Shown one piece after another: positions 1 to 64,000 of a DNA stretch of 64,000 bases. The stretch's first letter is position 1. Every line of letters begins with the position of its first letter. Where the stretch lies: positions 17,191 through 81,190 of the forward strand of contig JACGUG010000001.1 of NCBI GenBank assembly GCA_024256285.1. The letters are read 5' to 3'. The DNA comes from an archaeon (GTDB taxonomy: Archaea; Thermoproteota; Nitrososphaeria; Nitrososphaerales; JACAEJ01). Position numbers and translations under genes: made by a program. The notes beneath the pieces are model-generated. The model searched no databases. It had not been told where the DNA came from and saw only the letters and a list, made by a program, of their open reading frames with translations.

Positions 1-255
1 GAGCTTTGCAAGATTATAGATTTGAACAGATTTTAACCTCTTGTCGAAGAGGATGACGTCAACACCGAGGTCTTCTGATAATTTCTTTAACTCTTCTGCC
101 TTCCCGGCACCTATACCGTATTTTGCTCTAGAGAGGTACTTCCGTGTGATTATCTTGACGACTTCATAATCTACTGCCCCGGCTAAGCCCGATGCTTCCT
201 GAATAGCGAACTTATCAGAGTACGTTATGAGGATTGCCTTCTTCAACCAATTCAT
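1..255 (-). CDS. hflX: GTPase HflX, N-terminal part (gene continues past the left edge)
   Basis: Manual minus-strand translation from ATG 255-253 gives MNWLKKAILITYSDKFAIQEASGLAGAVDYEVVKIITRKYLSRAKYGIGAGKAEELKKLSEDLGVDVILFDKRLKSVQIYNLAKL. This fits the HflX N-domain pattern (IG.GK.EEL ... ifD..L...Q..NL). It is absent from the ORF track because no stop lies inside the window. Confidence 0.6.
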   Translation of the reverse strand, partial: MNWLKKAILITYSDKFAIQEASGLAGAVDYEVVKIITRKYLSRAKYGIGAGKAEELKKLSEDLGVDVILFDKRLKSVQIYNLAKL

Positions 256-920
256 CTTATTCAAATGCATCTGATAAATCTTGTCCTAAGTCTTTTCGAT
301 CCTTTAGAGGTAAAATCTTAAGGGTTAGATCGATAAATGAAGATGGTTTGTACAACAGAAAGAAAGGCATAATCCATTTCGTTAAGATTATAGGGAGATT
401 GAAGAGGGTTCCAAGGTCTGGATGGCTCATAAAAGTTGGGGTTAAAGACCCGGAGTCTGTAGCCGATCATACTTTCATGACGTCTATCCTCTGCATGCTC
501 ATAGGAGATATAAGAAATCTTGATACTTTGAAGATGCTCAAGATGGCATTACTTCACGATGCTTGCGAGTCCGTAATTGGAGATTCTATGTCTTATAAAA
601 CGAAGGAGAAAGATCTGGAAAAGAGGAGGTTAGAAGATAAAGCCATGATTCAGATTCTGTCTACACTGCCAGACGATATTAAAGAGATGTACTCTGAACT
701 CTGGAAGGAGTTTCAAGATGGATCGTCGGTAGAGGCAAAGCTCGTCAGGGAGATAGATAAGCTTGAGATGGCTCTTCAAGCCCTCGAATATGAGGAGGAG
801 GGTTACGATAGGGAAAGGCTGTCAGAGTTCTGGGAGTCAGCAGGACGAGCTATAAACGATCCTGAAGTAAAGGCTATCTTTGAGTTAATCAAAGGGCAAC
901 GTAAATTCGATCTTAAATAA
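234..920 (+). CDS. HD-domain phosphohydrolase (YfbR / 5'-deoxynucleotidase-like)
   Basis: HD metal-ligand pattern SVADHTFM ... LLHDACESVIGD ... EIDKLEMALQA. The track start at 234 overlaps the hflX start on the other strand. The real start is probably an internal alternative codon (for example TTG at 348). Confidence 0.7.
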   Translation: MPSSTNSSYSNASDKSCPKSFRSFRGKILRVRSINEDGLYNRKKGIIHFVKIIGRLKRVPRSGWLIKVGVKDPESVADHTFMTSILCMLIGDIRNLDTLKMLKMALLHDACESVIGDSMSYKTKEKDLEKRRLEDKAMIQILSTLPDDIKEMYSELWKEFQDGSSVEAKLVREIDKLEMALQALEYEEEGYDRERLSEFWESAGRAINDPEVKAIFELIKGQRKFDLK

Positions 921-966
921 GATTATTTAAAAGTCGCTGATCTGATATAATATATAATTAAACTAA

Positions 967-1971
967 CTATCTACTCTTTTTTGGGCGAGTGCTCTCTAGC
1001 GGGTCGTCAACCCCTTTTTCATTAAGGATGAATACAGCCTCCCTCTCAGGATGGCTTGGGCTATCGACCATCCTTGCGATCCTATTCTTGCCCGCTTTTC
1101 TTAAATATATCCTATATGTGCTTGTATGAGCTACGACATGCCCCCCTGTAGGTCTTGATGGGTCCCCAAAGAATACATCGGGCGCTGATTGGACCTGGTT
1201 CGTCGCTACAACTGCTACGTTGTAGATTTCAGATATCCTCAAGAGGTGATGCATGAACCTATTGAGCCTCTGTTGCCTTTCTGCCAAAGTTCCTCTGCCC
1301 AAGAATTCAGCTCTGTAATGAGCAACTGCTGAATCCACGATAAGCAACCTTACATTCTCCTTCTCTATAAGTCTGCCAACTTCATTTATTATAAACTCTT
1401 GATGGGCACTGTTATACGCCTTTGCTACGATTATCTTACTCAAGACTTCCTCGGGATCCAGATCATAAGCTTCAGCTATCTCCACTATCCTCTCAGGTCT
1501 GAAGGTGTTCTCAGTATCTAGATAAATAGCTCCAGCACTTAGCCCGCCTTGCTCTTTCAGCATCTGCACCATCACACATAGGGTATGGCATATCTGGGTC
1601 TTGCCTGAACCATATTCGCCATAGAATTCTGTTATAGCTTGAGTCTCTATCCCTCCAGCCAATAGATCGTCCAGATTCTTTGAGCCCATATGTATCCTAT
1701 CTATGGCCTGGCGCTTTTTGTAGAGCTCACTTGCAGATATGAACTCTTTCTCTAACCTCCCTAGCTCGATGAGTTTATCCCTTGCCTTGTTACAAAGTTC
1801 TGTAGCTTTATCGCGATCGATGTTCACAGCATCTGCAATCTCGGATGGCCCTCTAGATGCCAGATCGAGTATGTTGTATATACCAGCGGATACAAGCTTC
1901 TGCTTGGTAACTGGCCCTACGCCCCCTAGAGATTCTAGCTCCAAATCTTCCTTGCTCATACCGATTACCAT
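967..1971 (-). CDS. radA: DNA repair and recombination protein RadA
   Basis: N-terminal HhH (LGGVGPVTKQKLVSAGI), Walker A GEYGSGKTQ, Walker B LLIVDS; colinear with archaeal RadA. Confidence 0.95.
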   Translation of the reverse strand: MVIGMSKEDLELESLGGVGPVTKQKLVSAGIYNILDLASRGPSEIADAVNIDRDKATELCNKARDKLIELGRLEKEFISASELYKKRQAIDRIHMGSKNLDDLLAGGIETQAITEFYGEYGSGKTQICHTLCVMVQMLKEQGGLSAGAIYLDTENTFRPERIVEIAEAYDLDPEEVLSKIIVAKAYNSAHQEFIINEVGRLIEKENVRLLIVDSAVAHYRAEFLGRGTLAERQQRLNRFMHHLLRISEIYNVAVVATNQVQSAPDVFFGDPSRPTGGHVVAHTSTYRIYLRKAGKNRIARMVDSPSHPEREAVFILNEKGVDDPLESTRPKKSR

Positions 1972-1975
1972 TATA

Positions 1976-2302
1976 TCATCTCATAGATATTAACTTTAAC
2001 GTTTTTTGCATCTTTGCACATTCTGGACAGAGCAGGTAAACATCATAAAAGAACTCGCCACGTCTTCCAACTTTTGCAGTTTTAAAGATCAATTTCCATC
2101 CTAGGCTTTCTGCTCTTCTTAGTTTATCGATGAGGGGCGATGGACCAAGGAATAGCCTGCGCTTATGGATGTTCTTTTCTATGTAACCACATCTCAGACC
2201 GTCGACCGATCTACCACATCCCATCTTTGAAGGTCTTTCAGGATCGGAAGGAGTATGACCGACCTTGTTTTTATTGGTATTCATTTTATGATGCTTTTTC
2301 AT
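1976..2302 (-). CDS. hypothetical basic protein with Cys pairs
   Basis: 108-aa ORF 4 nt downstream of radA, with GCGRS...C and a C-terminal CPEC. No family recognised. Confidence 0.4.
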   Translation of the reverse strand: MKKHHKMNTNKNKVGHTPSDPERPSKMGCGRSVDGLRCGYIEKNIHKRRLFLGPSPLIDKLRRAESLGWKLIFKTAKVGRRGEFFYDVYLLCPECAKMQKTLKLISMR

Positions 2303-2335
2303 AAAGGTGTTTTATTCAAAGGCATTTAATCTTTT

Positions 2336-2360
2336 CTTTACTTTACTTACTTACTTACTT
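2336..2360. repeat. short tandem repeat (CTTTA)2(CTTA)3
   Basis: Read directly: ctttactttacttacttacttactt, in a 365-nt ORF-poor spacer. Confidence 0.8.
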
Positions 2361-2667
2361 TTAAAAAAGGCATAAAAAGACCGATCTCCAATCTTTATCT
2401 GTTACATGATCGATAAATGGGAAGCTTTGGGAACAGCATTCCATGTAAGCTTAGTGACTCGTGAGAACTTAAAAAAAGAGTTAGTTCTCAAGGCTTCAGG
2501 TAGGTTGAATTTAACAAGAGATACCCAATTACTCTTTACACATCTTACATGCTACAGTTAGAGATGCTTTAGAAGAGTGCCTTCCTCGAAAGAGAGAAGT
2601 TGTAGTTCAAATCATCAAGTAATCTGGCTTCTTAATAAATCTAATTCGATAAAGTTTGAATTATATC

Positions 2668-4545
2668 TTATCTTAATATGTTCATTATAGCGCGGGGCAG
2701 GTCCTGAAAGTTTTGAACGTAAGAGTATCTTCCTCTACCAGCCTTTGAGAGGTTCTTGCACATATTGGAATCTCCACTTATGGTAAACGGAACTTGTATA
2801 ACATGAAGCCTAGGGTACTTCCCAGCAACAGGCAACGGGTTCCCGCCTTTTGTGACCCAGCCATCTGTTATCAGGATGCCTAACTTTTCAGGTACATCGA
2901 GTTTTTCCAATTCTTCCAAGCCCTTTTCCAGAGCTTCCTTTATGTCGGTTACTCCTCCTGGTTGAAGGTCCAGAATCTTATCGATCAGACCCTCTATATC
3001 TGGGCGATTACCTATAGGCTTGAGCAAATCTGCATGTTTGTTAAAGGTGATAACTGAATAGGGGTCTCCACGCAACTTATGTGAAAGCACACCGACAGCT
3101 ATTGCGGCTATAGCTATCTTTTCTTGTTGCATCGAGTTGCTTGTGTCCAGCATCAATGAGACTGCACTCTTCTTCTGACATTTTTTAATGGATACTATAT
3201 CTTGATGGTCAAGGAAGTCTTTACCGAGTTTATTCTCAAGGGTCTTTTCGACGTTAAAATCTTCTAGACCTGGTTCAAAGGGAACTTCGACACGCTCTGT
3301 AGGAACGACTCCCCTTCCAGCTATCTGGGCGGCCATCCTCATGATAGTCCTATTCAGGACTTTTCTTGCGATCCTTTTATGCATAGGATCGAGTTTTGCT
3401 GTTTGGAGTGTAAGTAAAAGCTGAGCTGCGGACCATCTCAGTTCTGAGTGCTCTGTAGCTTGTAACATAGTCTCAAAAAGACCTTCTTTGCAAAGGATTT
3501 CATAGATAGATTGAGGAGAGTCCTGTATAATGAAGAGAGCTTTAGGGATATCCCCCCTTTTTATGGCATCCTTAAGGCGTGGGACATTCTTAGATAGTGT
3601 TAAAGCATCGATATGATCGATCTTACCTCCATCAGTATCTGAATCTTTACCCCTGCTCGATGACCGACCACCTGAGCCTTCTGAGTACTCTTTAAGAATT
3701 GAAGTAACGATTCTTTGGATGATGTCTTTCATACTCTGGGTTGCCCGATCTTGAAGCTCCATCTTAGTGGATAAAGCCATGATAGCGGCTTTTGTCCAGA
3801 TCTCTGGATTTAGAGTAGAGCTCCCCGCTGAGCATCGAACTATGTCCACTATGTCTATTGCGCCACGAATCGAAGCTCCACGCCTGATGTCAGGGTCTTC
3901 TCTTGTCGTCCTCATAATCTTTACTGCAATCTCTATAGAGGTATTGTCGTTGCACCCAGTCTCTTTGTGGACTATCTTTCTCTCTTCATCCTCAGATTGG
4001 TAATCGAGCTTGATCAGCACAAAACGATCCTTTAGAGCTTCACTAAGTCTGCTTGTACCGACGAACTCTTCAGGATTTTGAGTTGCGATTATGGAGAAGC
4101 CTTCTTTGGCTTTGACTAGATCGATCTTTGAGAGAATTATCTGTTTCTCGTCCATGGCTGGCAGTAGCACGTTCTGGGTCCCCTCGGGCATTCTATTCAA
4201 TTCGTTGATGAAGAGGAAAGCCCCATCGATCATGGCTTGTGTCAGAGGGCCGGGTATGAAGGTTTCCCATGAATAGCCTTTCGATATCACTGTTGCGGGG
4301 TCGAACCAACCGGTCAACTTATGTTCAGTGTAGCGCTCATCCCCATCAACTCTATAAAACGGACGGCCGAAGTGCTTCGCTATAGCTACAGCTATAACTG
4401 TCTTCCCAACCCCTACTGGACCTTCAAGAAGGATGTTCTTTCCAGCAGAGATTGCTGTAAGAGAGCTTTCTAACTCCTCCTCACGACCGATGATTCTATA
4501 TTCTTCTTGAAGGGCCTTGACTTCCTTCTTTATTTCTGATGCCAT
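2668..4545 (-). CDS. MoxR-type AAA+ ATPase fused to a C-terminal von Willebrand factor A domain
   Basis: N-terminal Walker A GPVGVGKT and Walker B-like FLFINELNR (MoxR class). The C-terminal part has a MIDAS-like LMLDTSNSM and ...GILITDG. Confidence 0.8.
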   Translation of the reverse strand: MASEIKKEVKALQEEYRIIGREEELESSLTAISAGKNILLEGPVGVGKTVIAVAIAKHFGRPFYRVDGDERYTEHKLTGWFDPATVISKGYSWETFIPGPLTQAMIDGAFLFINELNRMPEGTQNVLLPAMDEKQIILSKIDLVKAKEGFSIIATQNPEEFVGTSRLSEALKDRFVLIKLDYQSEDEERKIVHKETGCNDNTSIEIAVKIMRTTREDPDIRRGASIRGAIDIVDIVRCSAGSSTLNPEIWTKAAIMALSTKMELQDRATQSMKDIIQRIVTSILKEYSEGSGGRSSSRGKDSDTDGGKIDHIDALTLSKNVPRLKDAIKRGDIPKALFIIQDSPQSIYEILCKEGLFETMLQATEHSELRWSAAQLLLTLQTAKLDPMHKRIARKVLNRTIMRMAAQIAGRGVVPTERVEVPFEPGLEDFNVEKTLENKLGKDFLDHQDIVSIKKCQKKSAVSLMLDTSNSMQQEKIAIAAIAVGVLSHKLRGDPYSVITFNKHADLLKPIGNRPDIEGLIDKILDLQPGGVTDIKEALEKGLEELEKLDVPEKLGILITDGWVTKGGNPLPVAGKYPRLHVIQVPFTISGDSNMCKNLSKAGRGRYSYVQNFQDLPRAIMNILR

Positions 4546-4663
4546 AACCCACTACCTCGATGGTTAGGAATTAAATATATCTGGAAGTTTTTATACTATG
4601 CTGTTAATAGGAAAAAGGAGAGTTTATCCGAGGAGGCTATCTTAATTTAAAGGGGATAAAAAA

Positions 4664-5182
4664 ATGGAGAGTTTGAGTCTGGATGCCTTCGATGAATTGG
4701 TGGAAGATTTGAAGAATCTTAGACGAGAGTTATTACGTGGAAGATCCTTCGATGATGTTCATGGTGATGTTCACAACCTCTCCAAGAGGATCGATGATGA
4801 AGCCCACAAAGCTACAAAGAGTATCCTTTTGTTGAAGCCTGAAAAGTCTTTGACTGCAGAGAGGGTTTATGAGAAACTTTCCTTACTTCTAGCCGATCTG
4901 AAGCAGAATTTGATAACAGATAGAGGGGTGAATGAAATGATACGCACACTAGACCTAATCGTCTCAAATATGACCAAGCTGAGGGTCTTGCTCCACAAAT
5001 CTTTTGAATCGCCCAACCCCATAGTCAAGAAGATCATGGAGATGACGGAATCATCAAGGTTGAGCCCAGAATCTAGAACCATCACTAAGACCACAAGGAT
5101 AGAGAAGAAGCTCGGATACACCCAGTCCAAGATAAGCTCATTTATGGGTAAAGGTGATCTGCATGGGGATAAAGATGGTTGA
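4664..5182 (+). CDS. hypothetical helical protein
   Basis: 172-aa ORF divergent from the MoxR-VWA gene. Its stop overlaps the moaC start (ATGGTTGA). Confidence 0.4.
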   Translation: MESLSLDAFDELVEDLKNLRRELLRGRSFDDVHGDVHNLSKRIDDEAHKATKSILLLKPEKSLTAERVYEKLSLLLADLKQNLITDRGVNEMIRTLDLIVSNMTKLRVLLHKSFESPNPIVKKIMEMTESSRLSPESRTITKTTRIEKKLGYTQSKISSFMGKGDLHGDKDG

Positions 5183-5624
5183 CATATCAAAGAAGCCTGA
5201 GCAGTACAGAGAGGCTGTAGCTTCAGGGGAGATAAGGTTGAAGCCTGAGACCATCAAGCTGATAAGAGAGGGAAGGGTGGAGAAGGGCGATCCTCTTCAG
5301 ATAGCAACCTTGGCAGGGATCAATGGCACCAAATTCACTCCATGGGTCATCCCTCTATGCCATCCCATACCTGTAGAGAGCACCGAAGTCGATATTCACA
5401 TAAAAGATGAGAGCATAGTCGTTACCACGAAGGTAATCGCCAATAGCAAGACGGGTGTGGAGATGGAGGCTCTTACAGCCACATCCATAGCCTTACTCAA
5501 CATCTGGGATGTAGTCAAGAAGTATGAGAAGGACGAAGAAGGGCAGTACCCCACAACTATGATTTCAAGCATAAAGGTCTTGAGGAAGGTGAAGGGAGAT
5601 GTCGGCAGCTTACGAAGAGCATAA
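5175..5624 (+). CDS. moaC: cyclic pyranopterin monophosphate synthase accessory protein MoaC
   Basis: MVDISKK...ATLAGINGTKFTPWVIPLCHPIP...TGVEMEALTA matches MoaC. ATG at 5175 is preferred over the track start at 5154. Confidence 0.9.
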   Translation: MVDISKKPEQYREAVASGEIRLKPETIKLIREGRVEKGDPLQIATLAGINGTKFTPWVIPLCHPIPVESTEVDIHIKDESIVVTTKVIANSKTGVEMEALTATSIALLNIWDVVKKYEKDEEGQYPTTMISSIKVLRKVKGDVGSLRRA

Positions 5625-6129
5625 GAGAATGGCTCCAGAGAGGGTAAAGGTTACCATAATAACGGTGAGTACTTCAAGATATATGAAGGCTTCTCAAGGC
5701 ATAGCAGTCGACGATCTTTCTGGCTCAAAGGCTGTCGAGATGGTCAAGGAGAGTGGCCATAAGGTAGTATCAAGGAAGTTGGTAAACGATGATAAGGAGA
5801 TGATAAGGCTGGAGGTTCTACGCAGCCTATATGACGAAGGTGCGGATGTGGTGATCTTAACAGGTGGCACAGGCTTGGCAAAAAGAGACGTTACCATAGA
5901 ATCTGTAATTCCACTATTGGATAAGGAGATGAGGGGGTTTGGAGAGATATTTAGGGCTGTGAGTTATCAGAAGATAGGAAGCCCAGCTTATCTATCAAGG
6001 GCTTTGGCTGGTACTTTGAATGGTAAAATTATCTTCTGTCTGCCTGGCTCTCCTCAGGCTGTCGAACTGGCTCTGAGTCTGATCCTACCAGAGTTATCAC
6101 ATATGGTCTACATCACCGGGGTGAACTGA
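5599..6129 (+). CDS. moaB: molybdenum cofactor biosynthesis protein MoaB/MogA family
   Basis: ITVSTSRY...DLSG...VVILTGGTGLAKRDVT...LPGSP motifs. Confidence 0.85.
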   Translation: MSAAYEEHKRMAPERVKVTIITVSTSRYMKASQGIAVDDLSGSKAVEMVKESGHKVVSRKLVNDDKEMIRLEVLRSLYDEGADVVILTGGTGLAKRDVTIESVIPLLDKEMRGFGEIFRAVSYQKIGSPAYLSRALAGTLNGKIIFCLPGSPQAVELALSLILPELSHMVYITGVN

Positions 6130-7043
6130 TGCTCCTCGATGCTTATGGAAGGACGGCTTACAACTTACGTATATCTGTAACTTCGAAATGCAACCTTGAC
6201 TGTATCTTCTGCCATGGAGAGGGAAACGATGTAAGTGGCGATAGTCTTACACCTAAGGGTATAGAGGAAGTTGTGAAGGTCGTCACAAGGTATGGAGTTA
6301 GGAGGGTGAAGATAACTGGTGGGGAGCCTTTGATTAGAAGAGATATAGTGGAGATAGTGAACAGAATAGCATCTGTGGGAGGCATTCAAGAAGCATCCAT
6401 AGTTACCAACGGGTCTCTGCTAGAGCCCTTGGCTGAGCCTTTGAAGAGGGCTGGATTAAATCGTGTAAACATCAACCTCCCTTCCTTGGATCAGGACAAG
6501 TATCATGAAGTTACGAAGGGAAAGCTCGAGCCTACTCTGAGAGGCGTAAGGTCTGCTGTAAAGCATGGACTAACACCTGTAAAGATCAACATGGTTCTAT
6601 TGAAGGGGATAAACGATGATGAGTTGGATGATTACATAAAGTTTGCAAGGGAAGTAGGTGCCCACCTTCAGGTGATCGAATTGGAGCCGATCAGAATAAA
6701 GAGCGAATTTTACGATGAAATGCATATAGAGCCAGATACCGTTGAGAGATTGCTTGAAAAGAGGGCTCTACGTTCATGGGTTAGGGAGTCCATGCAGAAG
6801 AGGAAGGTTTACGATCTTGGTGATGTGAATGTAGAGGTTGTTCATCCAATAGATAACACAGAGTTCTGCGCCTTCTGTAATAGAATCCGCCTTACGAGCG
6901 ATGGCGCGTTTAAGCCATGCCTTATGAGGAACTGCAACAAAGTCTACATAGACGATGCTCTTGCTAAAGAGGATTTCTCTAAAATTTTGAAGGCATATCT
7001 AAGATCTGTAATGAATCGTGAGCCTTACTTCAAACCTTTTTAA
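6129..7043 (+). CDS. moaA: GTP 3',8-cyclase MoaA (radical SAM)
   Basis: CNLDCIFCH radical-SAM cluster motif, C-terminal CAFCNRIRLTSDG second-cluster motif, ITGGEPL. Confidence 0.9.
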   Translation: MLLDAYGRTAYNLRISVTSKCNLDCIFCHGEGNDVSGDSLTPKGIEEVVKVVTRYGVRRVKITGGEPLIRRDIVEIVNRIASVGGIQEASIVTNGSLLEPLAEPLKRAGLNRVNINLPSLDQDKYHEVTKGKLEPTLRGVRSAVKHGLTPVKINMVLLKGINDDELDDYIKFAREVGAHLQVIELEPIRIKSEFYDEMHIEPDTVERLLEKRALRSWVRESMQKRKVYDLGDVNVEVVHPIDNTEFCAFCNRIRLTSDGAFKPCLMRNCNKVYIDDALAKEDFSKILKAYLRSVMNREPYFKPF

Positions 7044-7058
7044 AGATTTTTAATCTCT

Positions 7059-7349
7059 TTAAATTGATTCGTAATCGAGAGAAACATACTCCTCAATGGA
7101 TGGCTTGAAATGCTCAGCAACATACTTTACATGAATTGGATGAACTCTATACTCCTCCAAAAGGTTCTTATCGGCAAAGTCCATAACTATCGAATACTTG
7201 TACCTTAAATCTGGGTAGATGGATGATCCAACAGATAAGTTCTGAACTCCAGGGATCGTGGATAGTGTCTCTTTTGTTATCTTTGCCAAACGATCGAACT
7301 GGTTTAAAGTACTTTACTTTAGATTGAACAGAACTATATGCTTTATCAT
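7059..7349 (-). pseudogene. Dabb (stress-responsive alpha/beta barrel) domain gene interrupted by an in-frame TAA
   Basis: Manual translation from ATG 7349-7347: MIKHIVLFNLK-TAA(7316-7314)-STLNQFDRLAKITKETLSTIPGVQNLSVG...HPIHVKYVAEHFKPSIEEYVSLDYESI. Both sides together form one ~96-aa Dabb domain. The track only lists the TTG-started 3' part (7059..7289). Confidence 0.6.
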
Positions 7350-7356
7350 AAATTTA

Positions 7357-7707
7357 TCAACTTATCTTCTTCATCAAGGTTCTACTATTCAAGGTTCTAC
7401 TATATATTGCAAAAGCATCTTCCCTGTCCATGCACTTATCACAAAGGCAATTTGGAGTTGAACTCTTAACATCACAGATATGGCAATATGCGCAAAGGTA
7501 GCACTCTACACTTGAATTACATACAAAGCACTTCGGCACGAATTCGAAATCTCCGCCTAAAGCCGTCTTCAAGATGGATGCTATTGTAGCCAGATCTGCA
7601 TCAGCTTCGGCTTTGAAACCCTTCGATCTATCGTAGATCAAACCTGCCTTCATAAGGCTTATGAATCTATCCCTTCCCATTCTTGGAAGGCTGAACCATT
7701 CCCCCAC
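7357..7707 (-). CDS. hypothetical Cys-rich (probable metal-binding) protein
   Basis: CFVCNSSVECYLCAYCHICD...CLCDKC cluster. Sits directly downstream of the RFC large subunit gene. Confidence 0.5.
   Translation of the reverse strand: MGEWFSLPRMGRDRFISLMKAGLIYDRSKGFKAEADADLATIASILKTALGGDFEFVPKCFVCNSSVECYLCAYCHICDVKSSTPNCLCDKCMDREDAFAIYSRTLNSRTLMKKIS
7376..7403. repeat. 15-nt-period tandem duplication (aaggttctactat x2)
   Basis: The same 13-mer occurs at 7376-7388 and 7391-7403. It produces the duplicated SRTLN pentapeptide at the C-terminus of the Cys-rich ORF. Confidence 0.8.
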
Positions 7708-7720
7708 TTTTACTATCAGA

Positions 7721-8935
7721 TCATCTCACCTTCAGAGAGACCCTCTCAGCCTCCTTCATCATAACCTTCAATGCGCTTTCACCCAAGCCTAGCAACCTGA
7801 TGAACCTCTCCATGGATTTCTTGTCCTTGCCAAGAACGACCAAGAGGTATGGCATGAATATAGATACAGCCTCTCGGGACGATGTATGAAGAAACTTCGA
7901 TAGGCGCCTACCGATATCCTTCAAAACCTTACCCTCGTTCCACATCCTGACCTTCAGATTCCAGGGCATATCGTCTTCGCTGTAACTAACTGAACCTTTA
8001 GGAAGAGTGTTGAAGAGGGAATAAGCAAGTACCCTATCGAGATATCTCAAGAGCCTCCATTCTTGAGTCGTATCTATCATCTTCACGATCTCGTCTGCCT
8101 CCCCTATCTTCTCCAGAGCCTTTATGAGGGTATCGCCACTTAAACCGCTATTGACCACACTCAAATAGGCTATCCTTACTTTATCCCTTGGAGGAACTTC
8201 AGAAGTCCTTAAGGCCTTGTAAGCTTCCTCTTGAGAGTCTGCATTGAAAAACGCCTCGAAGCTTTCTTTTAGGCTGTATGCCAAATTCCTACTCGATATG
8301 ACAGAGCTCAATTCTTCCGTAGAGAGACTGGCAAGGGACTGGGCTGTGTTGATGGCTGCCCTCATGTCACCTTTGGCTTCCTTAACTATCAGACGGATGG
8401 ACTCTTTGCTCAGCTTTGCCCCATTTCTTTTTAGAATGTCCTCAATATAAAGCTCTACAAGCCTTGGTGCCACCCTTCTGAATCTGAATACCTTAGATTT
8501 TCTGATCAGCTTTATGACCTTCTTGTCGTCCTCTACGTTTGCAGCCATGACCAAGGGCACTCTGCCACTATCTATCAGCTCTTGCACGAACTCTATCCCA
8601 CCTCTATCTTGTCTATAGTACATGCCATCGACTTCGTCCAAGAATATGAGGGACTTCTCATCGAATAGACTATGGGTGCTCAAGGCAGGCCCAAGCTTCT
8701 GCATCATCTTATCCTTCGTCCTTACATCACTGGCATTCAACTCAATAAGATTGTAGCCAAGTTCATCGGCAGCCAGGTGTACCAGAGTGGTCTTGCCAGT
8801 TCCAGGAGGGCCTATCAAAAGGGCTGGCTTGGAGCCTTTCTTCCATTCCTTGAGCCACTTCAGAAAGCCTATCCTCGTCTCCTCATTCCCAACCATATCC
8901 TTGATGCTTTTAGGTCCGTATCTTTCAACCCACAT
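7721..8935 (-). CDS. rfcL: replication factor C large subunit
   Basis: MWVERYGPKSIKDMVGNEE...LLIGPPGTGKTT...FLDEVDG; colinear with archaeal RfcL. Confidence 0.9.
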   Translation of the reverse strand: MWVERYGPKSIKDMVGNEETRIGFLKWLKEWKKGSKPALLIGPPGTGKTTLVHLAADELGYNLIELNASDVRTKDKMMQKLGPALSTHSLFDEKSLIFLDEVDGMYYRQDRGGIEFVQELIDSGRVPLVMAANVEDDKKVIKLIRKSKVFRFRRVAPRLVELYIEDILKRNGAKLSKESIRLIVKEAKGDMRAAINTAQSLASLSTEELSSVISSRNLAYSLKESFEAFFNADSQEEAYKALRTSEVPPRDKVRIAYLSVVNSGLSGDTLIKALEKIGEADEIVKMIDTTQEWRLLRYLDRVLAYSLFNTLPKGSVSYSEDDMPWNLKVRMWNEGKVLKDIGRRLSKFLHTSSREAVSIFMPYLLVVLGKDKKSMERFIRLLGLGESALKVMMKEAERVSLKVR

Positions 8936-8945
8936 AATACATCAC

Positions 8946-9800
8946 TTAAGAGCTTATCCCCCCTATGAGAAAGGCGATCAACCCTATGAGCATGCCGAAG
9001 AGGGAGACGTTCTTCACATGTAGTGCATTAGATTCAGATGGCGATCTAAGAACCTTTATGGATGCATACACGAATATCGCATCGGGGATGATTATCATTA
9101 TGGCGTAGACTACCCCAACTATGCCTGTAATGATGGGAAGCCAGCTAGATACTATAGCCACCATGAACATTACAGCCCCAAAGATGGATGCAGATCTTGG
9201 ACCGTAAACCCTTGCTATCGACATCACCTTCCTAAATTTATCCCCTTCCATATCACAGATAGTCTTGACGACTTCCCTACCAGTAGCAGCCAAGAAGGAT
9301 GTCAGGGCAAGCCATAGCAATAGAAGGTTGTCGGCACACCCCACAGCCATGCCACCATAGATGAAGGGGATTGCCACAGATGCCGCAACCATCAAGTTTC
9401 CAACCAACCCTTTGCTCTTCCCCCAGAAGTTGTACAACCATGCCAGAAATGTAAAGGCCGATGCTATAATAAAATTGTTAAAGCTTATCAAGATAGACGA
9501 AGCTATCCCGAAGATAAGGAGAACTGAAGCTAGGATTATAGCCGAATTCGGGGAGACCCTTCCACTTGGCAAGGGTCGATCGGGTCTGTTCACTTTATCC
9601 ACCTCTACATCATAGTAATCGTTCATGACCATAGAAAAGCTGGATATAAAGAACCCTGTCAAGAAGCCCAAGAGGGAAGGCATCGAAAGTACACTACTGG
9701 GAGATGCCACAGATATGCCTACCATCACTGCAAACCCGACCATGATCGAGTTGATGGGTCTTATAAGATCGATCGTTCCCCTCAAATCGACTGCCTTCAC
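8946..9800 (-). CDS. UbiA-family prenyltransferase, probable digeranylgeranylglyceryl phosphate synthase
   Basis: NDYYDVEVDKVNRPDRPLPSG Asp-rich motif; polytopic membrane protein. Confidence 0.8.
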   Translation of the reverse strand: MKAVDLRGTIDLIRPINSIMVGFAVMVGISVASPSSVLSMPSLLGFLTGFFISSFSMVMNDYYDVEVDKVNRPDRPLPSGRVSPNSAIILASVLLIFGIASSILISFNNFIIASAFTFLAWLYNFWGKSKGLVGNLMVAASVAIPFIYGGMAVGCADNLLLLWLALTSFLAATGREVVKTICDMEGDKFRKVMSIARVYGPRSASIFGAVMFMVAIVSSWLPIITGIVGVVYAIMIIIPDAIFVYASIKVLRSPSESNALHVKNVSLFGMLIGLIAFLIGGISS

Positions 9801-9827
9801 TATCCTAATTTAGATGCAGGTTCACTT

Positions 9828-11165
9828 TTAATCCTTTGCAACTCTGACGAGCTTCTGCAGGCCTGAGCTGTACTGGAAGGCTCTTTTCCTTTTTAGTATT
9901 ATGTCCCTTGGAAGACCGGCCTTCATGGCTACCTCCTTTAGAACCAATTTACGTCGATCTTCCCCTCTGCCTATCTTCAAGCTTAAAGGCAGTGACAGAG
10001 CATACCTGACAAGATCGATATTTGCGTAGGGCAGCCTAACTTCTGCGTAAGGCGAAGATGCCTTCTCATCCCTCTCAAAATTGTTCTTATGCCCATCGAG
10101 AACTCCTTGCAGGATTGTCTTCTCTGCAGATTCTTCTCCCATCTCTCTTAACGCTCTCACATACTTGGCATAGCCTCCAAAAAGTTCATCGGCAAACTGA
10201 CCCAAGAATATGGTCTTATGACCCATCTGTGAGCACTTCTCGGCAGCAAGATGCACGCCCAAGCCTATAGCCAAGTCCATGGTTCTATCGCTCTCTATCA
10301 GATGTTTTACCAAGCCTATCCTATTCCTCACTTGCTCAAGATCGATCTGAAGCTCTTCGAGGTCCAACCCAAGGCTTCTCGCCGAGTCTTTCACATCCTC
10401 CTCATCCTTAGAGCCTTTCGCATATAAAGATAGAAGGGTTACCTTCTTTAACTTTGATGTGATCAGGGCTAAAAGCGAGCTGTCCAAACCTCCAGAGAAG
10501 CCTATAACTACACCATCGAGCCCTCTAACCCTTCTTCTAATGGATTCTGAGAGAAGGTTCAATATGGTATCTGAGGCTTCGTCCATACCGACCCTCAAGG
10601 GAGATGCTGGCATGATTTTACTGAAAAGAAAGCTTTCCCCTCTCTTTAGGGAAGATCTGTGAATGCTACCTGGACGAACTCTTTCGATATTCTTGAACCC
10701 CACAGCCTTAAGGGCTTTGATCTCAGATGCTACGCCGAAAGTGCTGAAATCCCTTGCAAAGTATAGTGGCTTGACTCCTAATGGGTCTCGACCGTATATC
10801 AACTCATCGTCCTTTATCATTACAAAGGTGAAGTCTCCATCCAATTGGGAAAGAAGTTCAGAAGCTCTACCCAGTCCCTCCTTTGATACCTCTCTCAATT
10901 TTGCAAAGTTGAAGCCTTCAGGATGGTATACTGTGCCGTGAAGAGCCATCTTGTAATCCTTCGATTCGGCGAGGCAGCAACCTATCGCCAAATTCGACCT
11001 AACTTTATCAAGGGCTGAAATGTCGTATGAAGATCCATCTTCTGTAACTATCTTGTAGCCAGACCAAGCACGATGAGATAGTGATTTAAGGGCAGATATG
11101 AGACGAGGGATTACATCTTCTTCTCCACAAAGGGCAACTATGCCATTGATCTGATCTGGAGGCAA
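9828..11165 (-). CDS. asparagine synthase-like amidotransferase (PP-loop ATP pyrophosphatase domain)
   Basis: PP-loop GFSGGLDSS plus an N-terminal Ntn/GATase-II-like region (DGDFTFVM...GRDPLGVKPLY). No MCG start was seen, so the glutaminase domain may be inactive. TTG start. Confidence 0.75.
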   Translation of the reverse strand: MPPDQINGIVALCGEEDVIPRLISALKSLSHRAWSGYKIVTEDGSSYDISALDKVRSNLAIGCCLAESKDYKMALHGTVYHPEGFNFAKLREVSKEGLGRASELLSQLDGDFTFVMIKDDELIYGRDPLGVKPLYFARDFSTFGVASEIKALKAVGFKNIERVRPGSIHRSSLKRGESFLFSKIMPASPLRVGMDEASDTILNLLSESIRRRVRGLDGVVIGFSGGLDSSLLALITSKLKKVTLLSLYAKGSKDEEDVKDSARSLGLDLEELQIDLEQVRNRIGLVKHLIESDRTMDLAIGLGVHLAAEKCSQMGHKTIFLGQFADELFGGYAKYVRALREMGEESAEKTILQGVLDGHKNNFERDEKASSPYAEVRLPYANIDLVRYALSLPLSLKIGRGEDRRKLVLKEVAMKAGLPRDIILKRKRAFQYSSGLQKLVRVAKD

Positions 11166-11310
11166 ATCTATACCAGCCTTGTGATGCCTCTTATATCTAA
11201 AAGCTCTTCTTCATTATGCTGAGTTCGGCTTTCTTATTCGATCTTCTCCTTGATCACTTTGATAACCGGGACTTCATCTAAGCTTTGGTAGGATATCAAT
11301 GATCAGGAAT

Positions 11311-11468
11311 TGGGCTGGTCTAAGCCCGAACCTTCCGACTTACTCAGTCGCTCTCCGACGCTTCTTTGTCTGCCAGTCGGCTTGTCTTTCGACTCGCCTT
11401 CTGAGCATCCTCAGATTTGCCGATCGGTTTCCTTTCAATCAGTCGGTTTAAGCCTGCTCCCAGCCCAA
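11311..11468. ncRNA. candidate structured RNA (family unknown)
   Basis: ORF-free stretch that looks visibly GC-enriched. GGGCTGG (11312-11318) pairs with CCAGCCC (11460-11466) as a closing stem. Inside are hairpins built from repeated CGACT/AGTCG motifs, CTGAGcatcCTCAG and the palindrome CCGATCGG. Confidence 0.25.
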
Positions 11469-11510
11469 ACCCTATATATGTAACTGCTTCCTTAAAAATT
11501 ATTCGATCTA

Positions 11511-12185
11511 GTGATGGTTACGACAACTGGCAAAACAAGGTATAGAAGGTTTGAGGACGACCTGAAGGTTTTGGTGGACAAGCTTTCTGAGGATGTTAAT
11601 AGCGATGTGAAGAAGAAGCTCGAAATCTTGAAGAAGAGGTTGATCAAACTGTACCATGATAATCTTGTGAAGATCAACCACTCTGTAATGGAGTTGATCT
11701 GTGCGAAGTCTCTTCTCACCCGTGGTTATGATGTAGATTTAGAGCGGGCCCTTGACATGGATTTTGTATGTGATGTCTTTGCTGAAAAGGGGGAGGGTGT
11801 CTTGATAATCGAGGTGGAGACAGGGTATACGCCCCCAGACCACGCCCTTGATCCAAGCAGATATAATGAAGCAAGGATTTCGAGTAAGATCGCAAGGTAC
11901 AGCTCCTACTCTAACAAGTTCGCCCTCGCAACGCCCATCTACAACATCCTTCAGATACCAGAGATACTCGGCAAGCCACCTAGATACCGTAGTAAGAGAG
12001 AAGTGCTAAAAGTGAAGAAGTTATGTGACGTCTACTACACAAGACCACCGATAACCGTGCAGCAGATCAGGGAGGCCAAACTTCAATCCATCTACATAAT
12101 CGATGTAGACAGGGCTTCGACACGGGAGATCGATCCTGAAACATACCAAGAGTTGGCATCAACGATAAGATCGACCTTGGCCTAG
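11511..12185 (+). CDS. hypothetical protein with PD-(D/E)xK / Hjc-like nuclease core
   Basis: The segment DMDFVCDVFAEKGEGVLIIEVETGY resembles the D...(E/D)xK beta-hairpin core of Hjc/restriction-endonuclease-fold proteins (Lys replaced by Thr). N-terminal coiled coil. Confidence 0.45.
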   Translation: MMVTTTGKTRYRRFEDDLKVLVDKLSEDVNSDVKKKLEILKKRLIKLYHDNLVKINHSVMELICAKSLLTRGYDVDLERALDMDFVCDVFAEKGEGVLIIEVETGYTPPDHALDPSRYNEARISSKIARYSSYSNKFALATPIYNILQIPEILGKPPRYRSKREVLKVKKLCDVYYTRPPITVQQIREAKLQSIYIIDVDRASTREIDPETYQELASTIRSTLA

Positions 12186-12317
12186 GCTATGACGAATTAT
12201 GGAATTCATAGATTAAGGAAAGCTTCTGGCAACATCTAGACCAAGGACAGGTACTGAACAAAAATAAGCTCGATATTGAGCGTGGATTTAAGCATGACCA
12301 TAGATAGATAAGAGAAG

Positions 12318-13703
12318 TTAAGATTCTTTTGTCTTTTGAAAGAGATCGACGACGTTTGCTATTATCTTCTTCGATGCAGAGAAGTGTTTTATAGGATCGA
12401 ATAAGCCCTTAACTTCCTCTTTCTTCAAGAGAGAGCCCAGTTCTTCATCTTTAAGGATGGCTTCAGAGTAGGGGATGTTCTCCTTCGAAGCCCTCCCTGC
12501 TGCATTGTTAAGCAGTCTATGAGCATGAGACCTCGATACGCTCTTTTTTAATAGAATATCCAATATGAACTCTGAGTATATCTGACCTTGGGTCAGATCG
12601 ATGTTGGACCTTATCTTATCGGCTCTGACTACGAGACCTCTCATGACCTTGGTCATCGAATTTATGCATTCATCCAGTAGTATGAAGGCTGAAGGGACCG
12701 TAATCCTCTCATTCGCAGAGTTCGATAGATCACGCTCATGCCATAAAGGTATATTCTGTAGAGCAACAGATGGAAGGGCTCTGATGAGCTTGGCAAGGCT
12801 GGACACCCTCTCACATTTTATAGGATTTCTTTTCATGGGAACTGCTGAACTGCCTATCTGAGTAGCTCTGAAGGGTTCTGCCACTTCTCTTATCTCTGTG
12901 CGCTGTAGGTTACGAACCTCCGTAGCCATCTTGTCCAGACTCGATGCAACCAATGCTGTGAAGAAGATGACTTCAGCCAAGATATCTCTAGGAACGACTT
13001 GAGTGGCAGCATCCAAAGGCTTCAAACCGAGCTTCTTGGCTGTAAGAGCCTGCACCTCCAAAGCCTTCTCCCCCATTACAGAGCCAGTTCCAACCACTCC
13101 AAGGGTCTTGCAGACGAGGGCCCTCTCTCTCAATTGGCGCAAGCGTAAAATGTGGCGGTTCATTTCGGAAGCCCATACAGCGAACTTCAAACCAAAGGGG
13201 ATTATACTTGTATGCTGGCCATGAGTCCTACCCACAGCGGGTAGATCTTGATATTCTAATGCTTTCTCGCATAAAATCTCTGTAAAGGAGATCATCTTAT
13301 CCTCCATTATCTCCATGGATTTCTTCAACTGTAAGGATAGAGACGTATCGAGAACATCGTTGCTCGTAAGCCCATAATGCACCCATGGCTTTGCTTCATC
13401 TCTGCAGACTTCCACTACTGCCTCTACCAAGGATGCCGTCTCATGCTGAGTGGCCGATTCTATCTCACGCCACCTTTCGATTGTAATGTATTCAAGGTTT
13501 GCCTTTGATACAATCTCCATAGCAGCACTCTTAGGGATCAGGCCGACCTCTGCTTGGGCCTCTGCGACAGCAGCCTCGACCATGAGTTGATAATTCAGGT
13601 AGCTCTCCTCTTCGAATACTTCCCTCATCTCTTTGCTACCATATCTCTCAGGTACAGGAAGAGTACTCCTCTCAGATGTCATAATAACTATCTTCAATAT
13701 CAA
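12318..13703 (-). CDS. purB: adenylosuccinate lyase
   Basis: Fumarate-lyase signature GSSAVPMKRNP; the N-terminal YGSKEMREVF is typical of PurB. The true start is probably the internal MTSERS. Confidence 0.9.
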   Translation of the reverse strand: MILKIVIMTSERSTLPVPERYGSKEMREVFEEESYLNYQLMVEAAVAEAQAEVGLIPKSAAMEIVSKANLEYITIERWREIESATQHETASLVEAVVEVCRDEAKPWVHYGLTSNDVLDTSLSLQLKKSMEIMEDKMISFTEILCEKALEYQDLPAVGRTHGQHTSIIPFGLKFAVWASEMNRHILRLRQLRERALVCKTLGVVGTGSVMGEKALEVQALTAKKLGLKPLDAATQVVPRDILAEVIFFTALVASSLDKMATEVRNLQRTEIREVAEPFRATQIGSSAVPMKRNPIKCERVSSLAKLIRALPSVALQNIPLWHERDLSNSANERITVPSAFILLDECINSMTKVMRGLVVRADKIRSNIDLTQGQIYSEFILDILLKKSVSRSHAHRLLNNAAGRASKENIPYSEAILKDEELGSLLKKEEVKGLFDPIKHFSASKKIIANVVDLFQKTKES

Positions 13704-14026
13704 TGATAAAAGTTGATCGCTGTGAACGATGATCGAGGTCGGTCAAGAAATAGATAATTTATTTTAATCGTCTCATCTTTATCTCCTTTAACCTCTTCTT
13801 AAACTCCTTGAGGGACATGGATTCGACCATGGGCAGACCCAGATTCATTGCTACGATCATTACATCTCTAAGCTCTGTCTTGACCAAGTTCTACTCTACC
13901 TCTAACTTTTGGAGCCTTTTTGTAACCTTCTTCACTTCATTTCTAAGCCAACTGGGCCAGTATAGTGTATCCCTCACCATCGGCATCTTCCTTCATCCTC
14001 GATCGATAGTCATTTCTAGAACATGT

Positions 14027-14329
14027 TCATGGCACCGAGCTTCTATAGACCTTGGCTATAGCAAGGGGTTGAGAAGGGTCGTTGTTTATAAAGCAGATTA
14101 CGATGGGTTCGCCGACCTTTAATTCTCCCCTTGTATAATCATCGATCAATTTCTTTGTAGCATAACAATCGAGTTCTACTTTTTCATTCATTATCATTCT
14201 TTTCACTCTTAAAGGTTTATCTTCGCTCGGGTTGATGGATTCTATATGAGCCCAGTAAATCTGACCATAAAACGATAATTCATTTCGAAGTTCGTCCATC
14301 TTTTTCTTGAGATTTTTTAGTATGCGCAT
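14027..14329 (-). CDS. baseplate spike gpV/gp5-like OB-fold protein (tentative)
   Basis: GQIYWAHIESIN...RVKRMI...ELKVGEPIVICFINNDPSQPLAIAKVY resembles the OB-fold N-domain of P2 gpV / Mu gp45 (vGe.V.v.f..gd...p.i). The start lies 4 nt after the upstream stop. Confidence 0.45.
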   Translation of the reverse strand: MRILKNLKKKMDELRNELSFYGQIYWAHIESINPSEDKPLRVKRMIMNEKVELDCYATKKLIDDYTRGELKVGEPIVICFINNDPSQPLAIAKVYRSSVP

Positions 14330-14333
14330 TATT

Positions 14334-15725
14334 TTATTCTACCCCCTCGAGCTTCTTCTCATATTCAGCAAGAATCTCAGCCATACTCAGACTCTTCTTC
14401 TTAAGTTCTAAATCTGTGGTGAGGCTGTCGCTATTCAAAGCGTGGGCATAAGCCTTTACAACGCTCTCCTCAGCATTTAAGCCGACCTGATCACAAGTTA
14501 TAGTCACCTTATCGAAGAGGTTTATCAAGAATAATGAAGGAAGAGAGAGGGATAATTCGTTGCCAGGATCCTTATGTAAAGCTGTAAGACTATCAGCCCT
14601 TTTTTGAGCAGTTGTGTTATCGGTTATGCTCGTATCCGTTTCAGTCCTCTCCCTCAACCAGTAGGCAGACTGACTCGCTGAATCTTCACCTGTTGCCGAT
14701 ACAGCCCCAGAGCCTTTGACGTAGATCTTGTTCAGAATTTCATCTATCTCTCCATGCTCGATCTGTATGATCTCTTCACCCTTTCTTATGGTTATGTTGG
14801 CTCTGGTTTCTTCCGAACTTACAGAAGCAAAGTGAATATCCTTGTTCTCATCAACATAGAAAACATAGCCTTCATCGTCTGCCAGTTGCTTTATAATTTC
14901 ACCAATAGGCTCATCGTTAAAGTCGTAGCTGGCTGTTGAGCCACCGCTAACATGATCGTATGTGAAGGTTCCAGAGAAATACAAATCCACTAAGTCCTTG
15001 ATGATCGCTCCTCTTGTCTGGGCTGAATAGCTCTTGCTCTTCGCCTCTCTGAAGTTGAGCCTCTTTGCATATCCTTGAGCAGATTCTATCTCTAATATCG
15101 ATGGTGGAAACTTCTTTCTTACACTATCAATATAGCCCCTGAAGAGCAGGAAGAGCAAGGCATCGTCGTCCCCTAATCTTATCTCTATCTCTGCTGGAAA
15201 TTCCAAACTGCTAAACTTGTTGCCTACATTCTCAAGTTCCAATGAAGCACAGGGCAGACCGCCTTCCCCATGTTCGATAGAACAAGATAGTATCTCATCG
15301 CTCATCTTGTAGATGACTTCATATCCCTCTTGATACATTATCTCATACACTTTAGTCCCAGATGATCCATGAGTGTTGACCTGAAGCCTTACATACCTCG
15401 CAATAATTTTAGAGAAGATGTGCTCTTTCCATCCGCTACCAGGATCACTAGCTTGATTCAGTAAATGAGCCCAATCTGAGGCGTTTAAAGAATAATCAAG
15501 ATCATAATTTGTAGGTCTATACGCAACATCTGCCCCCCAATAAACCTTAATCCCTGTTATGATCTTTTCTCCACCTAGATCGACATAAATCCAAGCATTA
15601 GCCTCATTTACTGGGTTTGGATACCACATTGATGTAGTGTCATTATCGATAACGTTGTCACTGATCCCCCACCCATACTTGAATGGTGGTATCCCTCGCT
15701 GCATAGTCTGTCCATGAACCGTCAT
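14334..15725 (-). CDS. F5/8 type C (discoidin) domain fused to gpD/gp27-like tail hub domain
   Basis: The N-terminal part (SDNVIDNDTTSMW...AWIYVDLGGEKIITGIKVYW...ARYVRLQV...VYEIMY) fits a discoidin domain. The remainder (LELEN...IEIRLGDD...LFRGYIDSV...ILEIESAQGY...IGEIIKQLADDEGYVFYVDENKDIHF) follows the late-control-D / tail-hub pattern. Confidence 0.6.
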   Translation of the reverse strand: MTVHGQTMQRGIPPFKYGWGISDNVIDNDTTSMWYPNPVNEANAWIYVDLGGEKIITGIKVYWGADVAYRPTNYDLDYSLNASDWAHLLNQASDPGSGWKEHIFSKIIARYVRLQVNTHGSSGTKVYEIMYQEGYEVIYKMSDEILSCSIEHGEGGLPCASLELENVGNKFSSLEFPAEIEIRLGDDDALLFLLFRGYIDSVRKKFPPSILEIESAQGYAKRLNFREAKSKSYSAQTRGAIIKDLVDLYFSGTFTYDHVSGGSTASYDFNDEPIGEIIKQLADDEGYVFYVDENKDIHFASVSSEETRANITIRKGEEIIQIEHGEIDEILNKIYVKGSGAVSATGEDSASQSAYWLRERTETDTSITDNTTAQKRADSLTALHKDPGNELSLSLPSLFLINLFDKVTITCDQVGLNAEESVVKAYAHALNSDSLTTDLELKKKSLSMAEILAEYEKKLEGVE

Positions 15726-15930
15726 ATTTAGTGAAGTCCCCAGCTATGAGATTAGCCGACCAACGGTTGAGCAATACATAGTTAGTTGAGTTTCCACCGC
15801 TGTATTCTGCACATATCCTTACATCGTTGCCCCCCTCAAGTGTTAAATTAAATGTAAATTCATACCCCTTATATGAGGAAGAGGGAATTGTACTAACATT
15901 AACTGTGTCAGGGAGGTTGCAAGAATCGAG
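15658..15930 (-). pseudogene. start-less open frame bridging the two flanking tail-protein ORFs (frame-shifted segment)
   Basis: Manual translation: LDSCNLPDTVNVSTIPSSSYKGYEFTFNLTLEGGNDVRICAEYSGGNSTNYVLLNRWSANLIAGDFTKYDGSWTDYAARDTTIQVWVGDQ*. It is beta-rich and continues the domain begun in ORF 15843..16865. The flanking ORFs 15843..16865 and 14334..15725 share one frame (both low ends are 0 mod 3); this segment is offset by one nucleotide. Confidence 0.45.
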
Positions 15931-16865
15931 CTATCGGATGATTTTCTGATCACACAAGTTAGAGTGCCCGTAGGAGACCCGTACCTTTTGAGCCAGAACT
16001 TTGCCTTAACAACGATTTTATCCGTTATGGTGATCCTGTGCCCTAACCTCTGATTATCGGCAGAACTGAGCCTATCGCTATAACTACCTTCGTTACTGTT
16101 ATCTAATAATAGCCCACTTTCATTACTACTAGCCTTGGTATCGGAAGGGTTAGCATAGGGTTGATAGCCTGGACCGAGCTTGATGGTAGCCCTCTTGCCT
16201 ATCCTATTCCTCTTATTCCCATAGACCTTGAAGTTGTCAAAGTAAGCCTCTCTATCCGTCGTCTGACAGAAGAACCTTACCCTCAGAGATTCACTTCTCG
16301 ATCTGTCGAACTCTTGCGTTGTAGTCCACCTGGTTACTGCTCCTTCCTTTATGGTTACTACGGCCTGATAGTATCCAGTCGATAAATTTAATTCGGTTAT
16401 CTGCAACTCGAAGGTGTAAGAAGTATCTGTAGCCCAAGCGTTGTCGCCTGAATAGACTGCTGCTTGCTCCGACCCATCCTTCACTCTTGTGAGTTTATAA
16501 CATTGAGTATGACCACCATCACTTTCAAAGGCTTCTACTCTAAAGAGGTATTTGCCATAAAAGCTCGTATCCACTATCATCCCATCTTCTATATCAGCAG
16601 TATCTAGTTCTATAGCAAAACCGCCGTCTTTAATCTCAAAGTCAAACTTAACAGTAAAAGGAATACGATACTCAGCCTTCGTCATGACGTTGACCTTTCT
16701 TCCATCTGCTGTTCCTATAGCTTTGAGATGAAGTTGGTTGTTGAGAATCTCCATCAGTTTAGTGGCGAAGGTTGAACCTGCTGGTGATAGGAAGGTCATC
16801 CATCTTCCACGATGAGGGAGAGCGTTATCTAATCCCGTAAAAGTATCCTTAAAGAGTAGTTTCAT
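15843..16865 (-). CDS. ConA/LamG-like lectin-fold protein (tail fibre / receptor-binding candidate), 3' end frame-shifted
   Basis: The N-terminal half ends with ...LRVRFFCQTTDREAYFDNFKVYG, typical of concanavalin-like jelly-rolls. The annotated C-terminal 20 aa (LMLVQFPLPHIRGMNLHLI) look non-native, whereas the alternative frame reads on coherently. Confidence 0.55.
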   Translation of the reverse strand: MKLLFKDTFTGLDNALPHRGRWMTFLSPAGSTFATKLMEILNNQLHLKAIGTADGRKVNVMTKAEYRIPFTVKFDFEIKDGGFAIELDTADIEDGMIVDTSFYGKYLFRVEAFESDGGHTQCYKLTRVKDGSEQAAVYSGDNAWATDTSYTFELQITELNLSTGYYQAVVTIKEGAVTRWTTTQEFDRSRSESLRVRFFCQTTDREAYFDNFKVYGNKRNRIGKRATIKLGPGYQPYANPSDTKASSNESGLLLDNSNEGSYSDRLSSADNQRLGHRITITDKIVVKAKFWLKRYGSPTGTLTCVIRKSSDSSILATSLTQLMLVQFPLPHIRGMNLHLI

Positions 16866-16866
16866 T

Positions 16867-17214
16867 TTATATCGCCATCAACACGCTAGCCTTTGCCCAT
16901 GACGAAGGTGAATCGACGGGACCTAAAGTGTAACCATCGGCCACAAGGTAATCGTTTACGATCTTTATCTTAGGCTTTGGGAGAGCATTAACGATGTCCT
17001 TGAACTCTTCCTCGATCATCTCCTTTTCGCTCTTCTCTTTGTTCCTCCTCGATCTTTGAGTACAATTCAATAGATGTAACTTAAAGACCGTGGCTTGTCT
17101 CCTCGCTATTCTTTCTCGAAATTCTTCTGGAAAGTCCTTTCTCTTTTTTACTGCCAGATGGGCTGCTAGATGATATAGGGCTGTCTGGGCTTGAGCACTG
17201 AACTCGCTTGAAAG
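16867..17214 (-). CDS. hypothetical virion-module protein; open frame extends 48 codons upstream of the only canonical start (TTG 17070)
   Basis: The frame is open from 17214: LSSEFSAQAQTALYHLAAHLAVKKRKDFPEEFRERIARRQATVFKLHL-LNCTQRSRRNKEK... The ALYHLAAHL..KR motif is reminiscent of gp6-like head-tail adaptors. The stop abuts the next ATG (TAAAATG). Confidence 0.35.
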   Translation of the reverse strand, partial: LSSEFSAQAQTALYHLAAHLAVKKRKDFPEEFRERIARRQATVFKLHLLNCTQRSRRNKEKSEKEMIEEEFKDIVNALPKPKIKIVNDYLVADGYTLGPVDSPSSWAKASVLMAI

Positions 17215-17795
17215 TCATCCCCAGCATAAGCAACATCGGTGAAGGCTACATCGGCTACGTCTATCATCTCTTCAAGGTCTTCAATAATATCGATAGTCTC
17301 TTCTACACTCTCTCCTACTTGTTCTACTTGCCTAGCCGCTTTACCTGCTGCTTTACCGAATAGACCGGTTTGTTGTCTTGCTTCAGCCATGGCACCGCTT
17401 ACTTCTGCTTCATAAGCCAACCATATCATAACTGCCCCTGCTGTTAAGGCTGCTACTACTTCGCCAACAGTTATAGCCAAACCTTTGATCGATGCTGCTG
17501 TGATCGTTGCTGTTATGCCCATCTCTTTCATGACGTTAGAAAAGCTTGATACTGCTGTTATGGCTGCTGGCCCCATCTGGATCAACATCTCGACTTGGGC
17601 TTCCCTAACTTTATCTGTCTTATCAGCCAAGTCTTCCTCAGCCGTTACGACCTTCTGCTCAGCAAGCTCTAACTTCTCTAAGGCCAACCTTGCTTCGTTG
17701 CTGTTCTCTCTGTATTTCTCAACAGCTTTATTATAAGATTCTAAGGCACTCTTGGCGGTGAGAGAAATGGTAGCCTCCAGTCCTCGTCCTCTCAT
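17166..17795 (-). CDS. coiled-coil plus hydrophobic-segment protein (tape-measure or scaffold-like fragment)
   Basis: An N-terminal heptad-like region (ALESYNKAVEKYRENSNEARLALEKLELAEQKV...) is followed by Ala/Gly-rich hydrophobic stretches and an acidic tail. The start overlaps the TerL-like ORF by 65 nt. Confidence 0.5.
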   Translation of the reverse strand: MRGRGLEATISLTAKSALESYNKAVEKYRENSNEARLALEKLELAEQKVVTAEEDLADKTDKVREAQVEMLIQMGPAAITAVSSFSNVMKEMGITATITAASIKGLAITVGEVVAALTAGAVMIWLAYEAEVSGAMAEARQQTGLFGKAAGKAARQVEQVGESVEETIDIIEDLEEMIDVADVAFTDVAYAGDDFQASSVLKPRQPYII

Positions 17796-18921
17796 ATTCT
17801 ATGCAGTTCAATGAACCAAGAAATTGGGTATCCTGTGGCAATGAGACCTTTCTCTGCTCGAAGAGAATCCTGAGGTTTGAGAGCAACTCCTCCCTGAACT
17901 TCTGGGTCAAGTTGAAGCCATCGACGGGCAAGTCCAGTTCTCTGGCATGTTCAACTATAGGGTTACCCAGACCTGTCATATCTATGGCCAGGCTCTTAAA
18001 TCGAAACTTCTTATGTAGGTCGGCTATCTCGACCGTGAATTGAGTGTATGGAATATCTTTGACTCCTCTGAAATACAGGGTATAAAGGTGGTCTTTCAGA
18101 CGTTCAATAACTACAAGGGCTGCCAAAGACTCCTTCCCGCCTGGGTCGTAACCAGCAAAGTACTCTCCACCCAATCTTGATTCCTCTAAACATTCATCGA
18201 TACAAGGTCTCAAGAGGGTCATAGGAAAGTAAGACCTACTATCATCGACGAACTCAGCAAGATATTCAAGGCGGTATCTTTCTTCTCCTATCAACTGCCT
18301 CTGCTCATCCAAGAACTCCTCTTTTATCAAGGGATTTTTAGAGCTTGGAAAGTGGTAGACGCTCCAATCTTTAGAGTTAAAGCATCTGTAAGTTATGTGG
18401 TCTCTATCCCAAGGCGTAGTAAGCATCCATATCTTTCCCTTGGTAGTTGTGAGCATGGGAAAGATGGCGTTGGCGATGACTTCATCATAGATGAATGAGG
18501 CTTCGTCTATAACGGCAAAATGAACGGTCAATCCCCTTAAGGTCGATCCATAACGTCCAGAGGGTAGACAGACGATCCTTGAGTTATTTTTGAAGATTAT
18601 CTGAGTCCTCGTCATCCTTTTCACTGAGTTACGAAGGATCGACGAGTTTATGAAGCCCAGAACCTTGTTGAAGGTCTCCATGCTCTGCCTCAAAGTTGCA
18701 GATACTACGATGCTCGTCGTCTTAGGGTTGGTTACAGCGAAGCGAAGGAGTTTTATGGCTGAGCATGTAGATTTTCCGACTTGACGGCCACAGATGGCTA
18801 TGAGCCTATCAGATTCATCTTCAAGAATCCTATCTTGGTAGTCGAAGGGATAGAATTTGAGGATCAGTCTTGAGAAGAGTACAGGATCGTCTTTTAGTGC
18901 CTTTAGCTTCTCCTTCTCCAA
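17731..18921 (-). CDS. terL: terminase large subunit-like ATPase/nuclease
   Basis: Walker A CGRQVGKS, Walker B HFAVIDEASF, coupling motif MLTTP, RNase-H-like nuclease start YFAGYDPGGKESLAALVVIE. The C-terminus (..GGYHFSHRQECLRIL) lacks the usual final acidic nuclease motif. Confidence 0.8.
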   Translation of the reverse strand: MEKEKLKALKDDPVLFSRLILKFYPFDYQDRILEDESDRLIAICGRQVGKSTCSAIKLLRFAVTNPKTTSIVVSATLRQSMETFNKVLGFINSSILRNSVKRMTRTQIIFKNNSRIVCLPSGRYGSTLRGLTVHFAVIDEASFIYDEVIANAIFPMLTTTKGKIWMLTTPWDRDHITYRCFNSKDWSVYHFPSSKNPLIKEEFLDEQRQLIGEERYRLEYLAEFVDDSRSYFPMTLLRPCIDECLEESRLGGEYFAGYDPGGKESLAALVVIERLKDHLYTLYFRGVKDIPYTQFTVEIADLHKKFRFKSLAIDMTGLGNPIVEHARELDLPVDGFNLTQKFREELLSNLRILFEQRKVSLPQDTQFLGSLNCIEYERTRTGGYHFSHRQECLRIL

Positions 18922-19148
18922 ACCTTCTCCCTACCCTTTGCGAAGTACCAACCTATGACCAGACCGTAAGGCTCACCCATTATTGCAGCAACCATCATAA
19001 CCGCTTCTGTACCAGACAAAAGCATGGCTACTAGGAGCAATGCTATGTACCCTGCAGTAGATATCAGGGCTATGAGCCCCCTCCAGTCGCCCTCGATCCA
19101 CCTTACCTCATCCTTCTTGACGATGAGCTTACCTTCCTTCTCAGCCAT
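18903..19148 (-). CDS. small two-TM membrane protein
   Basis: 81 aa with two hydrophobic helices (LIALISTAGYIALLLVAMLL, AVMMVAAIMGEPYGLVIGWYF). Overlaps the TerL-like start by 19 nt. Confidence 0.5.
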   Translation of the reverse strand: MAEKEGKLIVKKDEVRWIEGDWRGLIALISTAGYIALLLVAMLLSGTEAVMMVAAIMGEPYGLVIGWYFAKGREKVWRRRS

Positions 19149-19154
19149 ATTCCT

Positions 19155-19550
19155 TCACACCCTTATACAGACTATCTTCAACCCTCCGTCTTTCAAAGGC
19201 TCGAACTTCTGTACTCTACCGAGCTTGATTCTTTTCGATCTTAGACTCTTGATAGTTTTCTGGGCCGTCTTCTCGTCTATCATCTTTATCCTCATAGCAA
19301 TCCCTAAAGGAACGGATGTTATATCGTGGGCGTCTTCATCCGTGATTTCGTTGCTTATGATCAGATGAGGCTCACGGTAGCGATGGTCCTTGAATATTCC
19401 TACAAACCGACCTACAGACTTCTTATAGGTTGCGAAGGTCTTGTTATTGAAGGATCTTACATTCTGTGTTACGCAGGCATCTATCCATAAGACTTCTATC
19501 AGGCAACCCTTCTTCAACTTGGGCAGCACATCTTGCACTATCTTCCTCAT
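19155..19550 (-). CDS. hypothetical protein (virus-like module)
   Basis: 131-aa ORF tightly packed with its neighbours. No family recognised. Confidence 0.5.
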   Translation of the reverse strand: MRKIVQDVLPKLKKGCLIEVLWIDACVTQNVRSFNNKTFATYKKSVGRFVGIFKDHRYREPHLIISNEITDEDAHDITSVPLGIAMRIKMIDEKTAQKTIKSLRSKRIKLGRVQKFEPLKDGGLKIVCIRV

Positions 19551-19831
19551 CCATCAGTAACCTCCAAGATCTTGAATAGTTTCTTCGCCTGCTTCTCAGG
19601 TAAGTCCAACTCAGAAAGTAGCTCAGACAGGCTCTTACGATCCGCAGTCTCTATCCCTACCTCCCTCAGTACTTTAAGGAGGGCGCCATACAGAGAGGCT
19701 AGGACTCTGGCATAATTTATGAGCTTCTTCTCGCTTCTGGTCTTTCTAGCCTTTTCATTTATCTTATCGATAAGAGCCGATATCTCACGGATGATGTCTA
19801 TCGCGTTCTTGTCGATTTCATCATGGCCCAA
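19547..19831 (-). CDS. hypothetical helical protein (position compatible with small terminase / DNA-binding)
   Basis: 94-aa all-helical ORF, first gene of the module. Has a 4-nt overlap with the next ORF. Confidence 0.45.
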   Translation of the reverse strand: MGHDEIDKNAIDIIREISALIDKINEKARKTRSEKKLINYARVLASLYGALLKVLREVGIETADRKSLSELLSELDLPEKQAKKLFKILEVTDG

Positions 19832-19941
19832 TTTCCTTCTTTAGTAAGAGTAGGGTGTTATGATTTAAGGAGTGTCGGCGGTGAGGCGGTGCACCTATGC
19901 CACTATGTAACTATGCATCCTACCCAGAGATACTACTGATT

Positions 19942-20241
19942 TTAAGCCATCTTCAACATCGACTTGAGCAGGTCCCTATACTCGATCTTTTCTAGAGAAC
20001 TGCTAGGAGCAGGTATCTCGTATATCAGAGGGACGGCCTGTTTTGTCCTTATATCTGTAAGTTTACTGCGAATAGGTCTTCCTGCATCATCGCTAACCAA
20101 GATCAAGCCTACCTCTTTGTCCTGCATCATCTTCATGATCTCCTTTAAGGCTTCTTCAGAGGTTTTGACCTCTATCCCAGCCACGCCAGCCAGCCTGAAA
20201 CCTGTTACAAAGCTCCTCTTGCCTACTGCTAATACACGCAT
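19942..20241 (-). CDS. atpF: A/V-type ATP synthase subunit F
   Basis: MRVLAVGKRSFVTGFRLAGV...GLILVSDD...PLIYEIPAP matches subunit F. Confidence 0.85.
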   Translation of the reverse strand: MRVLAVGKRSFVTGFRLAGVAGIEVKTSEEALKEIMKMMQDKEVGLILVSDDAGRPIRSKLTDIRTKQAVPLIYEIPAPSSSLEKIEYRDLLKSMLKMA

Positions 20242-20347
20242 TTTTGCCCATCGATTGGCTTACATGAATGATAATTTATAAGCCTTCTTCCAAAATCTGT
20301 GGAATAGGTTTAGGGGGATGAAGATTATTTGTTCGATGAACTGTCGA

Positions 20348-20704
20348 CTATTCGCCGAGTAAGGTCTTTAAAACCATCTCTACCGCTTTATCGTAGACGC
20401 CTTTTATCTTAGCCTTTAGCTCTTCGATCTCTTCATTGCCTTTGGCCAAGATCTTTTCTGCCTCCTTCTCAGCCTCAGCCTTTATATTGGCCAGATCCTC
20501 TTCTGTCTTCTTTTTAGCCTCTTCCAGAACTTCACTTCTCGACTTTCCAGCCTCCTTTTGCGCCAAGGATGAGAGTTCATTTTTCGTCTCCTTGATCTTT
20601 GCCTTCGTCTCATCCAGCTCGTTCTCCATTTCGTACAATGGTACCATCATATCTTCAATTTTAGGACTTGTCTGTTCGCTCAAAACCACCACTGAGTCCA
20701 GCAT
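20348..20704 (-). CDS. atpH: A/V-type ATP synthase subunit H (peripheral stalk, coiled coil)
   Basis: E/K/A-rich coiled coil ending ...KGNEEIEELKAKIKGVYDKAVEMVLKTLLGE, as in archaeal AtpH. Confidence 0.65.
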   Translation of the reverse strand: MLDSVVVLSEQTSPKIEDMMVPLYEMENELDETKAKIKETKNELSSLAQKEAGKSRSEVLEEAKKKTEEDLANIKAEAEKEAEKILAKGNEEIEELKAKIKGVYDKAVEMVLKTLLGE

Positions 20705-20733
20705 AATGGGTTATTAAATTTTCTCAATCTTGG

Positions 20734-20755
20734 TTCTGTTAAGTTAAGGGACATA
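20734..20755. repeat. left terminal inverted repeat
   Basis: Exact 22-nt match to the reverse complement of 21154-21175. Confidence 0.9.
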
Positions 20756-21153
20756 GATTAAGTCGCTTCAGGATTTCATCAACAGTCTTTAAAATGATCT
20801 CAACTCAAAGGAAATAATCATACTCTATCCTCAAGACCTTGAACAAAGGAGAGAATTACTTAACACAACTATCTTTAAAGTAAGCCAAGTTCTTGGCATA
20901 TAGACTTTGCTTCAATGTATCCTGGATGGCATGATATTTGATATGAAAGTAGAAAATCGCTTCCAAATCTTACCTCTGATGCTTGACTTTCTTATGATAA
21001 TGATCCAAAAGGTTCTTTTTCCCTTCAAGATAAGCCCTCATAGAATTTTCGACCCATCTATGTTCAATTTCTTCTATCGATTTTCTTATCTTTGTTTTAA
21101 CCATATCCCGTATTTGTGTAAGGGGGATATATAGAAATTTAGTTACTACGTGG

Positions 21154-21175
21154 TATGTCCCTTAACTTAACAGAA
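21154..21175. repeat. right terminal inverted repeat
   Basis: Exact 22-nt match to the reverse complement of 20734-20755. Confidence 0.9.
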
Positions 21176-21229
21176 ACTAAATAGTATATATTTAATAACT
21201 TATCAATTGAATTAGGTACGGTAGGGGCT

Positions 21230-21544
21230 ATGCCAGGAAAGAGAATAAAACTGTTCAAGCCAGAGTTAGCCATCCTCTACTCCCTCTTCTATCGAGGAGG
21301 AAGGGCGAAGATGTCCCGCTTGATGGCAGACACCAACATGTGCACTGCCATGTTCTACAACTATGCCGACCTACTTGTTGAAAAGGGGCTGATCGAGAAG
21401 GGAGAACTGAAGACCGCCAAACCCACCGATGATGAACTTCTGTTCGCCGAATACAGGTTGACCCCAAAGGGCAAGAGAAAGATCAAGAGGATGATAAAGA
21501 GGCACACGCCAGAACTGGTTTATGCCATTATGAGTCAAGAATGA
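21230..21544 (+). CDS. winged-helix DNA-binding protein
   Basis: 104 aa. AILYSLFYRGGRAKMSRLMADTNMCTAMFYNYADLLVEKGLIEKG has wHTH-like spacing; basic C-terminus. Confidence 0.55.
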   Translation: MPGKRIKLFKPELAILYSLFYRGGRAKMSRLMADTNMCTAMFYNYADLLVEKGLIEKGELKTAKPTDDELLFAEYRLTPKGKRKIKRMIKRHTPELVYAIMSQE

Positions 21545-21683
21545 CAGAGAGAACAATCCTTCTTAAACTTCTCCAAGACGTACATGAGTTATAGAATGGA
21601 ACCGATTCACTTTACTGATCCCAGTATGAAAATTTTTAAACTAAACTTAATTAGCTCCTTAACCTAATGTATAGTGAGGAAGA

Positions 21684-22208
21684 ATGCGCGGAAGAAATTA
21701 CAGAGAGATAAAAGGGCATGCTTATGTAAGGAGGGAGTTCATACCGAGCATCCCACGGAATAAGATAGCCAAATTCAATATAGGCACCCCTAGTCAAGAC
21801 TATGATTTTAAACTCGAGCTAAGAGCGAAAGAAAGGGCTCAGATAAGGCATAATGCTCTTGAAGCTGCAAGAGTAGCTGCAAACAAGAAGTTATCAGATA
21901 TAGATGCCACCAACTACCACCTTCTAGTCAAGGTCTATCCTCATGTCGTGTTAAGAGAGAATAAGATGTTAGCCATGGCAGGCGCAGATAGGCTTCAAGA
22001 GGGCATGAGGAAGGCTTTTGGGAAGCCAGTAGGTTTGGCTGCAAGGGTGGAGATCGATGGTATTATCTTAGAAGTGAGCTCAAAGATGGAGAACTTAAAG
22101 GAGGCGAAAGAGGCTCTTAAAGTAGCAGCAAGTAAACTACCCATCCCAACTTATGTAAAAAAGGTTCTTTTAAAACAAACAAAGGTAGAGGGGCAAACAT
22201 CTGGTTAG
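21684..22208 (+). CDS. rpl10e: 50S ribosomal protein L10e (uL16)
   Basis: MRGRNYREIKGHAYVRREFIPSIP...IRHNALEAARVAANK. Confidence 0.95.
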   Translation: MRGRNYREIKGHAYVRREFIPSIPRNKIAKFNIGTPSQDYDFKLELRAKERAQIRHNALEAARVAANKKLSDIDATNYHLLVKVYPHVVLRENKMLAMAGADRLQEGMRKAFGKPVGLAARVEIDGIILEVSSKMENLKEAKEALKVAASKLPIPTYVKKVLLKQTKVEGQTSG

Positions 22209-22272
22209 GCGTCCTTTATTAATTAAATTCCTTTAAATGAATAAGTAAGTTTGTGGGCACTATAAGTTTTAA

Positions 22273-23283
22273 GTGGTCTGCATGATCTGGATAGATGAAG
22301 ATAAGATCATCTCGGAGATTGAAAAAAGGGGGCCCAAGATCGTTGTATTCAATGCACCCAACGGTCTTCTGATAAAGACGGAAGAACTGGCATCAAAGAT
22401 TCAAAGATCATTCGGTGTGCAAACTATAACGATCGCTGATCCATGCTATGGTATATGTGATACTGTTGATGAGGAAACCGAGAAGTTAGGAGCAGATATA
22501 GCATTCCACATAGGTCACAATGTTGCTGTAGAAAAGATTGGCAAAAAGACGATATTGATAGATGTGGTAGATGATGTAAATTTTGATGAAGTCTTAAAAG
22601 CTTCCCTAATGACTTTTAAGGGCTACAAGAAGGTTGGGTTGTGTACAATCAGTCAACATATTCATCAGATCGAAAAAGCCAGATCCTTCTTACAGAAAAA
22701 CTGCATCGAAGTAATCATAGGTAAAGGAAGGGGGTTTATGAAGGATGGACAGGTCTTAGGGTGTGATTTCTCTACAGCTTTTGATGTTAGAGAAAATGTT
22801 AATGTCTTTGCCTTCCTTGGTCAGAGCTTATTTCATGCAACAGGAATAGCCTTGGCTACAGGCAAGCCCACATTTATGCTAGATCCGTATTATAAAGAGG
22901 TTGTAGATGTTACGCCATCAGCTTTACAGATGTTAAAGAGAGCTATACTTTCCATCTACAAAGCCCTAGATGCCAACAATATCGGAATCATAATAGGGTT
23001 AAAAGAGGGGCAGACAAGGTTAGAGAGGGCTCGGAAGATCAGGGACGAACTTAAAAGGCATGGGAAGAAAGTTTCTCTTATAGCGTTACATGAAGTCACT
23101 AATGAAAGGTTGACTCAACTACAGAATATGGACGCATTCATACAAACTGCCTGCCCTAGAATATCCATAGGTGGAGAAAACTTCAATAAGCCTGTTCTGG
23201 CAATACCTCAAGCAGAAGCCCTTATCGATATATTAGATGGGAAGGGGTGTGAAAAGATCTTCCAAAGGAGCAGATGGGTTTAA
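22273..23283 (+). CDS. dph2: 2-(3-amino-3-carboxypropyl)histidine synthase Dph2 (diphthamide synthesis)
   Basis: Length and motifs (...ITIADPCYGICD..., ...FIQTACPRI...) fit archaeal Dph2. Confidence 0.85.
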   Translation: MVCMIWIDEDKIISEIEKRGPKIVVFNAPNGLLIKTEELASKIQRSFGVQTITIADPCYGICDTVDEETEKLGADIAFHIGHNVAVEKIGKKTILIDVVDDVNFDEVLKASLMTFKGYKKVGLCTISQHIHQIEKARSFLQKNCIEVIIGKGRGFMKDGQVLGCDFSTAFDVRENVNVFAFLGQSLFHATGIALATGKPTFMLDPYYKEVVDVTPSALQMLKRAILSIYKALDANNIGIIIGLKEGQTRLERARKIRDELKRHGKKVSLIALHEVTNERLTQLQNMDAFIQTACPRISIGGENFNKPVLAIPQAEALIDILDGKGCEKIFQRSRWV

Positions 23284-23318
23284 AGATTACTTTATAAGCA
23301 GATATTAAGATATACTCT

Positions 23319-23912
23319 ATGATTTTGACAGCTAATCAATCAAATATAGGAAAAATGAAGAAAACAATCCCAGGAGATAGACTCGCTGTGATAGAGGAGT
23401 TTAACGCTAGCGAAGGGGCTTATATAGATAAGGATACGATTAGGGCGTCGAGACTGGGTATAGCGGATTATGATATTAGGAGAAGAGAAATTAAGATAGA
23501 ACCATCACGGAAGGTAAAAAATGTGCCAATGGTTGGGGACAATGTTATAGGACAAGTAGAGGCGGTGCAAGGCAATATAGCTAACATAAGAATTTATTAT
23601 ATCAATGATAGGAGAAGTTCTAGCGGATTTACGGGGATGCTTGTTTTAAGGTCTGGGCGATCGCCTAGAAAAAGTGGAAGAAAAACAACAATATTAAAGT
23701 TTGGTGATATCGTCAAAGCGAAGGTTACAAGTTATAAAAATTCTATTATCCATTTGTCTATAACTGCCAATGAGAGTGGTGTGATATATGCTACATGTAG
23801 CTCATGTGGGGGGAGTACTGAAAGGTTAGATCAAAAAATAAAATGCATGAATTGTGGGTTGATTGAAGAGAGGAAGTTTGCGTCTGACTTCGGTGAAGTT
23901 TACCTAAAGTAA
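23319..23912 (+). CDS. csl4: exosome complex RNA-binding subunit Csl4
   Basis: PGDRLAVIEEF N-terminal domain, S1-like centre, C-terminal Zn-ribbon CSSCGG...CMNCG. The likely real start is ATG 23355 (MKKTIPGD). Confidence 0.85.
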   Translation: MILTANQSNIGKMKKTIPGDRLAVIEEFNASEGAYIDKDTIRASRLGIADYDIRRREIKIEPSRKVKNVPMVGDNVIGQVEAVQGNIANIRIYYINDRRSSSGFTGMLVLRSGRSPRKSGRKTTILKFGDIVKAKVTSYKNSIIHLSITANESGVIYATCSSCGGSTERLDQKIKCMNCGLIEERKFASDFGEVYLK

Positions 23913-24011
23913 TGAGTTATAGATCGAATTCGATTTTCTTGAGGAAATGTAATCACTTCTCTCTTAAAAGGAAAATTCTTATTAACCTGCTTCGATCATG
24001 ATGACTAACCA

Positions 24012-24302
24012 ATGGAGCTCAAAGTACTTTCCAATGCTAACAAGACTTTACTTATGTATATAGAGGATGAGGACACATCTATACCTGAGGTAATCCATCA
24101 CGAACTCCTAGAAGATGAGCATATAGTATTTGCCGGTGTTATAAAACAACATCCATTGCTAAATAGACTTACTATGAGAATTCAAACAAAGAATATCGAA
24201 CCTGTAGATGTCTTGGTTTCCAGCAGTTTAAAAGCAGTAGAAAGATCGGCTGAAATGCTCTCAGAAGTAAAAAGGAGTTTTGGTGATATAAAAAGAGGAT
24301 GA
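24012..24302 (+). CDS. rpoL: DNA-directed RNA polymerase subunit L (Rpo11)
   Basis: MELKVLSNANKTLLMYIEDEDTSIPEVIHHELLED...FAGVIKQHPLL. Confidence 0.85.
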   Translation: MELKVLSNANKTLLMYIEDEDTSIPEVIHHELLEDEHIVFAGVIKQHPLLNRLTMRIQTKNIEPVDVLVSSSLKAVERSAEMLSEVKRSFGDIKRG

Positions 24303-24310
24303 TGTAAAAG

Positions 24311-24649
24311 ATGCAGTTCTGTGAAAAATGTGGTACAAAGCTTAAGTTTAAACAGATTAAGATTGGTGGTACCTTATTCCCCGGTTTAGCCTGCGATAAA
24401 TGTGGTTTTTACACAAGAATAGAAAAGGTTACGGCTAAACCAGAGGAAAGCGCATCAAGAACCCACATAAAAGTGCTTGGAGATGAAGCGGATGAAATTA
24501 AGACATTACCTACCACAACTATAGAATGCCCTAAATGTGGCAATATGACTGCATATTGGTGGTTCCTTCAAACCAGAAGTGGTGATGAGCCGCCCACTCA
24601 ATTCTACAGATGCACAAAATGTAACTACACTTGGAGATTATACGCCTAA
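24311..24649 (+). CDS. tfs: transcription factor S (TFS / RpoM family)
   Basis: N-terminal Zn-ribbon CEKCG...CDKCG and a C-terminal ribbon with CPKCG...QTRSGDEPPTQFYRCTKC, including the acidic DE hairpin. Confidence 0.85.
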   Translation: MQFCEKCGTKLKFKQIKIGGTLFPGLACDKCGFYTRIEKVTAKPEESASRTHIKVLGDEADEIKTLPTTTIECPKCGNMTAYWWFLQTRSGDEPPTQFYRCTKCNYTWRLYA

Positions 24650-24744
24650 CTTTAAAGATTTTCATACCGGGGATCAGAGATAAAGTGAAGATGGAATTTA
24701 ACTCATGTATATCTTGGAGAATTCATAGCCTTTTCTAAAATCTC

Positions 24745-25797
24745 CTATCTCATCTCCAAGACGGTTACAGCCCTTGTCAGCCTACTGTGAACGTAGACTT
24801 CATGGTCTTCCTTTACATCGAAGGCTTCTGGCGAATCCAGTTCGATGGTCTTGGGGTGGACGATGACGCAGTACCTTCCCCTGGGCACTACGTCTCCTGC
24901 CTGAGAGACGAACTCTTGCAGTAGGTCTTTAGTCTTCAAGCCCCTCGATGATGAACACCTTCCATAGGGGATGTCCGTTACCATGGCGTCTGCATGCCTT
25001 ATAGGGAGTCTTAGGGAGTCCGAATTTATCACCCCGAGGGCTTCGAGGCCATAGTGCCTCAGGTTGTCCATGGCTCCTCGGCACATCTTCATGGATACAT
25101 CTATCCCCACAGTCTTGGCTCCTATGAGGGAGGCTTCTATAAGGATGCTCCCTGTGCCGCAGAAGGGGTCGAGAAGAACCTCTCCTTCTCTAACACGAGA
25201 TAGGTTGACCAGCCCCCTTGCAAACTTGGGGTAGAGGACAGAAGGATGGAAGAAGGGTCTTGTCCTCGGTCTCCTTGACCTCCAGCCCTTCTTACTCATG
25301 TAGTCTGTAACTCCTATTAGGAGATGGTTATCGGAGATTATGCCTATCACGATCTTTTTAGGGTCTTTCAGGGAAACTCTGGCGTCGGGGATCCTCCTCT
25401 TCACAGCAGAGCCTATTATGACTTCTACCTTCTCCGATAAGGGCTTATGAGATAGATTGAAGACGGAGGCAGAGAAGATCACAGAACTCTCCATGAAATC
25501 TTCAAAGGCTATAGAGTTTATGGACCTCTCCATATCCTCCATCTTACAATGAGTTAGGAGGAGGCCTCCAGTATTGATGTAGGCACCCCTCTTCAAGATG
25601 GTATCTGGGCTGAATTTTCCGTCTACAACGAAGACACGATCATGAATCTTCTCGAATCTTGCCTTACGATCGTAGATTTCTACAAGGGCCCTTAACTCGG
25701 CTTGAAGGAGGGTGCTCTTCTCCCCTGAGAGGAGGAAGAACTTTTTCCTAGATTCTGGTATCGGAGTCTCCATTAAGATGAAGATGATAGAACTCAC
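24745..25797 (-). CDS. tRNA (guanine(10)-N2)-methyltransferase, THUMP + class I MTase (Trm-G10/Trm11 family)
   Basis: SAM motif DPFCGTGSILIEA and catalytic DIPYG, with an N-terminal THUMP-like half. Confidence 0.8.
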   Translation of the reverse strand: MSSIIFILMETPIPESRKKFFLLSGEKSTLLQAELRALVEIYDRKARFEKIHDRVFVVDGKFSPDTILKRGAYINTGGLLLTHCKMEDMERSINSIAFEDFMESSVIFSASVFNLSHKPLSEKVEVIIGSAVKRRIPDARVSLKDPKKIVIGIISDNHLLIGVTDYMSKKGWRSRRPRTRPFFHPSVLYPKFARGLVNLSRVREGEVLLDPFCGTGSILIEASLIGAKTVGIDVSMKMCRGAMDNLRHYGLEALGVINSDSLRLPIRHADAMVTDIPYGRCSSSRGLKTKDLLQEFVSQAGDVVPRGRYCVIVHPKTIELDSPEAFDVKEDHEVYVHSRLTRAVTVLEMR

Positions 25798-25820
25798 ATA
25801 AAAGAAGTTTTAAGGAGAAA

Positions 25821-26129
25821 CTATTCACCTAAGTGCATCAATATGGCATCACGTATCTCTGGCGCTCTTCTGTTTAAGATACCTATTATCTCACCTAAAT
25901 AGTCATCTTCAGACATTGCGGGTTCTAATACACTTTTAGCTCCTGCCATTATACCGCCTATATTAGCTAACACGTACATCAACATCACATCACGTCTTGA
26001 TTTCTTGTCTATCAGGCCTTTGTCTATATAGGAATTGGCAATTCTCTCAATCTTGGCAAGAGTTTCCATTCGTATTAGACTGTCTATATTCTGTTCAAGT
26101 ATACCTCGAGTAGTAAGCTTGAGAGACAT
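25821..26129 (-). CDS. hypothetical protein
   Basis: 102-aa ORF. No family recognised. Confidence 0.4.
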   Translation of the reverse strand: MSLKLTTRGILEQNIDSLIRMETLAKIERIANSYIDKGLIDKKSRRDVMLMYVLANIGGIMAGAKSVLEPAMSEDDYLGEIIGILNRRAPEIRDAILMHLGE

Positions 26130-26295
26130 AAGAAGTTATTTTGTGAGCTACGCTAAAAACTTGTTGTGATAATTATAGGTTGAACCTTTCCCGATTAGCC
26201 AAAAGTCGAGTAGCTTATAAGATAAAAGGAACATTATACAACCTATGGGAGAAAAAATATTCTAAGTGGCAAAACATCAAAGATAGATTTAGCTC

Positions 26296-26331
26296 TAATA
26301 AAAAGAGGGGAAGACTGACAGAGCATCAGTC
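26296..26331 (-). terminator. hairpin plus T-tract downstream of the mtrH-like gene
   Basis: On the minus strand, GACTGAtgctctgTCAGTC is followed by TTCCCCTCTTTTTATT. It lies 14 nt after the stop. Confidence 0.35.
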
Positions 26332-26344
26332 AACTCTTCAACCT

Positions 26345-27316
26345 TTATAGCGCAGCCTTCTTCAGCTTCTCGACGAACTCGGGGAACATCTTGCTTAATG
26401 GATGTTCTTTCTTCAATGGCATTTTGTATTCAAAGTTAGACACGGTAGCAGCCATGGCGTCTATTGCCGCACATGCAGGCATTACCCAAGGGGCCGATTC
26501 TATTATCCCATACAGCAGAAAATCTGCTCCAAAGGCGAGGGATACAGCTTGAACACTTGCCTCACAAGCCTTGAAGACATCTAGGCCCCACTTCTCCTTC
26601 GGCATCTTCCAAGTCGTGGTGGCGTTCCCTGGGGCTCCGCCCGCTGGCAATCTAAGTTCATCCTTTACTACGCTAACCGCTCTGCAACCCATCCCTATGC
26701 TTGGAATGTAAGTAAAAAGGGTTACATCTATCAATGGCATCGTAACGCCAGCATCTTCTTCAGCAACCTTCAATAGACCTTTTTGACCCGAATCGCCCTT
26801 TAGAATGGAGACCACGCCATTCGAACTTCGATCCTTGACATTATAAGCCAATATTATAGATGATTTGATCTTTGCTGCCTTTATTGCATCCATCTCTTCC
26901 TTCTTTGGGGGCGGTAAAGGCATTATGCTATTGTACACGATCCTATTGGATAACCCAGCTTCAGATATGTATTTGAGACCTGCAAGTTTTACATCGAGCT
27001 TCCAAGCATCGAATAGCATAGGTACATCCGTAACACTTGCAACGAAGTCCAGATACTTTGGAATCTGCTCAACAGATGTACATACGACATCCAGCATAGA
27101 TTGTACACCCGTCTCATTACAGAGTGTATCTTGCTTATTTATGAGGGCCTCTGCTGCCTTTTTATCGAAATCACCCGTCTTTTCATCCTTTACGATTTTG
27201 TGCTTCTCATAGAAGATCGTCCCTATAAGTACCTTGGGGTTCTCTCCTGGCTGTCCTCCAATCTTCACATTCCCTATCTTGAAGACTTTTTGTGGAGATT
27301 TGAACTTCAGCATCAA
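26345..27316 (-). CDS. mtrH: MtrH-family methyltransferase (tetrahydromethanopterin S-methyltransferase subunit H homologue), stand-alone
   Basis: FKIGNVKIGGQPGENPKVLIGTIFYEKHKIVKDEKTGDFDKKAAEALI closely follows the MtrH N-terminus. No mtrA-G genes or corrinoid-protein gene are adjacent. Confidence 0.85.
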   Translation of the reverse strand: MMLKFKSPQKVFKIGNVKIGGQPGENPKVLIGTIFYEKHKIVKDEKTGDFDKKAAEALINKQDTLCNETGVQSMLDVVCTSVEQIPKYLDFVASVTDVPMLFDAWKLDVKLAGLKYISEAGLSNRIVYNSIMPLPPPKKEEMDAIKAAKIKSSIILAYNVKDRSSNGVVSILKGDSGQKGLLKVAEEDAGVTMPLIDVTLFTYIPSIGMGCRAVSVVKDELRLPAGGAPGNATTTWKMPKEKWGLDVFKACEASVQAVSLAFGADFLLYGIIESAPWVMPACAAIDAMAATVSNFEYKMPLKKEHPLSKMFPEFVEKLKKAAL

Positions 27317-27391
27317 TATCGCCTCATTCAGACTGAATGAAGTCTAGTGATAAATTAAACTTTTCGGAAAGCATCTAAGCATGAACCTCTG

Positions 27392-28051
27392 TTGGAACTC
27401 GATGTTCTTAAAGAAAAGAATATAATAGAAGATACTATAAAAAAATTCATGGTGGAGGCCTTTAGCTTCGATCCATACCTATTCTTACAAGCATTTTTTC
27501 TACTCTTTTCCATCCTCAATGCGGTGGGCAATGCCCCTATCTTCCTCTTTTTAACGGCAGATATGGCCGATAAAAGACAGAGGATAATAACCGAGTCTGT
27601 ATTTATTGCATTTGTAATACTTATCGTCTTCGCTTACCTAGGCTGGTTCATCTTTCAACTTTTAGGGACTACAATCGACGATTTTAAGATAGCAGGTGGT
27701 ATAATACTCTTCATTATAGCATACGATTACTTAAGGGGGGAAGCATCAAAGGTCAAAAGAGTAGATGCAAGAGAAATAGCCGCCTTCCCCCTCGCAACCC
27801 CCCTCCTTGCAGGACCTGGCGCAATATCGACGGTCATGATCTTGATGAACCCTCCTTACGGTCCTCTAATCACGTCTGCTGTAATCGTATCCAACTGCTT
27901 ACTTGCATGGATAATCCTCAGGCAGGGCAAGATCGTTCAGCGTATACTAGGCAAAAACGGCACGCGAGTCTTCACAAGGATCATGGGTCTGCTCATAGCT
28001 GCCATAGCCGTAACTTTTGTGAGAGAGGGCATAATGGCCATCATCGGTTAA
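27392..28051 (+). CDS. MarC-family (UPF0056) integral membrane protein
   Basis: LNAVGNAPIFLFLT motif, six predicted TM segments, TTG start. Confidence 0.85.
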   Translation: MELDVLKEKNIIEDTIKKFMVEAFSFDPYLFLQAFFLLFSILNAVGNAPIFLFLTADMADKRQRIITESVFIAFVILIVFAYLGWFIFQLLGTTIDDFKIAGGIILFIIAYDYLRGEASKVKRVDAREIAAFPLATPLLAGPGAISTVMILMNPPYGPLITSAVIVSNCLLAWIILRQGKIVQRILGKNGTRVFTRIMGLLIAAIAVTFVREGIMAIIG

Positions 28052-28100
28052 GGATGATATGATAGAATATACTCTAGTAAAGACCGTTTTTAGAATTGAA

Positions 28101-28505
28101 TTATTTTGACTCTACGTATTTGGCTATGAGTTTCTCAAGACCCCTTTCTCCAACTGCACCTACTACAGTATCATCGGGCTTTCCATTCATAAATACCATA
28201 AAAGTAGGTATCGAGAAGACGTGGTATCTCGCAGCTATGTCTCTGTTATCATCTACGTTCAATCTACTGAAGACCATCTTTTCACCGTATTTCTCTGCTA
28301 ACTTCTCAAAGACAGGGACCATGTATAAGCATGGACCACACCATCCCGCCCAGAAGTCCACGATTACAGGCTTGTCTGAGTTTATCACCCGATCGAAGTT
28401 CTCTGATGTAAGGTTCAAAGGCGGCGTAGTTTCCACCTTACCACTTCTCTCCCCCATAGACCTTGCCTTCTTATCTAGGATCTTTTTAAGCTCTGGATCG
28501 ACCAT
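28101..28505 (-). CDS. trxA: thioredoxin
   Basis: VDFWAGWCGPC active site and Trx-fold length. The overlapping plus-strand ORF was rejected. Confidence 0.9.
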   Translation of the reverse strand: MVDPELKKILDKKARSMGERSGKVETTPPLNLTSENFDRVINSDKPVIVDFWAGWCGPCLYMVPVFEKLAEKYGEKMVFSRLNVDDNRDIAARYHVFSIPTFMVFMNGKPDDTVVGAVGERGLEKLIAKYVESK

Positions 28506-28540
28506 AACAAAGGCCCTATAATGATATTATTATTTAAGGG

Positions 28541-28975
28541 TTACAAATCCAATAGGAAGCGGAGGGTAACCCCTTCTGAATCTTGCTTTATATCCATCTG
28601 GTGATAAGTTACAGCTTTGACTTCAGTTTTAGGCTTATGCTTGCTGATATTCAGCTCCTCACCCTTTACTACTGCTTCCAGCTCATAACCACCTTCCTTC
28701 TCATCTATCTTTACCTTAAAGGATGAGTAGACCTTGTCCTCCGATGTAACTCTGATAAGCAACTCCTCCAACCAGTTATATAGAAGGCTCTTCAAATCCC
28801 AACCATTGACTTTTATGAACTCTTCGATCTTTTCATCGACTTCATCTATATCGATCATGGTATCGACCAAGGCCATGCTAGCGCTTTCGAAGGCTTCCTC
28901 CAAAGTACTCCCGTATGCCTCTATGAATTCGTCTCCCATATGCTCAAGAAAGGTGTAGCCCTTTTTACTCGACAA
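28541..28975 (-). CDS. archease (RtcB/tRNA methyltransferase chaperone)
   Basis: YTFLEHMGDEFIEAYGSTLEEAFESASMAL...VKAVTYHQM. Confidence 0.85.
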   Translation of the reverse strand: MSSKKGYTFLEHMGDEFIEAYGSTLEEAFESASMALVDTMIDIDEVDEKIEEFIKVNGWDLKSLLYNWLEELLIRVTSEDKVYSSFKVKIDEKEGGYELEAVVKGEELNISKHKPKTEVKAVTYHQMDIKQDSEGVTLRFLLDL

Positions 28976-29135
28976 GATTCATCAACTGTAAGTATTTATT
29001 GTATGAAATCTTAAAGGTTTATGGATCCACCATACAAGCTTCCAACCGTTCTTATCCTAAGATCGATTTAAGGAGCCTTTTTTGGCCTTAGTTTCTTCCA
29101 AATGTCTGATCCTAGGTTTCTCTGAGTTCTTTAAA

Positions 29136-29417
29136 CTAGCCTTTCCACAGCCCTAGGGCTAAACCTATGAGAAACATAACTGAGGAGTATGGCAATAGAT
29201 TGAGTAAGCCTCCTGCTTCCCATATCATTGGCAAGGTTTCTACAGCTTTTTGCATAATTTCCTGTAAACTTGGTAGAGTAATGTATCCTACTGCTCCTAA
29301 GATCAGGATCAAGGCTATTATTACTAGGGCTAGCTTTATCGTATGTTTTATGATGACTCCTATCAAGAGCCCTATTATGAAAGGGACTATGATTGGGACG
29401 ATCCAAGCCCATTCCAT
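29136..29417 (-). CDS. small integral membrane protein
   Basis: 93 aa with three hydrophobic helices. Chosen over two overlapping alternative-frame ORFs. Confidence 0.5.
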   Translation of the reverse strand: MEWAWIVPIIVPFIIGLLIGVIIKHTIKLALVIIALILILGAVGYITLPSLQEIMQKAVETLPMIWEAGGLLNLLPYSSVMFLIGLALGLWKG

Positions 29418-29565
29418 GTTTAGTCAGAATTAAGAGGCTTCTATTTTACTTTGTCGGTAGAGATATAATTACCTTTTTTATTACTTTTTTTCAGGACTAC
29501 CATCTTTCGGGTCCTGTCTTAGCCCCTTTTTTAAGTAAAGGTTATAACAATCACATAGGGATAAA

Positions 29566-29985
29566 ATGCCTAGAAAGAATCGTATGACAACAAACGAATC
29601 AGTACTTAGGCAGTACGATAGACTAGCCGAGGATTGGAGACATTTCAATACGATAGCCTGGCAACTCCCGTCAGTTGCAATAGCAATTATAGCTGGTGTT
29701 CTAGGTGTAGCATATGAATTCTTAGAAGGTTATCCACGTGTCCTCTTTCTGGGTCTGGGTTCTGCGTTCATATTTGCTTTAGCCATAGCCCTTGCAAAGC
29801 ATAGATTTTTTATGGACGCCAGGTCGCAGTTCCTTCAAGATTTGGAAAGTAATAGGCTTAACATTGACAAATTTCCTATCACTACCCCTGAGACCGAACA
29901 TTACCTAGAAAAGAAATTAGCTACTAAAGACCCGCTTTTCAATTTTCTCAAAAAATACCGTCCGCAATTTGTCTATTGTATGTGA
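29566..29985 (+). CDS. hypothetical membrane protein
   Basis: 139 aa with two central TM helices. Confidence 0.45.
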   Translation: MPRKNRMTTNESVLRQYDRLAEDWRHFNTIAWQLPSVAIAIIAGVLGVAYEFLEGYPRVLFLGLGSAFIFALAIALAKHRFFMDARSQFLQDLESNRLNIDKFPITTPETEHYLEKKLATKDPLFNFLKKYRPQFVYCM

Positions 29986-30221
29986 TTTTCTTTGCGGCCG
30001 TATCCTTGGCAATACTCACGGTGTGGGAATTGGTAGTTTTACTCATCAATTAACTCAAAATTAAATTAATCATCTAAGGGGTGCAATATAGTTCATTCTT
30101 TAAAAGATTACATTCAAAACCTGATCGGCGTTCGGATAATCTGATGCAACGATTTTGCTAGTGGCCTTGACGGCCTCTTCTCGATCTATATCCAGTTTCA
30201 GTTAATCTTATTTTGGGTAAC

Positions 30222-30680
30222 TTAAGATACCTTGCTCCCTGTGCCCACCTGCTTATCAGGACAAAGGATCGAGATGTTAGAACCATCCAGCGCAGCCAAT
30301 ATCATGACTTCAGATTTCAGTCCAAAGATCTTCCTTGGCTTGAGGTTGGTCACTACAGCTACAAGCTTGGACTTCAGTTGCTCCGGTTCGTATTCGTCTC
30401 CTATGGCAGCTACAGATTGCTTCACAGCTCCTCCTATATCTATCATCAACTTCATGAGGTTCTTCGAACCGGCTACCTTTTGTGCATCTATTATCTTGCC
30501 CACCTTCATATCTATCTTAGAAAATTCTTCAAAGGAAAGTTCTTTTGAAATGTTTATCCCTCCTTCTCCCTGATTTCCTTCAGCTTCTTTATAATTTCTT
30601 TCTTTTTTATCTTCATGAATAAAGGATGGAATTTTCCAATCTTCAAGGGGTAATCGAAGTCGGCCTTCGCTTCCGACCAA
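30222..30680 (-). pseudogene. Trbp111/EMAPII-like tRNA-binding domain = detached C-terminal domain of MetRS, in the -1 frame
   Basis: ISKELSFEEFSKIDMKVGKIIDAQKVAGSKNLMKLMIDIGG...VVTNLKPRKIFGLKSEVMILAA is the canonical MetRS C-terminal tRNA-binding OB domain. Its frame overlaps the metG 3' end, with the junction at the GGG run 30558-30560. The only upstream start is a TTG 127 nt inside metG. Confidence 0.7.
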
Positions 30681-32233
30681 TCAGCATCTTCTAATCTGCC
30701 ATTCATCCCAAGAAAAGCCCATATCTTCTCAGCAGTGCTTGGGATTATAGGATAGAGCTCTACTGCCAAGGCCTTGGCTATCCTTGCTACTACGTAAAGT
30801 GCTTCATAAGCTTTCTCTGGGTCGGATTTAAAGGTCTTCCAAGGCTCTGTTGCATTGAGGTATGCGTTACCCTCCTCGGCCTGATCCAGAGTGAGCTTCA
30901 CAGCCCTTTGAATCCTAAATTTTTCATATAGTTCATCGATCTTATCGTGCCTTACGCCTATCTGCTGTACCATACCTTCTCCCTGCTGGCTGAGTTTCGG
31001 TCTTTCAGCAATCTTACCACCCATGAATCTCTTTATAGCTGAGAGAGTCCTATTGACGAAGTTTCCTATCTTATCGTTGAGCTCACTATTCACCTTCTCC
31101 TCTAATGTCCCATAAGTGAAGTTAACATCTCCACTCTCAGGCCTTATCGATAGCAGGGAGTACCTCCAATAATCGACTGGCAAGATTTCAAGGGCCTCAT
31201 CTATCCATATGCCTATCCTTCTACTCTTTGAGAACTTCTTTCCATCGAACAAGAGGAACTCTGTTGCGCTGACTACAGTTGGCAGAGTGTAATCCTTCTT
31301 CGATGTAAGGAGGAGACTTGGGAAGATTATTGTGTGAAAGGGTATGTTATCCTTGCCTATGAAGAATGATGTCTTTGTAGCCGGATCGAGCCAATATTCT
31401 TGCCACTTCTCTTTATCTCCCTTCTTCTCAAAGTACTCTATGACTGCTGAGACATAGCCAAGAACAGCCTCCATCCAGACATAGATCGTCTTTCCTTCAG
31501 CACCTGAGAAGGGAGCAGGTATCCCCCATTGAGTATCCCTTGTGAGAGAGCGGGGCTTCAACCCTTCCTCGATCAGACTCAAACTAAAACTTGCAGCATT
31601 TTCAGACAATTCCTTATTGTTCAATATGTACTGCTTTACCTTCTTACTGAGCTTGGGCAGATCGAAGTACCACTGCTTTGTCATTCGGATCTCTGTGGGA
31701 CCGTTGCAGATAGCACAGTGGGCATCTATCAACTTCACAGCATCTAGAGGCTTGCCACAACTATCACATTGATCGCCCCTTGCGTTAGGAGCACCACAGT
31801 TCGGGCAGATCCCTTCCACAAATCTGTCTGGTAGAATCTTGTCGTCCTTGGGGCAGTAGTGCATGGGCTCATCTTCTTCAAAGATGTATCCATTCTCGTA
31901 TATCTCCTTAAAGTGATTTATCACGAAATTTACATGTACTGGACTCTCTGTTCTTGTGTAATTGTCATAAGATATGTTCCACCTTTCGAAGAGCTTTTTT
32001 ATGCGCACATGGTTGGCATCCGCAAACTCCTTCACTGGGACTTTATGCCTTATCGCCTCTATCTCTACTGGTGTCCCATGCTCATCAGAACCAGAGACGA
32101 AGATTACAGAGTGCCCCTTCATTCTGAAATAGCGTGCCATTACATCTGCAGATAGTACCGATCCTATGAGGTTGCCAAGATGTGGTATGTCAGAAGAGTA
32201 TGGCCAAGCAGACGTTACTACCCATTTTGCCAA
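30554..32233 (-). CDS. metG: methionine--tRNA ligase (catalytic and anticodon-binding core)
   Basis: HLGN (HIGH-type) motif in WPYSSDIPHLGNLIG, KFSKSR (KMSKS), Zn knuckles CPNCG...CDSCG. TTG start. Confidence 0.95.
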   Translation of the reverse strand: MAKWVVTSAWPYSSDIPHLGNLIGSVLSADVMARYFRMKGHSVIFVSGSDEHGTPVEIEAIRHKVPVKEFADANHVRIKKLFERWNISYDNYTRTESPVHVNFVINHFKEIYENGYIFEEDEPMHYCPKDDKILPDRFVEGICPNCGAPNARGDQCDSCGKPLDAVKLIDAHCAICNGPTEIRMTKQWYFDLPKLSKKVKQYILNNKELSENAASFSLSLIEEGLKPRSLTRDTQWGIPAPFSGAEGKTIYVWMEAVLGYVSAVIEYFEKKGDKEKWQEYWLDPATKTSFFIGKDNIPFHTIIFPSLLLTSKKDYTLPTVVSATEFLLFDGKKFSKSRRIGIWIDEALEILPVDYWRYSLLSIRPESGDVNFTYGTLEEKVNSELNDKIGNFVNRTLSAIKRFMGGKIAERPKLSQQGEGMVQQIGVRHDKIDELYEKFRIQRAVKLTLDQAEEGNAYLNATEPWKTFKSDPEKAYEALYVVARIAKALAVELYPIIPSTAEKIWAFLGMNGRLEDADWSEAKADFDYPLKIGKFHPLFMKIKKKEIIKKLKEIREKEG

Positions 32234-32342
32234 GATTTCGCCACTAACCTTTGTAATTTATAATTTTAAAGAAAAGTGCTCATAAATACCTTGCCCCAGT
32301 ACTCCTGATAATACTCATAAAAGGAGGTGTGGAAAGATCGAT

Positions 32343-33590
32343 TCACACCTTCCATTCACTTGCGTACCTTCTTTGCTCCTCGGTAATTTCGTCTACTTTT
32401 ATGCCCATAGCCTCTAACGCATTTTTGGCTACTTGCTTATCTATGCTCTCAGGCACATCGTAAACCTTGTTTTCTAGACTTGAATGATTTTCAGATATGT
32501 AAACCACTGATAGGAGTTGGTTAGAAAATGACATCATCATGACCTCTGGGGGGTGACCTTCAGCAGCAACTAGGTTCACTATCCTGCCATCCCCTATCAA
32601 GTAAAGCCTTTTCCCGTTTTTCAGAAGGTATTCGTCTACGAAACGCCTGACAGCCCTCTTCGAGATGCTATTTTGCTTCAGATAATTTACATCTATCTCG
32701 ACGTTGAAGTGCCCAGCGTTTGCAAGTATCGCTCCATCCTTCATCCTTTCCAAGTGCTCTCCCCTTATTACGTTGATCTGCCCTGTTGCAGTTATGAATA
32801 CATCTCCTAACTTCGCTACATCCCCCATAAGCATGACTTCAAAACCATCCATATGGGCTTCAAGGGCTTTTAGAGGGTCGACTTCTGTCACTACCACATG
32901 AGCATCAAGACCTCTAGCCCTCTTCGCTATCCCCTTTCCTACCCATCCATACCCTGCTACAACAACTTTCTTGCCAGCTATCAACAAGCTCGTAGCCCTT
33001 AGCAGTCCGTCGAACGTGCTCTGGCCCGTGCCATAGCGATTGTCGAAGAGGAATTTTGTGTATGCGTTGTTCACGGCTATGACCGGGTAGCGGAGTTTTC
33101 CAGCTTTCGATAAAGCCCTTAACCTTGTGACTCCTGTAGTCGTCTCCTCAGTCCCGCCCATGACCTTATGATCTGAAAACTCCTTTTCTTCATGGAAAGT
33201 GACATGAGCATCACTACCATCATCCATTGTTATATCAGGCTTCGCTCTAAGGATGCTTTTTATGGAACTGAAGTATTCTTCTTGATCTTCTCCTCTCCAT
33301 GCAAAGACATTTACGCCTTGGGATGATAAGTAGGCTGCTATATCGTCTTGTGTGGTCAGTGGGTTGGCTGCGCTTAAGTAGACATCTGCACCCAGTCTTT
33401 TAAGCCCCATGGCCAAGACAGAAGTCTCCTTCGTTACATGCAAGCACATGGCCACCTTTCTCCCTCTTAAGGGCTTCCCATCACCAAAACTCTCTATGGT
33501 CTTCACTAAAGCGGGCATGTTCTTATATGCCCATGAATACGACCTCTCTCCTTCAGAGGCCAAAGAAGGGTCTGCTATCTTGCCTTGCAA
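32343..33590 (-). CDS. ahcY: adenosylhomocysteinase
   Basis: ...LHVTKETSVL..., GYGWVGKG NAD-binding motif, NAGHFNVEID. Confidence 0.95.
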   Translation of the reverse strand: MQGKIADPSLASEGERSYSWAYKNMPALVKTIESFGDGKPLRGRKVAMCLHVTKETSVLAMGLKRLGADVYLSAANPLTTQDDIAAYLSSQGVNVFAWRGEDQEEYFSSIKSILRAKPDITMDDGSDAHVTFHEEKEFSDHKVMGGTEETTTGVTRLRALSKAGKLRYPVIAVNNAYTKFLFDNRYGTGQSTFDGLLRATSLLIAGKKVVVAGYGWVGKGIAKRARGLDAHVVVTEVDPLKALEAHMDGFEVMLMGDVAKLGDVFITATGQINVIRGEHLERMKDGAILANAGHFNVEIDVNYLKQNSISKRAVRRFVDEYLLKNGKRLYLIGDGRIVNLVAAEGHPPEVMMMSFSNQLLSVVYISENHSSLENKVYDVPESIDKQVAKNALEAMGIKVDEITEEQRRYASEWKV

Positions 33591-33683
33591 TTCTCTTTCC
33601 CGATTTCTATCTTAATCGTCTTAATTTCAACCTTTCTATCTTCTTTATCTTTATCTACTCTACTATTGGTCACGATGATTAGA

Positions 33684-34487
33684 TTATAAGACAGCATTCC
33701 TTAAAGCATCCTTGCACTCACAACTTCTCTCTTCTGGGATTCTAGGTATCATAGCCTCTAAGAGCTTTCGAGTCTTGTCAACGTTCTCCTTTAATGTCTT
33801 TATGATTTCATCGACATTCACCAGCCTGTCCTTCCATACATCGTAATCCGATATCGTCGCAATGGGTACGTAGCAGATTTCAGCCTCTCTAGCAAGGACA
33901 CACTCAGGAACCATGGTCATGTTGATTATATCTACCCCCCAACTTCTATAAAGCTGGGATTCAGCCTTCGTTGAGAATCTTGGCCCTTGGATCACCACAC
34001 AAGTGCCTCCTTTATGAACGGGCAGATTCAGCTCTTTTCCGGTGTTGAAAGCGATTTCAGACAGCTCTTGACAGAAGGGGTTTGCAATAGATATGTGACA
34101 GACTTGGCCGCCGTCGTAGAAGGAGCTTGCCCTGCCTGAGGTTCTATCTATGAATTGATCAGGTATAACTGTGTCTCCAGGCTTCAACTCTTCTCTTAAG
34201 CTTCCAACAGCAGCTGGAGCTATTATCCTAGTTGCGCCAAGTTGCTTCAAAGACCAGATATTTGCTCTGTAGTTTATACCATGTGGGGGTATCTGATGAC
34301 CCTCACCATGCCTTGGTATGAATGCTATCTTCTTACCTTTGAAATGCCCTATCGTTATAAAGTCGGATGGTTTGCCGTAAGGTGTGAAGACCTTTATCTC
34401 CTTAGAATCCTCTAACAATCTTGGGTCGTAAAAGCCGGTGCCACCTATTACGCCTATATCTACTCTTCTGCCCTCCAACTTCTTCAT
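33684..34487 (-). CDS. mtnP: S-methyl-5'-thioadenosine phosphorylase
   Basis: IGVIGGTGFYDP...FIPRHGEGHQIPPHGINYRANIW...NMTMVPE. Confidence 0.9.
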   Translation of the reverse strand: MKKLEGRRVDIGVIGGTGFYDPRLLEDSKEIKVFTPYGKPSDFITIGHFKGKKIAFIPRHGEGHQIPPHGINYRANIWSLKQLGATRIIAPAAVGSLREELKPGDTVIPDQFIDRTSGRASSFYDGGQVCHISIANPFCQELSEIAFNTGKELNLPVHKGGTCVVIQGPRFSTKAESQLYRSWGVDIINMTMVPECVLAREAEICYVPIATISDYDVWKDRLVNVDEIIKTLKENVDKTRKLLEAMIPRIPEERSCECKDALRNAVL

Positions 34488-34626
34488 ATCTTAAATAGGA
34501 GACATTTAAATCCCTTTTGAGATATCTAAGAGTAAAATTTGAATGTTTTATAGACTTAATTATCGTGGAGAGAAGGACTAGCGAAACTGGTAACAGTTAT
34601 CAAGGGGAATCTTACAGATTTGATAG

Positions 34627-34974
34627 GTGACCAGTATCAACATTCATGTGGAAGAAGCAGTCAAAAATGGGAAGCTTCTAGGTGTGAATAAAGACTGCAG
34701 CTATTATCCATGCCATTTTGATGGGCAGGACTGCACATGGTGTTTTTGTCCCTTCTACCCTTGCCAAGATAGCATGACTGAAGGAGGCCTCACTATTGGA
34801 AGGCTCAGTTGTGAGCTTGTATGGAGTTGTGAAGGTTGTCGGTGGATACACAGACCAGAGGTTGCTTCGCTGGTTTTGCAGAAGATATTAGAGATTATAA
34901 AAAGAAACGGGCCGTTAACACATAAAAAGCTTCTTAGAGTAAGGCGGGATGTTTTAGAAGCCCACCCTCCTTAG
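34627..34974 (+). CDS. cysteine-rich small domain protein (PF04071-like)
   Basis: CSYYPCHFDGQDCTWCFCPFYPCQD...WSCEGCRWIH pattern. Confidence 0.55.
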   Translation: MTSINIHVEEAVKNGKLLGVNKDCSYYPCHFDGQDCTWCFCPFYPCQDSMTEGGLTIGRLSCELVWSCEGCRWIHRPEVASLVLQKILEIIKRNGPLTHKKLLRVRRDVLEAHPP

Positions 34975-35131
34975 ATGCAAGGTTTTTAACAGCTTCCTTA
35001 GAATCGACCTTTCTATCTTAAATCATAAATTATAAACCAAGGGGCTTCAAAAATATGGGGGAGATATATAAAAAATCACATTCAAAGGCTTTATATCCCT
35101 TCCATTAAAATTTTAACTGTTTCAATCGGCC

Positions 35132-35746
35132 ATGAATGAAGAAAAACCCTATTTTGAAATTTTAGACTGGGATACATTACAAGGTCTTGTGAAGATCGTA
35201 GCAAAGAAGGTCAAAGATTCAGGGTATGAGCCCGATATCATAATCGGGTTGGCGAGGGGGGGTTGGGCGATTGCTAGATTGCTCTGTGATTATATCGACG
35301 TCAAAGATTTTGCAAGCTTAGATGTAAGGCGTTGTGAGGAGCAAGGCTCTTATGAAAAAGCGAATTTATGCAACTTCATGGATCTTTCAAAGAGAAGAGT
35401 ACTCATGGTTGACGATATAGATAAAGATGTAGATATGGAGATGGCTCTTGAGTTTGTAATATCATTAAAACCAAGGGAGATCAGAACTTTGGCTCTGATA
35501 TATATTGGGGGCTCGAAGTTTAAACCAGATTACTATGCTAAAGAGACGTCTAGAAGAGGGATCATATTCCCTTGGAACTTCATGGAGAATATGAAAAATA
35601 TGATCCTTAAGACTTTTGATGACTTTGAGGTAGATGTTCAAAAGGTGAAATCTAAATTAAAGCGGGAGTTCGATATCGATGTTGAAGACGATGTCCTAAA
35701 GGAAGTTTTAGAAGAGTTGAGAAGAAGGGTCTTTGTTAAGGATTAA
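35132..35746 (+). CDS. phosphoribosyltransferase-fold protein with degenerate PRPP loop
   Basis: IIIGLARGGWAIARLL and RRVLMVDDIDKDVDMEMAL (the usual DD.DTG.T is replaced), ...PDYYAKET...IIFPWN as in Gpt-like PRTases. Confidence 0.6.
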   Translation: MNEEKPYFEILDWDTLQGLVKIVAKKVKDSGYEPDIIIGLARGGWAIARLLCDYIDVKDFASLDVRRCEEQGSYEKANLCNFMDLSKRRVLMVDDIDKDVDMEMALEFVISLKPREIRTLALIYIGGSKFKPDYYAKETSRRGIIFPWNFMENMKNMILKTFDDFEVDVQKVKSKLKREFDIDVEDDVLKEVLEELRRRVFVKD

Positions 35747-35825
35747 GAGTGCCTCCAGCTTGGGTTATCGATCTGCAAATCTCTCCCTAGATCTACTCTA
35801 CGTAAGCTCTGTCAGGTATATACTC

Positions 35826-36050
35826 TTAATACTGTTTTGAAGAATAGCTCCAGACAACCAAAGCTACAATGGTTACTATAGAGCCAACTACCCCAGATAT
35901 GATAGCACTTAAGAGATAAGCCTCTATGTTGAGCAGGGCGGGATATATCTGTACCAATACTTCCTTGAGAGCATCAAGGGCTAGGAAGCCGACGAAGCCT
36001 ATTACGAACCCTACCAATCCTAATCCTAACATTGCAGTAATTCTACGCAT
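35826..36050 (-). CDS. small membrane protein
   Basis: 74 aa with two hydrophobic helices. Confidence 0.4.
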   Translation of the reverse strand: MRRITAMLGLGLVGFVIGFVGFLALDALKEVLVQIYPALLNIEAYLLSAIISGVVGSIVTIVALVVWSYSSKQY

Positions 36051-36186
36051 AGGTAATCGCTATGAGTTCATATCCGCGCTATATATGACAAAGGGAGAAG
36101 GATGGTTTACTTTGGTGATAAAAAAAATTGATAGTAGAAAACCCTGAAGATGCAAAACTCATATATCTCTCAACTTAAACCATATT

Positions 36187-36609
36187 TTGGTGAACTTGAG
36201 TTTATCGTATAGAGATCTATTAAAGAGGTTGAAGAACAGCCAGACTGTTACGCCGAAGGCTAAGGTTGCAAGGCTTGAGCTTCCTAAACCAGATGTTATC
36301 TGGGTCGGTCGTAAGACGATCTTCAGGAACTTCATGGATTTCTCTAGAATTATAAGGCGAGATCCAAATCACCTTTTGATGTCCTTAGCCAAAGAGTTAG
36401 CCACAGCTGCTTCTTTGGACAGGGAGAGGGCCATCTTCATTGGAAGGAAGGATAAACAGTCCTTCTCCGTCTTGATCGACCGCTACATGAAGTATTTCGT
36501 AAATTGCCCTATATGTGGGAGTTCGGATACACATCTTGAGAAATCCAGAAGGCTGAGGTTTTTGGTCTGTGAGGTATGTGGTGCAAGGTCTTCGGTCAAA
36601 TCTAAGTGA
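36187..36609 (+). CDS. eif2b: translation initiation factor 2 subunit beta
   Basis: YRDLLKRL...GRKTIFRNF...LAKELAT...CPICGSSDTHL...CEVCGA zinc ribbon. Confidence 0.9.
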   Translation: MVNLSLSYRDLLKRLKNSQTVTPKAKVARLELPKPDVIWVGRKTIFRNFMDFSRIIRRDPNHLLMSLAKELATAASLDRERAIFIGRKDKQSFSVLIDRYMKYFVNCPICGSSDTHLEKSRRLRFLVCEVCGARSSVKSK

Positions 36610-36935
36610 TAGAATTGGAGAAAAGCGAAAAGTGCTACGTGGCAAGAGTTATCAACTGGCAAGGAATGAGCTTAGTGAACGTCTGTGATAAAGAACTCAT
36701 AGGAAAGACCATCAGAGATGGGAAGGTTGAGATATGTATCTCACCAGATTATTTTAAAGGAGAGACCGTAAGCATAGAAGAGGCTCTTCTACTGATAAAG
36801 TCATCGTCTGTAGCGAACTTGGCAGGAGAGAAGATCGTTATTGAAGTCATAAAGGCCAAACTAGCGTCAGAGCACGCAGTCAAGAAGGTCGGGAAAACAC
36901 CTTTCTTGATGATCTTCAAATTTGTGAGACTATAG
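36606..36935 (+). CDS. DUF424-family protein
   Basis: Overlaps the aIF2-beta stop by 4 nt, which is the usual archaeal partner arrangement. ...VNVCDKELIGK... Confidence 0.65.
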   Translation: MIELEKSEKCYVARVINWQGMSLVNVCDKELIGKTIRDGKVEICISPDYFKGETVSIEEALLLIKSSSVANLAGEKIVIEVIKAKLASEHAVKKVGKTPFLMIFKFVRL

Positions 36936-36944
36936 TTTTTATGT

Positions 36945-37367
36945 TCATCTTTTAACGCTTGCTTCTTTCAAGGCTGGTAAGCTTTGCCAAAGAGCCATAG
37001 CTGTCATTATGAAGATTATCCAATCCGGTATCAAAAAGAATAACAGGACTGTAGAAAATAGACCCATCGTGATAGCTGTCAAAGAGATGATCAATGCCAT
37101 CCTAGGAACTTTCTTTCTATATAACCTCCAACCTATGTAAAGGTTCAGAAGGCCTCCAACAAAAAGGAAGAGAGATATCTCTATAAAAGCCCTCCACAAC
37201 AATATTATGGAGAGAATCAGGTAGGCCCCACCAACCATATGAAGGTATGCCAAAGCACTGAAGGGCGATGGTGTTAAAGGAGCTTTTTCTGAAAGCTTAA
37301 AACCACAATTGCCGCAGAAAATAAACTCTTCTGGGTTCTTGAAACCACATCGCTTACATTTGACCAA
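36945..37367 (-). CDS. zinc-ribbon membrane protein
   Basis: N-terminal CKRCGFKNPEEFIFCGNCG followed by four TM helices. Confidence 0.6.
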   Translation of the reverse strand: MVKCKRCGFKNPEEFIFCGNCGFKLSEKAPLTPSPFSALAYLHMVGGAYLILSIILLWRAFIEISLFLFVGGLLNLYIGWRLYRKKVPRMALIISLTAITMGLFSTVLLFFLIPDWIIFIMTAMALWQSLPALKEASVKR

Positions 37368-37541
37368 ATCGACTCATCTTATGCTTCGTATATGATTGGT
37401 TGGTTTATTTAGACTTTATCGTCCAGATTTATCTAATCTGCCATCCATTCAGGTCAGTAAAATCGGCAAAGGAAAGCGGTAAAAGATATATTCTTGTTTG
37501 TGAAATATCTTTTGAAAGCTGATTTATTGAAGTGATTACGA

Positions 37542-37850
37542 ATGGGAAAGAGAAAAGTCCTAAGTGAAGAGGAGTTAAAGGAGCTCACCCTCCCCGGTGA
37601 AGGACAGTTGTTTGGTAGAGTCATCAAGCTTATGGGGGGGGACAATATAATGGTAAAATGCTCTGATGGTAAGACAAGGTTAGGGAGGATTAGAGGAAAG
37701 CTGAAGAGGAGAATATGGATAAGGGAGAACGATGTTGTGATAATCGCACCATGGGACTTCAACGACGAGAGGGGCGATATACTCTGGAGATATACATGGG
37801 CACAAGTGGACTGGTTGAAGGAGAACAACCACATCCCAAAGGAACTATAG
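37542..37850 (+). CDS. eif1a: translation initiation factor 1A
   Basis: LPGEGQLFGRVIKLMGGDNIMVKCSDGKTRLGRIRGKLKRRIWIRENDVVIIAPWDF. Confidence 0.9.
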   Translation: MGKRKVLSEEELKELTLPGEGQLFGRVIKLMGGDNIMVKCSDGKTRLGRIRGKLKRRIWIRENDVVIIAPWDFNDERGDILWRYTWAQVDWLKENNHIPKEL

Positions 37851-37906
37851 CATTGTAAACTGTTAGCACTTGAAATATCATCTTCTCCCCATCTTTAGAT
37901 GTATTA

Positions 37907-38692
37907 TTGATTATGGAATTAGATGATAAGACTCTAAAGAAGCTCTCACAAAGGATATCTAAGTATGAGAAGGAGAGCAGGGCCCTTAGGAAGGACTCTG
38001 ATGATTATGAGGTTGTAGAAGAGGTTTTCGATAAACGGACTCTGATCGCCATCCATCACCTTATGAACTCCAAAGTACTAAGATGTTTGAATGGAGTCGT
38101 TAGCTCAGGGAAGGAGGCAAGAGTTTATTGGGGGGAGAGGGATGATGGTTCTTCGGTCGCGGTGAAAATTTATCTGACTGTTACAGTCGAGTTCAAGAAA
38201 AGATTACCTTACATAATTGGAGACCCACGTTTTAAGAATGTCAGGCGGGGCTCACGTAATATAGTCGAACTTTGGGCACAAAAGGAGTATAAGAACCTCA
38301 TGACGGTTTATGATGTCGGCATTCCTGCACCAAGACCCTTCGCTATCAAAAGAAATGCACTTGTGATGGAGTTCATCGGCAGTGATGGGAGTCCTGCCCC
38401 TCTCCTTAACGAAGTCGATGTGAAACAGAATGACTATAGAAGAGTCATCTCTTTGATCGAGAGGCTTTATAAAGATGCGAATCTAGTTCATGCAGACCTA
38501 TCAGAGTACAACATCTTCAAGCATGGCAAGCGCCTCATCCTCTTTGACTTTGGCTCCGCTGTCGATGTAAGGCACCCCCTTGCGAAAGAGTTTCTCATAA
38601 GAGATATAACCAACGTGAACCGTTTCTTTAGTAAGCGTGGTTTAAAGGTGGAATCTCTGGAAAGAATTTTGAAAAGGGTGGTTTATGCTTGA
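37907..38692 (+). CDS. rio1: RIO-type serine/threonine protein kinase (Rio1)
   Basis: ...GVVSSGKEARVYWG...AVKIY...LVHADLSEYNI...FDFGSAV. Confidence 0.9.
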   Translation: MIMELDDKTLKKLSQRISKYEKESRALRKDSDDYEVVEEVFDKRTLIAIHHLMNSKVLRCLNGVVSSGKEARVYWGERDDGSSVAVKIYLTVTVEFKKRLPYIIGDPRFKNVRRGSRNIVELWAQKEYKNLMTVYDVGIPAPRPFAIKRNALVMEFIGSDGSPAPLLNEVDVKQNDYRRVISLIERLYKDANLVHADLSEYNIFKHGKRLILFDFGSAVDVRHPLAKEFLIRDITNVNRFFSKRGLKVESLERILKRVVYA

Positions 38693-39249
38693 GCTTTCAA
38701 AGGACTTTGAAGCTCCCACAAGATCGTATAGGAGTTTTGGTGGGAAAGAGCGGGGCGATAAAGAGCGAGATAGAGCGCAGATGTGGCGTAACCCTATCTA
38801 TCGATAGCAAGACTGGTGAGGTTACGATCGATTCAGGGAGCGATATTGTACAATCACAGCCCTTTAAGGCAGCAGAGATCGTAACGGCAATAGGAAGGGG
38901 TTTCTCGCCTCATAAGGCCTTCAAGCTTTTAGACGAAGACATCGTTTTGAGGGTGGTCGATCTAAGAGATTATGCAGGCAAGTCCAGCAACTCTCTGAAG
39001 CGCATAAAGGGCAGGATTATAGGACTAGGAGGCAAGGGTAGAAGGACTATAGAGGAGTTCACCGGTACTTATATCTCCGTCTTTGGTCATACTGCAAGTG
39101 TAATGGGTAGGATCGATGAAGTTAGATCGGCTCTAGAGGCGATAGATATGCTCGCTTCGGGGAGTATCCACAAGACGGTATACAACATGCTTCAGAGAGA
39201 GAAGAGAAAAGCCAAAATAGATCGTATGAAACTTTGGGAAGAGTTTTAA
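38689..39249 (+). CDS. KH-domain RNA-binding protein (Pno1/Dim2-like)
   Basis: Two KH motifs (IGVLVGKSGAIK, GRIIGLGGKGRRTIE), in the conserved aIF1A-Rio-KH neighbourhood. Confidence 0.85.
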   Translation: MSFQRTLKLPQDRIGVLVGKSGAIKSEIERRCGVTLSIDSKTGEVTIDSGSDIVQSQPFKAAEIVTAIGRGFSPHKAFKLLDEDIVLRVVDLRDYAGKSSNSLKRIKGRIIGLGGKGRRTIEEFTGTYISVFGHTASVMGRIDEVRSALEAIDMLASGSIHKTVYNMLQREKRKAKIDRMKLWEEF

Positions 39250-39250
39250 C

Positions 39251-40795
39251 TTGACCGACGAACGTGTTGAATTCTCTGAAATCTCTCCCAGTGAGTTCTT
39301 CTATAGGAATAGAGACCTAGCTGGATTCAGTAGCCCTTCCCGTGCATTATATTCAGCCATCAGAGAACTCTTTGAGAACAGTCTTGATGCATGTGAACTT
39401 TATGGCATACTTCCAGATGTCTTTATCAGGGTAACTCCTTTAGACCTCTATACCACTGATTCAGACCCCAAGGCATACCTCATCGAGGTGCAGGACAATG
39501 GCTTTGGCATCCCTCCTAAACACGTTCCAAAGGCTTTTGGTCAAGTCTTCTTCGGCTCAAAGTTTCAATTAAAGCAGTCAAGAGGCATGTTCGGCATGGG
39601 TGGTAAGATGGCGATACTTTATGGTCAGATAACGACCAATAAACCAGTAAGTATAACTACATCGGTCGATGGGGTTCAAGCCTTTACTTTTGACATACTT
39701 ATCGACATACAAGAGAATGCCCCAATAATTCTGAAGAAGTCCTCTCATCCCGCTGAAGGGTCTACTGGGACTACAGTGAGATTAGCCTTGAATGGTGATT
39801 ACCAAAGAGCATCTCAAAAGGTCAGGGAATACTTTAAGCAGGCAGCCATGGTAACGCCTTACGCCAATATAACATTTGTTGACCCTTATGGGCGCTTAAT
39901 TATTTATGAGAGGGGCACGAAGAGCATGCCACCCCCATCTAAAGAGATCTTACCTCACCCTTATGGGATGGATGTTGAAGCCCTTCGTAGGTTGATCAGA
40001 CAATCAAAGGAAGATATCATGGTCAAGTTCATGTCGAAGAGCTTTCATAGAGTCGGTGATAGAGTCGCAAAAAAGTTCCTTGATTATGTTGGTTTCGATC
40101 AAAATAGAGACCCGAAGAGCCTATCTAACGATGATATTACAAAGTTCATCAGAGCCCTCCATGAGTACGATAATTTCCTACAGCCGGACGCAAGCTGTCT
40201 ATCTCCACTCGGAAAAGAAAATCTGATGGTCGGTATCGAGAAAGAGTTGGGACCAGAGTTCGTAGCTGTAGCCACTCGCCCCCCCTCCGCCTACTCAGGT
40301 TTCCCTTTCATCGTAGAAGTCGGTCTGGCTTATGGGGGAAAGATCATCCCATCAGGTACAAAACTTTTCAGGTTTGCCAATAGGATCCCCCTCCTTTATG
40401 ATGAAGCAAATGATGTCTCATCTAAGGTTATAAATGAGGTAGATTGGAAACGCTATAAAGTGCCACAGAACGCACCCATAGCCATTATAACTCATATATG
40501 CTCCACGAGGATACCCTACAAGACTGTAGGGAAAGAGTACCTGGCAGACAGACCTGAGTTGGAGAGGGAGTTGAAGAACGCTGTAAGGGAGGCACTTAGG
40601 AAACTCAAACTTTACCTTTCGAAGAAAAACTCTATTGCGATGGTCAAGAGAAAGCTCAACATCTACAGCAAATACCTTCCATTAATAGCGAAGTTCTCTA
40701 CGGAACTATCAGGGGCAAAGCGCTTACCACGCTACGATAGACTTCTAAATAGGAAGCAGATTCAAGGAGACCGTGAGGATGATACCGAAATCTGA
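39251..40795 (+). CDS. top6B: DNA topoisomerase VI subunit B
   Basis: Bergerat fold motifs ELFENSLDA, VQDNGFGIP, GMFGMGGK. TTG start. Confidence 0.95.
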   Translation: MTDERVEFSEISPSEFFYRNRDLAGFSSPSRALYSAIRELFENSLDACELYGILPDVFIRVTPLDLYTTDSDPKAYLIEVQDNGFGIPPKHVPKAFGQVFFGSKFQLKQSRGMFGMGGKMAILYGQITTNKPVSITTSVDGVQAFTFDILIDIQENAPIILKKSSHPAEGSTGTTVRLALNGDYQRASQKVREYFKQAAMVTPYANITFVDPYGRLIIYERGTKSMPPPSKEILPHPYGMDVEALRRLIRQSKEDIMVKFMSKSFHRVGDRVAKKFLDYVGFDQNRDPKSLSNDDITKFIRALHEYDNFLQPDASCLSPLGKENLMVGIEKELGPEFVAVATRPPSAYSGFPFIVEVGLAYGGKIIPSGTKLFRFANRIPLLYDEANDVSSKVINEVDWKRYKVPQNAPIAIITHICSTRIPYKTVGKEYLADRPELERELKNAVREALRKLKLYLSKKNSIAMVKRKLNIYSKYLPLIAKFSTELSGAKRLPRYDRLLNRKQIQGDREDDTEI

Positions 40796-40849
40796 TTTCT
40801 ACTATCCCTCAAAATTATGCTGATCTTTTCTAATTATATGAATTCGGGA

Positions 40850-41011
40850 TCAATCTATAAGCTCGACTTCGAAGTCAAAGGCAGAGGTCGACTTTGCCAT
40901 AATCCCTAACACTTCGATAAGCATATTGCCCAGATAGACTTTGTCTGCCCATGCAGATTTTGGCTTGAACTTCACCTTGAAGGCTATTTCTTGCTCCAAT
41001 TTACACTCCAC
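40850..41011 (-). CDS. possible small protein (53 aa) antisense-oriented between top6B and dcd
   Basis: Manual translation from GTG 41011: MECKLEQEIAFKVKFKPKSAWADKVYLGNMLIEVLGIMAKSTSAFDFEVELID*. Below the track size cutoff, with no homology recognised. Confidence 0.2.
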   Translation of the reverse strand: MECKLEQEIAFKVKFKPKSAWADKVYLGNMLIEVLGIMAKSTSAFDFEVELID

Positions 41012-41137
41012 ACCAAGTAGATTTTAATGCCTTTTAAACTTGAAGTGCTAATTATATTGTGATTAGTAAGAAAAGTATCTTATTTAAAATTCCACTCACA
41101 ACATTTTTAATGCCATCTCCTTCCCCTTAAGAAGAAG

Positions 41138-41662
41138 ATGATACTGAGCAATTCAGATATACATGAGCACATCAGAAACAAGGCCTTGATAATAACTCCT
41201 TTTAGCGAAGAGATAGTGCGTGAAAACGGCATAGATCTGAGACTTGGGAATGAAATAGCCCGTTTAAAAAGAACAGATAGCATCTTCGACACTCGAAGCG
41301 AAGTCGATAAACCTGAGCAGTTCTTTAAGAGAGAGGTGGCCAACTCTTTCATCATCAACCCTTATGAGAGGTTGCTTACATGTACCCTTGAGTCGATAGA
41401 ATTGAAAAATGACCTTATGGGGTTTGTAAATCTAAGAAGCTCTTACGCAAGAGTTGGCTTGACCTTACCTCCTACGATAATCGATGTGGGCTTTAAAGGA
41501 CAGTTGACTATTGGAGTGGTAGGAGGCGCTTTTCCAGTAAGGCTTTACGCTGGAGATAGGTTCTTTCACGTGGTATTGGCAAAGTTGACATCAGAGTCTT
41601 TTCTATATCGTGGCGCATACTTAGGTCAAAGAGGGGTAACTTATCCGAAGTTCCAACCATAA
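41138..41662 (+). CDS. dcd: dCTP deaminase (dUTPase superfamily)
   Basis: MILSNSDIHEHI...ENGIDLRLG...SSYARVGL...IDVGFKGQLTI. Confidence 0.85.
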   Translation: MILSNSDIHEHIRNKALIITPFSEEIVRENGIDLRLGNEIARLKRTDSIFDTRSEVDKPEQFFKREVANSFIINPYERLLTCTLESIELKNDLMGFVNLRSSYARVGLTLPPTIIDVGFKGQLTIGVVGGAFPVRLYAGDRFFHVVLAKLTSESFLYRGAYLGQRGVTYPKFQP

Positions 41663-41668
41663 AGATTT

Positions 41669-42796
41669 ATGTGGCATCGTTATCTCAATAAGACGATGGT
41701 CAAAAAAGGCTCCAAGAAAGATAGGTCAAGTTCTAGAAAGAAAAACATAGAGAAGCTCTTCAAGGATATGGGCACAAAGGTATACTCCGAAATAGATGAG
41801 GGCGCTTTTCCAGAGATAACCTTTCCCCGTAGATCTGTAAAGAACATAATCTACGACAAAGACCTGAGGCAGTACGTTCTCGGTTCAGATTCTGTCAAAA
41901 GATCGTCACAGAATATAAAGCACATTCGTCCCTTCACACAGCTGATCTGGCTGACTTTCTTCGTCAATAAGCTGGTCGATCAAGGTAAGACTAGTACGCT
42001 TAGAGATGTATTTTACTCTGCCCAAGCCTATGACATGGAGTTCGTAGATCAGGCAGAATCCAATGAGATCATCACTGATCTGGAAGTGGTTCTGTCTAGA
42101 GCAAGGGAGGACTTCAATGTCTATCCTGAAGAGCGCTCAGCTATATTTGGCGATCTTACGATAGAATATACTGTGCCAGGGTATGAGGGAAAGAAATTGA
42201 ACTTGGCCTCCCATCCAGATGGTTATCTGATAGGACCGAGCTTGAGCACCGCCGACTTTGTAGATACGTCTGCTGAGATGGTCTTGGCTGTAGAAAAGGG
42301 TGGTCTATTCACTAGGTTCGTTGAAGAAGAGGTGCATAATAGGTATAAAGCGCTGATAATAAATACTTCAGGTCAGCCTCCTCGCTCCACAAGGTATATG
42401 CTGAGAAGGTTAAATCAAGAGTTGAATCTGCCGATTTACATTCTTACCGACGCCGACCCCTATGGGGAGCACATAGCCATGGTGATAATCTCGGGCTCTG
42501 CCAACGCTGCCCATCTGAGAGAGTTGACCGTTCCATCGGGCAAGTGGATAGGGGTTTGGGGGAGTGATATAATAAAGTACAAACTCCCGAGCGATCCTCT
42601 AAGAGAGATAGATATCAAGCGTGTTCATGAGCTCAAGAAAGACCCAAGGTATAGCGGTGGGATATGGCAGAAGGAACTCGATGTGTTCCTCAAGATAAAA
42701 AGGAAGAGCGAGCTCGAAGCCTTTGCAAAGTACGGTCTGACTGCAATAACAGACAGATACCTGCCTGAGAAGTTAGAGATCGCCAAAAGCCTCTAA
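41669..42796 (+). CDS. top6A: DNA topoisomerase VI subunit A (Spo11 family)
   Basis: ...LRDVFYS... catalytic-Tyr region, Toprim VLAVEKGGLF and LTDADPYGEHI. Confidence 0.95.
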   Translation: MWHRYLNKTMVKKGSKKDRSSSRKKNIEKLFKDMGTKVYSEIDEGAFPEITFPRRSVKNIIYDKDLRQYVLGSDSVKRSSQNIKHIRPFTQLIWLTFFVNKLVDQGKTSTLRDVFYSAQAYDMEFVDQAESNEIITDLEVVLSRAREDFNVYPEERSAIFGDLTIEYTVPGYEGKKLNLASHPDGYLIGPSLSTADFVDTSAEMVLAVEKGGLFTRFVEEEVHNRYKALIINTSGQPPRSTRYMLRRLNQELNLPIYILTDADPYGEHIAMVIISGSANAAHLRELTVPSGKWIGVWGSDIIKYKLPSDPLREIDIKRVHELKKDPRYSGGIWQKELDVFLKIKRKSELEAFAKYGLTAITDRYLPEKLEIAKSL

Positions 42797-42839
42797 AATG
42801 ATAAACTTATTTAAGGAAGATATCGGATATTGAGGGGAG

Positions 42840-43040
42840 TTGGGGACATCCAAAACCACCGAGACAAGGATCGATATATTCATCCGATTCATAGGCTTGA
42901 TCTTCTTAATTTTAGGTATATTGCTGGCTTACTTTACAGCAACGACTCCCATCGTGCCTCAGATATCCCCTATATACTACCTCGTCTCGATCATCTGCAT
43001 GATTTCTGGTCTAGTTGCGCTCATTTCAAGACTGGAATGA
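42840..43040 (+). CDS. small membrane protein
   Basis: 66 aa with two TM helices. Preferred over the overlapping ORF 42830..43048. Confidence 0.4.
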   Translation: MGTSKTTETRIDIFIRFIGLIFLILGILLAYFTATTPIVPQISPIYYLVSIICMISGLVALISRLE

Positions 43041-43101
43041 TAACTTAAGTTAAAGATAAAACAATAACATTAAAATTATAACCCTAAATTGCTATAAGAT
43101 C

Positions 43102-44154
43102 ATGAGTGACAAGATAAAAGTTGCATTGATAGGTGTAGGAAATAGTGCATGCACTCTAACTCAAGGAATGGGTTACTATAGTGAAGATGACTCTCGGAAC
43201 GGTCTTTGGCACAAGGTTGTAGGAGGGTATAGAGTCAAGGATTTAGAATTGGTGGGTGCTTTTGATGTAGACTCTAAGAAGATAGGGCTCGACCTTTCCG
43301 AGGCGATATTTTCAAAACCCAATGTGGCAGAGAAGTACTTGGATCTAAAACCTCTAAATGTTGAGGTAAAGAGAGGCATCTTATATGACGAGTTTCCTCA
43401 TCACCTAAAAAACTCTCTTGATGTCGATGCTGGGGAGCCCGATGATATAGTCGATGCGTTAAAGAGTAGTAAGGCAGATGTCTTGGTGAACCTTATCTTA
43501 TCTGGATTGGATAGAACATCTAAGGCTTATGCTGAGATCGCGATCGAATCGAAATGTTGCTTCATCAATGCTACTCCATCACCTATAGCATCCGATAAAG
43601 CATTTGTGGAGGAGTTCAAGGAAGCAGATCTGGTTGTAGCTGGAGACGACCTTATGAGCCAATTCGGCGGAACTGCTTTTCATAAAGGAGTCCTCGATTT
43701 TATGCATGGTAGAGGCATCAAGATCACAAGAAGTTACCAGCTCGATGTTGGCGGAGGAACCGAGACTTTGAATACATTGGATGAAGATATAAAGTTCATG
43801 AAGAGGGAGATGAAAACTAGAGCGATATCTATGGAGTTGCCTTACGAGTTCGAGACAGTTACAGGGACTACAGACTATGTCGATTATATGAGAAATAAGA
43901 GGACTAGCTACTACTGGATACAAGGGGATGGTTTCTTAGGCTCCCCGATTATGGTCGATATATATCTGCGTACATCCGATGGGCCTAACGCCGGAAATAT
44001 CTTGCTCGATGTGATAAGAGCTGTCAAAGTAGCCAAAGATAGAGGAGAGTTTGGCGCACCATCAGAAATTTGTGGCTATGGTTTCAAGAATACTCTAAAG
44101 CCAGTAAAGCTAAAGGATGCACACCAAAACTTCTCTTTAAGATACATAGGTTGA
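43102..44154 (+). CDS. ino1: inositol-3-phosphate synthase (myo-inositol-1-phosphate synthase)
   Basis: KVALIGVGNSACTLTQGMGYY...GGYRVKDLELVGAFDVDSKKIGLDLSEAIF follows the Ino1 N-terminus (actinobacterial/archaeal type). Confidence 0.85.
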   Translation: MSDKIKVALIGVGNSACTLTQGMGYYSEDDSRNGLWHKVVGGYRVKDLELVGAFDVDSKKIGLDLSEAIFSKPNVAEKYLDLKPLNVEVKRGILYDEFPHHLKNSLDVDAGEPDDIVDALKSSKADVLVNLILSGLDRTSKAYAEIAIESKCCFINATPSPIASDKAFVEEFKEADLVVAGDDLMSQFGGTAFHKGVLDFMHGRGIKITRSYQLDVGGGTETLNTLDEDIKFMKREMKTRAISMELPYEFETVTGTTDYVDYMRNKRTSYYWIQGDGFLGSPIMVDIYLRTSDGPNAGNILLDVIRAVKVAKDRGEFGAPSEICGYGFKNTLKPVKLKDAHQNFSLRYIG

Positions 44155-44222
44155 GCTCAAAGATGCAATATCCCAAAATATTTTAAGCGGTAAAATTATC
44201 TATAAGATATGCTGAGGTATCT

Positions 44223-44537
44223 ATGAATATGACAGATCGAAGTTGGGGGGCGGCCATCAGAGAGCGTAAAAAATCGCTAGAGAATCTGGTACCTAAAGAT
44301 CGCCTTGGATACGTAGAGGGATGTATCCAGTCAATCTTAGCGGTAAATCAGAGCATCAATGGATGGATGCAGTGGTTATCGAACCCCATGAAGATGGGCA
44401 AATTTGAAGAAGAAGAGCTCAAGCTCTTTTTCGATAAGCTAAAACAGTTTGCTCTGGATTTCCTTGAGTTTGATCGAGACGTCACGGAGAAGGACGAGAA
44501 GGAGAGGGCAAGACCCAAGGTAGAGCACTTCAAGTAA
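44223..44537 (+). CDS. hypothetical protein
   Basis: 104-aa helical ORF. Confidence 0.4.
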   Translation: MNMTDRSWGAAIRERKKSLENLVPKDRLGYVEGCIQSILAVNQSINGWMQWLSNPMKMGKFEEEELKLFFDKLKQFALDFLEFDRDVTEKDEKERARPKVEHFK

Positions 44538-44668
44538 AAGCGATAGCATTACAGTAAATTCATGAGCTTTACCTTCAATCCTTCCTTCCAATTTGAACAG
44601 ACTTCTGCCACAAAAATAAATAGATGTATGAATAGGTGGGGATAAGGGCATTTAACGGTGAAGATCAG

Positions 44669-45565
44669 ATGAAGATATTGGTAACAGGGTCTGCAGGATT
44701 CATAGGTGCTCGTCTGTGTGAGGGCCTCAAGGAGGAAGGGTATTTTGTTAGAGGGTTCGACAGAATATCGGTGCGAGAAGGGTATGCCGACGAACATATT
44801 GTCGGTGATCTGCTAGAACCAGAGCAAGTGGACTATGCTGTCAGTGGAACCGATGCCGTCTTCCATCTCGCTGCTATAGCCAATGTGAATTATGCAAGAG
44901 AACATAGCCTTGAGACGGTAAAGGTAAATGTCATGGGAACGTCCAACGTATGTGAAGCGTGTAAGAAATACCATGTACCGATCTACTATGCGTCGACATG
45001 TTGCGTTTACGGCAATACATCTGCTCATCCTACACATGAAGAAGCTCCGCTAAAACCTACTGAGATATATGGATGCACAAAACTTGCTGGCGAATATGTA
45101 ATCTTGGGCTACAATCGCTTGTTTGGAGTCCCCTTTAACATAATGAGATATTCGACTGTGTATGGAAAGGGTATGAGAAAAGAGCTCGCCGTCTTCATAT
45201 TTCTTGAAAAGGCCATTAGAGGAGAGCCGATCCCAATCGACGGTTCTGGTAAGCAGACAAGAAGTTTCATCTACATAGGCGACCTCATAGAGGCCAATAT
45301 ATCACTTTTGAAGAGTGGCGTGATGAACGAGATATTCAATATGGCTGGCAGAGAAGAGGTAAGTGTGTTGGAGGTTGCAGGAGAAGCTTTAAGGTTGGCA
45401 GGAGACCCTAATAACAGATTGTTTTTCAGAGAAGATCGCCTTGGGCAGGTCATGAAGGAGCAGATCGATATTTCGAAAATTAGAGGAACGATAGGTTGGG
45501 AACCGAAGGTTGGGTTCAAACTTGGAATGAAGAACACATTTAACTGGATCAGGGAGATGATCTAA
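44669..45565 (+). CDS. NAD-dependent sugar epimerase/dehydratase (SDR, UDP-glucose 4-epimerase-like)
   Basis: MKILVTGSAGFIG Rossmann motif and YGCTK catalytic YxxxK. ATG 44669 is preferred over the track start. Confidence 0.85.
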   Translation: MKILVTGSAGFIGARLCEGLKEEGYFVRGFDRISVREGYADEHIVGDLLEPEQVDYAVSGTDAVFHLAAIANVNYAREHSLETVKVNVMGTSNVCEACKKYHVPIYYASTCCVYGNTSAHPTHEEAPLKPTEIYGCTKLAGEYVILGYNRLFGVPFNIMRYSTVYGKGMRKELAVFIFLEKAIRGEPIPIDGSGKQTRSFIYIGDLIEANISLLKSGVMNEIFNMAGREEVSVLEVAGEALRLAGDPNNRLFFREDRLGQVMKEQIDISKIRGTIGWEPKVGFKLGMKNTFNWIREMI

Positions 45566-45709
45566 TCTTGAGAGAAAGGATGAAGGAGGAAAGAGCCTCT
45601 GAGGAAGATTTTAAGAAAACAGGTTTGATTGTTATGCTGTTGAGAATAATTGGAAGAGAGCGTTTCTTAAAAAACTTTAGAAGAGCGGGGAAAAAATCAA
45701 GATAATAAC

Positions 45710-46756
45710 TCAATCGATATCTGACTTTAGACAACGTGACTTCCTCCTCAATGAGCGACTGCCAAGAACTACGATTTTAAGCCATTTTTTTAAAGCCCAA
45801 AGGTAATGTACGGGTTGGAGGTAAGAGTAAGAAGGAATAAATTGATAAGCGCCTTTCTTTAAAGCCATTTTCATACCACATCTAAGTAGAATATATGTAG
45901 CTAAAACATAGATAGTTAGCAACACATACATTGATCTAGGCATCCAGACGTACCTGTGAACATATACCTTTTTTCCTCCGAATCCACGCTTGAAATAAGG
46001 ATTAATATTTGTCATATTGAATATTTTGTAGCCATGTTCTTTACAGTAGAGAATCATTTTCCACATCAAAAGATCGTTAGGGTAAAGCTTTCTATAGCCT
46101 GGCAATGAGGCATTACATAAATATATCACCATTCCGTCCCCACACTCACACCAACCAGAACATGCTACCGGCTTTTCCTTATAAACTGCAAAGAAAATAA
46201 CTTGATTGTTGGGGAGATAGTCTGCTTTTTTTAACAACCAATCGAAATGGGATATATCTATGCCCTTTGCCCTTGTCCACGCTTCATAAATCACACGCAT
46301 TTTTTGAACTGTTTGCTCACTATTACGGGGTTCGATGTCGACTGTCAGCCCAGACGCCAGTGCTTTTTTGACAGCCTGTCTTTTATGCTTATTTAGATCG
46401 CTGAATAACTCATCTTCAGAACGAGACAAATCGATTAGAATTGTTCCATGTCTACTCATTTCTTTATAGCCACAACGCTCAAATGTTGGACTATTTGAAA
46501 ATGTATAGATGCATGCGCCATCATATTTACTCTTAATTTTCTGTAATAAGATTGCTAACAGTTTATCATCGTTGTGGGACATACATGGACTATAGTAATC
46601 GCCTGAGATAAACCCGTATTGTCGAAAGCAGATTAAGGTACTTTTTCCTCCGATAAATGCATAATTGTCTCCATCCACTAAGCTGAACTTCTCGGGCATC
46701 TTCATAATCCAATCATTGACATAACCACACTGAAAGAGTATTTTTTCCCAATTCAA
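45710..46756 (-). CDS. FemAB-like GNAT-fold acyl/aminoacyl transferase with C-terminal hydrophobic tail
   Basis: ILIDLSRSEDELFSDLNKHKRQAVKKALASGLTV and ...YLCNASLPGYRKLYPNDLLMWKMILYCKEHGYKIFNM follow the FemA/FemX (Acetyltransf_6) pattern. Confidence 0.5.
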   Translation of the reverse strand: MNWEKILFQCGYVNDWIMKMPEKFSLVDGDNYAFIGGKSTLICFRQYGFISGDYYSPCMSHNDDKLLAILLQKIKSKYDGACIYTFSNSPTFERCGYKEMSRHGTILIDLSRSEDELFSDLNKHKRQAVKKALASGLTVDIEPRNSEQTVQKMRVIYEAWTRAKGIDISHFDWLLKKADYLPNNQVIFFAVYKEKPVACSGWCECGDGMVIYLCNASLPGYRKLYPNDLLMWKMILYCKEHGYKIFNMTNINPYFKRGFGGKKVYVHRYVWMPRSMYVLLTIYVLATYILLRCGMKMALKKGAYQFIPSYSYLQPVHYLWALKKWLKIVVLGSRSLRRKSRCLKSDID

Positions 46757-47487
46757 ACCTTTTCAACCAATAAATAAATACCATAACTGAAACCAAAATA
46801 TGCTATCAGCCATCTTATCAAACGTATTATCTGATGTCTTTTAGTAGGAGGTTTTGAAGTTATATTCGTAACCTTTGCACCCAATATCCTAAATAATGCT
46901 CTTAATTCGAGATGTGTTGTGTAATTTAAGCTAAGTACATAATGATGATCTCTAGGAGTTCCCTTTGTTCTTCTCCATAATGGTTGCGTAAGCCAGAAGT
47001 AGAATACGGCGAACTTCTTTGGCATAGGAACGAAAGGAAACTTATAGTGATGTTCATAAGGAAAAGCGAAATTGGGAGAGTAAATGTAGAGTTTGCCATG
47101 TGATTTTAAAACTCTCAACATCTCCCTTGCACATTCATAAGCATTTTTTCTACTCCCAACATGTTCCAAGAACGATATAGCTGACCCTACATCGAAGCAG
47201 TTATCTCTAAAGGGCAAGAACTCGCCAGCACTCACTATTAAATTGCCTTTAACTCCGAACTGTTTAGGATTGAGATCGATGCCAACAGAGAAATATCCAT
47301 GATCGTTAGCGGATTTAACGACATGCCCAAAACCACAACCAACATCAAGCAAATTTCCTTCTACGATGTCAGTATATTTTCGGATGTATGAGAGCTGGAT
47401 ATTTCCTTCAGTAATCATTCGTTTTAACTCGGATTGCTCATCTAACCTAAACAAATACCCACTAGGCTTTGATTCCTTGATGTTCAA
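46753..47487 (-). CDS. class I SAM-dependent methyltransferase
   Basis: Motif I LLDVGCGFGH and post-I GIDLN. Confidence 0.8.
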   Translation of the reverse strand: MNIKESKPSGYLFRLDEQSELKRMITEGNIQLSYIRKYTDIVEGNLLDVGCGFGHVVKSANDHGYFSVGIDLNPKQFGVKGNLIVSAGEFLPFRDNCFDVGSAISFLEHVGSRKNAYECAREMLRVLKSHGKLYIYSPNFAFPYEHHYKFPFVPMPKKFAVFYFWLTQPLWRRTKGTPRDHHYVLSLNYTTHLELRALFRILGAKVTNITSKPPTKRHQIIRLIRWLIAYFGFSYGIYLLVEKV

Positions 47488-47665
47488 CCTTTACAATCCT
47501 TAGATTAAAGATTAATGCTTTTTAGACCTTTATATGCTTCCTCAAAAATCTCTAAATATTTCTTTTGCACGAGTTGCTCGCCTTTATGTAAAACGTATCT
47601 GTATCGTTTTCTTTAGCTGAAAAATTGGCTGTCCTTATATTAACCTACGATGGGGGGAAGGCACA

Positions 47666-48151
47666 TCAAGAAGTTTCACCCTTAACTTCAAAAAATTGCT
47701 GGCATATCGGCTTCGCATAAGCATCCTCGCCTTTCTTCAAGATGTATCGACACACCTTTATGACGTCGTCCCAATCTTTCATGCCCCAACTTTCGAGTTC
47801 TTTTGGAAAGGGGACGCCTGACTTCTTTAGGAATCTAGCCATGCCTAATTGAATCGACACGTTTGAGGCTGAAGGCAAAGGATTTCTCCAACCCTGCATG
47901 ATTATGTCGACTTGTTGTCCTTTCTTCTTGAATAGTAATACGCCTACGCCTACATTCGTGACTATGAAGATAGTGCCAAGCAAAATTAACAATTCCAGAC
48001 TTTGCTCTATGCCAAGATAGATTATAATGATGCTAATACTCCCCAAGGACGATAAAATAGTGATGGGAAGAAGCAACCAAGCTTTTCCATAAGTGAACCA
48101 TTGGTTGAGGTTAACTATCATGGAATACATTTTTCTTAACAATCTAGCCAT
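47666..48151 (-). CDS. hypothetical membrane protein
   Basis: 161 aa with two N-terminal TM helices. Confidence 0.45.
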   Translation of the reverse strand: MARLLRKMYSMIVNLNQWFTYGKAWLLLPITILSSLGSISIIIIYLGIEQSLELLILLGTIFIVTNVGVGVLLFKKKGQQVDIIMQGWRNPLPSASNVSIQLGMARFLKKSGVPFPKELESWGMKDWDDVIKVCRYILKKGEDAYAKPICQQFFEVKGETS

Positions 48152-48243
48152 TTTCTTGGTATAACCTCTACTCTTATTTTGGATAAAAAACTTTTCTTTT
48201 TGAAAGATTCTGTCACTTGTAAGGATCTCAAAATTAGTTGAAC

Positions 48244-49065
48244 CTATGCTGATTTCCCTAAAATATCCCTTACCACGTCACGCCAACTAAATCTATGTTC
48301 TTCTTGCTTCAAGGGAGCATATTGAAGAAAGTCACTTATCGTAACCATCTTAACATCATAATTCTCCGTAAGCCACAACAAATAACCAAGTAAACACCAA
48401 TAACGTTCACGTTCAAGAAAGTTATAACTATGAATAGGTACAACTATCGGGGCATCTTTTCTGTACGGAATTATATATTTGATATGCTCTTCTGTACGAT
48501 ACCTAAGTCTTGAAATTTCCATTTCTGGCATCATATTAAGCCTTGGTGCATTAGGAATTTCCAAGATTTTGAATTTCTTACCTTTAGTTGGCTTATGAAT
48601 GTTTTTCAAACCTGGATAATAAGGTGCCCTTGGACTTCGCCAAGTATGCCCTACCTCGATCCTGCCAACCAAAATGCTCGAGTCTATGGGCATTCGTCCT
48701 TCCAAGATTTTTAGTGTATTGACATCAGTCAACCAATCTCCGCTCACCCAGACTTTTGGTTTGTAGGAATTACCTTCCTTCAAAGCGTTTACTATATGTA
48801 ATTCTTGATGCTCGGGACTTCTGTTATGTTTCCAATGGCTATGGAGTGCTATCTCTCCATATTCACTAAGTTTTTCGATTTCCTTTGGAAAATCTCTGAA
48901 TAGATTGATATCACTACATTCTTTAGGTTCGACTTGAATGGCGAATGTAGGCTTAACCCCATATTTGCTATAAAGCAAAGGCATAACTTCGTTTGCTAGA
49001 TAAGGTATGTTATCAGGCAGTCTATACAACTCGGTATGAATGCTAAGAGCGAATAAGATTCTCAT
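48244..49065 (-). CDS. hypothetical protein, possibly polysaccharide deacetylase-fold
   Basis: Sits in the glycan cluster and overlaps the GT4 gene stop by 4 nt. The ...IALHSHWKH... His cluster is only weakly suggestive. Confidence 0.35.
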   Translation of the reverse strand: MRILFALSIHTELYRLPDNIPYLANEVMPLLYSKYGVKPTFAIQVEPKECSDINLFRDFPKEIEKLSEYGEIALHSHWKHNRSPEHQELHIVNALKEGNSYKPKVWVSGDWLTDVNTLKILEGRMPIDSSILVGRIEVGHTWRSPRAPYYPGLKNIHKPTKGKKFKILEIPNAPRLNMMPEMEISRLRYRTEEHIKYIIPYRKDAPIVVPIHSYNFLERERYWCLLGYLLWLTENYDVKMVTISDFLQYAPLKQEEHRFSWRDVVRDILGKSA

Positions 49066-50192
49066 TTCTTAACCTCTTGTATGATTTTTTCAAGTCGATC
49101 TATAATATTATCCCAACTGAACAATTCGACACGCTCTAAAGACCGTTTGCTATATTCTTCCAATAATTTATGATCTTCAAATAGATTGACGATTGCTTTA
49201 CGTAATGCCTCATCATCCTTTGGAGGAACCAGTATACCGGCATCACCTAGCACGTAAGGATTTCCCCCCACATTAGTGGCAATAATAGGTAGACCAACGG
49301 CCATCGCTTCGAGCAAGGAGTTTGAAAAGCCCTCTGAAAGGCTGGGTAAGACAAAACATGACGCCTCTTTAAGAAAGTTAGGCACAGCATCATTCGGCAC
49401 TGCCCCAGCAAATGTAGTGTTGGACTCCGCTATCGCTCTGGCAGTGTATTTCTGCTCTCCCCACCCACCTACAACGACCAAATTGACATTCTTGATCTGG
49501 TTCACTGCTGAAATAAGATAGAGTAATCCTTTTGCTGGACGGGCACCTCCTACATAGATTAAAGTCTTGTTATTCAATTTCGTTCGGAACTTACTATAAC
49601 TTGCCAAGTCGATACCATTGCCAAGGATCTTTATCTTCCCTTTCTCGCAACCCCTCTTTACAAGGGTTTCAAGCATGGCGGGAGTCTGTGCTAAAACTAC
49701 GTCGGCTCGAAAAACTAACTTTAATAAGTTTCTTGTGATCAGACCGATCAAATCTTTTCTTGATGGAGTGACGAAGACATCACTGCCACGCCCCCACGCT
49801 ATAACTGGGACTCTTTTTAGCCGTGTTATCATCAAGAGAGATCTAACGACCATGGCGGAAAGGCAGATTGGCATCAATGTGAAACTGAGAATAGCGTCAG
49901 GGGGCTTGCGCCAAGAGAGTAAGAATGACTTCAAAGTCTGGCTCAAGAAGCGTCCTCCCATAGTCGGCAGTCTCTTAACTCGATAGATCTTCAGCTTGCC
50001 ATCGTGAAGTTCTTCATAGGATTTCATCTCTCCTATCTGAGTAATTACGTCTGATCTGAAGCCTGCTGAATATCTTGCTACAAGTGTAACTTCGTGCCCA
50101 CGTTGGGCTAGATTTTTGGCTATCTTAAAGCTTGCTAGCTCTGTTCCTCCCACCACAGGATACGTATAGCCGACAAGTATCAGTATTTTCAA
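49062..50192 (-). CDS. glycosyltransferase family 4 (GT-B)
   Basis: GGTELASFKIAKNLAQRGHEVTLV and the EX7E region PSLSEGFSNSLLEAMAVGLPIIATNVGG. Confidence 0.85.
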   Translation of the reverse strand: MKILILVGYTYPVVGGTELASFKIAKNLAQRGHEVTLVARYSAGFRSDVITQIGEMKSYEELHDGKLKIYRVKRLPTMGGRFLSQTLKSFLLSWRKPPDAILSFTLMPICLSAMVVRSLLMITRLKRVPVIAWGRGSDVFVTPSRKDLIGLITRNLLKLVFRADVVLAQTPAMLETLVKRGCEKGKIKILGNGIDLASYSKFRTKLNNKTLIYVGGARPAKGLLYLISAVNQIKNVNLVVVGGWGEQKYTARAIAESNTTFAGAVPNDAVPNFLKEASCFVLPSLSEGFSNSLLEAMAVGLPIIATNVGGNPYVLGDAGILVPPKDDEALRKAIVNLFEDHKLLEEYSKRSLERVELFSWDNIIDRLEKIIQEVKK

Positions 50193-50368
50193 ATGAACCT
50201 CTGTTCTTTAAAGAGCCAATACTTTTAAACTTCATTGATGGGCAAAATGAAATACCTAAATTAAGTGAGGTGACTTAGAAAGTGGAGCCGATCATTTTGT
50301 TGGATAACGCTTCTAAGCAAGTGTTAATAGTTTGAATTGGGGGATCGATAAAAAGCAGGTTATAAAAA

Positions 50369-51574
50369 ATGAAAAGGAGATCGTATGTAGATCTTATCCA
50401 TCATATATTAAGAATTACTCCGCTTTTTCACAAACGTTTGCTTGGTAAAATCCCTGATTACCTAAAGTCTAAGGAATCTCTCCGATTGTATTTAATATTG
50501 TGCATATCTATAGTTGAAATCATCCTCAATTTTGGTCGAATCTTCCCAGACTCATCTCAATATATGGATTTTTCTCTTTTTCTTCTCGGAAGGCAAGGAA
50601 CTGTTAGTCAGATGTATCAGATAGTCATGAGGCCCATGGTTCCATTACTAGCCACTCCCCTAATCCTGATCTTCAACAACGTTAACTTTAGTTTCGGATT
50701 GGTCAGCAGTTTCTTTTGGATAGGTGGAGCGATCGTCGCTTATAAACTCGGAAAGTTGTTGCTCAAAGATGACGATCTTGCCACCTTGGTTGCCTTGGTG
50801 TACGTTACGGCTCCAGCTATGTTATGGCATGGGGCAGCTGTCTTGACAGATTCTGCAGCATACTTCTTCATTGGACTGGCAATCTATCTTACTTTCATGA
50901 GAGAACAACAGATGAACGTCTCATCAAAGAGGTATTTTTTCGATGCATTTATTGTAAGTTTAGGGGTCTTATTTAAGGAAGTAGTAGTCTTTGCGTTGTT
51001 GTTCATGCTTTACAGGCGGTTTGTGAAAAGGAAGGGTTTCAAAGAGACTTTGACAGCGATCGTTGTAGTTGGGTTCTGTGGAGTTCTGTATCTGAGTTTG
51101 CTTGGTTTTGGACTTGACATATTTATTTTTAAGTACTCAGTTGCATACGATACTCGATCTTGGGGAGTTTATCCTTTCTTTGTCAGTTTTGTACGAGCTT
51201 ATGTTCTTTCTTACCCGGAGCGAATTCAGGAATGGATTTCAGCAATGGATCTGTTCAGAATTGGCAGACTTCTGGTCTTTGCTGTGGCCACTCCATTAGG
51301 GCTATACTTTAGTAAACGAAGAAAGGACCTATTCATGTGTACCCTGTTTCTTTTTCCTACAGCGATCATCTGGCCGGTTATGGTTGAAAGATTTTCCTTT
51401 TGTCTATGGCCCGTTATCGTCCTCGGCATGGTAAACGGTATGGACTTTATTTTGTCAAAACTGACCTTTACTAGAGTTTTTCCATATAACTACAGAATTT
51501 TTATATATTTATACGTATTCGTATGTGCTATCGTAAATACCTATTATCCGATAACTGTAAAGTTGGAGTGGTAA
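50369..51574 (+). CDS. polytopic membrane protein (GT-C / glycan polymerase-like candidate)
   Basis: 401 aa with about 10 TM segments, divergent from the GT4 operon. Confidence 0.5.
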   Translation: MKRRSYVDLIHHILRITPLFHKRLLGKIPDYLKSKESLRLYLILCISIVEIILNFGRIFPDSSQYMDFSLFLLGRQGTVSQMYQIVMRPMVPLLATPLILIFNNVNFSFGLVSSFFWIGGAIVAYKLGKLLLKDDDLATLVALVYVTAPAMLWHGAAVLTDSAAYFFIGLAIYLTFMREQQMNVSSKRYFFDAFIVSLGVLFKEVVVFALLFMLYRRFVKRKGFKETLTAIVVVGFCGVLYLSLLGFGLDIFIFKYSVAYDTRSWGVYPFFVSFVRAYVLSYPERIQEWISAMDLFRIGRLLVFAVATPLGLYFSKRRKDLFMCTLFLFPTAIIWPVMVERFSFCLWPVIVLGMVNGMDFILSKLTFTRVFPYNYRIFIYLYVFVCAIVNTYYPITVKLEW

Positions 51575-51630
51575 AGATAAACTATATGAAGAATTTCTCC
51601 CTCGATTTTACTGAAATTAGACAGATCTTA

Positions 51631-52635
51631 TCAGGGTTGTTCTTTTAGGTTGTCGATGCTTGATAACTTTTTGGAACGCCATAGTTCAGGATAGGTCCCG
51701 GCCTTCATTATTACTCGCTTTGTCATAAACGCCAACCCTTTGCTTGCACCTACTATCTCCTCTGTCGACATCAAGGCTTCTCCTATCGCTACCAACTCCC
51801 CCTTTAAAGTGTACATGCAGACGGTACCCCCTCCCACTATATCGGGCGATATCTGCAATATTCCAGGTACTGCCAATTGCGCACCATGGCAGATGGCATC
51901 GACGGCCGAGTCACGCATTACCGTTGCCTTGATAGAGGATGTGGCAAACTCTATGGGTTTTACCAACTGCCTTATCTTATCTTCCTTCCCTTCCTCCTTC
52001 CATCCATGAACTCCGTCCAATAGATCATGAAGCCTGACCAACCCGTCTTCTTCAGTCAGATCGCTGACCCTCGTCCTTCTCAACTCTACCATAGTGGCGC
52101 CCGAGCCCAAGACTTCCCCCATATCGTAGATGAGCTTTCTCACATAAGTTCCAGCTTGACAGAGAACCCTTAAGAGAATCAGATTGCCACTCTGCTCGAT
52201 CAAATCCAGATCGTAGATTGTACGAGTCCTAGTGGCTCTCTTGACGGAAGATCTTTGGGGAGGGCGTTGATAAATTTCTCCAGTAAATTCAGAGAGAACT
52301 TTCTTCAGTTTAGTTTCGTTCATGGGGTTGTGAATTCTCGCAATGGTATAATACTCCTTAGGTCCCAATAGGAGGAGAGAGAGAGCTTTTGTCCCTTCGC
52401 CCAACCCTATGGGGAGCAGACCCGTTACAAGGGGGTCTAAAGTCCCGCTGTGCCCTGCCTTTTTCACTCCCAGCATCCTTCGCACCCATGCTACAACCTC
52501 ATGGCTAGTCGGCCCTGGAGGCTTGTCCAAAAGAGCGACCCCGTAGTCCAAGAGAGCCTCCATAGGGCGTTTGTAGGGATCATGACCATAACTTTCATCT
52601 GTTGAGTCTTCATCTATAGTGATCAAACCTTGCAA
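51631..52635 (-). CDS. cbf5: H/ACA RNP pseudouridine synthase Cbf5
   Basis: KAGHSGTLDPLVTGLLPIGLGEGTK catalytic motif and a C-terminal PUA domain. TTG start. Confidence 0.9.
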   Translation of the reverse strand: MQGLITIDEDSTDESYGHDPYKRPMEALLDYGVALLDKPPGPTSHEVVAWVRRMLGVKKAGHSGTLDPLVTGLLPIGLGEGTKALSLLLLGPKEYYTIARIHNPMNETKLKKVLSEFTGEIYQRPPQRSSVKRATRTRTIYDLDLIEQSGNLILLRVLCQAGTYVRKLIYDMGEVLGSGATMVELRRTRVSDLTEEDGLVRLHDLLDGVHGWKEEGKEDKIRQLVKPIEFATSSIKATVMRDSAVDAICHGAQLAVPGILQISPDIVGGGTVCMYTLKGELVAIGEALMSTEEIVGASKGLAFMTKRVIMKAGTYPELWRSKKLSSIDNLKEQP

Positions 52636-52706
52636 AGATCATCTCCTCGATTTACTTGCTTTATTTAAACTAAACTAAACTAAAAACCCTTTGTGGTACA
52701 TACCTT

Positions 52707-53306
52707 CTAACCCGCTTTATGTAATTTTTTGATGTAAAGATCGATAACTTTGGAGACTACATCGTAGACTTCGTCGGGGCCGAATCTATCTGTATTCAGT
52801 ATGAGATCGAAGGGAGAAAGATCTCTGCCAAAATCGAATCCATAGAGGCTCTTATAGATCGATCTAGTCATTTCATCCTTCTCTTGGATTATCCCCATGA
52901 TACTCTGAATCTCTATCCGATCCCTTTTGGCTGCCCTTTCTGCTCTCTTCTCTAAGGATACCTTTAGCCAGATCTTGAGAGCCTCTCCTTTTAAGAGCCA
53001 AGGCATAGTCCAGCTATCGAGCACAACATTCCCTCTATCTGCCATTTCGAGCAACTTATCATCAACTCTTTTATCGAATCTTTCGTCCTTCTTTCTTTCT
53101 TTTAAGAACCTTAACCCTTCTTCACTCTCCCACCATCCATCACCCTTTGGCTTGTATCCTTTTTCTACTGCCAATTGCTTTAAGGCATCTCCACCTGAAA
53201 AGTAGCTCAGACCGTATCTTTCAGCGATTCTTTTGGCTAAAGTGCTCTTTCCAGAGCCTGCCATCCCTGAGATGCAGATTACAAGACCCCTCTCCTTTTT
53301 TATCAT
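52707..53306 (-). CDS. cmk: cytidylate kinase (archaeal type)
   Basis: P-loop ISGMAGSGKST; conserved position after adk-DUF106. Confidence 0.85.
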   Translation of the reverse strand: MIKKERGLVICISGMAGSGKSTLAKRIAERYGLSYFSGGDALKQLAVEKGYKPKGDGWWESEEGLRFLKERKKDERFDKRVDDKLLEMADRGNVVLDSWTMPWLLKGEALKIWLKVSLEKRAERAAKRDRIEIQSIMGIIQEKDEMTRSIYKSLYGFDFGRDLSPFDLILNTDRFGPDEVYDVVSKVIDLYIKKLHKAG

Positions 53307-53348
53307 TTATCACAATTGCTTTCAGAGAATTTATTAAGCATTCTTTAT

Positions 53349-53843
53349 TTAGGTGGGGCTAGTTTTAAGAAGCTTCATTACGATTGCGCTGAAGGCGAAA
53401 GAAGAGATCAAATACCACCAGAAAAGGCTGAAACCGTAACCTCCTTCGATCGGTACTCCGATGTTTATTATGAGGAGGTCTATAGGCATGGGAGATATGG
53501 CTACAATGGCATCATACCCGCCAAGGAAAGTGGCAAGAAGATAGTAGACTGCTATGAAAGGAACCCAAAAGAGAAGCATAGGCTTCATCCTCTCCTTCGT
53601 TACTTTCATCTGTAACTCCATCATCTGCTTCTCCCTCTTCCTCAGTTTTCTCTCTTTAGCCTTATCTTTTGTGAGTGTGGCTTGCTTCAGTTCGTCTCTG
53701 AAAGCCTTAACTTCAGCATTTATTCTTCTTGCTCGATCTACATCTGTAAATAGACGGGTAACCACGTTAGAGGTGAGGCTCAGCATTAGAGCGACCGCTG
53801 TTACTAACAAAGTAGAGATGGGTATAGCAGTAGGGTCCACCAT
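53349..53843 (-). CDS. DUF106 / EMC3-Oxa1-like membrane insertase homologue
   Basis: TM, then a basic coiled coil (KAKERKLRKREKQMMELQMKV), then TM; conserved position between adk and cmk. Confidence 0.75.
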   Translation of the reverse strand: MVDPTAIPISTLLVTAVALMLSLTSNVVTRLFTDVDRARRINAEVKAFRDELKQATLTKDKAKERKLRKREKQMMELQMKVTKERMKPMLLFWVPFIAVYYLLATFLGGYDAIVAISPMPIDLLIINIGVPIEGGYGFSLFWWYLISSFAFSAIVMKLLKTSPT

Positions 53844-54431
53844 TCATATCACACCAAGGGCTTTCAAGATCTGGTTGGCAGCTTCTTCTATATGATTCTC
53901 CTTATTCATCACTATGAGTAGGGGAGCCCCACTTATTATCGCTGAAGTGCTCAACATACTTCTTTCCATCTCTATCTCTCTTGCAATGGCTTCTTCTTCA
54001 GCAAGGTCCCTACACCTTCCAGAATCCCTTCTGCGCCTTGAAATTATCTCATGGGGGAGAGCCTCTATCAAGATCAGATTGCTCGGAGACAGGGCTCTTA
54101 AGACTTCAAAAGGAAGGCCGGGCCAATAACCTTCCTTAGTGTTTATCATAAGGTGAGTATCTACGAATAAAAAATCAGCTTTCATCATTGCTATCTTCTC
54201 AGCCGCTTCTATCTGGAGCTTACGCTGTTCGTCTACTGGCAACTTCCTCATCTCATCTCTATGCTTGATGCCCAGTTTTTTCGCCTCCTCAAACATCAAT
54301 GTGCCAAATACAACAGATTCTAAAGTAAACTTCTTTTTCTTGATCTGTTCCACTACCCTGTTGACCACTGTCGTCTTGCCGACCCCAGGAATGCCAATTA
54401 TCACAGCTCGTTTAGTAGCCAAGAGCAACAC
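53844..54431 (-). CDS. adkA: adenylate kinase (archaeal AdkA)
   Basis: P-loop GIPGVGKTT; downstream of secY. Confidence 0.85.
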   Translation of the reverse strand: MLLLATKRAVIIGIPGVGKTTVVNRVVEQIKKKKFTLESVVFGTLMFEEAKKLGIKHRDEMRKLPVDEQRKLQIEAAEKIAMMKADFLFVDTHLMINTKEGYWPGLPFEVLRALSPSNLILIEALPHEIISRRRRDSGRCRDLAEEEAIAREIEMERSMLSTSAIISGAPLLIVMNKENHIEEAANQILKALGVI

Positions 54432-54500
54432 CTATCGAAGTAAGCTTAAATGTGTATCTTTATTTATTTATTCGATTAAAAATCTTTTCTCTGGCCTTAT

Positions 54501-55940
54501 TTACTTTCTTTCAAATATTCCCGCAAGCCTCGGCATCATCGTCTCGAGCTGCTCCTTCATCAATATCTGGTAATACTGCATGATTATACCTATCATTAAC
54601 AGTATCCCCGTGCCGGAGCCAAAGACGCCCAAGATATCAGATAAAGAAGCAATGAGGCCGATTACGATGCCGCCTAATATGGTGATGGGGGGTATGTACC
54701 TTGCCAGAATGGTTCCTACAGAAGCTTCTGCCGTCCTAAAGCCCGGTACATGAACATCTGCATCGAGCAAGCTTTTTGCTACGTCCTTAGGTGCTAGACC
54801 ACCTATCGCCACCCAAAGTTTGGAGAAGAGCGTTACAATCAAGACCATGAAAAAGACGTAGGAGAGGGCCCTTAAAGGGTCTGCCATAGCAGCGCTCAAG
54901 CCTTGTATCGGCGACATATAGTACACCAAACCCCCTGTTGGATATATTATATTATCTGGCCCGTTATATATCCCCGTCCCTAGCCAGTTGAGCCATATAC
55001 TGGTGTTCGTTGGATTGAAACTGGTCCAGATGAATTGTGAAATAAATACCAGATCTGTTAGCAATACTGAAGCGAAGATCACTGGAACGACCGATACGTA
55101 GAGCAACTTGATGGGATAGACACCAGAGAAGCCTCTATATTTCGAGGATGAGATAGGAATCTCCACCCTAACCCCTTCGATGTAAATTAGGAAGAGGATG
55201 ACCGCCAGTGTCATGAGGAAACCTACCAAGCTCGGAAGAGCACCTTCCCTCACGATAGCCTCATAAGGAGCACCTCTGATCAAGGCATTGATAAGGAAAG
55301 GTATGAAGCCAAAGGGAACGATCTTTGGAACTTCTGAGCTTCCTATGTTTACAGTCAGAGGGTTGAAGATACTCCACATTATATGCTGTGCCACCCCTGC
55401 CATGATGAACAAGCTTATACCGCTACCAATGCCCCAGCCTTTCTGAACGAGTTCGTCCAAGAGCATCACGATCACGCTGGCGACGAAAAGTTGCATCACG
55501 ATTATGACCATCGTTGTGAAAGATAGACTGCCATAGATACCTGCTATTATATAACCTAAGGACTGCACAAGTATGACGACCATCGTCAAGAGTTTCGTAG
55601 TAGATGTGAATAGCGCCCTATCTTCATCCTTTTTAAAATCCAGCTTTATTATCTCTGCACCCTTTAGGAGTTGCATGACCAATCCTGCAGTCACTATGGG
55701 ACCTATGCCGAACTCCATAAGAGTACCTTGGTTGGATGCGAAGATGATTCTAGAGTAAGCCAACGGGTCTGTCCCACCCGTCGTAATCCCATATAGGGGG
55801 GTTTCGGCCATAATGAGGTAAACAGCTAGAGCGATGGCAGTCCAGATTAGCTTCATCGTTAGAGAGAGTTTCCTTCGAGGTGTAGGGACCTCGGGCATGA
55901 TAGTCGAGATGCCTCTTAAAAAGCCAGAAAGACTGCTCAT
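54501..55940 (-). CDS. secY: protein translocase subunit SecY
   Basis: 479 aa with 10 TM segments, and the plug/hinge motif GIGPIVTAGLVMQLL. Confidence 0.95.
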   Translation of the reverse strand: MSSLSGFLRGISTIMPEVPTPRRKLSLTMKLIWTAIALAVYLIMAETPLYGITTGGTDPLAYSRIIFASNQGTLMEFGIGPIVTAGLVMQLLKGAEIIKLDFKKDEDRALFTSTTKLLTMVVILVQSLGYIIAGIYGSLSFTTMVIIVMQLFVASVIVMLLDELVQKGWGIGSGISLFIMAGVAQHIMWSIFNPLTVNIGSSEVPKIVPFGFIPFLINALIRGAPYEAIVREGALPSLVGFLMTLAVILFLIYIEGVRVEIPISSSKYRGFSGVYPIKLLYVSVVPVIFASVLLTDLVFISQFIWTSFNPTNTSIWLNWLGTGIYNGPDNIIYPTGGLVYYMSPIQGLSAAMADPLRALSYVFFMVLIVTLFSKLWVAIGGLAPKDVAKSLLDADVHVPGFRTAEASVGTILARYIPPITILGGIVIGLIASLSDILGVFGSGTGILLMIGIIMQYYQILMKEQLETMMPRLAGIFERK

Positions 55941-55945
55941 CCTAT

Positions 55946-56389
55946 TTACCTTGTAGTTATTGATCCTCCAGCTTCCTCTATTTTATCCTTTGCGCTCTTT
56001 GTGAACGATCTAGCAACGATATGATAACGGCCTTTTATTTCACCATTTCCAAGGAGCTGATCATAGCCTAACTTGATGAGATCGATCAAGGCCTCATCTT
56101 CCTTTTGTTCTATCTTACCTTCCTTCAAGAGTTTATCGTATATCTCATCTAGTTGACCAATATTGATCCAGCTCTTGATAGGTGCCCTCTTGGGAGGTTT
56201 GAAACCAGCCTTGCCGAAGTGATCTGGTGCGTACTTCACCGTCCAAGTCCACTTATGCTTCTTGAGACCAGCCTTTCCTTTTCCTCCTCTGCCGCCACTC
56301 TTCCTATGCTGACCTACTCGCCCATAACCACAAGTCCTTGAACCCCTCAATTTCCTTGTCTTTCTTAACCGAGTAGGCATGTTCAACAC
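55946..56389 (-). CDS. rpl15: 50S ribosomal protein L15 (uL15)
   Basis: RKTRKLRGSRTCGYGRVGQHRKSGGRGGKG. Confidence 0.9.
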   Translation of the reverse strand: MLNMPTRLRKTRKLRGSRTCGYGRVGQHRKSGGRGGKGKAGLKKHKWTWTVKYAPDHFGKAGFKPPKRAPIKSWINIGQLDEIYDKLLKEGKIEQKEDEALIDLIKLGYDQLLGNGEIKGRYHIVARSFTKSAKDKIEEAGGSITTR

Positions 56390-56438
56390 CTCTTGTTAAA
56401 CAATAATTCACCAAATTAAAAAGTTAATCATCTTGAAG

Positions 56439-56906
56439 TTAGATCATCTTCCCAACAATGGAGATAAGTTCAGGATTTTCGCCCAGAATTCCTCCTTGAG
56501 TGTACAGACGCCTAGTTGAGCGCTTGAAACCCCCTCTAGGTGGCGATAGGGCAAAAAAAGAGTTCATCCCCTCGATCTCCTTCAAAGCAGTCTTTCCTAC
56601 ATCTATGGATCTTGCCATATCGCTAAAGCCTTTAAACCCCCATCCCTTGATATCCTTTAAAGTCAAAGGCTTCCATCCCCCCTTCCGCCCCCTCTTTTTT
56701 ATCAATTTTGAGATGAGAGATGCATCCACGGGGCACCATGCAACGCATTCCTTAGAGGAGATCAGCATTCCTCTGTAGTCTGGTGTATCCAGAACGATCG
56801 TTGCCCTAAATCTCTTTGTCAGATGAAGTTGATCAAGAGTCCTCCTTACAGGCTCTCGAACATTGATAGTTCCACGAAGCCTGACAACCAAAAGGTTCTT
56901 GCTCAA
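56439..56906 (-). CDS. rpl30: 50S ribosomal protein L30 (uL30)
   Basis: LLVVRLRGTINVREPVRRTLDQLHLTKRF. Confidence 0.9.
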   Translation of the reverse strand: MSKNLLVVRLRGTINVREPVRRTLDQLHLTKRFRATIVLDTPDYRGMLISSKECVAWCPVDASLISKLIKKRGRKGGWKPLTLKDIKGWGFKGFSDMARSIDVGKTALKEIEGMNSFFALSPPRGGFKRSTRRLYTQGGILGENPELISIVGKMI

Positions 56907-56910
56907 AGCT

Positions 56911-57549
56911 TCACCTTAACCCAACATTCAGACTATGAATTTTCTTCAAGGCATCGTATACTGCATATGCTACAGATGATATGGTACTTGTAGAGCCGTA
57001 GGTTCTTGTCCAAGCGTCCTTTATCCCAGCAAGAGATAGTAAAATCCTGATCTTTTCTCCAGCCACAAGTCCAAGCCCCTTTGGGCCGGGGATTATGACT
57101 ATTTTGACACTCCCACATTTGCCTGTAGTCTTTAAGGGGATCGAATGGAGGCCCATGCATCTACACTCCCAACTACCACAACCCAGTTTTACGGGAATTA
57201 TGTTCAAGAGAGAGTCGTTGGTTGCCTTCTCTATAGCTACTCTCATCTGGTTGGCCTTCCCTCTACCCACGCCAAACCAACCATCTTCATTCCCTACAGC
57301 CACTATGGCGATAAATCTAGTTTGCTCACCTGCATCTGTCTGCCTTTGAACTATCCCCGCCCCAATCACATTCGTTTTTAGGTCTGGCAAGAGCGTCTTG
57401 ACGATATCTGGCTCCTTGATCTTCATACCACTCTCGAATATCTCTTCTAATGAAGTGATCTTCCCTGTTGCTACAAGAGACCCCAATCTAGTTCTGGGCG
57501 TCCAAGGTTCTTGTATTATTTGTCTACTTTCTCTACGTTGTTTCCTCAT
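56911..57549 (-). CDS. rps5: 30S ribosomal protein S5 (uS5)
   Basis: ...FIAIVAVGNEDGWFGVGRGKA...IIPGPKGLGLVAG. Confidence 0.95.
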   Translation of the reverse strand: MRKQRRESRQIIQEPWTPRTRLGSLVATGKITSLEEIFESGMKIKEPDIVKTLLPDLKTNVIGAGIVQRQTDAGEQTRFIAIVAVGNEDGWFGVGRGKANQMRVAIEKATNDSLLNIIPVKLGCGSWECRCMGLHSIPLKTTGKCGSVKIVIIPGPKGLGLVAGEKIRILLSLAGIKDAWTRTYGSTSTISSVAYAVYDALKKIHSLNVGLR

Positions 57550-58139
57550 GCTTTCTTCACCTCAAAGCTTTCAATTATTTTTTTACGAATCTCTTCGAAG
57601 TGCTCTAGAAGAGACTCTGGGTTAAGACCTTTGTCGATCATGTCTGAAAACCTTTCCTTATAAAGAGTCTTATCACTTTCCGATAGATGCTTGGCATAGT
57701 TCATGATATGCTTCCCTTTGAGCCTATCTTCCGATGGTAAGGCCTCTTCGTCTATAGGGATCGATACACCTGCATCCAATAGCCCTTTAGCCACAGCCGT
57801 GATACGAGAGTCATATATGAAATGTCTCAAACCTATGTATAAAACTGCCCTATCCACCTTGCCCTTCGCTTTGAGGCCAGTCAATAGACCTGTAAGGTAT
57901 GCTGCTGGAATGTTCTTTCTTGAAGCTAACCATCCAAACTTTATCAGCTCTCTTGAATGGGCTGATGCTAAAGATAGATCGCCTTCTTTTTGAGGCGATG
58001 ATATCTGAACCAGAATGTTCTTTCTACTTATAAAGATAGAAACGAAAGGTAATTTGCTTATGATTGCAGCTTTCCTCTTTCTATAATTTGTCTTTCCCTC
58101 TCGCCTTCTGCGCATGATCGATACATAGCGACTACACAC
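57546..58139 (-). CDS. rpl18: 50S ribosomal protein L18 (uL18)
   Basis: RRRREGKTNYRKR...NIPAAYLTGLL. Confidence 0.9.
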   Translation of the reverse strand: MCSRYVSIMRRRREGKTNYRKRKAAIISKLPFVSIFISRKNILVQISSPQKEGDLSLASAHSRELIKFGWLASRKNIPAAYLTGLLTGLKAKGKVDRAVLYIGLRHFIYDSRITAVAKGLLDAGVSIPIDEEALPSEDRLKGKHIMNYAKHLSESDKTLYKERFSDMIDKGLNPESLLEHFEEIRKKIIESFEVKKA

Positions 58140-58143
58140 GATC

Positions 58144-58587
58144 TCATCTCCTCCGACTCATTAAACTTATCTGCTCCTCAAGATGTCTGACCGACTTGAT
58201 CTGACCACCTTTTATCTGTAGATAAAGCTTGTCGAATACTTCGCCTGTTATATCTCCTCTCTCTCTGGCTTTCTTCAAACGATTTCTTATAGCCCGTACT
58301 TTTGTAACCCATGATCTTTTCTTTGGGGTTCTAGCGCCAGAAGCGCCTTTCTTTGAGCCACTACCTCTTCCACGCTTCTTCTTTGAAGCTCTTCTCGTTC
58401 TGGTACGACCACGAGAAATGCCTTTGACAGGCTCAACCCAGATCGCACCTTCCCTGATGAGGGCTCTTATATCGTCCTTGGTAATGGCATCCACTACACG
58501 CTCGAGATTTCCAGGGTCTATCCTAACCTTGTTCATCCCTACCTTGAGGACCTTTGCAGCCATCACCTTCTTATTACTCAAGTTCAA
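58144..58587 (-). CDS. rpl19e: 50S ribosomal protein L19e
   Basis: KKVMAAKVLKVGMNKVRIDP...ISRGRTRTRR. TTG start. Confidence 0.9.
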   Translation of the reverse strand: MNLSNKKVMAAKVLKVGMNKVRIDPGNLERVVDAITKDDIRALIREGAIWVEPVKGISRGRTRTRRASKKKRGRGSGSKKGASGARTPKKRSWVTKVRAIRNRLKKARERGDITGEVFDKLYLQIKGGQIKSVRHLEEQISLMSRRR

Positions 58588-58608
58588 CTTTATCGATTCT
58601 CTTCTAGC

Positions 58609-58615
58609 AATTTAT
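58609..58615 (-). promoter_or_regulatory. TATA-like box for a re-initiated L19e-...-cmk transcript
   Basis: The minus strand reads ATAAATT 22-28 nt upstream of the rpl19e TTG start. The spacing suits a leaderless archaeal promoter. Confidence 0.3.
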
Positions 58616-58667
58616 CGAGCCAAGGCCCGCTCTACTTTCCCAATAGTTACACTCCCTTAAATCTTTC

Positions 58668-58693
58668 TTAAGATAGACTTTTAAGATAGACTT
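58668..58693. repeat. perfect 13-bp tandem duplication (ttaagatagactt x2)
   Basis: Read directly at the left edge of the island. Confidence 0.85.
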
Positions 58694-58807
58694 GGTCTGG
58701 GTTGGAATTTCTACCCACCGTCTTTTTTAAACTTTCGATCTTAAAAGTATGGATTTATGTTTTATCAGCGAGTCAGAACTCCAAAATCACTATTTTATCG
58801 ACATCTG

Positions 58808-59066
58808 TTAACTTACGGCGCTTGTCCCCGTTCGTATTATCGGGATTATATGAAGGTATATTGGCGAAGTCTCCAAGACTCTTTTTTGGCTTATGTCGAA
58901 TACCTTCCCTATCTCTTCCTGAGTGCGCCCTTCTGAAGATAATTCGTCATCTGATGACGAATTGACGAATCCATTTTTTGCCCATGGTTATGCGCTCTAC
59001 TTCACGATCACGCTCAGATCCACGTTTGAGATCCTTACCGGTACGAATTTTGGCGCTAGAAGACAA
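58808..59066 (-). pseudogene. fragmented helix-turn-helix gene (resolvase/transposase-type HTH) split over two frames
   Basis: Frame 1 (59066-58947): MSSSAKIRTGKDLKRGSERDREVERITMGKKWIRQFVIR*. Frame 2 (58987-58808): ...SSSDDELSSEGRTQEEIGKVFDISQKRVLETS...*. The EGRTQEEIGKVFDISQKRV part is a classic HTH. Confidence 0.35.
58941..58963. repeat. 23-bp perfect palindrome AATTCGTCATC-T-GATGACGAATT
   Basis: Read directly. It is followed by a third GACGAAT copy at 58964-58970 and lies at the frame break of the HTH remnant. Confidence 0.85.
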
Positions 59067-59134
59067 GACTAGCGAATGGGAAGATGCAAACTAAATACAT
59101 ATTAAACAACACAATAATCCCCTTTTGACTTGAC

Positions 59135-59443
59135 TTGAAGTTCTTGGTAAAATGGCGTATAAAACCGATTTCTCCAGAAACGATGAAGGCAGTACTAGAT
59201 TTGGTGCCAGATCAGATCAAATACGCAAAAGCTCTTAAAGAAAAGGGCAAAATCGTTGCTGAATATATAATTGGGAAAAATGAAGGATTTGGAATCCTTG
59301 ATGTAGAATCACAAGAAGAACTCAATGAGATCTTGGCAAAGACTCCATCAAGTTCGATAGTAAGCCATGAGGTGATTCCACTCATAGATTTCGAACAATC
59401 CCTAGAGGTCTGGAAAGAACTTATAGAAAAGGCTGTAAAATAG
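59135..59443 (+). CDS. muconolactone isomerase-like / DUF3303-like ferredoxin-fold protein
   Basis: MKFLVKWRIKP...KEKGKIVAEYIIGKNEGFGILDVESQEELNEILAKTP...HEVIPL parallels muconolactone delta-isomerase (..G.w..lwri.G....ifDVes.dELh.lL..lPl.p....v.PL). TTG start. Confidence 0.55.
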   Translation: MKFLVKWRIKPISPETMKAVLDLVPDQIKYAKALKEKGKIVAEYIIGKNEGFGILDVESQEELNEILAKTPSSSIVSHEVIPLIDFEQSLEVWKELIEKAVK

Positions 59444-59472
59444 CTCGTTTTTTGGGAATATTATCCGATAAT

Positions 59473-59766
59473 TCATGAGAGCTTTTCTACGAAGGCAAGA
59501 AACTCCTCAAGGGCAGATACAGGATCGACGGTCACTTTTCCATATTTAGAGAGAGCCACCATTATCTTACGAAGTTCTACATGTGGATCTTCCACATTCA
59601 CTACAAAGAATGCATACCTTCTCACAGTGGAGAAATATATGGCTTCGGGCTTGGCCTGTTCTACAAGTTCTCTGATATCTCTCTTCACCTCTTCAGGGTT
59701 CTCAAACAGTTTTGCCTCAACTTCAGTGGGCGTCTCTAAACCTATTACATACTTCAACTTGTCCAC
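59473..59766 (-). CDS. hypothetical alpha/beta protein
   Basis: 97-aa ORF convergent with the previous gene. No family recognised. Confidence 0.45.
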   Translation of the reverse strand: MDKLKYVIGLETPTEVEAKLFENPEEVKRDIRELVEQAKPEAIYFSTVRRYAFFVVNVEDPHVELRKIMVALSKYGKVTVDPVSALEEFLAFVEKLS

Positions 59767-59958
59767 CTCTATAATCGATAATAATTTTGAGTATTAATTT
59801 TTTCTTGCTAAATCTATTCCAATTAGAATATTTATGTTTTGGCAGTAGCAGATCACAGGTCCTTATCATGCCTGAATATCCACTTCTTTATCAGACCTTC
59901 AAAGCCCCTCATTATCAGAAGTGCCGAAGACAAGGCGAGCAGGTCTGGAAAATTGCAA

Positions 59959-60045
59959 TTATGACATCGCCCCGCCGACGAGCGTTATGACGGTTAGGCC
60001 GATGAGGATGCCAAGCCAGAACTCTTGGATGAGTTGTTTCTTCAT
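59959..60045 (-). CDS. possible 28-aa hydrophobic peptide
   Basis: Manual translation: MKKQLIQEFWLGILIGLTVITLVGGAMS*, a single TM helix. The ATG overlaps the end of the upstream small basic ORF. Confidence 0.25.
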   Translation of the reverse strand: MKKQLIQEFWLGILIGLTVITLVGGAMS

Positions 60046-60197
60046 CCAGCATTTACGGTCTCACCTTCTCCCAGGCTTCCTGCAAAGCTTCTTCTCTGCT
60101 CTTGACCAGCTTGCTGGCACGCTTCATGATCCTTGAGAGCTTCCCTGGTTTTCTTCCTAGGTCTACCCTTCTTCTTTGTCTTCCTTTTCTTCGGCAT
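60042..60197 (-). CDS. possible small basic AT-hook-like protein (51 aa as read; alternative C-terminus in another frame)
   Basis: MPKKRKTKKKGRPRKKTREALKDHEACQQ... has a GRP AT-hook core. From 60127 a second frame reads MKRASKLVKSREEALQEAWEKVRP*, which looks more protein-like, so a 1-nt indel is possible. Confidence 0.3.
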   Translation of the reverse strand: MPKKRKTKKKGRPRKKTREALKDHEACQQAGQEQRRSFAGSLGEGETVNAG

Positions 60198-60561
60198 CTA
60201 ACCTCTAAGTATAAAAGTGCAGAAAATCACCTTACTTCATGATTGAGCACTAACCATCAAAGATGCATTTTTTATTGATGAGTGGAAAGGAGTGCCCTGA
60301 CTTCTGAGGGCTGGGTGGAACCGGATATGAAAGCTCCAAAGATTATCCTCGCTCTTCCCCACTGGCGTGTTGGTTTTCGGTGACTTGGCGCCGGGCGCCC
60401 TACAGAGATCGATAAAGAGCAGGTGTTGGTTACTTCGGGAAGCGCATTAATACTTATGAACAATTCGTACTAAAGATCATGTACATATAACCATTCTAGA
60501 ACCATTCTATAAGTAATATGTCTATATATTTAGACTCTTCCTTTACATTTGAGGTTAGAGC

Positions 60562-60870
60562 ATGAATAGAACAAGTATTGATCTGATAGCTGTCGATTAT
60601 CCCGCCCCGTTCTCCACATCACTAGCTTTGGAGATACCAACAGTAGATCCAGAAGAGAAGGTTGTGGAGCCCACAACAGAAAAAAAGGGAATAACAACTA
60701 CGAGTATGCTTCTGTATCAACAGGCTAGTATCAGAGTAGAAAGAGAAGATGATGATGAACCACCTCAATTCTATTCAGTAAGATGGTGGATTAGATGCCA
60801 ATCTTCTGAACTTCACCGTCCTATCGACTGGTGCCACAACAGGAAGTTAGCCATACCAAATTATGATTGA
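60562..60870 (+). CDS. hypothetical protein
   Basis: 102-aa ORF in the island. No family recognised. Confidence 0.35.
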   Translation: MNRTSIDLIAVDYPAPFSTSLALEIPTVDPEEKVVEPTTEKKGITTTSMLLYQQASIRVEREDDDEPPQFYSVRWWIRCQSSELHRPIDWCHNRKLAIPNYD

Positions 60871-60984
60871 CTCGAAAAAAGATATCGCTGTCGACAAAAG
60901 GCTCGGGAGACGGTGAAGAATTGATGGGTGAAGGCGAAAAGAAGTAAACTCAACCATCTCCTTATTTTTGGATCGAAAGAGATG

Positions 60985-61014
60985 TTAGTTACTCCAAGAA
61001 GCGTTTAACTTAAC
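60985..61014. repeat. sequence related to the right end of the 20734-21175 element
   Basis: ttagttactcc-N9-ttaacttaac here versus ttagttactac-N12-ttaacttaac at 21139-21170. Confidence 0.4.
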
Positions 61015-61038
61015 TTAATTTACGGGAGGCGAGGCAAA

Positions 61039-61773
61039 ATGTTTAACTTGACTGCCCCTCGAGCTCTTCTTATGGTAATTGTAAGTTTAAGCGAGGTGCT
61101 CCTCATCGTCGATCTGGTTCTGTTGGTCGTGACAATCTACCTCCTACGCACCAGTACCAAGGAGGCGAGAGGAAGGTCACATCTAATAGACCAACTCATA
61201 CAGGCCACGAGGACCTTCAGTAGGGCCGAGTATTTCACCGAGGTTCAAGAGGCGGTTGGTGAGTCCACCAGCTACATCTACGCAACCGTAACTGGAACTC
61301 CCCCAAAGGAAGATGAGCATGAGACCATCGAGAGGCTTCTTAGACAGTTCGCTAGGGCCTCGAAGGCAGGTGTCAGGCTGAGATTTATCCTTCCAAAGGA
61401 CCCGGGGCGTCTTATGATGGGGCACAGGTATAAGAGCGGAGGAAGTGATGTCATGTACAACTCTTCTATTCTGGTTAGCGACCTGAGGTATATGGTAGTG
61501 GACGGTCGTGTGACCGTCCTAGGCTTTCCAGAAAGGAGCGGAGCGGAGGAGCCTACTCGCAAGGGCTACAAGATATACTCGGAGGGAGTCTCTCTCATGT
61601 TCAAGGAGAGGTTCGAGAGCCTCTGGGAGAGTCCTTCGTCGATAGACTATGACTCGTATCTTGAGAATACTATGAAAGAGGCGGCCGCTAACACGCCTGG
61701 GATTTCGGATGAGCTCCTAGCTTCCCTTTTAAGGCTACCCATAGAAGAGATTAGAAGGGGCAAATGTCGATAA
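61039..61773 (+). CDS. membrane-anchored protein with degenerate PLD/TrmB-C-like domain
   Basis: N-terminal TM helix, then ...GVRLRFILP... and SDLRYMVVDGRVTVLGF, where the HxKxxxxD motif appears as DxRxxxxD. GC looks noticeably higher than the flanks. Confidence 0.5.
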   Translation: MFNLTAPRALLMVIVSLSEVLLIVDLVLLVVTIYLLRTSTKEARGRSHLIDQLIQATRTFSRAEYFTEVQEAVGESTSYIYATVTGTPPKEDEHETIERLLRQFARASKAGVRLRFILPKDPGRLMMGHRYKSGGSDVMYNSSILVSDLRYMVVDGRVTVLGFPERSGAEEPTRKGYKIYSEGVSLMFKERFESLWESPSSIDYDSYLENTMKEAAANTPGISDELLASLLRLPIEEIRRGKCR

Positions 61774-61811
61774 ATCCTGTATAATAATGTGTCAAGCGTA
61801 GAATTTGATAA

Positions 61812-62017
61812 ATGAAGAAGGTTGAACAGATCGAGTACTATAACTTCAACGAATACTAGACTGTCCAGAGTACAAATGCTCTAAATGTGGTGAGACGATT
61901 CCAGCAAACAACAAAAGGATTCCGATTAACAAGGACATTAGGTCATCGAATAACTCCCCCGCAACTATGAACGCTACTACGAACGCGCACCATATTCAAA
62001 GGGGCAAGACTCTATAA
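61812..62017 (+). pseudogene. small Zn-ribbon-like gene split by a frame change
   Basis: Frame 1: MKKVEQIEYYNFNEY-TAG(61857). The overlapping frame, open from 61844, reads LQRILDCPEYKCSKCGETIPANNKRIPINKD...GKTL*. Confidence 0.3.
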
Positions 62018-62079
62018 TTCATCGGTAAAGGAAGACATAATTTCCGGGGTTTCGATCTCAACTGGTTCGGGTGAACTGG

Positions 62080-62340
62080 TTACTTCTTGGCTGATTGGTT
62101 CATGATCCTTTGATTCCTGACTGAAGAAGAACTATCAGTTGCTTCTGAAGGTTGGCTGTTCAATAGCGAAATGCCTTCTTGATTTACCGATAGGGATAGC
62201 CTCTGCTTCCCAACCAGTTCCTTGATCGACTCGGCGTACTTGGGCTTGTCCTTGATCCCCTGTTCTTTGAACAGCTGGTTGTAGCCCGTATCACCTTTAG
62301 CGTTCAACACTCTGAGAATGTCAAGATCAAACTTGTCCAT
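62080..62340 (-). CDS. winged-helix DNA-binding protein
   Basis: MDKFDLDILRVLNAKGDTGYNQLFKEQGI... ATG 62340 is preferred over the upstream TTG of the track ORF. Confidence 0.5.
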   Translation of the reverse strand: MDKFDLDILRVLNAKGDTGYNQLFKEQGIKDKPKYAESIKELVGKQRLSLSVNQEGISLLNSQPSEATDSSSSVRNQRIMNQSAKK

Positions 62341-62673
62341 GTTAATTCCATAAGAAAAACCAACTGGTTGGTAGGGCTGAAAAGGCAACTAGCAGAAGGG
62401 GGCGAATACCATAGATTTATTTTAATTGAATGGCAAATAGGAGTGCCCACCGAGATTCGAGTCTATTTTGTCATAAAAATGGACTCAATTAAAATAACAA
62501 TAGTTTGGAGTGGGGATAGATAAATTAAATAAATATTTAGAAAATTTTCTCTATAATCTCTGAATTTGTGAAATTAAGCCGAATATCTTTAATAAAAAAT
62601 CATGGCGGAATGACGTTATATGCCTCCCGCCAGATCTCTTCGACATCTCACAAGTATGCTTCCCATCAGAAGC

Positions 62674-62870
62674 TTACTCAGACTTCTCTTCCTTTTCTAC
62701 GGTTTCGACTATCTGGCCGTTGGCATATCTGTTTCCTACTTGTACGATCTTGATTCTTGTTCGCTGTCCAGCTTTGGCTTGGGGGACGAAGATTACAAAT
62801 CCTTCAACTCTCGCTATCCCGTCGCCACGTCTGCTGAGCCACTACCGCGTCCGTAACTCGTATTTTTCAA
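62674..62870 (-). pseudogene. TRAM-domain gene, N-terminally truncated and frame-shifted
   Basis: Open frame 62841-62677: WLSRRGDGIARVEGFVIFVPQAKAGQRTRIKIVQVGNRYANGQIVETVEKEEKSE*, the canonical TRAM core GDGIARVEGFVIFVP. It is preceded by an in-frame TAG (62844-62842). The TTG start with an AAGGAG upstream (62870) is in another frame (MKNTSYGRGSGSADVATG*). The usual first beta-strands (PV..G.eYev.I) are missing. Confidence 0.6.
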
Positions 62871-62936
62871 CTCCTTGCGTTTAGTTACGCTGAATAAGAT
62901 TAGAAACCCTCATATATATCTATATCCTTGTAGGCA

Positions 62937-63047
62937 TGGCGCATATGGGTTCATTAGAGAACGTCTGGTCTAGGATGGTGCAGCCCATAAGAGGGGTGAG
63001 GTTTGAACCCACGAAGCCTGCACGCTTATGTAGGAGGTGGGGCGCCA
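62937..63047. ncRNA. candidate structured RNA / tRNA-like fragment
   Basis: GC-rich, ORF-free. TGGCGC (62937-42) pairs with GCGCCA (63042-47), and TGGGTTCA (62946-53) pairs with TGAACCCA (63004-11). On the minus strand, GTGGG-TTCAAAC-CTCAC (63012-62996) looks like a tRNA T-arm, but no acceptor or anticodon arm could be built. Confidence 0.3.
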
Positions 63048-63227
63048 GACCTTTGGTTTATGTAGTGATGAAATCCTTCAAACACCTTCTCATCAGTCGA
63101 CAATGAAGATGTGTTATCCAAAAACTATTCATCACTTTCATCACATTCTCACACCAATTTGGTTCTTTAAATAATATTATTTATTTAATATAACTGCCTG
63201 TAGAGCGACCTAAATAATGCTTTCTTT

Positions 63228-63776
63228 TTATTCTGGAGTTTCTGTTGCTTTGGTCTTCCTAACGCCTCTTGGGTTCAAGACTTTTATGCCCAGCTCTTTT
63301 GCCCTCTCTATCAATTCAGCCCTCTTTTTTGCCCCTAAAGTTGAAGCCAGTCTTGCTGCATCTTTCTTAGGATCGAGCCCCTCGAGTTCACCTATGTTAT
63401 GAACCAGTACATCTCTGTAACCTGAGGGGTGAATGCCCCTCGTTATCTTCGGTCCCCGATAACCTACTTTCACTACTTTGGGCCAGCCTTTCACTCTGCG
63501 GCGCATCTTGCTGTCTATGCCTTTGGGCTTCCTCCAAGCCCTATCTATTCTCTTGTACCTCCAAGATTCCTGCCTCATGAACTTGGGGCGCTTGTCATCT
63601 ATGCTATCTCTTACCCTCAGAAGTTCCTCCATACTCTTTTCCTTCTTTTTTCTAGCCCTAGAAGCTTTTGTTTTAACTCCCTTTTTCTCTTTAGCTTTCG
63701 TTCTAGAAGTTTTAACTTTCTTCTTCTTTGTAATTTTTGCTTTAGATGTAGTTTCTTCTGCCATATTATCGATCAA
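63228..63776 (-). CDS. rpl32e: 50S ribosomal protein L32e with Lys-rich N-terminal extension
   Basis: ...[15 protein letters not shown]...[17 protein letters not shown]...GYR. Confidence 0.9.
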
Positions 63777-64000
63777 CCCTTCTGCTTTTCATATATATAT
63801 ATCCCATCTAGGAAGACTCTTTGATCTTTCTTCTTCACTTTGGTTGCCTGTTCTATATTTGCCGCTGTCTGACCGACATCCTCCAACAAGACGCCTTTGA
63901 CGATGACATCGTCCCCCTCAACCATCACTTTGCAGTCGCCTACTATCTTCGCTATACGTGGAGACCTCTCCCCGTAGAAGTTCTCAATGATCACGTTTTT
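63773..64000 (-). CDS. rpl6: 50S ribosomal protein L6 (uL6), C-terminal part (gene continues past the right edge)
   Basis: ...[46 protein letters not shown] is an L6 C-terminus. It overlaps the rpl32e start by 4 nt. Confidence 0.85.

Follow-up and report, generated by a model that had tools for sequence, protein, structure and literature searches.

Positions 13747–19811 of the window, that is, of the 64,000-nucleotide stretch of archaeal DNA analysed here, very likely hold the non-functional remnant of an integrated virus of the archaeal Caudoviricetes, probably siphovirus-like (HFTV1 type), with Ca. Methylarchaceae as host. The surviving fragments are a packaging operon (o1-o2-o3-TerL) and a tail-tip region consisting of a tape-measure fragment, a baseplate hub and, downstream of it, one small ORF. 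The initial annotation had offered two readings of this block, a decaying provirus of a tailed virus and an adhesin/tail-tip cassette retained by the host. Our analysis favours the former: the block is missing from the related genome HK01M, its TerL is viral, its hub is of the virion type, and its genes are damaged.

A lineage-variable block between atpF and purB

The limits of the block follow from comparison with HK01M (L037), a Ca. Methylarchaceae MAG that is collinear with the window on either side of the insert at 89–92% identity.

19942..20241, minus strand: atpF, A/V-type ATPase subunit F, host flank (Pfam ATP-synt_F, E 1.4e-17; 89% identical in HK01M)
13747..19811, minus strand: inserted element of 6,065 bp, missing from HK01M (blastn)
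13747..14026, minus strand: right-end remnant with just short interrupted frames (three-frame translation; boundary from the HK01M comparison)
12318..13703, minus strand: purB, adenylosuccinate lyase, host flank (Pfam Lyase_1, E 4.2e-49, and ADSL_C; 93% identical in HK01M)

The Pfam matches bear out that purB and atpF are the flanking genes, as had been proposed. HK01M positions 3483–9471 correspond to window positions 25820–19812, and positions 9480–15855 to 13746–7355 (blastn, 90–92% identity). The spacing between atpF and purB is 183 nt in HK01M, where window positions 13747–19811 have no counterpart, and the comparison of this interval suggested in the initial annotation thereby sets the boundaries of the insert. 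Because HK01M is without the block, we regard the latter as a lineage-variable insert and not as a conserved cellular operon; an intact module kept across related hosts was not found, the block being missing from HK01M, the sole close sister examined, and the module itself being broken. The start of o1 (~20 nt) is also present at the "empty" site of HK01M (junction comparison). Judged from sequence, insertion in the lineage of the window and deletion in HK01M both fit this empty site and cannot be told apart.

All ten ORFs of the block are co-oriented as described, running on the minus strand from 19831 down to 14027, with overlaps of 4 nt between o1 and o2 (19547–19550) and of 19 nt between o3 and TerL (18903–18921) and with a TAAAATG junction between o6 and o7. 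The components of a functional provirus (portal, major capsid protein, maturation protease, tail tube, integrase and att sites) were not found in the block. Pfam and PHROG searches gave no match there to portal, capsid, tube or integrase families and detected no integrase, replication or regulatory genes; the portal, capsid and tube genes that relatives carry had no match anywhere in the window. The absence of portal, capsid, tube and integrase genes noted earlier therefore stands. Neither att sites nor a target duplication nor flanking repeats were found at the ends of the insert. The broken frames that had also been noted are real and amount to a 3' truncation of TerL and two frameshifts within the hub gene.

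The packaging operon and its junction with a tape-measure-like gene

19547..19831, minus strand: o1, 94 aa, a partner conserved upstream in the TerL clade, with a 71% identical homologue at the same position in locus L007
19155..19550, minus strand: o2, 131 aa, conserved partner of the TerL clade with homologues in L007 (69%), L001 (40%), L005/L006 (38%) and L035
18903..19148, minus strand: o3, 81 aa, small and hydrophobic, overlapping the TerL start by 19 nt
17731..18921, minus strand: TerL, 396 aa, pseudogene or truncated gene; its ATPase domain is intact, as is most of the nuclease domain
17750..17762 (17755±5), minus strand: deletion junction where TerL, at codon ~390, continues out of frame into a tape-measure-like gene at codon ~89
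17166..17795, minus strand: o5, 209 aa, chimeric; the first ~13 codons are TerL in an alternate frame, and what follows is a tape-measure-like fragment truncated at its 5' end
16867..17236, minus strand: two short ORFs, one of 51 aa (17081–17236) and o6 of 67 aa (16867–17070)

The three small genes that precede TerL are constant companions of its clade. Matches to o3 (tblastn) in L007, L001, L035/L036 and L005/L006 each lie directly upstream of TerL. No Pfam or PHROG match was obtained for o1, and none for o2 and its homologues; by its position only, o2 is a candidate for the small terminase subunit.

The hallmarks CGRQVGKS, HFAVIDEA and DPGG on which the TerL call had been based are all present. 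The ORF thus has an N-terminal ASCE ATPase domain in which both Walker motifs, A and B, are present. Its score against Pfam Terminase_6N exceeds the gathering threshold (E 2.7e-16), and PHROG phrog_2 is matched with E 3.7e-41. A search for relatives, as had been recommended, yielded 206 proteins, mostly of 410–450 aa, in Nitrososphaeria/Thermoproteota MAGs and on virus contigs, with Nitrososphaerales, Caldarchaeum, Geothermarchaeales and Thermofilum among the names attached to them. The ORF groups with viral terminases: some relatives are located on virus contigs that also encode PolB, primase and integrase, others adjoin a portal gene, and that in L035 belongs to a provirus that looks intact and in which portal, tube and gp10-like genes accompany a protease-capsid fusion. 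A further relative with 62% identity (L002) is found on a genome contig without adjoining structural genes. The ORF is a genuine Caudoviricetes terminase.

The gene is incomplete at its 3' end. Relatives of 410–450 aa all extend beyond HRQ. In the four relatives that were read (62–79% identity) the motif GTxDDLAYALALA follows HRQ, whereas the ORF in the window ends six codons past HRQ with a sequence unrelated to that of the relatives. Homology stops after residue 390, at nucleotide 17752 in every comparison, so that the C-terminal ~26–40 residues including this motif are missing, and with them the last acidic motif of the RNase H-like nuclease domain.

Homology to another gene sets in only a few nucleotides downstream. 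From position 17762 onwards the sequence resembles residues 87–164 of g374, a 374-aa protein of L034, with 50% identity over 78 aa (o5 residues 12–89). In L034 this gene is situated between a gp10-like gene and Dit-like/hub genes, that is, in the position of a tape measure. The earlier description of o5 as tape-measure-like thus holds with respect to homology and gene position, but its PHROG matches are weak (phrog_1272, E 0.024, for o5; phrog_167, E 0.0011, for L034 g374), and no Pfam match was found for o5. The fragment has no in-frame start codon of its own. Since the boundary cuts both genes in mid-domain and out of frame, it bears the signature of a deletion, as opposed to that of a gene set put together by design. 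The same TerL/tape-measure junction is present in the independent assemblies L008 and L009.

Farther downstream, at 16867–17236, relatives have a Dit/baseplate-tail-connector-like gene. Neither the 51-aa ORF nor o6 matched Pfam or PHROG families, and tblastn related the interval neither to L034 g265 nor to any other locus.

A frameshifted baseplate hub gene and the small ORF o9

14334..16865, minus strand: baseplate-hub/Tal-like gene in three frames (o7, 15843–16865; middle piece, ~15678–15925; o8, 14334–15725)
15900..15925, minus strand: frameshift 1 of the hub gene, from the o7 frame to the middle frame (three-frame translation), sequence identical in L008
15666..15670, minus strand: frameshift 2 of the hub gene, from the middle to the o8 frame, in a run of five G (G5); L008 has four (G4), which restores the frame
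14027..14329, minus strand: o9, 100 aa, downstream of the hub gene, possible OB fold (AlphaFold2 single-sequence model)

A ConA/LamG ORF and a discoidin-hub ORF, previously listed as separate genes, turned out to be fragments of one hub gene. Its repaired product of 843 aa aligns over residues 1–843 with residues 3–830 of an intact 830-aa relative (P0123) at 48% identity, and is composed of an N-terminal PHRGxW domain, a beta-rich middle domain, a discoidin domain and a gp27-like hub domain. Relative to this orthologue the frame changes twice, and one of the changes is polymorphic between assemblies, the sole indel between L008 and the window being located at window position 15666. By sequence, the gene thus appears to be broken by one or two 1-nt frameshifts.

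The discoidin call is borne out by an F5/8 type C domain at the start of o8 (Pfam, E 3.3e-19). GH16 enzymes have a ConA-like fold, and a profile of nine homologues gave sub-threshold matches (E 0.1–1.2) to four GH16 glucanase structures over its first ~35 positions; o7 itself had no Pfam LamG match. An AlphaFold2 model of the hub protein built from a five-sequence alignment had a mean pLDDT of 44.7, which is too low for a fold search.

The hub assignment was pursued through a search for relatives, which yielded 644 proteins. Relatives match PHROG families annotated as tail protein or baseplate hub and the Pfam families YQBQ (23 of 50), Prophage_tail, GpP-like and Phage_GPD, and the window sequence itself matches phrog_1887, "tail protein" (E 7.5e-7). 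The family also matches solved virion baseplate hubs: its profile A1, with the window sequence among its members, hit the baseplate hub of HFTV1 (9h4p) with E 2.4e-26, and VgrG-like hub chains of contractile injection systems (CIS; 9gtr, 7b5h, 7aef) were matched with E values of 5e-14 to 6e-11. The proposal of a discoidin domain joined to a gpD/gp27-like hub was therefore sound with regard to domains and family, but its nearest solved relative is the hub of HFTV1. Gene order agrees with the assignment. Homologues directly follow the tape measure gene in L010 and on the P0122 contig, and one comes two genes after the tape-measure-like gene in L034; in the window the hub gene lies downstream of the tape-measure fragment, after o6. 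The sheath-less virus genomes in which homologues reside carry Phage_tube_2.

The designation of o9 as a gpV-like spike could not be upheld. Searches detected no Phage_base_V/gp5 Pfam or PHROG match at E ≤ 0.1 and no sequence match in the PDB, and no homologues were found, either adjoining hub relatives or fused to them. The low-confidence model (pLDDT 61) has an OB-like topology (beta1-3/helix/beta4); the structures that Foldseek ranked highest for it are generic OB folds with E ≥ 6e-3, and no phage protein is among them. An OB fold is thus possible for o9 as far as the model goes, and a gpV/gp5-type OB spike is backed by neither a profile nor a solved structure.

Origin of the block and comparison with known systems

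An internal deletion brought TerL codon ~390 and tape-measure codon ~89 together out of frame, at the cost of the nuclease end of TerL and of whatever had separated the two genes. Judging from relatives, the lost interval would have held the portal, protease/capsid, connector and tail tube genes, and nothing left in the block would be able to build a particle or to package DNA. In L035, the best-resolved intact relative, the TerL operon is divergent from the structural operon and not in tandem with it. One simple deletion starting from such a layout would not yield the order seen in the window; a co-oriented ancestor with a layout like that of L001 has to be assumed. Assignment of the ancestral virus as probably siphovirus-like derives from its relatives and not from genes present here; its hub would have recognised the host through carbohydrate-binding-type domains at the N-terminus. 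The element may be heading for loss, with the sister species either having already lost it or never having had it.

Retention of the block by the host as an exapted cassette, with the hub and perhaps o9 acting as a surface adhesin or tailocin-like tip and with the TerL ATPase and o1–o3 possibly having a cellular role, appears very unlikely to us. It is true that no interruption affects o1, o2, o3 or the ATPase domain of TerL, that one of the two hub frameshifts is undone by the G4 allele of L008, and that domestication has been raised for thaumarchaeal head-tail loci without att sites and replication genes (Krupovic et al. 2019, PMC6563490). However, the block is missing from a sister species at ~90% identity, frameshift 1 is common to independent assemblies, TerL lacks its C-terminal acidic motif, the tape-measure fragment has no in-frame start codon, and a lone hub has no tube or sheath for attachment. 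Partial exaptation of the remnant is quite improbable as well; here the cell would express and employ the intact o1-o2-o3-TerL-ATPase unit or the hub protein, be it as a lectin/adhesin on its surface or, to give another example, for defence against related viruses, the hub frame being obtained by slippage at the frameshift sites in the C-run and G-run or from an intact G4 allele.

We also give very little probability to a cryptic integrated element or virus satellite whose natural complement would be just a terminase operon plus some tail genes taken over from a helper virus, as opposed to a full provirus reduced by deletion. Thaumarchaeota do contain elements that carry TerS and TerL only (NitKor-E1; PMC6563490), and the TerL of L002 has no structural genes next to it, yet the TerL/tape-measure boundary in mid-domain and out of frame in both genes, the frameshifted hub gene and the lack of integrase, replication and regulatory genes (Pfam, PHROG) do not fit such an element. 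Assembly artefacts are a concern because the window stems from a MAG and frameshift 2 affects a G homopolymer that varies between assemblies. A chimeric contig of viral reads and host DNA with sequencing errors as frameshifts is nevertheless largely refuted, and we attach next to no probability to it: assemblies from two other sequencing runs repeat the atpF-o1 junction, the TerL/tape-measure junction and frameshift 1, independent assemblies are 99.98–100% identical over 11.6 kb and 1.7 kb, and HK01M has host synteny on both flanks.

Seen as a degraded provirus, the block is an ordinary genomic fossil that reflects routine decay and opens no new mechanistic question. Its interest lies in the link between Ca. 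Methylarchaceae and HFTV1-like tailed viruses; no virus reports for this methanogen-related lineage of Thermoproteota (Nitrososphaeria) were found in the literature searched. Within that literature, the remnant is the first sign of such long-tailed viruses infecting this little-known archaeal group. TerL, its conserved partners o1–o3 and the hub sequence may serve as bait for the intact virus in the same metagenomes, and the hub, in which the binding-type domains stand, unusually, ahead of the hub domain on the N-terminal side, is a candidate for the role of receptor-binding protein in this virus group.

Caudoviricetes proviruses and relics have been described in thaumarchaeal/Nitrososphaeria genomes (Nvie-Pro1, NCAV2-Pro1, CalSub-Pro and NitKor-E1; Krupovic et al. 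2019, PMC6563490). They share the host class with the block studied here, whose host genome belongs to Ca. Methylarchaceae, and proviruses of the Nvie-Pro1 type have the protease-capsid fusion also found in the TerL relative L035. Like these loci, the block is without att sites and replication genes. It is, however, far more degraded than the published proviruses in having no head genes at all. NitKor-E1 has been read as the relic of an earlier event in which a head-tailed virus became integrated (PMC6563490); by comparison, the block retains tail-tip genes and shows an exact deletion junction.

Hubs of contractile systems (Mu gp44, "GpP-like"; P2 gpD, "Phage_GPD"; YqbQ of PBSX/skin; AlgoCIS; Anabaena CIS) are matched by the hub family. 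No sheath gene is present in the window or in the loci of relatives, which carry Phage_tube_2. In contrast to gp27/gpD/VgrG-type systems, the window has no fused gp5-like OB/beta-helix spike, and the separate o9 does not match Phage_base_V. The nearest solved relative is not a P2/T4 contractile-tail set but the baseplate hub of a siphovirus, Haloferax tailed virus 1 (HFTV1; BPH, gp44, PDB 9h4p; PMC12494034). Residues 25–378 of BPH aligned with the hub family profile over ~350 positions. The host phyla differ (Thermoproteota for the window, Halobacteriota for HFTV1), and the window copy of the hub gene, unlike that of HFTV1, is frameshifted. The hub domain is C-terminal in the window, after the PHRGxW, beta-rich and discoidin domains, and N-terminal with downward extensions in HFTV1. 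Both systems have short tape measures (gp40 of HFTV1, 341 aa, PMC12494034; 374 aa in the close relative L034), and the order of tape measure, connector and hub is the same in HFTV1 and in the relatives of the window.

ORFs and boundaries of the block

Every ORF of the block is encoded on the minus strand, the set spanning 19831 to 14027, and the flanking host genes are, as the initial annotation had it, purB (adenylosuccinate lyase) and atpF (A/V-ATPase F subunit).

ORFs of the block and flanking genes (window positions)
19942-20241, A/V-ATPase F subunit gene (flank)
19547-19831, minus strand, o1, 94 aa
19155-19550, minus strand, o2, 131 aa
18903-19148, minus strand, o3, 81 aa, hydrophobic
17731-18921, minus strand, TerL, 396 aa
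17166-17795, minus strand, o5, 209 aa
17081-17236, minus strand, unnamed ORF, 51 aa
16867-17070, minus strand, o6, 67 aa
15843-16865, minus strand, o7, 340 aa
14334-15725, minus strand, o8, 463 aa
14027-14329, minus strand, o9, 100 aa
12318-13703, adenylosuccinate lyase gene (flank)

The ORF overlaps noticed initially are present (o1/o2 share 4 nt, o3/TerL 19 nt, and o6 and o7 meet in TAAAATG). Base composition does not distinguish the block from its flanks. Scans of the whole window for tRNA genes and Rfam families gave zero matches, and integration was therefore not tRNA-targeted; att sites, direct repeats or a target duplication flanking the insert were sought and none was found.

A search of contigs representing one genome per species identified a purB gene with 93% identity in the sister genome 'Candidatus Methylarchaceae archaeon HK01M' (locus L037). 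According to blastn, the window is collinear with L037 from 25820 down to 2584 at 89-92% identity, the block being the one exception: L037 3483-9471 corresponds to window 25820-19812 and L037 9480-15855 to window 13746-7355. In HK01M atpF and purB are neighbours separated by 183 nt, and window 13747-19811 constitutes 6,065 bp of extra DNA. Conservation of the block, which would have pointed to a cellular operon, was thus not observed in this sister genome, and the empty site in HK01M rules out that reading. The first ~20 nt of o1 (MGHDEID; window 19812-19831) also occur in this 'empty' site (L037 9452-9479), where the o1 start region reads TTGGGCTATGACGAAATCGA as compared with TTGGGCCATGATGAAATCGA in the window. 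Because this start is shared, the difference between the genomes may reflect either an insertion in the window lineage or the almost complete deletion of an ancestral element in HK01M; the HK01M site may accordingly be the scar left by loss of the same element and not a site that was never occupied. Between purB and an asparagine-synthase-like gene, a 224-aa ORF (11511-12185, plus strand) is 90% conserved in HK01M and had no match in a Pfam search.

A terminase joined to a tape-measure-like remnant

TerL contains all three terminase hallmarks attributed to it (CGRQVGKS, HFAVIDEA and DPGG) and matches Pfam Terminase_6N (E 2.7e-16) and PHROG phrog_2, terminase large subunit (E 3.7e-41). A protein search returned 206 relatives, mostly of 410-450 aa, whose named sources are Nitrososphaerales, Thaumarchaeota, Caldarchaeum, Geothermarchaeales and Thermofilum MAGs; a scan of genome_contigs with TerL gave no match. 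On an IMG/VR contig a relative with 59% identity is followed by a portal gene in the same orientation, and the contig of another relative (32 kb) has primase, PolB and integrase genes. An intact-looking provirus is found at 1-9939 of L035, a 461-kb thaumarchaeal contig (GCA_023379805.1; TerL 62% identical), with genes for a portal, a 755-aa protease-capsid fusion, Phage_tube_2, a gp10-like protein and a tape-measure-like protein. Its structural operon is divergent from the o1-o2-o3-TerL operon whereas the remnants in the window are co-oriented, and hence gene order varies within this virus group.

The four relatives whose C-terminus was read end in ...TGGYxFTHRxGTxDDLAYALALA..., while the window TerL ends in ...TGGYHFSHRQECLRIL followed by the stop, without the acidic motif of the relatives; nt 17752 marks the end of TerL homology in all tblastn comparisons. 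Judged by its sequence, TerL is viral but truncated. Residues 12-89 of o5 (nt 17762-17529) align at 50% identity with positions 87-164 of a 374-aa protein from L034, a contig of a Nitrososphaerales MAG on which the closest hub relative is encoded as well. In the L034 order (gp10-like gene, 374-aa gene, 265-aa 'tail protein' gene, hub) the 374-aa gene occupies the tape-measure position, and its product is similar in length to the tape measure of HFTV1 (Haloferax tailed virus 1, an archaeal siphovirus), which has 341 aa. The description of o5 as tape-measure-like is hence upheld by this homology, but the PHROG tape-measure profiles match only weakly (E 0.024 for o5; E 0.0011 for the L034 protein).

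The end of TerL homology and the start of tape-measure homology lie in different frames and within a few nt of 17755; o5 opens with ~13 codons that are an alternate frame of TerL. This out-of-frame meeting is the mark of an internal deletion, through which the C-terminus of TerL, the initial ~86 tape-measure codons and all intervening sequence were lost. Comparison with L035, the virus locus L010 and the contig of the hub relative P0122 indicates that the lost interval probably comprised portal, protease/capsid, connector and tube genes, homologues of which were found nowhere in the window. The junction is base-for-base the same in L008 and L009, assemblies of the region from two other sequencing runs, which excludes a chimeric contig.

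In this TerL clade, o1, o2 and o3 are conserved upstream of the terminase gene. Neither Pfam nor PHROG assigned them to a named family, and PHROG scans of their homologues were likewise negative; there is accordingly no support for calling o1 or o2 a small terminase subunit. The position immediately upstream of TerL is where a small terminase subunit is normally expected. Across the whole clade it is held by a small hydrophobic protein of ~75-80 aa whose gene often overlaps TerL:

Small hydrophobic protein upstream of TerL in the window and compared loci
18903-19148, window
9242-9478, L001
9742-9918, L035
9813-10001, L005
3151-3384, L007

Immediately downstream of TerL, an ABC-type ATPase gene is present in L007 (4625-5680) and L035/L036 (11259-12773; 504 aa in L035), whose TerL proteins are 79% and 62% identical to that of the window. 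The C-terminal part of this ATPase has a weak, sub-threshold match to GNAT acetyltransferases. It is an unusual conserved terminase neighbour that the deletion has removed from the window. A full-length TerL (62% identical) at 10001-11293 of L002, a 168-kb contig of another archaeal genome (GCA_030157145.1), has a 108-aa upstream ORF as its sole partner, and the 10 kb to each side contain no structural genes. Stand-alone terminase relics may be a repeated occurrence among these archaea.

A single interrupted hub gene

Since word-indexed protein searches with the hub returned 2 and then 4 matches, an exhaustive HMMER search was used instead; with the last 339 residues of o8 as query it yielded 644 relatives. 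At its N-terminus o8 has the predicted discoidin domain (F5/8 type C, E 3.3e-19). The ten closest hub relatives (32-60% identity) carry, N-terminal to the hub domain and within one polypeptide, a PHRGKW-motif domain homologous to o7. Translation of 15690-15990 revealed that the o7 frame finishes in 22 residues of unlikely sequence, and that a second frame, which has no start codon, stays open over 83 codons, reaching within a few nt of the start of o8 homology. When o7(1-318), this middle piece and o8(21-463) are joined, the resulting 843 aa align end to end with the intact 830-aa relative P0123 (48% identity). The proposed separate lectin and hub ORFs are, by this alignment, a single broken gene. 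No Pfam LamG match was obtained for its N-terminal domain, the first ~35 positions of which have sub-threshold matches (E 0.1-1.2) to four GH16 glucanase structures.

The suspicion of broken frames was correct, in that TerL is truncated and the hub gene interrupted twice. Frameshift 1, near 15915, is common to the window and the independent assembly L008; no Pfam domain spanning it was found. Frameshift 2 lies in a minus-strand run of five G (15666-15670), for which L008 (run SRR24270827) has four (L008 11585). This one G is the sole indel between the two sequences, and its absence restores the frame by joining the middle piece to the discoidin-hub frame. The difference is either a homopolymer polymorphism or an end-of-contig error, the site being 20 nt from the L008 contig end. 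A search of metagenome_contigs with P0123 recovered distant hub relatives only, its own contig not among them.

The assignment as a hub was confirmed by profile comparisons. Among 50 family members, 32 matched phrog_1887 ('tail protein'), 30 phrog_400 and 14 'baseplate hub' families of PHROG; in Pfam, 23 of the 50 matched YQBQ, six Prophage_tail, and one or two each GpP-like and Phage_GPD. The family profile matches the HFTV1 baseplate hub gp44 (PDB 9h4p) with E 2.4e-26 over ~350 positions; its matches to the VgrG-like hubs found in contractile injection systems are weaker. An AlphaFold2 model of the hub (5-sequence alignment; pLDDT 44.7) was too poor to use. In L010 the hub ends the order portal, protease, capsid, adaptor, tail protein, tape measure, hub, and on the 36.7-kb virus contig of P0122 it directly follows the tape measure, along with Phage_tube_2 and integrase genes and without a sheath. 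A contractile origin (myovirus or injection system) is ruled out by such relatives. Given the HFTV1 match and the sheath-less, Phage_tube_2-containing genomes of hub relatives, the ancestral virus was most likely siphovirus-like, a type assigned from relatives as no tube or sheath gene survives in the block.

The gpV-like spike proposed for o9 was not substantiated. Pfam, PHROG and PDB sequence searches gave no match, relatives were absent from viral_contigs, and no counterpart adjoins or is fused to hub relatives. Modelled by AlphaFold2 from its sequence alone (pLDDT 61), o9 shows an OB-like order of strands and helices, and the model's best Foldseek matches in the PDB are generic OB folds (E >= 6e-3). 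Such a fold would suit a spike without being diagnostic of one.

Origin of the block and known archaeal proviruses

Taking these data together, the block is very probably a decayed provirus remnant, because it contains a truncated TerL-tape-measure fusion and a frameshifted hub gene, lacks head, tube, integrase and replication genes, and is absent from the sister species. The same features favour this reading over the adhesin or tail-tip cassette considered as its alternative in the initial annotation. Exaptation as an adhesin cassette is much less likely in view of the shared frameshift, the loss of the TerL motif and the absence from HK01M. The notion of a naturally reduced satellite, also much less likely, is at odds with a junction that is mid-domain and out of frame, and an assembly artefact, likewise much less likely, with the agreement of three independent assemblies.

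As a decayed provirus the locus provides a host-virus link and a bait for finding the intact virus. 'Ca. Methylarchaceae' have been described (PMC9478090), and a literature search pairing 'Methylarchaeales' with 'virus' found no report. In Thaumarchaeota, head-tailed proviruses have been described together with NitKor-E1, a relic comprising only TerS and TerL (PMC6563490). These published head-tailed loci are likewise without att sites and replication genes; the present locus is more degraded, and its host family is related but different. It is a further example beside the described thaumarchaeal head-tailed proviruses, in another host family.

Follow-up and report, generated by a model that had tools for sequence, protein, structure and literature searches.

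In the genome of an archaeon of the class Nitrososphaeria, a perfect 22-nucleotide (nt) inverted repeat encloses a stretch of DNA between a probable ATP synthase gene and a gene for a small winged-helix (wHTH) protein. What is this segment, and does it move, invert, regulate its neighbors, or merely keep them apart? The first-pass annotation had proposed that it is either a non-autonomous transposon or a piece of DNA that a recombinase can invert to switch expression. We examined the segment within the whole 64,000-nt stretch of DNA under analysis (here called the window) and compared it with the corresponding locus in related archaea. Our tentative answer is that a unit with inverted ends was inserted here once, became fixed, and survives as a relic that is now passive spacer DNA.

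A perfect inverted repeat between two TATA-like boxes

The left arm, TTCTGTTAAGTTAAGGGACATA, occupies positions 20734 to 20755, and the right arm, TATGTCCCTTAACTTAACAGAA, its exact reverse complement, occupies positions 21154 to 21175; both the coordinates and the sequence of the repeat were verified. The two 22-nt arms and the 398-bp interior (20756 to 21153) together make up a unit of 442 bp. In a repeat scan, this pair was the only outstanding repeat across the whole 64-kb window. One hundred dinucleotide shuffles of the window yielded no arm match, even when up to 3 mismatches were allowed, and we estimate the probability that chance alone would place two perfectly complementary 22-nt arms less than 500 nt apart somewhere in 64 kb at approximately 1e-5 to 1e-6, in keeping with the earlier claim that a chance match is negligible. 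The perfect repeat is real and far beyond chance.

To the left of the segment, on the minus strand, lies a probable A/V-type ATP synthase subunit H gene (atpH; 20348 to 20704). Its product matches the V/A-type subunit H model weakly (NCBIfam E value of 1.5e-8, under the cutoff), and its start differs among annotations, giving 111, 113, or 118 amino acids. The next gene beyond it, also on the minus strand, is atpF (19942 to 20241), identified by Pfam as ATP synthase subunit F. To the right, on the plus strand, positions 21230 to 21544 encode a 104-amino-acid winged-helix protein that passes Pfam HTH_45 and shows a weak match to the Sso10a family. Given the subunit H match, the subunit F gene next door, and the HTH_45 result, the names atpH and wHTH that the two flanking genes had received are reasonable. 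wHTH is the first gene ahead of L10e-dph2-csl4-rpoL-tfs on the plus strand, and its homologues form only 5 clusters in 5.8 billion proteins. The closest named homologue belongs to Ca. Methylarchaceae archaeon HK0x, whose lineage is an mcr-bearing order within the class Nitrososphaeria (PMC9478090). The window species is a Ca. Methylarchaeales archaeon and, we infer, a congener of Ca. Methanoinsularis haikouensis, hereafter the sister species. Absent from that species is a 6,065-bp island with a terminase, found at positions 13747 to 19811 of the window.

When extended outward, the inverted repeat reaches an ungapped length of 46 nt with 83% identity (20710 to 20755 and 21154 to 21199). This extension is owed almost wholly to a 10-nt box (GTTATTAAAT/ATTTAATAAC) situated exactly 14 nt beyond each arm; the 14-nt stretches between arm and box match each other at only 6 of 14 positions. 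Upstream of atpH, the TATA-like box ATTTAATAAC lies at 20710 to 20719 on the minus strand, and upstream of wHTH the same box lies at 21190 to 21199 on the plus strand, 31 nt before the ATG; both are putative promoter elements. The atpH box is invariant in the sister species, represented by HK01M, and in a third species, termed species C, and the wHTH box is conserved in HK01M, species C, and L006. The distance of exactly 14 nt between an arm and its ATTTAATAAC box holds on both sides in the window species and in HK01M. Within the window, TTTAATAAC is present only at the two boxes, and a similar box, ATATATTTAATTCC, lies upstream of another window gene. The segment had been described as filling the promoter space of the two divergent genes; it does not occupy all of that space, and both genes have their conserved TATA-like boxes beyond its ends.

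The locus in related species

A Logan contig of the same strain from another sample is 99.98% identical to the window over 11.6 kb and has the same arrangement. In the sister species, Ca. Methanoinsularis haikouensis HK01M, the locus is carried by two metagenome-assembled genomes (MAGs) and one Logan contig and comprises atpF-atpH and wHTH with a spacer of equal length between them, the whole interior being in the same orientation. The first-pass annotation had named a spacer shared with relatives and a single orientation as signs against a mobile or invertible element. The spacer and both arms are indeed present at the orthologous site in HK01M, and the orientation was identical in all five independent full-length assemblies of the two species, each a consensus assembly. 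A search for an inverted arrangement among contigs carrying the 44-amino-acid open reading frame (ORF) of the interior or AtpH returned only the same Logan contig.

Comparison of the window species with HK01M gave 87.6% identity and 6 indel positions for the interior, and the third codon positions of five flanking genes are 78 to 88% identical. The arms are no more conserved than the interior: the left arm is identical at 20 of 22 positions (91%), and the right arm, with 4 substitutions and a 1-nt indel, is 82% identical. Since these values resemble the rate at third codon positions, the spacer and the arms appear to drift approximately neutrally. With 2 changes in one arm and 5 in the other, the repeat of HK01M itself is matched at only about 16 of 22 positions.

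We used a relative-rate test on the flanking genes, with species C as the outgroup, to place changes on the two lineages; 58 fell on the window lineage and 110 on that of HK01M. If the ancestral repeat was perfect, the window lineage should have accumulated about 1.9 changes over the 44 bases of the two arms, and the probability of observing none is approximately 0.15; by our calculation, the probability that all 7 arm changes lie on the HK01M side is approximately 0.05. These values make it acceptable, if only borderline, that the repeat was still perfect shortly before the split and has decayed neutrally since. Alternatively, the arms may have been made identical in the window lineage instead of staying intact there. 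The atpH-wHTH arrangement was found in three species only, a sample in which arm changes are not reliably polarized. As we read the HK01M right arm, three of its five changes jointly form a local dyad, GTTCC...GGGAAC, which hints at a template-switch-type mutation in the region.

In species C (L011, plus L008, L009, and L014), a spacer of 294 bp separates atpF-atpH from wHTH. Species C keeps both boxes and about 14 nt adjoining each, and homology with the window stops within 2 to 3 nt of the outer edges of the arms. About 200 unrelated bases stand in place of the segment; the site holds other DNA and is not an empty site. Compared in both orientations, these bases do not resemble the window interior (z = -0.03 and 1.33), despite third codon positions that are still 59 to 75% identical between the two species. 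An 8-nt part of the right arm, TAACTTAA, recurs in species C, roughly as far from the wHTH box as in the window, and part of the right arm may for this reason predate the supposed insertion; short AT-rich matches to species C gave conflicting alignments.

Copy number, target site, and mobility genes

Neither the 22-mer, at up to 3 mismatches, nor its 16-nt core was found beyond the two arms in the 64-kb window. Relaxed blastn and nhmmer searches with the 525-bp spacer revealed no diverged copy in the window or in approximately 50 kb of related loci. The exact 22-mer did not occur in 185,579 GTDB species genomes, IMG/VR, or JGI metagenome contigs, collections that do not include the window genome. 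A relaxed arm pattern, TTCTGTTAANTTNAGGGACATA, in which any base is allowed at the two positions differing in the sister species, matched one site in the 185,579 GTDB genomes, namely, the orthologous left arm on HK01M contig JAKLZD010000008.1; because it recovered this arm, the scan works. No second copy of TTCTGTTAANTTNAGGGACATA was present in the HK01M MAG. In the window and in the public collections, which were scanned for exact matches to the tried patterns only, the repeat is thus unique apart from the orthologous HK01M site, a result that the first-pass annotation had said would count against both of its readings. Three conserved interior words had no match in IMG/VR, and blastn with the spacer gave no match in phage and plasmid collections.

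No target-site duplication was found, as had been noted before: in the window, CTTGG abuts the left arm and ACTAA the right arm, and the corresponding bases in HK01M are CTTAT and CCTAA. These flanks share no direct repeat, the best candidate being an imperfect CTTA/CTAA in HK01M. A scan of approximately 55 window ORFs detected no transposase, integrase, invertase, or tyrosine or serine recombinase. The only recombinase found in the window is the general recombinase RadA (967 to 1971).

MITEs are normally multicopy, and archaeal examples are SM1 to SM4 of Sulfolobus (PMC10969869). Like MITEs, the segment is small (442 bp), AT-rich, and intergenic, lacks coding capacity, ends in terminal inverted repeats of IS-like length (22 nt, matching at 22 of 22), and forms a discrete unit that is missing at the same locus in a related species. 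Unlike MITEs, it has no detectable second copy, no target-site duplication, and no partner IS with matching ends in the 64-kb window and the collections scanned; moreover, other DNA rather than an empty site is found in species C, and the segment has been fixed in two species long enough for approximately 12% divergence. Since three defining tests failed, we do not file the segment as a member of a MITE family; it is at most a solitary MITE-like relic. The proposal of a transposon survives in a weakened form, as that of a single old insertion that can no longer move.

A possible fixed relic of a single insertion

The explanation that we tentatively prefer takes the segment as single-copy, non-coding DNA between the core promoters of the divergent atpH-atpF and wHTH-L10e units. 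Its entry into the spacer would have been a single event in an ancestor that the window species shares with HK01M, either as a MITE-like non-autonomous element bearing terminal inverted repeats or through some similar one-off insertion. The segment would have been inherited vertically since then and would now be immobile, its ends being still perfect in the window species because that lineage evolves about half as fast as HK01M. Its only present role would be that of a passive spacer separating two promoters whose boxes lie just outside.

An old, inert insertion is favored because the segment is single copy, has one orientation, and drifts neutrally. The relic best fits this drift, the discrete boundaries relative to species C, and the absence of coding capacity described below, and the lack of any match in phage, plasmid, or viral collections is consistent with it. 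The relic does not account for three features, namely, the lack of a duplication, the presence of other DNA in species C, and the precise symmetry of the 14-nt distances. Against the relic, neither a target-site duplication nor a second copy or partner IS was found, and a simple insertion does not explain the difference from species C, since that species has other DNA at the site. The exact 14-nt symmetry would be a coincidence of a few percent, unless the dyad center was targeted, and the probability of approximately 0.05 for arm changes confined to one lineage is borderline. If the relic is the true explanation, the segment is one more fossil insertion in an intergenic spacer and of little consequence. 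It also serves as a caution that a perfect inverted repeat alone does not indicate a mobile element or a switch.

Arms as possible mirrored regulatory sites

The symmetry about the two promoters is what recommends the main alternative, in which the arms are mirror-image cis-regulatory sites and each promoter carries the same 46-nt module, composed of a 22-nt box, a 14-nt spacer, and ATTTAATAAC. A DNA-binding protein, plausibly the adjacent Sso10a-like wHTH protein, would bind both arms and coregulate atpH-atpF and the wHTH operon, possibly by looping the spacer of approximately 400 bp. AraC and DeoR are looping regulators, and archaeal activators of the Lrp/Ptr2 type bind upstream of BRE/TATA. 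As in paired operators or UAS, the locus has identical mirrored arms, each 14 nt upstream of a TATA-like box, beside the gene of a small winged-helix DNA-binding protein. The exact register of the arms with both conserved boxes holds in the window species and in HK01M. Moreover, the arm core CCTTAAC[CT]TAA has a third copy approximately 25 nt upstream of the L10e start (21657 to 21667; site CCTTAACCTAA), which is retained in HK01M as CCTTAACTTAA, and the looser CTTAACNTAA has just four sites in the window. That species C has TAACTTAA comparably placed ahead of its wHTH gene also agrees with a regulatory role.

Nonetheless, although the position of the arms relative to the promoter boxes is fixed, their conservation does not exceed the neutral rate: the right arm has accumulated 5 changes in 22 nt between two species, and the left arm of HK01M has a disrupted TTAANTTAA. 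It is rare for a binding site to require 22 identical bases, a length beyond that of the usual recognition site, and the arms as such are missing in species C though both promoters are conserved there. With up to 3 mismatches allowed, the rest of the window yielded no further arm sites, and the motifs were counted post hoc in AT-rich sequence. The regulatory explanation thus accounts for the symmetry and the third CCTTAAC[CT]TAA copy and is contradicted by the unconserved arms. We rate it below the relic and consider it somewhat unlikely. If the arms are binding sites, they would define a regulon joining ATP synthase stator genes to a ribosomal and RNA polymerase cluster in an uncultured methanogen lineage.

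Possible inversion and recombination between repeats

Inverted repeats also invite recombination. A site-specific recombinase encoded elsewhere, or homologous recombination, could act on the arms, flip the 398-bp interior, and hold the arms identical by conversion; an internal promoter would then face atpH or wHTH depending on the orientation. To this explanation we give a low probability. Archaeal invertons exist but are little studied (bioRxiv 10.1101/2023.03.11.532203), and very few have been reported. Like invertons such as fimS of E. coli, the segment has inverted repeats that flank a few hundred intergenic, non-coding bases with a possible internal promoter. That candidate is a TATA-like sequence, TTCTATATAT, which by our reading lies just inside the right arm on the minus strand (21127 to 21136).

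Two properties of the arms are consistent with conversion. They are identical inside a neutrally drifting spacer, with all 7 differences from HK01M on one lineage (P of approximately 0.05), and, as we read it, 4 of the 5 differences in the HK01M right arm fall at sites where the window has the state of the HK01M left arm. In contrast to invertons, the segment was seen in a single orientation in the five full-length consensus assemblies available from the two species; the scan of approximately 55 window ORFs gave no gene for a tyrosine or serine recombinase; and the arms exceed typical invertase sites in length and have degenerated in HK01M, where they match at just 16 of 22 positions. Furthermore, flipping would not disconnect the promoter boxes of the flanking genes, because both lie outside the segment, and the candidate internal promoter, which is altered in HK01M, runs into a hairpin and a T-run downstream. 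Nothing positive emerged for the recombinase-invertible switch proposed in the first-pass annotation, and the single orientation seen, the lack of a recombinase among the scanned ORFs, the degenerate sister arms, and the outlying boxes all speak against it.

The window contains a second inverted pair, of approximately 75 nt, around the L10e-tfs block (21566 to 24735). The core of this pair has apparently been exchanged reciprocally between the two copies since the species split, and its consensus RNA structure contains no predicted base pairs. The core exchange suggests that recombination between inverted repeats does occur here, and to that extent it supports inversion. There is a slender chance that recombination keeps the arms identical and that the spacer and the neighboring 3-kb L10e-dph2-csl4-rpoL-tfs block flip over population or evolutionary time. 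If inversion proves true, the segment would be an addition to the very few archaeal invertons reported, and flipping would mean that a methanogenic archaeon of the Nitrososphaeria has an inversion system for which the 64-kb window yielded no recombinase.

A live MITE family as an unlikely alternative

It is also improbable that the segment belongs to a live MITE family of low copy number or high divergence, with other copies and an autonomous IS beyond the 64-kb window that exact-match scans missed. The length of 442 bp, the 22-nt inverted ends, the non-coding interior, and the intergenic position fit MITEs (PMC10969869), and the collections were scanned by exact pattern only and do not contain the window genome. 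On the other side, the relaxed pattern found the orthologous HK01M arm alone in 185,579 species genomes, blastn and nhmmer detected no diverged copies in the 64 kb and approximately 50 kb of relatives, and the locus is fixed and orthologous in two species, with no target-site duplication.

The interior and its open reading frame

The interior (20756 to 21153) is non-coding, evolves at about the neutral rate, and was found only in the window species and HK01M. It had been called AT-rich, and its GC content is indeed 33.9%; this value is nonetheless ordinary for the other intergenic spacers of the window (31 to 45%; mean, 37%), and AT-richness is therefore not diagnostic. The 44-codon minus-strand ORF, at 20970 to 21104, is present as previously quoted and ends in TAA, but the open codons past this stop number 37, not 38. 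Overall, the minus frame of the interior has 3 stops in 133 codons, compared with approximately 9.6 expected (P of approximately 0.07), and the three stops of this longer frame are common to the window species and HK01M.

The ORF is not a conserved gene. In HK01M its ATG is ATA, and the frame is disrupted by 1-nt indels and extra stops. Interior substitutions relative to HK01M are spread over minus-frame codon positions without bias (14/11/14), and the interior had no match in Pfam, PHROG, or NCBIfam. When the 117-residue conceptual translation was compared with 1.84 billion representative proteins, three matches were obtained; two were the translation itself and a 49-amino-acid HK01M fragment, and the third, a 27-residue stretch of an 1,813-amino-acid protein (E value of 3e-4), is probably spurious. 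At gathering thresholds, Rfam detected nothing in the whole window, and at an E value of ≤10 it gave only two chance-level matches over the spacer; no tRNA was found. HK01M lacks both the start codon and an intact frame, and neither a codon-position bias nor a protein or RNA family was detected; the interior is therefore not a gene, and the earlier judgment that it holds no convincing gene stands. A pseudogene was considered on account of the few minus-frame stops, three of them shared with HK01M, and was rejected, as there is no family and no codon-position bias. The interior shows no sign of a transposase remnant.

A small transcription unit on the minus strand, from approximately 21104 to approximately 20884 and yielding a 44-amino-acid peptide or a non-coding RNA, is very unlikely. 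The TATA-like sequence is centered approximately 27 nt upstream of the ATG, the usual distance for archaeal leaderless mRNAs; the 44-codon ORF was called by gene callers; and the scarcity of minus-frame stops given above points the same way. Approximately 220 nt downstream, a GC hairpin followed by a T-rich run resembles a terminator (20884 to 20897, minus strand), and its stem is kept in HK01M, but one such structure was found in comparison with 1.2 expected by chance. Against a peptide stand the lost start, the broken frame, the even spread of substitutions over codon positions, and the absence of a homologue past the sister fragment in the 1.84 billion representatives. Against an RNA, no Rfam family was found, and folding is ordinary once the terminal stem is set aside: the low z-score of the whole unit is due only to the terminal 22-bp stem, and a 251-nt interior stretch folded alone gave a z-score of 0.28.

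An unlikely replication origin

A chromosomal replication origin, with the arms as origin-recognition boxes around an AT-rich unwinding element, would match archaeal oriC (ORB repeats around a DUE) in the inverted repeat around 398 bp at 34% GC, the long divergent spacer with its switch in gene orientation, and a local cumulative GC skew minimum near 20 to 21 kb, but we ruled it highly unlikely, since no Orc1/Cdc6 gene is adjacent or among the scanned ORFs (the sole nearby AAA+ gene looks like RFC), the single repeat pair does not resemble ORB sequences and is not joined by further ORB or mini-ORB copies, the AT content is ordinary for local intergenic DNA, the segment evolves neutrally and its sequence is not conserved in species C, and the skew makes no lasting switch, turning again at 25, 34, and 46 kb as it tracks the gene strand.

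An inverted pair of elements brackets the L10e-dph2-csl4-rpoL-tfs block

The 3-kb L10e-dph2-csl4-rpoL-tfs block is bracketed by a second inverted pair, made up of elements of ~75 nt. One copy lies on the plus strand just 3' of the stop codon of the winged-helix (wHTH) gene (21566 to 21649), and the other lies on the minus strand immediately 3' to the genes for the methyltransferase and TFS (24642 to 24735). Each genome piece carries two copies, for which no consensus RNA structure was predicted. In the comparison with the sister species, "Ca. Methanoinsularis haikouensis" HK01M, copy A of the sister matched copy B of the window at 92% identity over its central ~55 nt; unlike this central part, the outer ends of the copies follow location. 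The pattern looks like a reciprocal exchange between the inverted copies, of the kind expected from two inversions in succession that crossed over at different points, but the reverse pairing between the species is only about 73% alike, which leaves the exchange a tentative reading.

Divergence of the right arm in HK01M and occurrence of the arm core motif

In HK01M, the right arm of the 22-nt inverted repeat between atpH and the wHTH gene (positions 5940 to 5965 of L003, the HK01M sequence with the orthologous locus) is now a local near-palindrome, GTTCCTTAATTTAAGGGAAC. It arose via three of the five right-arm changes, one of them the replacement of adjacent CA by GG, which suggests a template-switch-like mutation. 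Changes in the flanking genes between the window and L003 were assigned to lineages with L011, a sequence of a third species, as the outgroup. The HK01M lineage carried 110 changes versus 58 in the window lineage, about twice as many. Those of the HK01M lineage were AT biased (G>A and C>T), and those of the window lineage were mostly A>G and T>C.

Near the arms lie the ends of two short Logan contigs: L002 (window 21148 to 22176) begins 6 nt within the boundary of the right arm, and L005 begins 12 nt beyond the left arm of the sister species. Their end positions do not match the precise point at which an inversion should branch, and their closeness to the arms could be due to chance or to an assembly-graph branch.

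The arm core motif, TTAAC[CT]TAA, recurs in the window upstream of L10e (21657 to 21667), in the spacer ahead of the gene at 43102 (43045 to 43053), and as a tandem TTTAACTTAACTTAA (61005 to 61018) 21 to 34 nt before the ATG at 61039. The motif may be a promoter-type element of the window organism.

Genomic surroundings of the inverted repeat

Several stretches of 440 to 839 bp (35747 to 36186, 58588 to 59134, 59767 to 60561, and 62389 to 63227) contained no ORF of at least 90 amino acids, no Rfam match, and no tRNA.

A block of 6,065 bp (13747 to 19811), 0.9 kb from the inverted repeat, was missing from the sister species by blastn, and there the adenylosuccinate lyase gene directly adjoins atpF. 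The block contains genes for a terminase large subunit (17731 to 18921) and a 463-amino-acid protein that carries an F5/8 type C domain and weakly resembles tail proteins (14334 to 15725), along with several further ORFs without families. No integrase was seen in it. The block is probably a provirus remnant.

The genes for ATP synthase subunits H (20348 to 20704) and F (19942 to 20241) stand without other A-type ATPase genes alongside in all three species. The annotated start of subunit H varies, giving proteins of 111, 113, or 118 amino acids, and the longest version places the start codon only 5 nt from the TATA-like ATTTAATAAC box outside the left arm.

Follow-up and report, generated by a model that had tools for sequence, protein, structure and literature searches.

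An insertion of about 4.5 kb between rpl32e and rpl19e in a Nitrososphaeria archaeon: a probable lineage-specific accessory gene islet

In this archaeon, a single species from a group related to methanogens, the interval between the ribosomal protein genes rpl32e and rpl19e contains an insertion and is not an ancestral arrangement. On balance, it is best regarded as an islet of about 4.5 kb that holds accessory genes, is specific to this lineage and is situated at a transcription-unit boundary. The one unusual point about it is where it lies, within the gene cluster that is the most conserved in the genome.

Extent of the insertion and comparison with relatives

The window is the whole 64,000-nt stretch of DNA that was analysed. 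The last gene before the insert, rpl32e (63228–63776, minus strand; Pfam Ribosomal_L32e, 4e-43), and the first gene after it, rpl19e (58144–58587, minus strand; Pfam Ribosomal_L19e, 8e-19 for the N-terminal and 9e-25 for the C-terminal domain), are separated by 4.6 kb, while the same gap measures only 55–240 nt in nine of nine order-level relatives, none of which showed similarity to the islet sequence at its L32e–L19e locus. In the closest relative, Ca. Methylarchaceae HK01M (L001), the flanks are 93.6 % identical at the nucleotide level (92.3 % over 63225–64000), the L19e product is 96 % identical in amino acids and the gap is 110 nt; blastn blocks run to 58680 and resume at 63225, with just 13 nt of HK01M's own DNA between them. 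The flanks on both sides are collinear with HK01M and on the same strand, and the order L18-S5-L30-L15-SecY-Adk-(EMC3-like)-Cmk continues unbroken downstream of L19e. For the flanking genes, dS between the window species and HK01M is approximately 0.2. Outgroups to this pair include L023 (85 % L19e identity) as well as L002, L003, L022 and L024–L027 (72–83 %), and the spacer architecture is common to the relatives, these islet-free outgroups included.

Based on the blastn breaks against HK01M and on junction alignments, the inserted DNA, which is absent from all relatives and has no strand of its own, occupies 58711–63227 (~4517 bp). Its left edge lies at 58711 by comparison with HK01M, or possibly as far in as ~58733 by comparison with L023, and its right edge abuts the TAA stop codon of L32e (63228–63230). 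Both junctions are crossed by two independent Logan contigs (99.99–100 %), L006 spanning 52569–62649 at 99.99 % and L034 spanning 62837–64000 at 100 %; a mis-assembly break at 58.6 or 63.2 kb, which the sequence-only reading had named as a risk, is therefore unlikely. That reading had also described the interval as a low-density, mixed-strand insertion, and this held: coverage by ORFs ≥100 aa long is 37 % in the interval, the lowest value in the window, vs 83 % overall, and the islet genes occupy both strands. Its description of the gene order as almost invariant applies within the order, but other genes lie within L32e–L19e or L19e–L18 in two of the seven distant archaeal loci sampled.

The retained spacer upstream of L19e

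The ancestral L32e–L19e spacer (58588–58710, minus strand) remains whole on the L19e side, as its alignment with the 110-nt HK01M spacer shows. It holds two candidate promoter boxes. The proximal one, AATTTATC (or GATAAATT) at 58609–58616, is the TATA-like box that had been noticed earlier; it lies 22–29 nt upstream of L19e and is present in HK01M too. The distal one, GAAAGATTTAAGGGAGTG at 58650–58667, likewise TATA-like, is conserved more deeply, occurring in six relatives (L001, L023, L002, L022 and L003 among them). No conserved RNA structure was found in the spacer. Promoter function of the boxes is what we infer from this pattern, by which L19e very probably had its own promoter before the insertion. 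It had been argued that an insertion here must uncouple transcription, implying a new promoter; however, the insert sits at the L32e stop codon and the full ancestral spacer with both boxes stays with L19e, so that a new promoter is unnecessary. A perfect 13-bp tandem duplication, TTAAGATAGACTT twice in succession (58668–58693, no strand; detected by TRF and by alignment to L001), is as real as first described, but it sits 17 nt from the insert edge within the ancestral spacer, i.e. outside the inserted DNA, and is single-copy in HK01M.

Gene content of the islet

Three of the ORFs in the islet, A, B and E, are real conserved genes, and they set a minimum for its gene content. ORF A (59135–59443, plus strand) is an intact member of the muconolactone-isomerase family (Pfam MIase, 1.1e-10; 41.9 bits vs a cutoff of 26.7), whose fold is a dimeric alpha+beta barrel; its single homologue, 64 % identical, adjoins polB and asd in HK02M2, and its dN/dS is 0.22. 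ORF B (59473–59766, minus strand) is also intact and encodes a conserved protein of 93–97 aa with a ferredoxin-like fold (AF2 model, pLDDT 87.6; top PDB match ClcF, 5.6e-4). Besides its own entry it has 13 homologues, which are at most 69 % identical and share 31 invariant columns; elsewhere these are chromosomal and in variable contexts, the best of them (again ≤69 %) being in Bathyarchaeia-type contigs, and none was found in Methylarchaeales. The MIase-like and ferredoxin-like assignments both agree with the initial expectation of ferredoxin-fold ORFs. ORF E (61039–61773, plus strand), likewise intact, combines an N-terminal membrane helix with a PLD-like domain, based on alignment, AF2 (pLDDT 84), Foldseek (PLD/Nuc/PLD3/TrmBL2 at 2e-9) and a profile search against the PDB (PLD at 0.009). 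In place of the PLD motif HxK(x)4D it has D-x-R-(x)4-D, without the catalytic His, and, across the 13-member family, R150 and D155 are invariant with no conserved His, in keeping with the degenerate-PLD membrane protein first suspected there. Its dN/dS is 0.11–0.17. The HK02M2 copy, 81 % identical in amino acids, is flanked by aspS and a CBS-domain gene, and further copies at 76–80 % identity are upstream of gatCAB. In support of these being real genes, dN/dS is 0.11–0.23 overall and invariant residues are retained. A and E were not found in HK01M, HK01B or HK02M1, though proteins of these MAGs are in the database; MAG incompleteness may account for this absence.

The remaining features are smaller or degraded. 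Nearest the left edge is a frame-shifted HTH gene remnant (58776–59090, minus strand), traced in stop-to-stop frames and matching Sigma70_r4 at 4e-4, under the curated cutoff; the region is identical in L006. Inside it lie the 23-nt palindrome reported earlier (58941–58963, arms of 11 nt) and, at 58942–58970, three of the window's four copies of the 8-mer TGACGAAT. The palindrome, the 8-mer cluster and the remnant may be relics of an element. On the minus strand at 59959–60197, the ORF lists give a putative small basic ORF (51 aa) and then a 28-aa hydrophobic ORF, neither of which has a family match in Pfam, NCBIfam, PHROGs or PADLOC. The ORF-free stretch at 60230–60560 (no strand; 46–48 % GC; folding z values of 0.1 for one strand and 0.3 for the other; no Rfam match) is most likely decayed or non-coding DNA. 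ORF D (60562–60870, plus strand), a 102-aa orphan alone in its 90 % cluster and with no family match found, is doubtful as a gene. At 61844–62014 (plus strand) lies a piece of a Zn-ribbon gene that has one CxxC; in HK02M2, DNA some 600 nt upstream of the homologue of E matches 49 nt of it (84 %). ORF F (62080–62340, minus strand) is a small winged-HTH near-orphan with weak HTH_24 and HTH_AsnC matches; in a set of 1.84 billion representatives it has no more than two relatives, both distant. Lastly, a TRAM-domain RNA-chaperone gene (62677–62880, minus strand; Pfam TRAM, 7e-9; NCBIfam PyTRAM, 3.5e-17 as a fragment) has lost its 5' end in the window, where an 88-bp deletion at 62836/62837 disables it. 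The undeleted 5' end is carried by L034, from the assembly of run SRR24270827, and joining the N-terminus from L034 to the C-terminus from the window gives a hybrid that reaches 86.8 bits vs a cutoff of 85; no called gene for such a protein is on record. The earlier impression of fragmented genes fits the HTH piece (itself a weak match) and the Zn-ribbon piece, but TRAM is a deletion allele. A ATATATAT box at ~62908–62920, minus strand, probably marks the TRAM promoter region; it falls in the non-coding right end of the insert (62881–63227, no strand), which is 100 % identical in L034 and has folding z values of 0.0 and 0.5.

Composition and alternative explanations

The islet is compositionally native, not foreign. 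Its GC content is 42.9 %, vs 42.8 % for the window, and its tetranucleotide distance ranks 15th of 120, i.e. ordinary usage. The label foreign-looking does not survive these values, nor the finding that the closest or only homologues of A and E are in chromosomal housekeeping contexts of a sister genus; similarly, the two supposedly GC-rich ORF-free stretches reach just 46–48 % vs a mean of 43 % and, with z about 0, give no sign of RNA-like folding. As had been noted at the outset, no integrase or transposase survives: searches of Pfam, NCBIfam, PHROGs and PADLOC revealed neither a gene for an integrase, a transposase, Cas1 or replication nor any recognizable fragment of such a gene. The insert edges carry no direct or inverted repeats ≥11 nt long, the junction microhomology being a run of T only, and the islet has no tRNA or Rfam match. 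The sole 17-nt repeat (58661 and 63360) was rejected as a flanking repeat, both its halves being already present in the islet-free HK01M. IMG/VR and phage and plasmid collections gave no viral, phage or plasmid similarity.

These data bear most directly on an eroded integrated mobile element, i.e. a cryptic element, provirus or plasmid that would have come in through site-specific recombination at the rpl32e 3' end and then lost its integrase and one or both att sites. The interval has the look of a decayed element (sparse coding, and a mosaic of orphan and small genes with small HTH regulators, a Zn-ribbon and pieces of pseudogenes), its palindrome and 8-mer copies are non-random, and A and E are missing from the sister species. 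Thaumarchaeal integrated mobile genetic elements (iMGEs) use intergenic sites in 15 of 68 cases and protein-gene 3' ends in 14 of 68 (PMC6563490), and the islet resembles them as a lineage-specific ORFan block with small HTH/Zn-ribbon genes, in such a site and in a Nitrososphaeria-class genome. However, thaumarchaeal cryptic elements and iMGEs are defined by an integrase, usually with direct repeats and often at tRNA targets, and have a median length of 17 kb (Krupovic et al. 2019; PMC6563490), whereas the islet has neither integrase, repeats nor tRNA, is 4.5 kb long and is host-like in composition and free of viral or plasmid similarity. Moreover, homologues of A, B and E never co-occur and never adjoin mobility genes, lying instead in housekeeping neighbourhoods. 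A mobile origin is therefore unlikely, though it deserves to be kept in mind.

A partial assembly artefact, in which halves at 58.6–62.65 and 62.84–63.2 kb were misjoined via TRAM and the insert is larger or the halves separate, the cluster being split in either case, is improbable. Both Logan contigs end at TRAM domain edges (L006 at 62649 and L034 at ~62828), the 187 nt at 62650–62836 come from the MAG assembly alone, L034 has 88 nt exactly where the window lacks them, and the hybrid protein has no called gene. However, the MAG contig is continuous through the region, two NCBI records share the gene order with consecutive accessions from L18 to F, the remaining 59 kb of the window contain no second TRAM copy, and the confirmed outer junctions have flanks collinear with HK01M. 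In metagenome assemblies contigs are expected to break at indel polymorphisms. Least credible, and very improbable, is an ancestral islet deleted exactly in HK01M and other relatives. The families of E and A occur in the sister genus and are thus old in the clade, but relatives carry E and A at other loci, and the islet is missing from nine of nine of these, several being outgroups to the window/HK01M pair; given their shared spacer architecture, many independent exact deletions would be needed.

Proposed origin of the islet

As an accessory islet, the DNA would have been gained after the species split from HK01M and lodged between the L32e stop codon and the pre-existing, promoter-bearing L19e spacer, a boundary position by which it would be tolerated. 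Placed upstream of an existing promoter-like spacer and bearing no sign of a mobile element, the insert looks ordinary. The DNA is of a type ordinary for archaeal chromosomes; its probable source is the gene pool of Methylarchaeales or Nitrososphaeria relatives, through either transfer from a relative or relocation. Since the islet genes are never neighbours elsewhere (in HK02M2, of the sister genus, the A and E loci differ from each other and from the islet site), no single donor locus is indicated and a multi-step build-up is possible; the lack of a Methylarchaeales homologue of B, with its Bathyarchaeia-type best matches, suggests that not all of the DNA came from the clade. Integration most likely proceeded by non-site-specific recombination of the illegitimate or end-joining type, with no integrase or transposase. 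This mechanism is argued from absence, and a lack of repeats and integrase is no proof of illegitimate recombination. A, B, E and probably F have been kept since then, along with the TRAM chaperone in one allele. Other parts would be decaying, namely the remains of the HTH and Zn-ribbon genes, the stretches without ORFs and TRAM in its form with the 88-bp deletion.

Comparison with other insertions

Other insertions in archaeal spc-like clusters also place non-ribosomal genes between otherwise adjacent ribosomal protein genes, e.g. a 373-aa gene in a 1.2-kb L32e–L19e gap (L028) and two genes in a 1.25-kb L19e–L18 gap (L032). Whereas these occur in distant archaea and consist of one or two intact, tightly packed genes that share the strand of the operon, the islet is larger, mixed-strand and recent (absent from the sister species, at dS ~0.2), and two-thirds of its length is not covered by ORFs ≥100 aa long. 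It also resembles small flexible genomic islets, a descriptive category without a defining mechanism, among which only its location stands out. Like them, it varies in presence among close relatives, combines accessory or hypothetical genes with pseudogenes at a site between transcription units, and shows allele variation within the population, here the 88-bp TRAM indel.

Insertion into the ribosomal protein cluster

Among known gene orders, that of the archaeal L6-L32e-L19e-L18 block ranks with the most stable. In the window, the C-terminus of L6 (63773-63994) lies upstream of rpl32e (63228-63776, minus strand), and rpl19e (58144-58587, minus strand) is followed on its 3' side, on the minus strand, by the genes for L18, S5, L30, L15, SecY, adenylate kinase, an EMC3/TMCO1-like membrane protein and cytidylate kinase; the Pfam matches precomputed for an identical Logan contig (L006) confirm these downstream identities. 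The spc-like order L6-L32e-L19e-L18-S5-L30-L15-SecY-Adk and its strand are kept on either side of an intervening 4.6 kb, which carries genes on both strands and is the part of the window with the lowest coding density (37 % of it lies in ORFs of 100 aa or more, against 83 % for the 64 kb overall).

A scan of species-representative genomes returned Ca. Methylarchaceae archaeon HK01M (L001), a sister species that aligns to 50280-58680 at 93.6 % and to 63225-64000 at 92.3 % nucleotide identity. Between these two blocks HK01M has just 13 nt of its own sequence, and its L32e-L19e gap is 110 nt. In two other genomes (L002 and L003) and six metagenome contigs (L022-L027) of the order, whose L19e is 72-85 % identical to that of the window, the gap is 55-240 nt. 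Apart from the spacer itself, neither nucleotide nor translated similarity to the interval was found in the loci of these relatives. With a short gap at all nine loci of the order, synteny bears out the insertion proposed by the sequence-only reading. Several of the relatives branch outside the pair formed by the window and HK01M, so that one gain, in the lineage of the window, is the parsimonious reading, and the synonymous divergence of the flanking genes between window and HK01M (0.17-0.22) bounds the age of that gain. HK01M has been placed in 'Ca. Methanoinsularis', order 'Ca. Methylarchaeales', class Nitrososphaeria (PMC9478090); judging by the level of identity, the window most likely belongs to another 'Ca. 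Methanoinsularis' species.

The cluster order had also been called almost invariant, a description that holds within the order, where L32e-L19e adjacency is constant in 9/9 loci, but not for seven more distant archaeal loci, two of which are interrupted. One (L028, 6800-8000) has a 373-aa ORF inside a 1.2-kb L32e-L19e gap, and the other (L032, 1450-2700) has two ORFs of 177 and 170 aa inside a 1.25-kb L19e-L18 gap. Because these two loci hold extra genes, interruption of the L32e-L19e-L18 cluster is uncommon yet not unprecedented. Spacer length is itself variable in the clade, since in contig L023, the closest relative after HK01M (85 % identity in L19e), the L32e-L19e spacer is longer by an AT-rich stretch of ~130 nt (6456-6612). 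Homology of that 235-nt spacer to the islet ends was considered and rejected as not significant, 27 and 134 of 300 shuffles having done equally well.

Junction alignments place the right edge of the insert at the TAA stop codon of L32e (63228-63230) and the left edge at 58710/58711, with a few T residues ambiguous, so that the ancestral spacer (58588-58710) stays whole on the L19e side. The left boundary is uncertain by about 22 nt, because in comparison with the longer L023 spacer the ~20 nt beside it (to about 58733) may be ancestral as well. A perfect 13-bp tandem duplication is indeed present (58668-58693); it lies within the ancestral spacer, 17 nt from the insert edge, and is single-copy in HK01M.

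Candidate promoter upstream of rpl19e

A 47-nt spacer block is common to the window (58620-58667, minus strand), HK01M (L001, ~9915-9965) and L023 (6614-6660) at 91 % identity, a level that, between window and L023, exceeds the conservation of neighbouring coding DNA. The motif GAAAGATTTAAGGGAGTG at 58650-58667 also occurs in L002, L022 and L003, making six genomes in all. In L003 it sits about 28 nt before the start codon, a spacing that would fit a BRE/TATA element driving a nearly leaderless mRNA, and the block as a whole is a candidate BRE/TATA element plus leader. The proximal box noted previously is found 22-29 nt upstream of L19e (AATTTATC) and, as GATAAATT, occurs in HK01M too, and relatives with short spacers (L024-L027) have A/T-rich boxes at the spacer start. 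For a structured leader upstream of L19e, RNAalifold gave no pairs, and no conserved RNA structure was predicted.

From conservation only, we infer that L19e, already before the insertion, stood first in a transcription unit of its own or at least possessed an internal promoter. DNA landing upstream of a pre-existing L19e promoter would require no new one. The claim that the insertion must have uncoupled transcription, with a new promoter implied, is therefore not upheld, given that spacer with conserved candidate promoter boxes already lies on the L19e side.

Assembly support and the TRAM gene

A chimeric join at the outer junctions is made unlikely by two independent Logan contigs that cross them. 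L006 (10,081 bp) matches 52569-62649 with one mismatch and spans the left junction, while L034, from run SRR24270827, spans the right and is 100 % identical to 62837-64000. The same proteins are listed in two NCBI records, where their accessions run consecutively from L18 to ORF F. The remaining weak point is a stretch of 187 nt (62650-62836) in the TRAM gene, where both Logan contigs end. A wrong link there would change the size of the insert, and L32e and L19e would still abut non-ribosomal DNA.

The TRAM reading frame (62677-62880, minus strand) has an in-frame TAG and no start codon in the window, and the window copy scores 61.9 bits against the NCBIfam PyTRAM model NF053605 (cutoff 85). 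Beyond its identical part, L034 continues with 88 nt (6515-6602) that are missing from the window at 62836/62837; putting these back gives an uninterrupted reading frame that begins with TTG or ATG. When the N-terminus from L034 is joined to the C-terminus from the window, L034 itself stopping short of the 3' end of the allele, the resulting hybrid reaches 86.8 bits over profile positions 1-54 of 56. Because this hybrid passes the PyTRAM equivalog cutoff, the window TRAM is either a deletion allele or an assembly variant; in SRR24270827 the 5' end of the gene is undeleted. The sequence-only reading, which listed TRAM among fragmented genes, was right that the frame is incomplete in the window, but what it took for a gene fragment is such an allele or variant. 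Pyrrolysine read-through of the in-frame TAG is needless given the 88-bp deletion; TAG terminates 6 of the 54 long ORFs in the window. That L006 and L034 both end at TRAM-domain borders suggests an indel polymorphism or a repeated segment.

Intact genes of the islet

ORF A (59135-59443, plus strand) is, by profile similarity, a member of the muconolactone-isomerase (MIase) family (Pfam 1e-10), with 41.9 bits against PF02426 (gathering threshold 26.7) over profile positions 1-88 of 90. No enzymatic identity is claimed for it because it falls below the TIGR03221 equivalog cutoff (22 bits versus 130.6). Its only homologue in 5.8 billion clusters is in HK02M2, a sister-genus MAG, where a 64 % identical copy lies between polB and asd. 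The same MAG has, 5.5 kb from that copy, a RadA/Rad51-family gene (L033, 1-995) to which the RadA/Rad51-family gene of the window (967-1971, minus strand) is only 58 % identical.

ORF B (59473-59766, minus strand) belongs to a very well conserved family of proteins of about 90-97 aa (P0020-P0032), with 31 invariant columns and the motifs VVNVEDPHVELR and VT(I/V)DPVST.EEF, for which there is no Pfam or NCBIfam model. Its best matches, at most 69 % identical, come from Bathyarchaeia-type and unbinned archaeal contigs, always in ordinary chromosomal neighbourhoods, and the neighbours differ between genomes. The AF2 model (pLDDT 87.6) has a ferredoxin-like fold, and the MIase-family enzyme ClcF is its nearest match; Foldseek similarity to IS608 TnpA is weak (E about 1e-3, rmsd 6-9 A) and reflects the generic ferredoxin fold. 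ORF B was rejected as a remnant of an HUH (IS200/IS605) transposase, as it has H-V-E rather than HUH and belongs to a stand-alone conserved family in chromosomal contexts. Paralogy of A and B was likewise rejected (hhalign probability 3.5 %).

ORF E (61039-61773, plus strand) belongs to a family of 13 members, all of them in Nitrososphaeria-type archaea. Its identity is 81 % to the copy in HK02M2, which is set between aspS and a gene for a CBS-domain protein, 76-80 % to copies immediately upstream of gatCAB, and 63 % to an 'Aigarchaeota' copy. Among the homologues (L009 578-1656, L010 820-1898, L011 997-2190), those of two lineages lie immediately upstream of gatC-gatA-gatB; those of HK02M2 and the 'Aigarchaeota' genome lie elsewhere. 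This clade-restricted family, with 13 clusters among 5.8 billion, has moved repeatedly. The AF2 model of E (pLDDT 84) has a long N-terminal helix and a domain that matches PLD, Nuc, PLD3, Zucchini and the TrmBL2 C-domain in Foldseek (E 2e-9 to 1e-6; structures 7e0m and 1byr among the matches). In the family alignment no His or Lys is invariant and the catalytic HxK(x)4D is absent, the HKD motif being replaced by D-x-R-(x)4-D; the equivalent stretch, read from the alignment rather than from structural superposition, is S-D-L-R-Y-M-V-V-D, in which R150 and D155 are invariant. ORF E is therefore described as PLD-like in predicted fold, not as a demonstrated member of the catalytic PLD family, and neither nuclease nor phospholipase activity is expected of it.

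Against their nearest homologues, A, B and E have dN/dS values of 0.11-0.23. The database includes proteins of the sister-species MAGs HK01M, HK01B and HK02M1, yet neither A nor E was recovered from them, and the islet genes never co-occur elsewhere.

Origin and significance of the islet

The island had been called foreign-looking, a judgement that its composition does not sustain: GC is 42.9 % versus 42.8 % for the window, and tetranucleotide distance is +0.9 sd (rank 15 of 120 windows). The composition of the islet is native, with the proviso that departure from the host is a supportive, not strictly defining, feature of integrated elements. In line with the earlier statement that no integrase or transposase survives, four HMM libraries (Pfam, NCBIfam, PHROGs and PADLOC), run over ORFs and stop-to-stop fragments, gave no integrase gene or remnant, and no transposase, Cas1 or replication gene. 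As to attL/attR direct repeats, the junction zones share no word of 11 nt or more; no terminal inverted repeats (TIRs) join the islet ends, and the only possible target-site duplication at the junctions is a run of T. A 17-nt direct repeat at 58661 and 63360 was rejected as att sites, both halves being present in islet-free HK01M; chance alone should produce about one pair of this kind. When A, B, E and F were scanned against IMG/VR, two marginal partial matches came up, both for A; phage and plasmid blastn returned no matches, and PHROGs nothing significant.

On balance, the insert is probably a young, species-specific accessory gene islet. It would consist of DNA of an ordinary archaeal chromosomal type, drawn at least in part from the gene pool of the clade itself, would have entered by a non-site-specific route at a transcription-unit boundary, where it would be harmless, and would now be partly kept and partly decaying. 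That it is an eroded integrative element is unlikely, if still credible: thaumarchaeal integrated elements are integrase-defined, usually with flanking repeats and of a median size of 17 kb (PMC6563490), and the islet differs from them in integrase, repeats and size alike. Unlike an IS element, transposon or casposon, it is also without transposase, Cas1 and TIRs. A mis-linked assembly at the TRAM gene would find room where both Logan contigs end; with both outer junctions spanned, we consider it improbable. An ancestral arrangement lost in the other lineages is scarcely believable beside the nine short gaps of the order, several of them in outgroups.

A bolder variant, which we regard as a long shot, is integrase-independent capture, by archaeal genomes, of relatives' chromosomal DNA at promoter-bearing spacers within highly expressed operons, or recruitment of cargo via the ribosomal neighbourhood. 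Possible recruited cargo would be the putative TRAM RNA chaperone, whose gene follows rpl32e directly and on the operon strand, and the membrane protein with the catalytically degenerate PLD-like domain. If true, this would be a young example of genes joining the ribosomal superoperon. For the accessory islet as preferred here, the dated presence/absence polymorphism (species at dS about 0.2) shows where clusters tolerate extra DNA, in this cluster apparently a pre-existing internal promoter boundary, and offers a clean natural case of the gain and decay of integrase-free DNA in a methanogen-related lineage that is uncultivated. The insertion is real and its limits are neat, and it exposes no new kind of element or mechanism. 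Its main practical value is as a caution, in that what gene content, judged by eye, had made a 'foreign island' turned out to be compositionally native, and one 'gene fragment' a deletion allele or assembly variant.

Doubtful genes, remnants and ORF-free sequence

ORF F (62080-62340, minus strand), a near-orphan winged-HTH protein, is a doubtful gene, as are the orphans ORF D (60562-60870, plus strand) and a 51-aa basic ORF. Exact look-ups of the 182-aa L32e, the 102-aa form of ORF F and the reconstructed TRAM proteins found none of them on record. A search for defence systems and toxin-antitoxin pairs gave PADLOC sub-threshold noise only.

Hidden RNA genes in the ORF-free stretches were rejected, Rfam (E up to 1, gathering thresholds) and ARAGORN giving no matches. 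Folding there is not unusual (MFE z-scores 0.0-0.5 on both strands), and ARAGORN, once its thresholds were relaxed, proposed only tRNAs that are implausible, their introns being 270-800 nt long. A T-arm-like GTGGGTTCAAACCTCAC at about 63000-63016 (minus strand) was dismissed as a tRNA, there being no matching acceptor or anticodon arm.

Two remnants were found. A degraded Zn-ribbon fragment (61844-62014) includes a 49-nt piece that also occurs in HK02M2, ~600 nt upstream of that genome's E homologue. The other, a frame-shifted HTH remnant (58776-59090, minus strand; Sigma70_r4 4e-4, below the curated cutoff), contains the 23-nt palindrome reported earlier, which is confirmed at 58941-58963, and three of the four window copies of the 8-mer TGACGAAT. 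These three copies, one inverted and two direct, fall within 29 nt (58942-58970) and make up the palindrome and an 8-bp tandem repeat; the cluster may once have served as a site for protein binding, or it may have arisen through slippage during replication.

Elsewhere in the window, 44000-51000 has the lowest GC (39 %) and the most deviant tetranucleotide usage of the whole. It encodes an epimerase, a FemAB/GNAT-like protein, a methyltransferase and a GT4/GT1 glycosyltransferase, and this cluster, of surface-glycan type, has a more 'foreign' look than the islet does.
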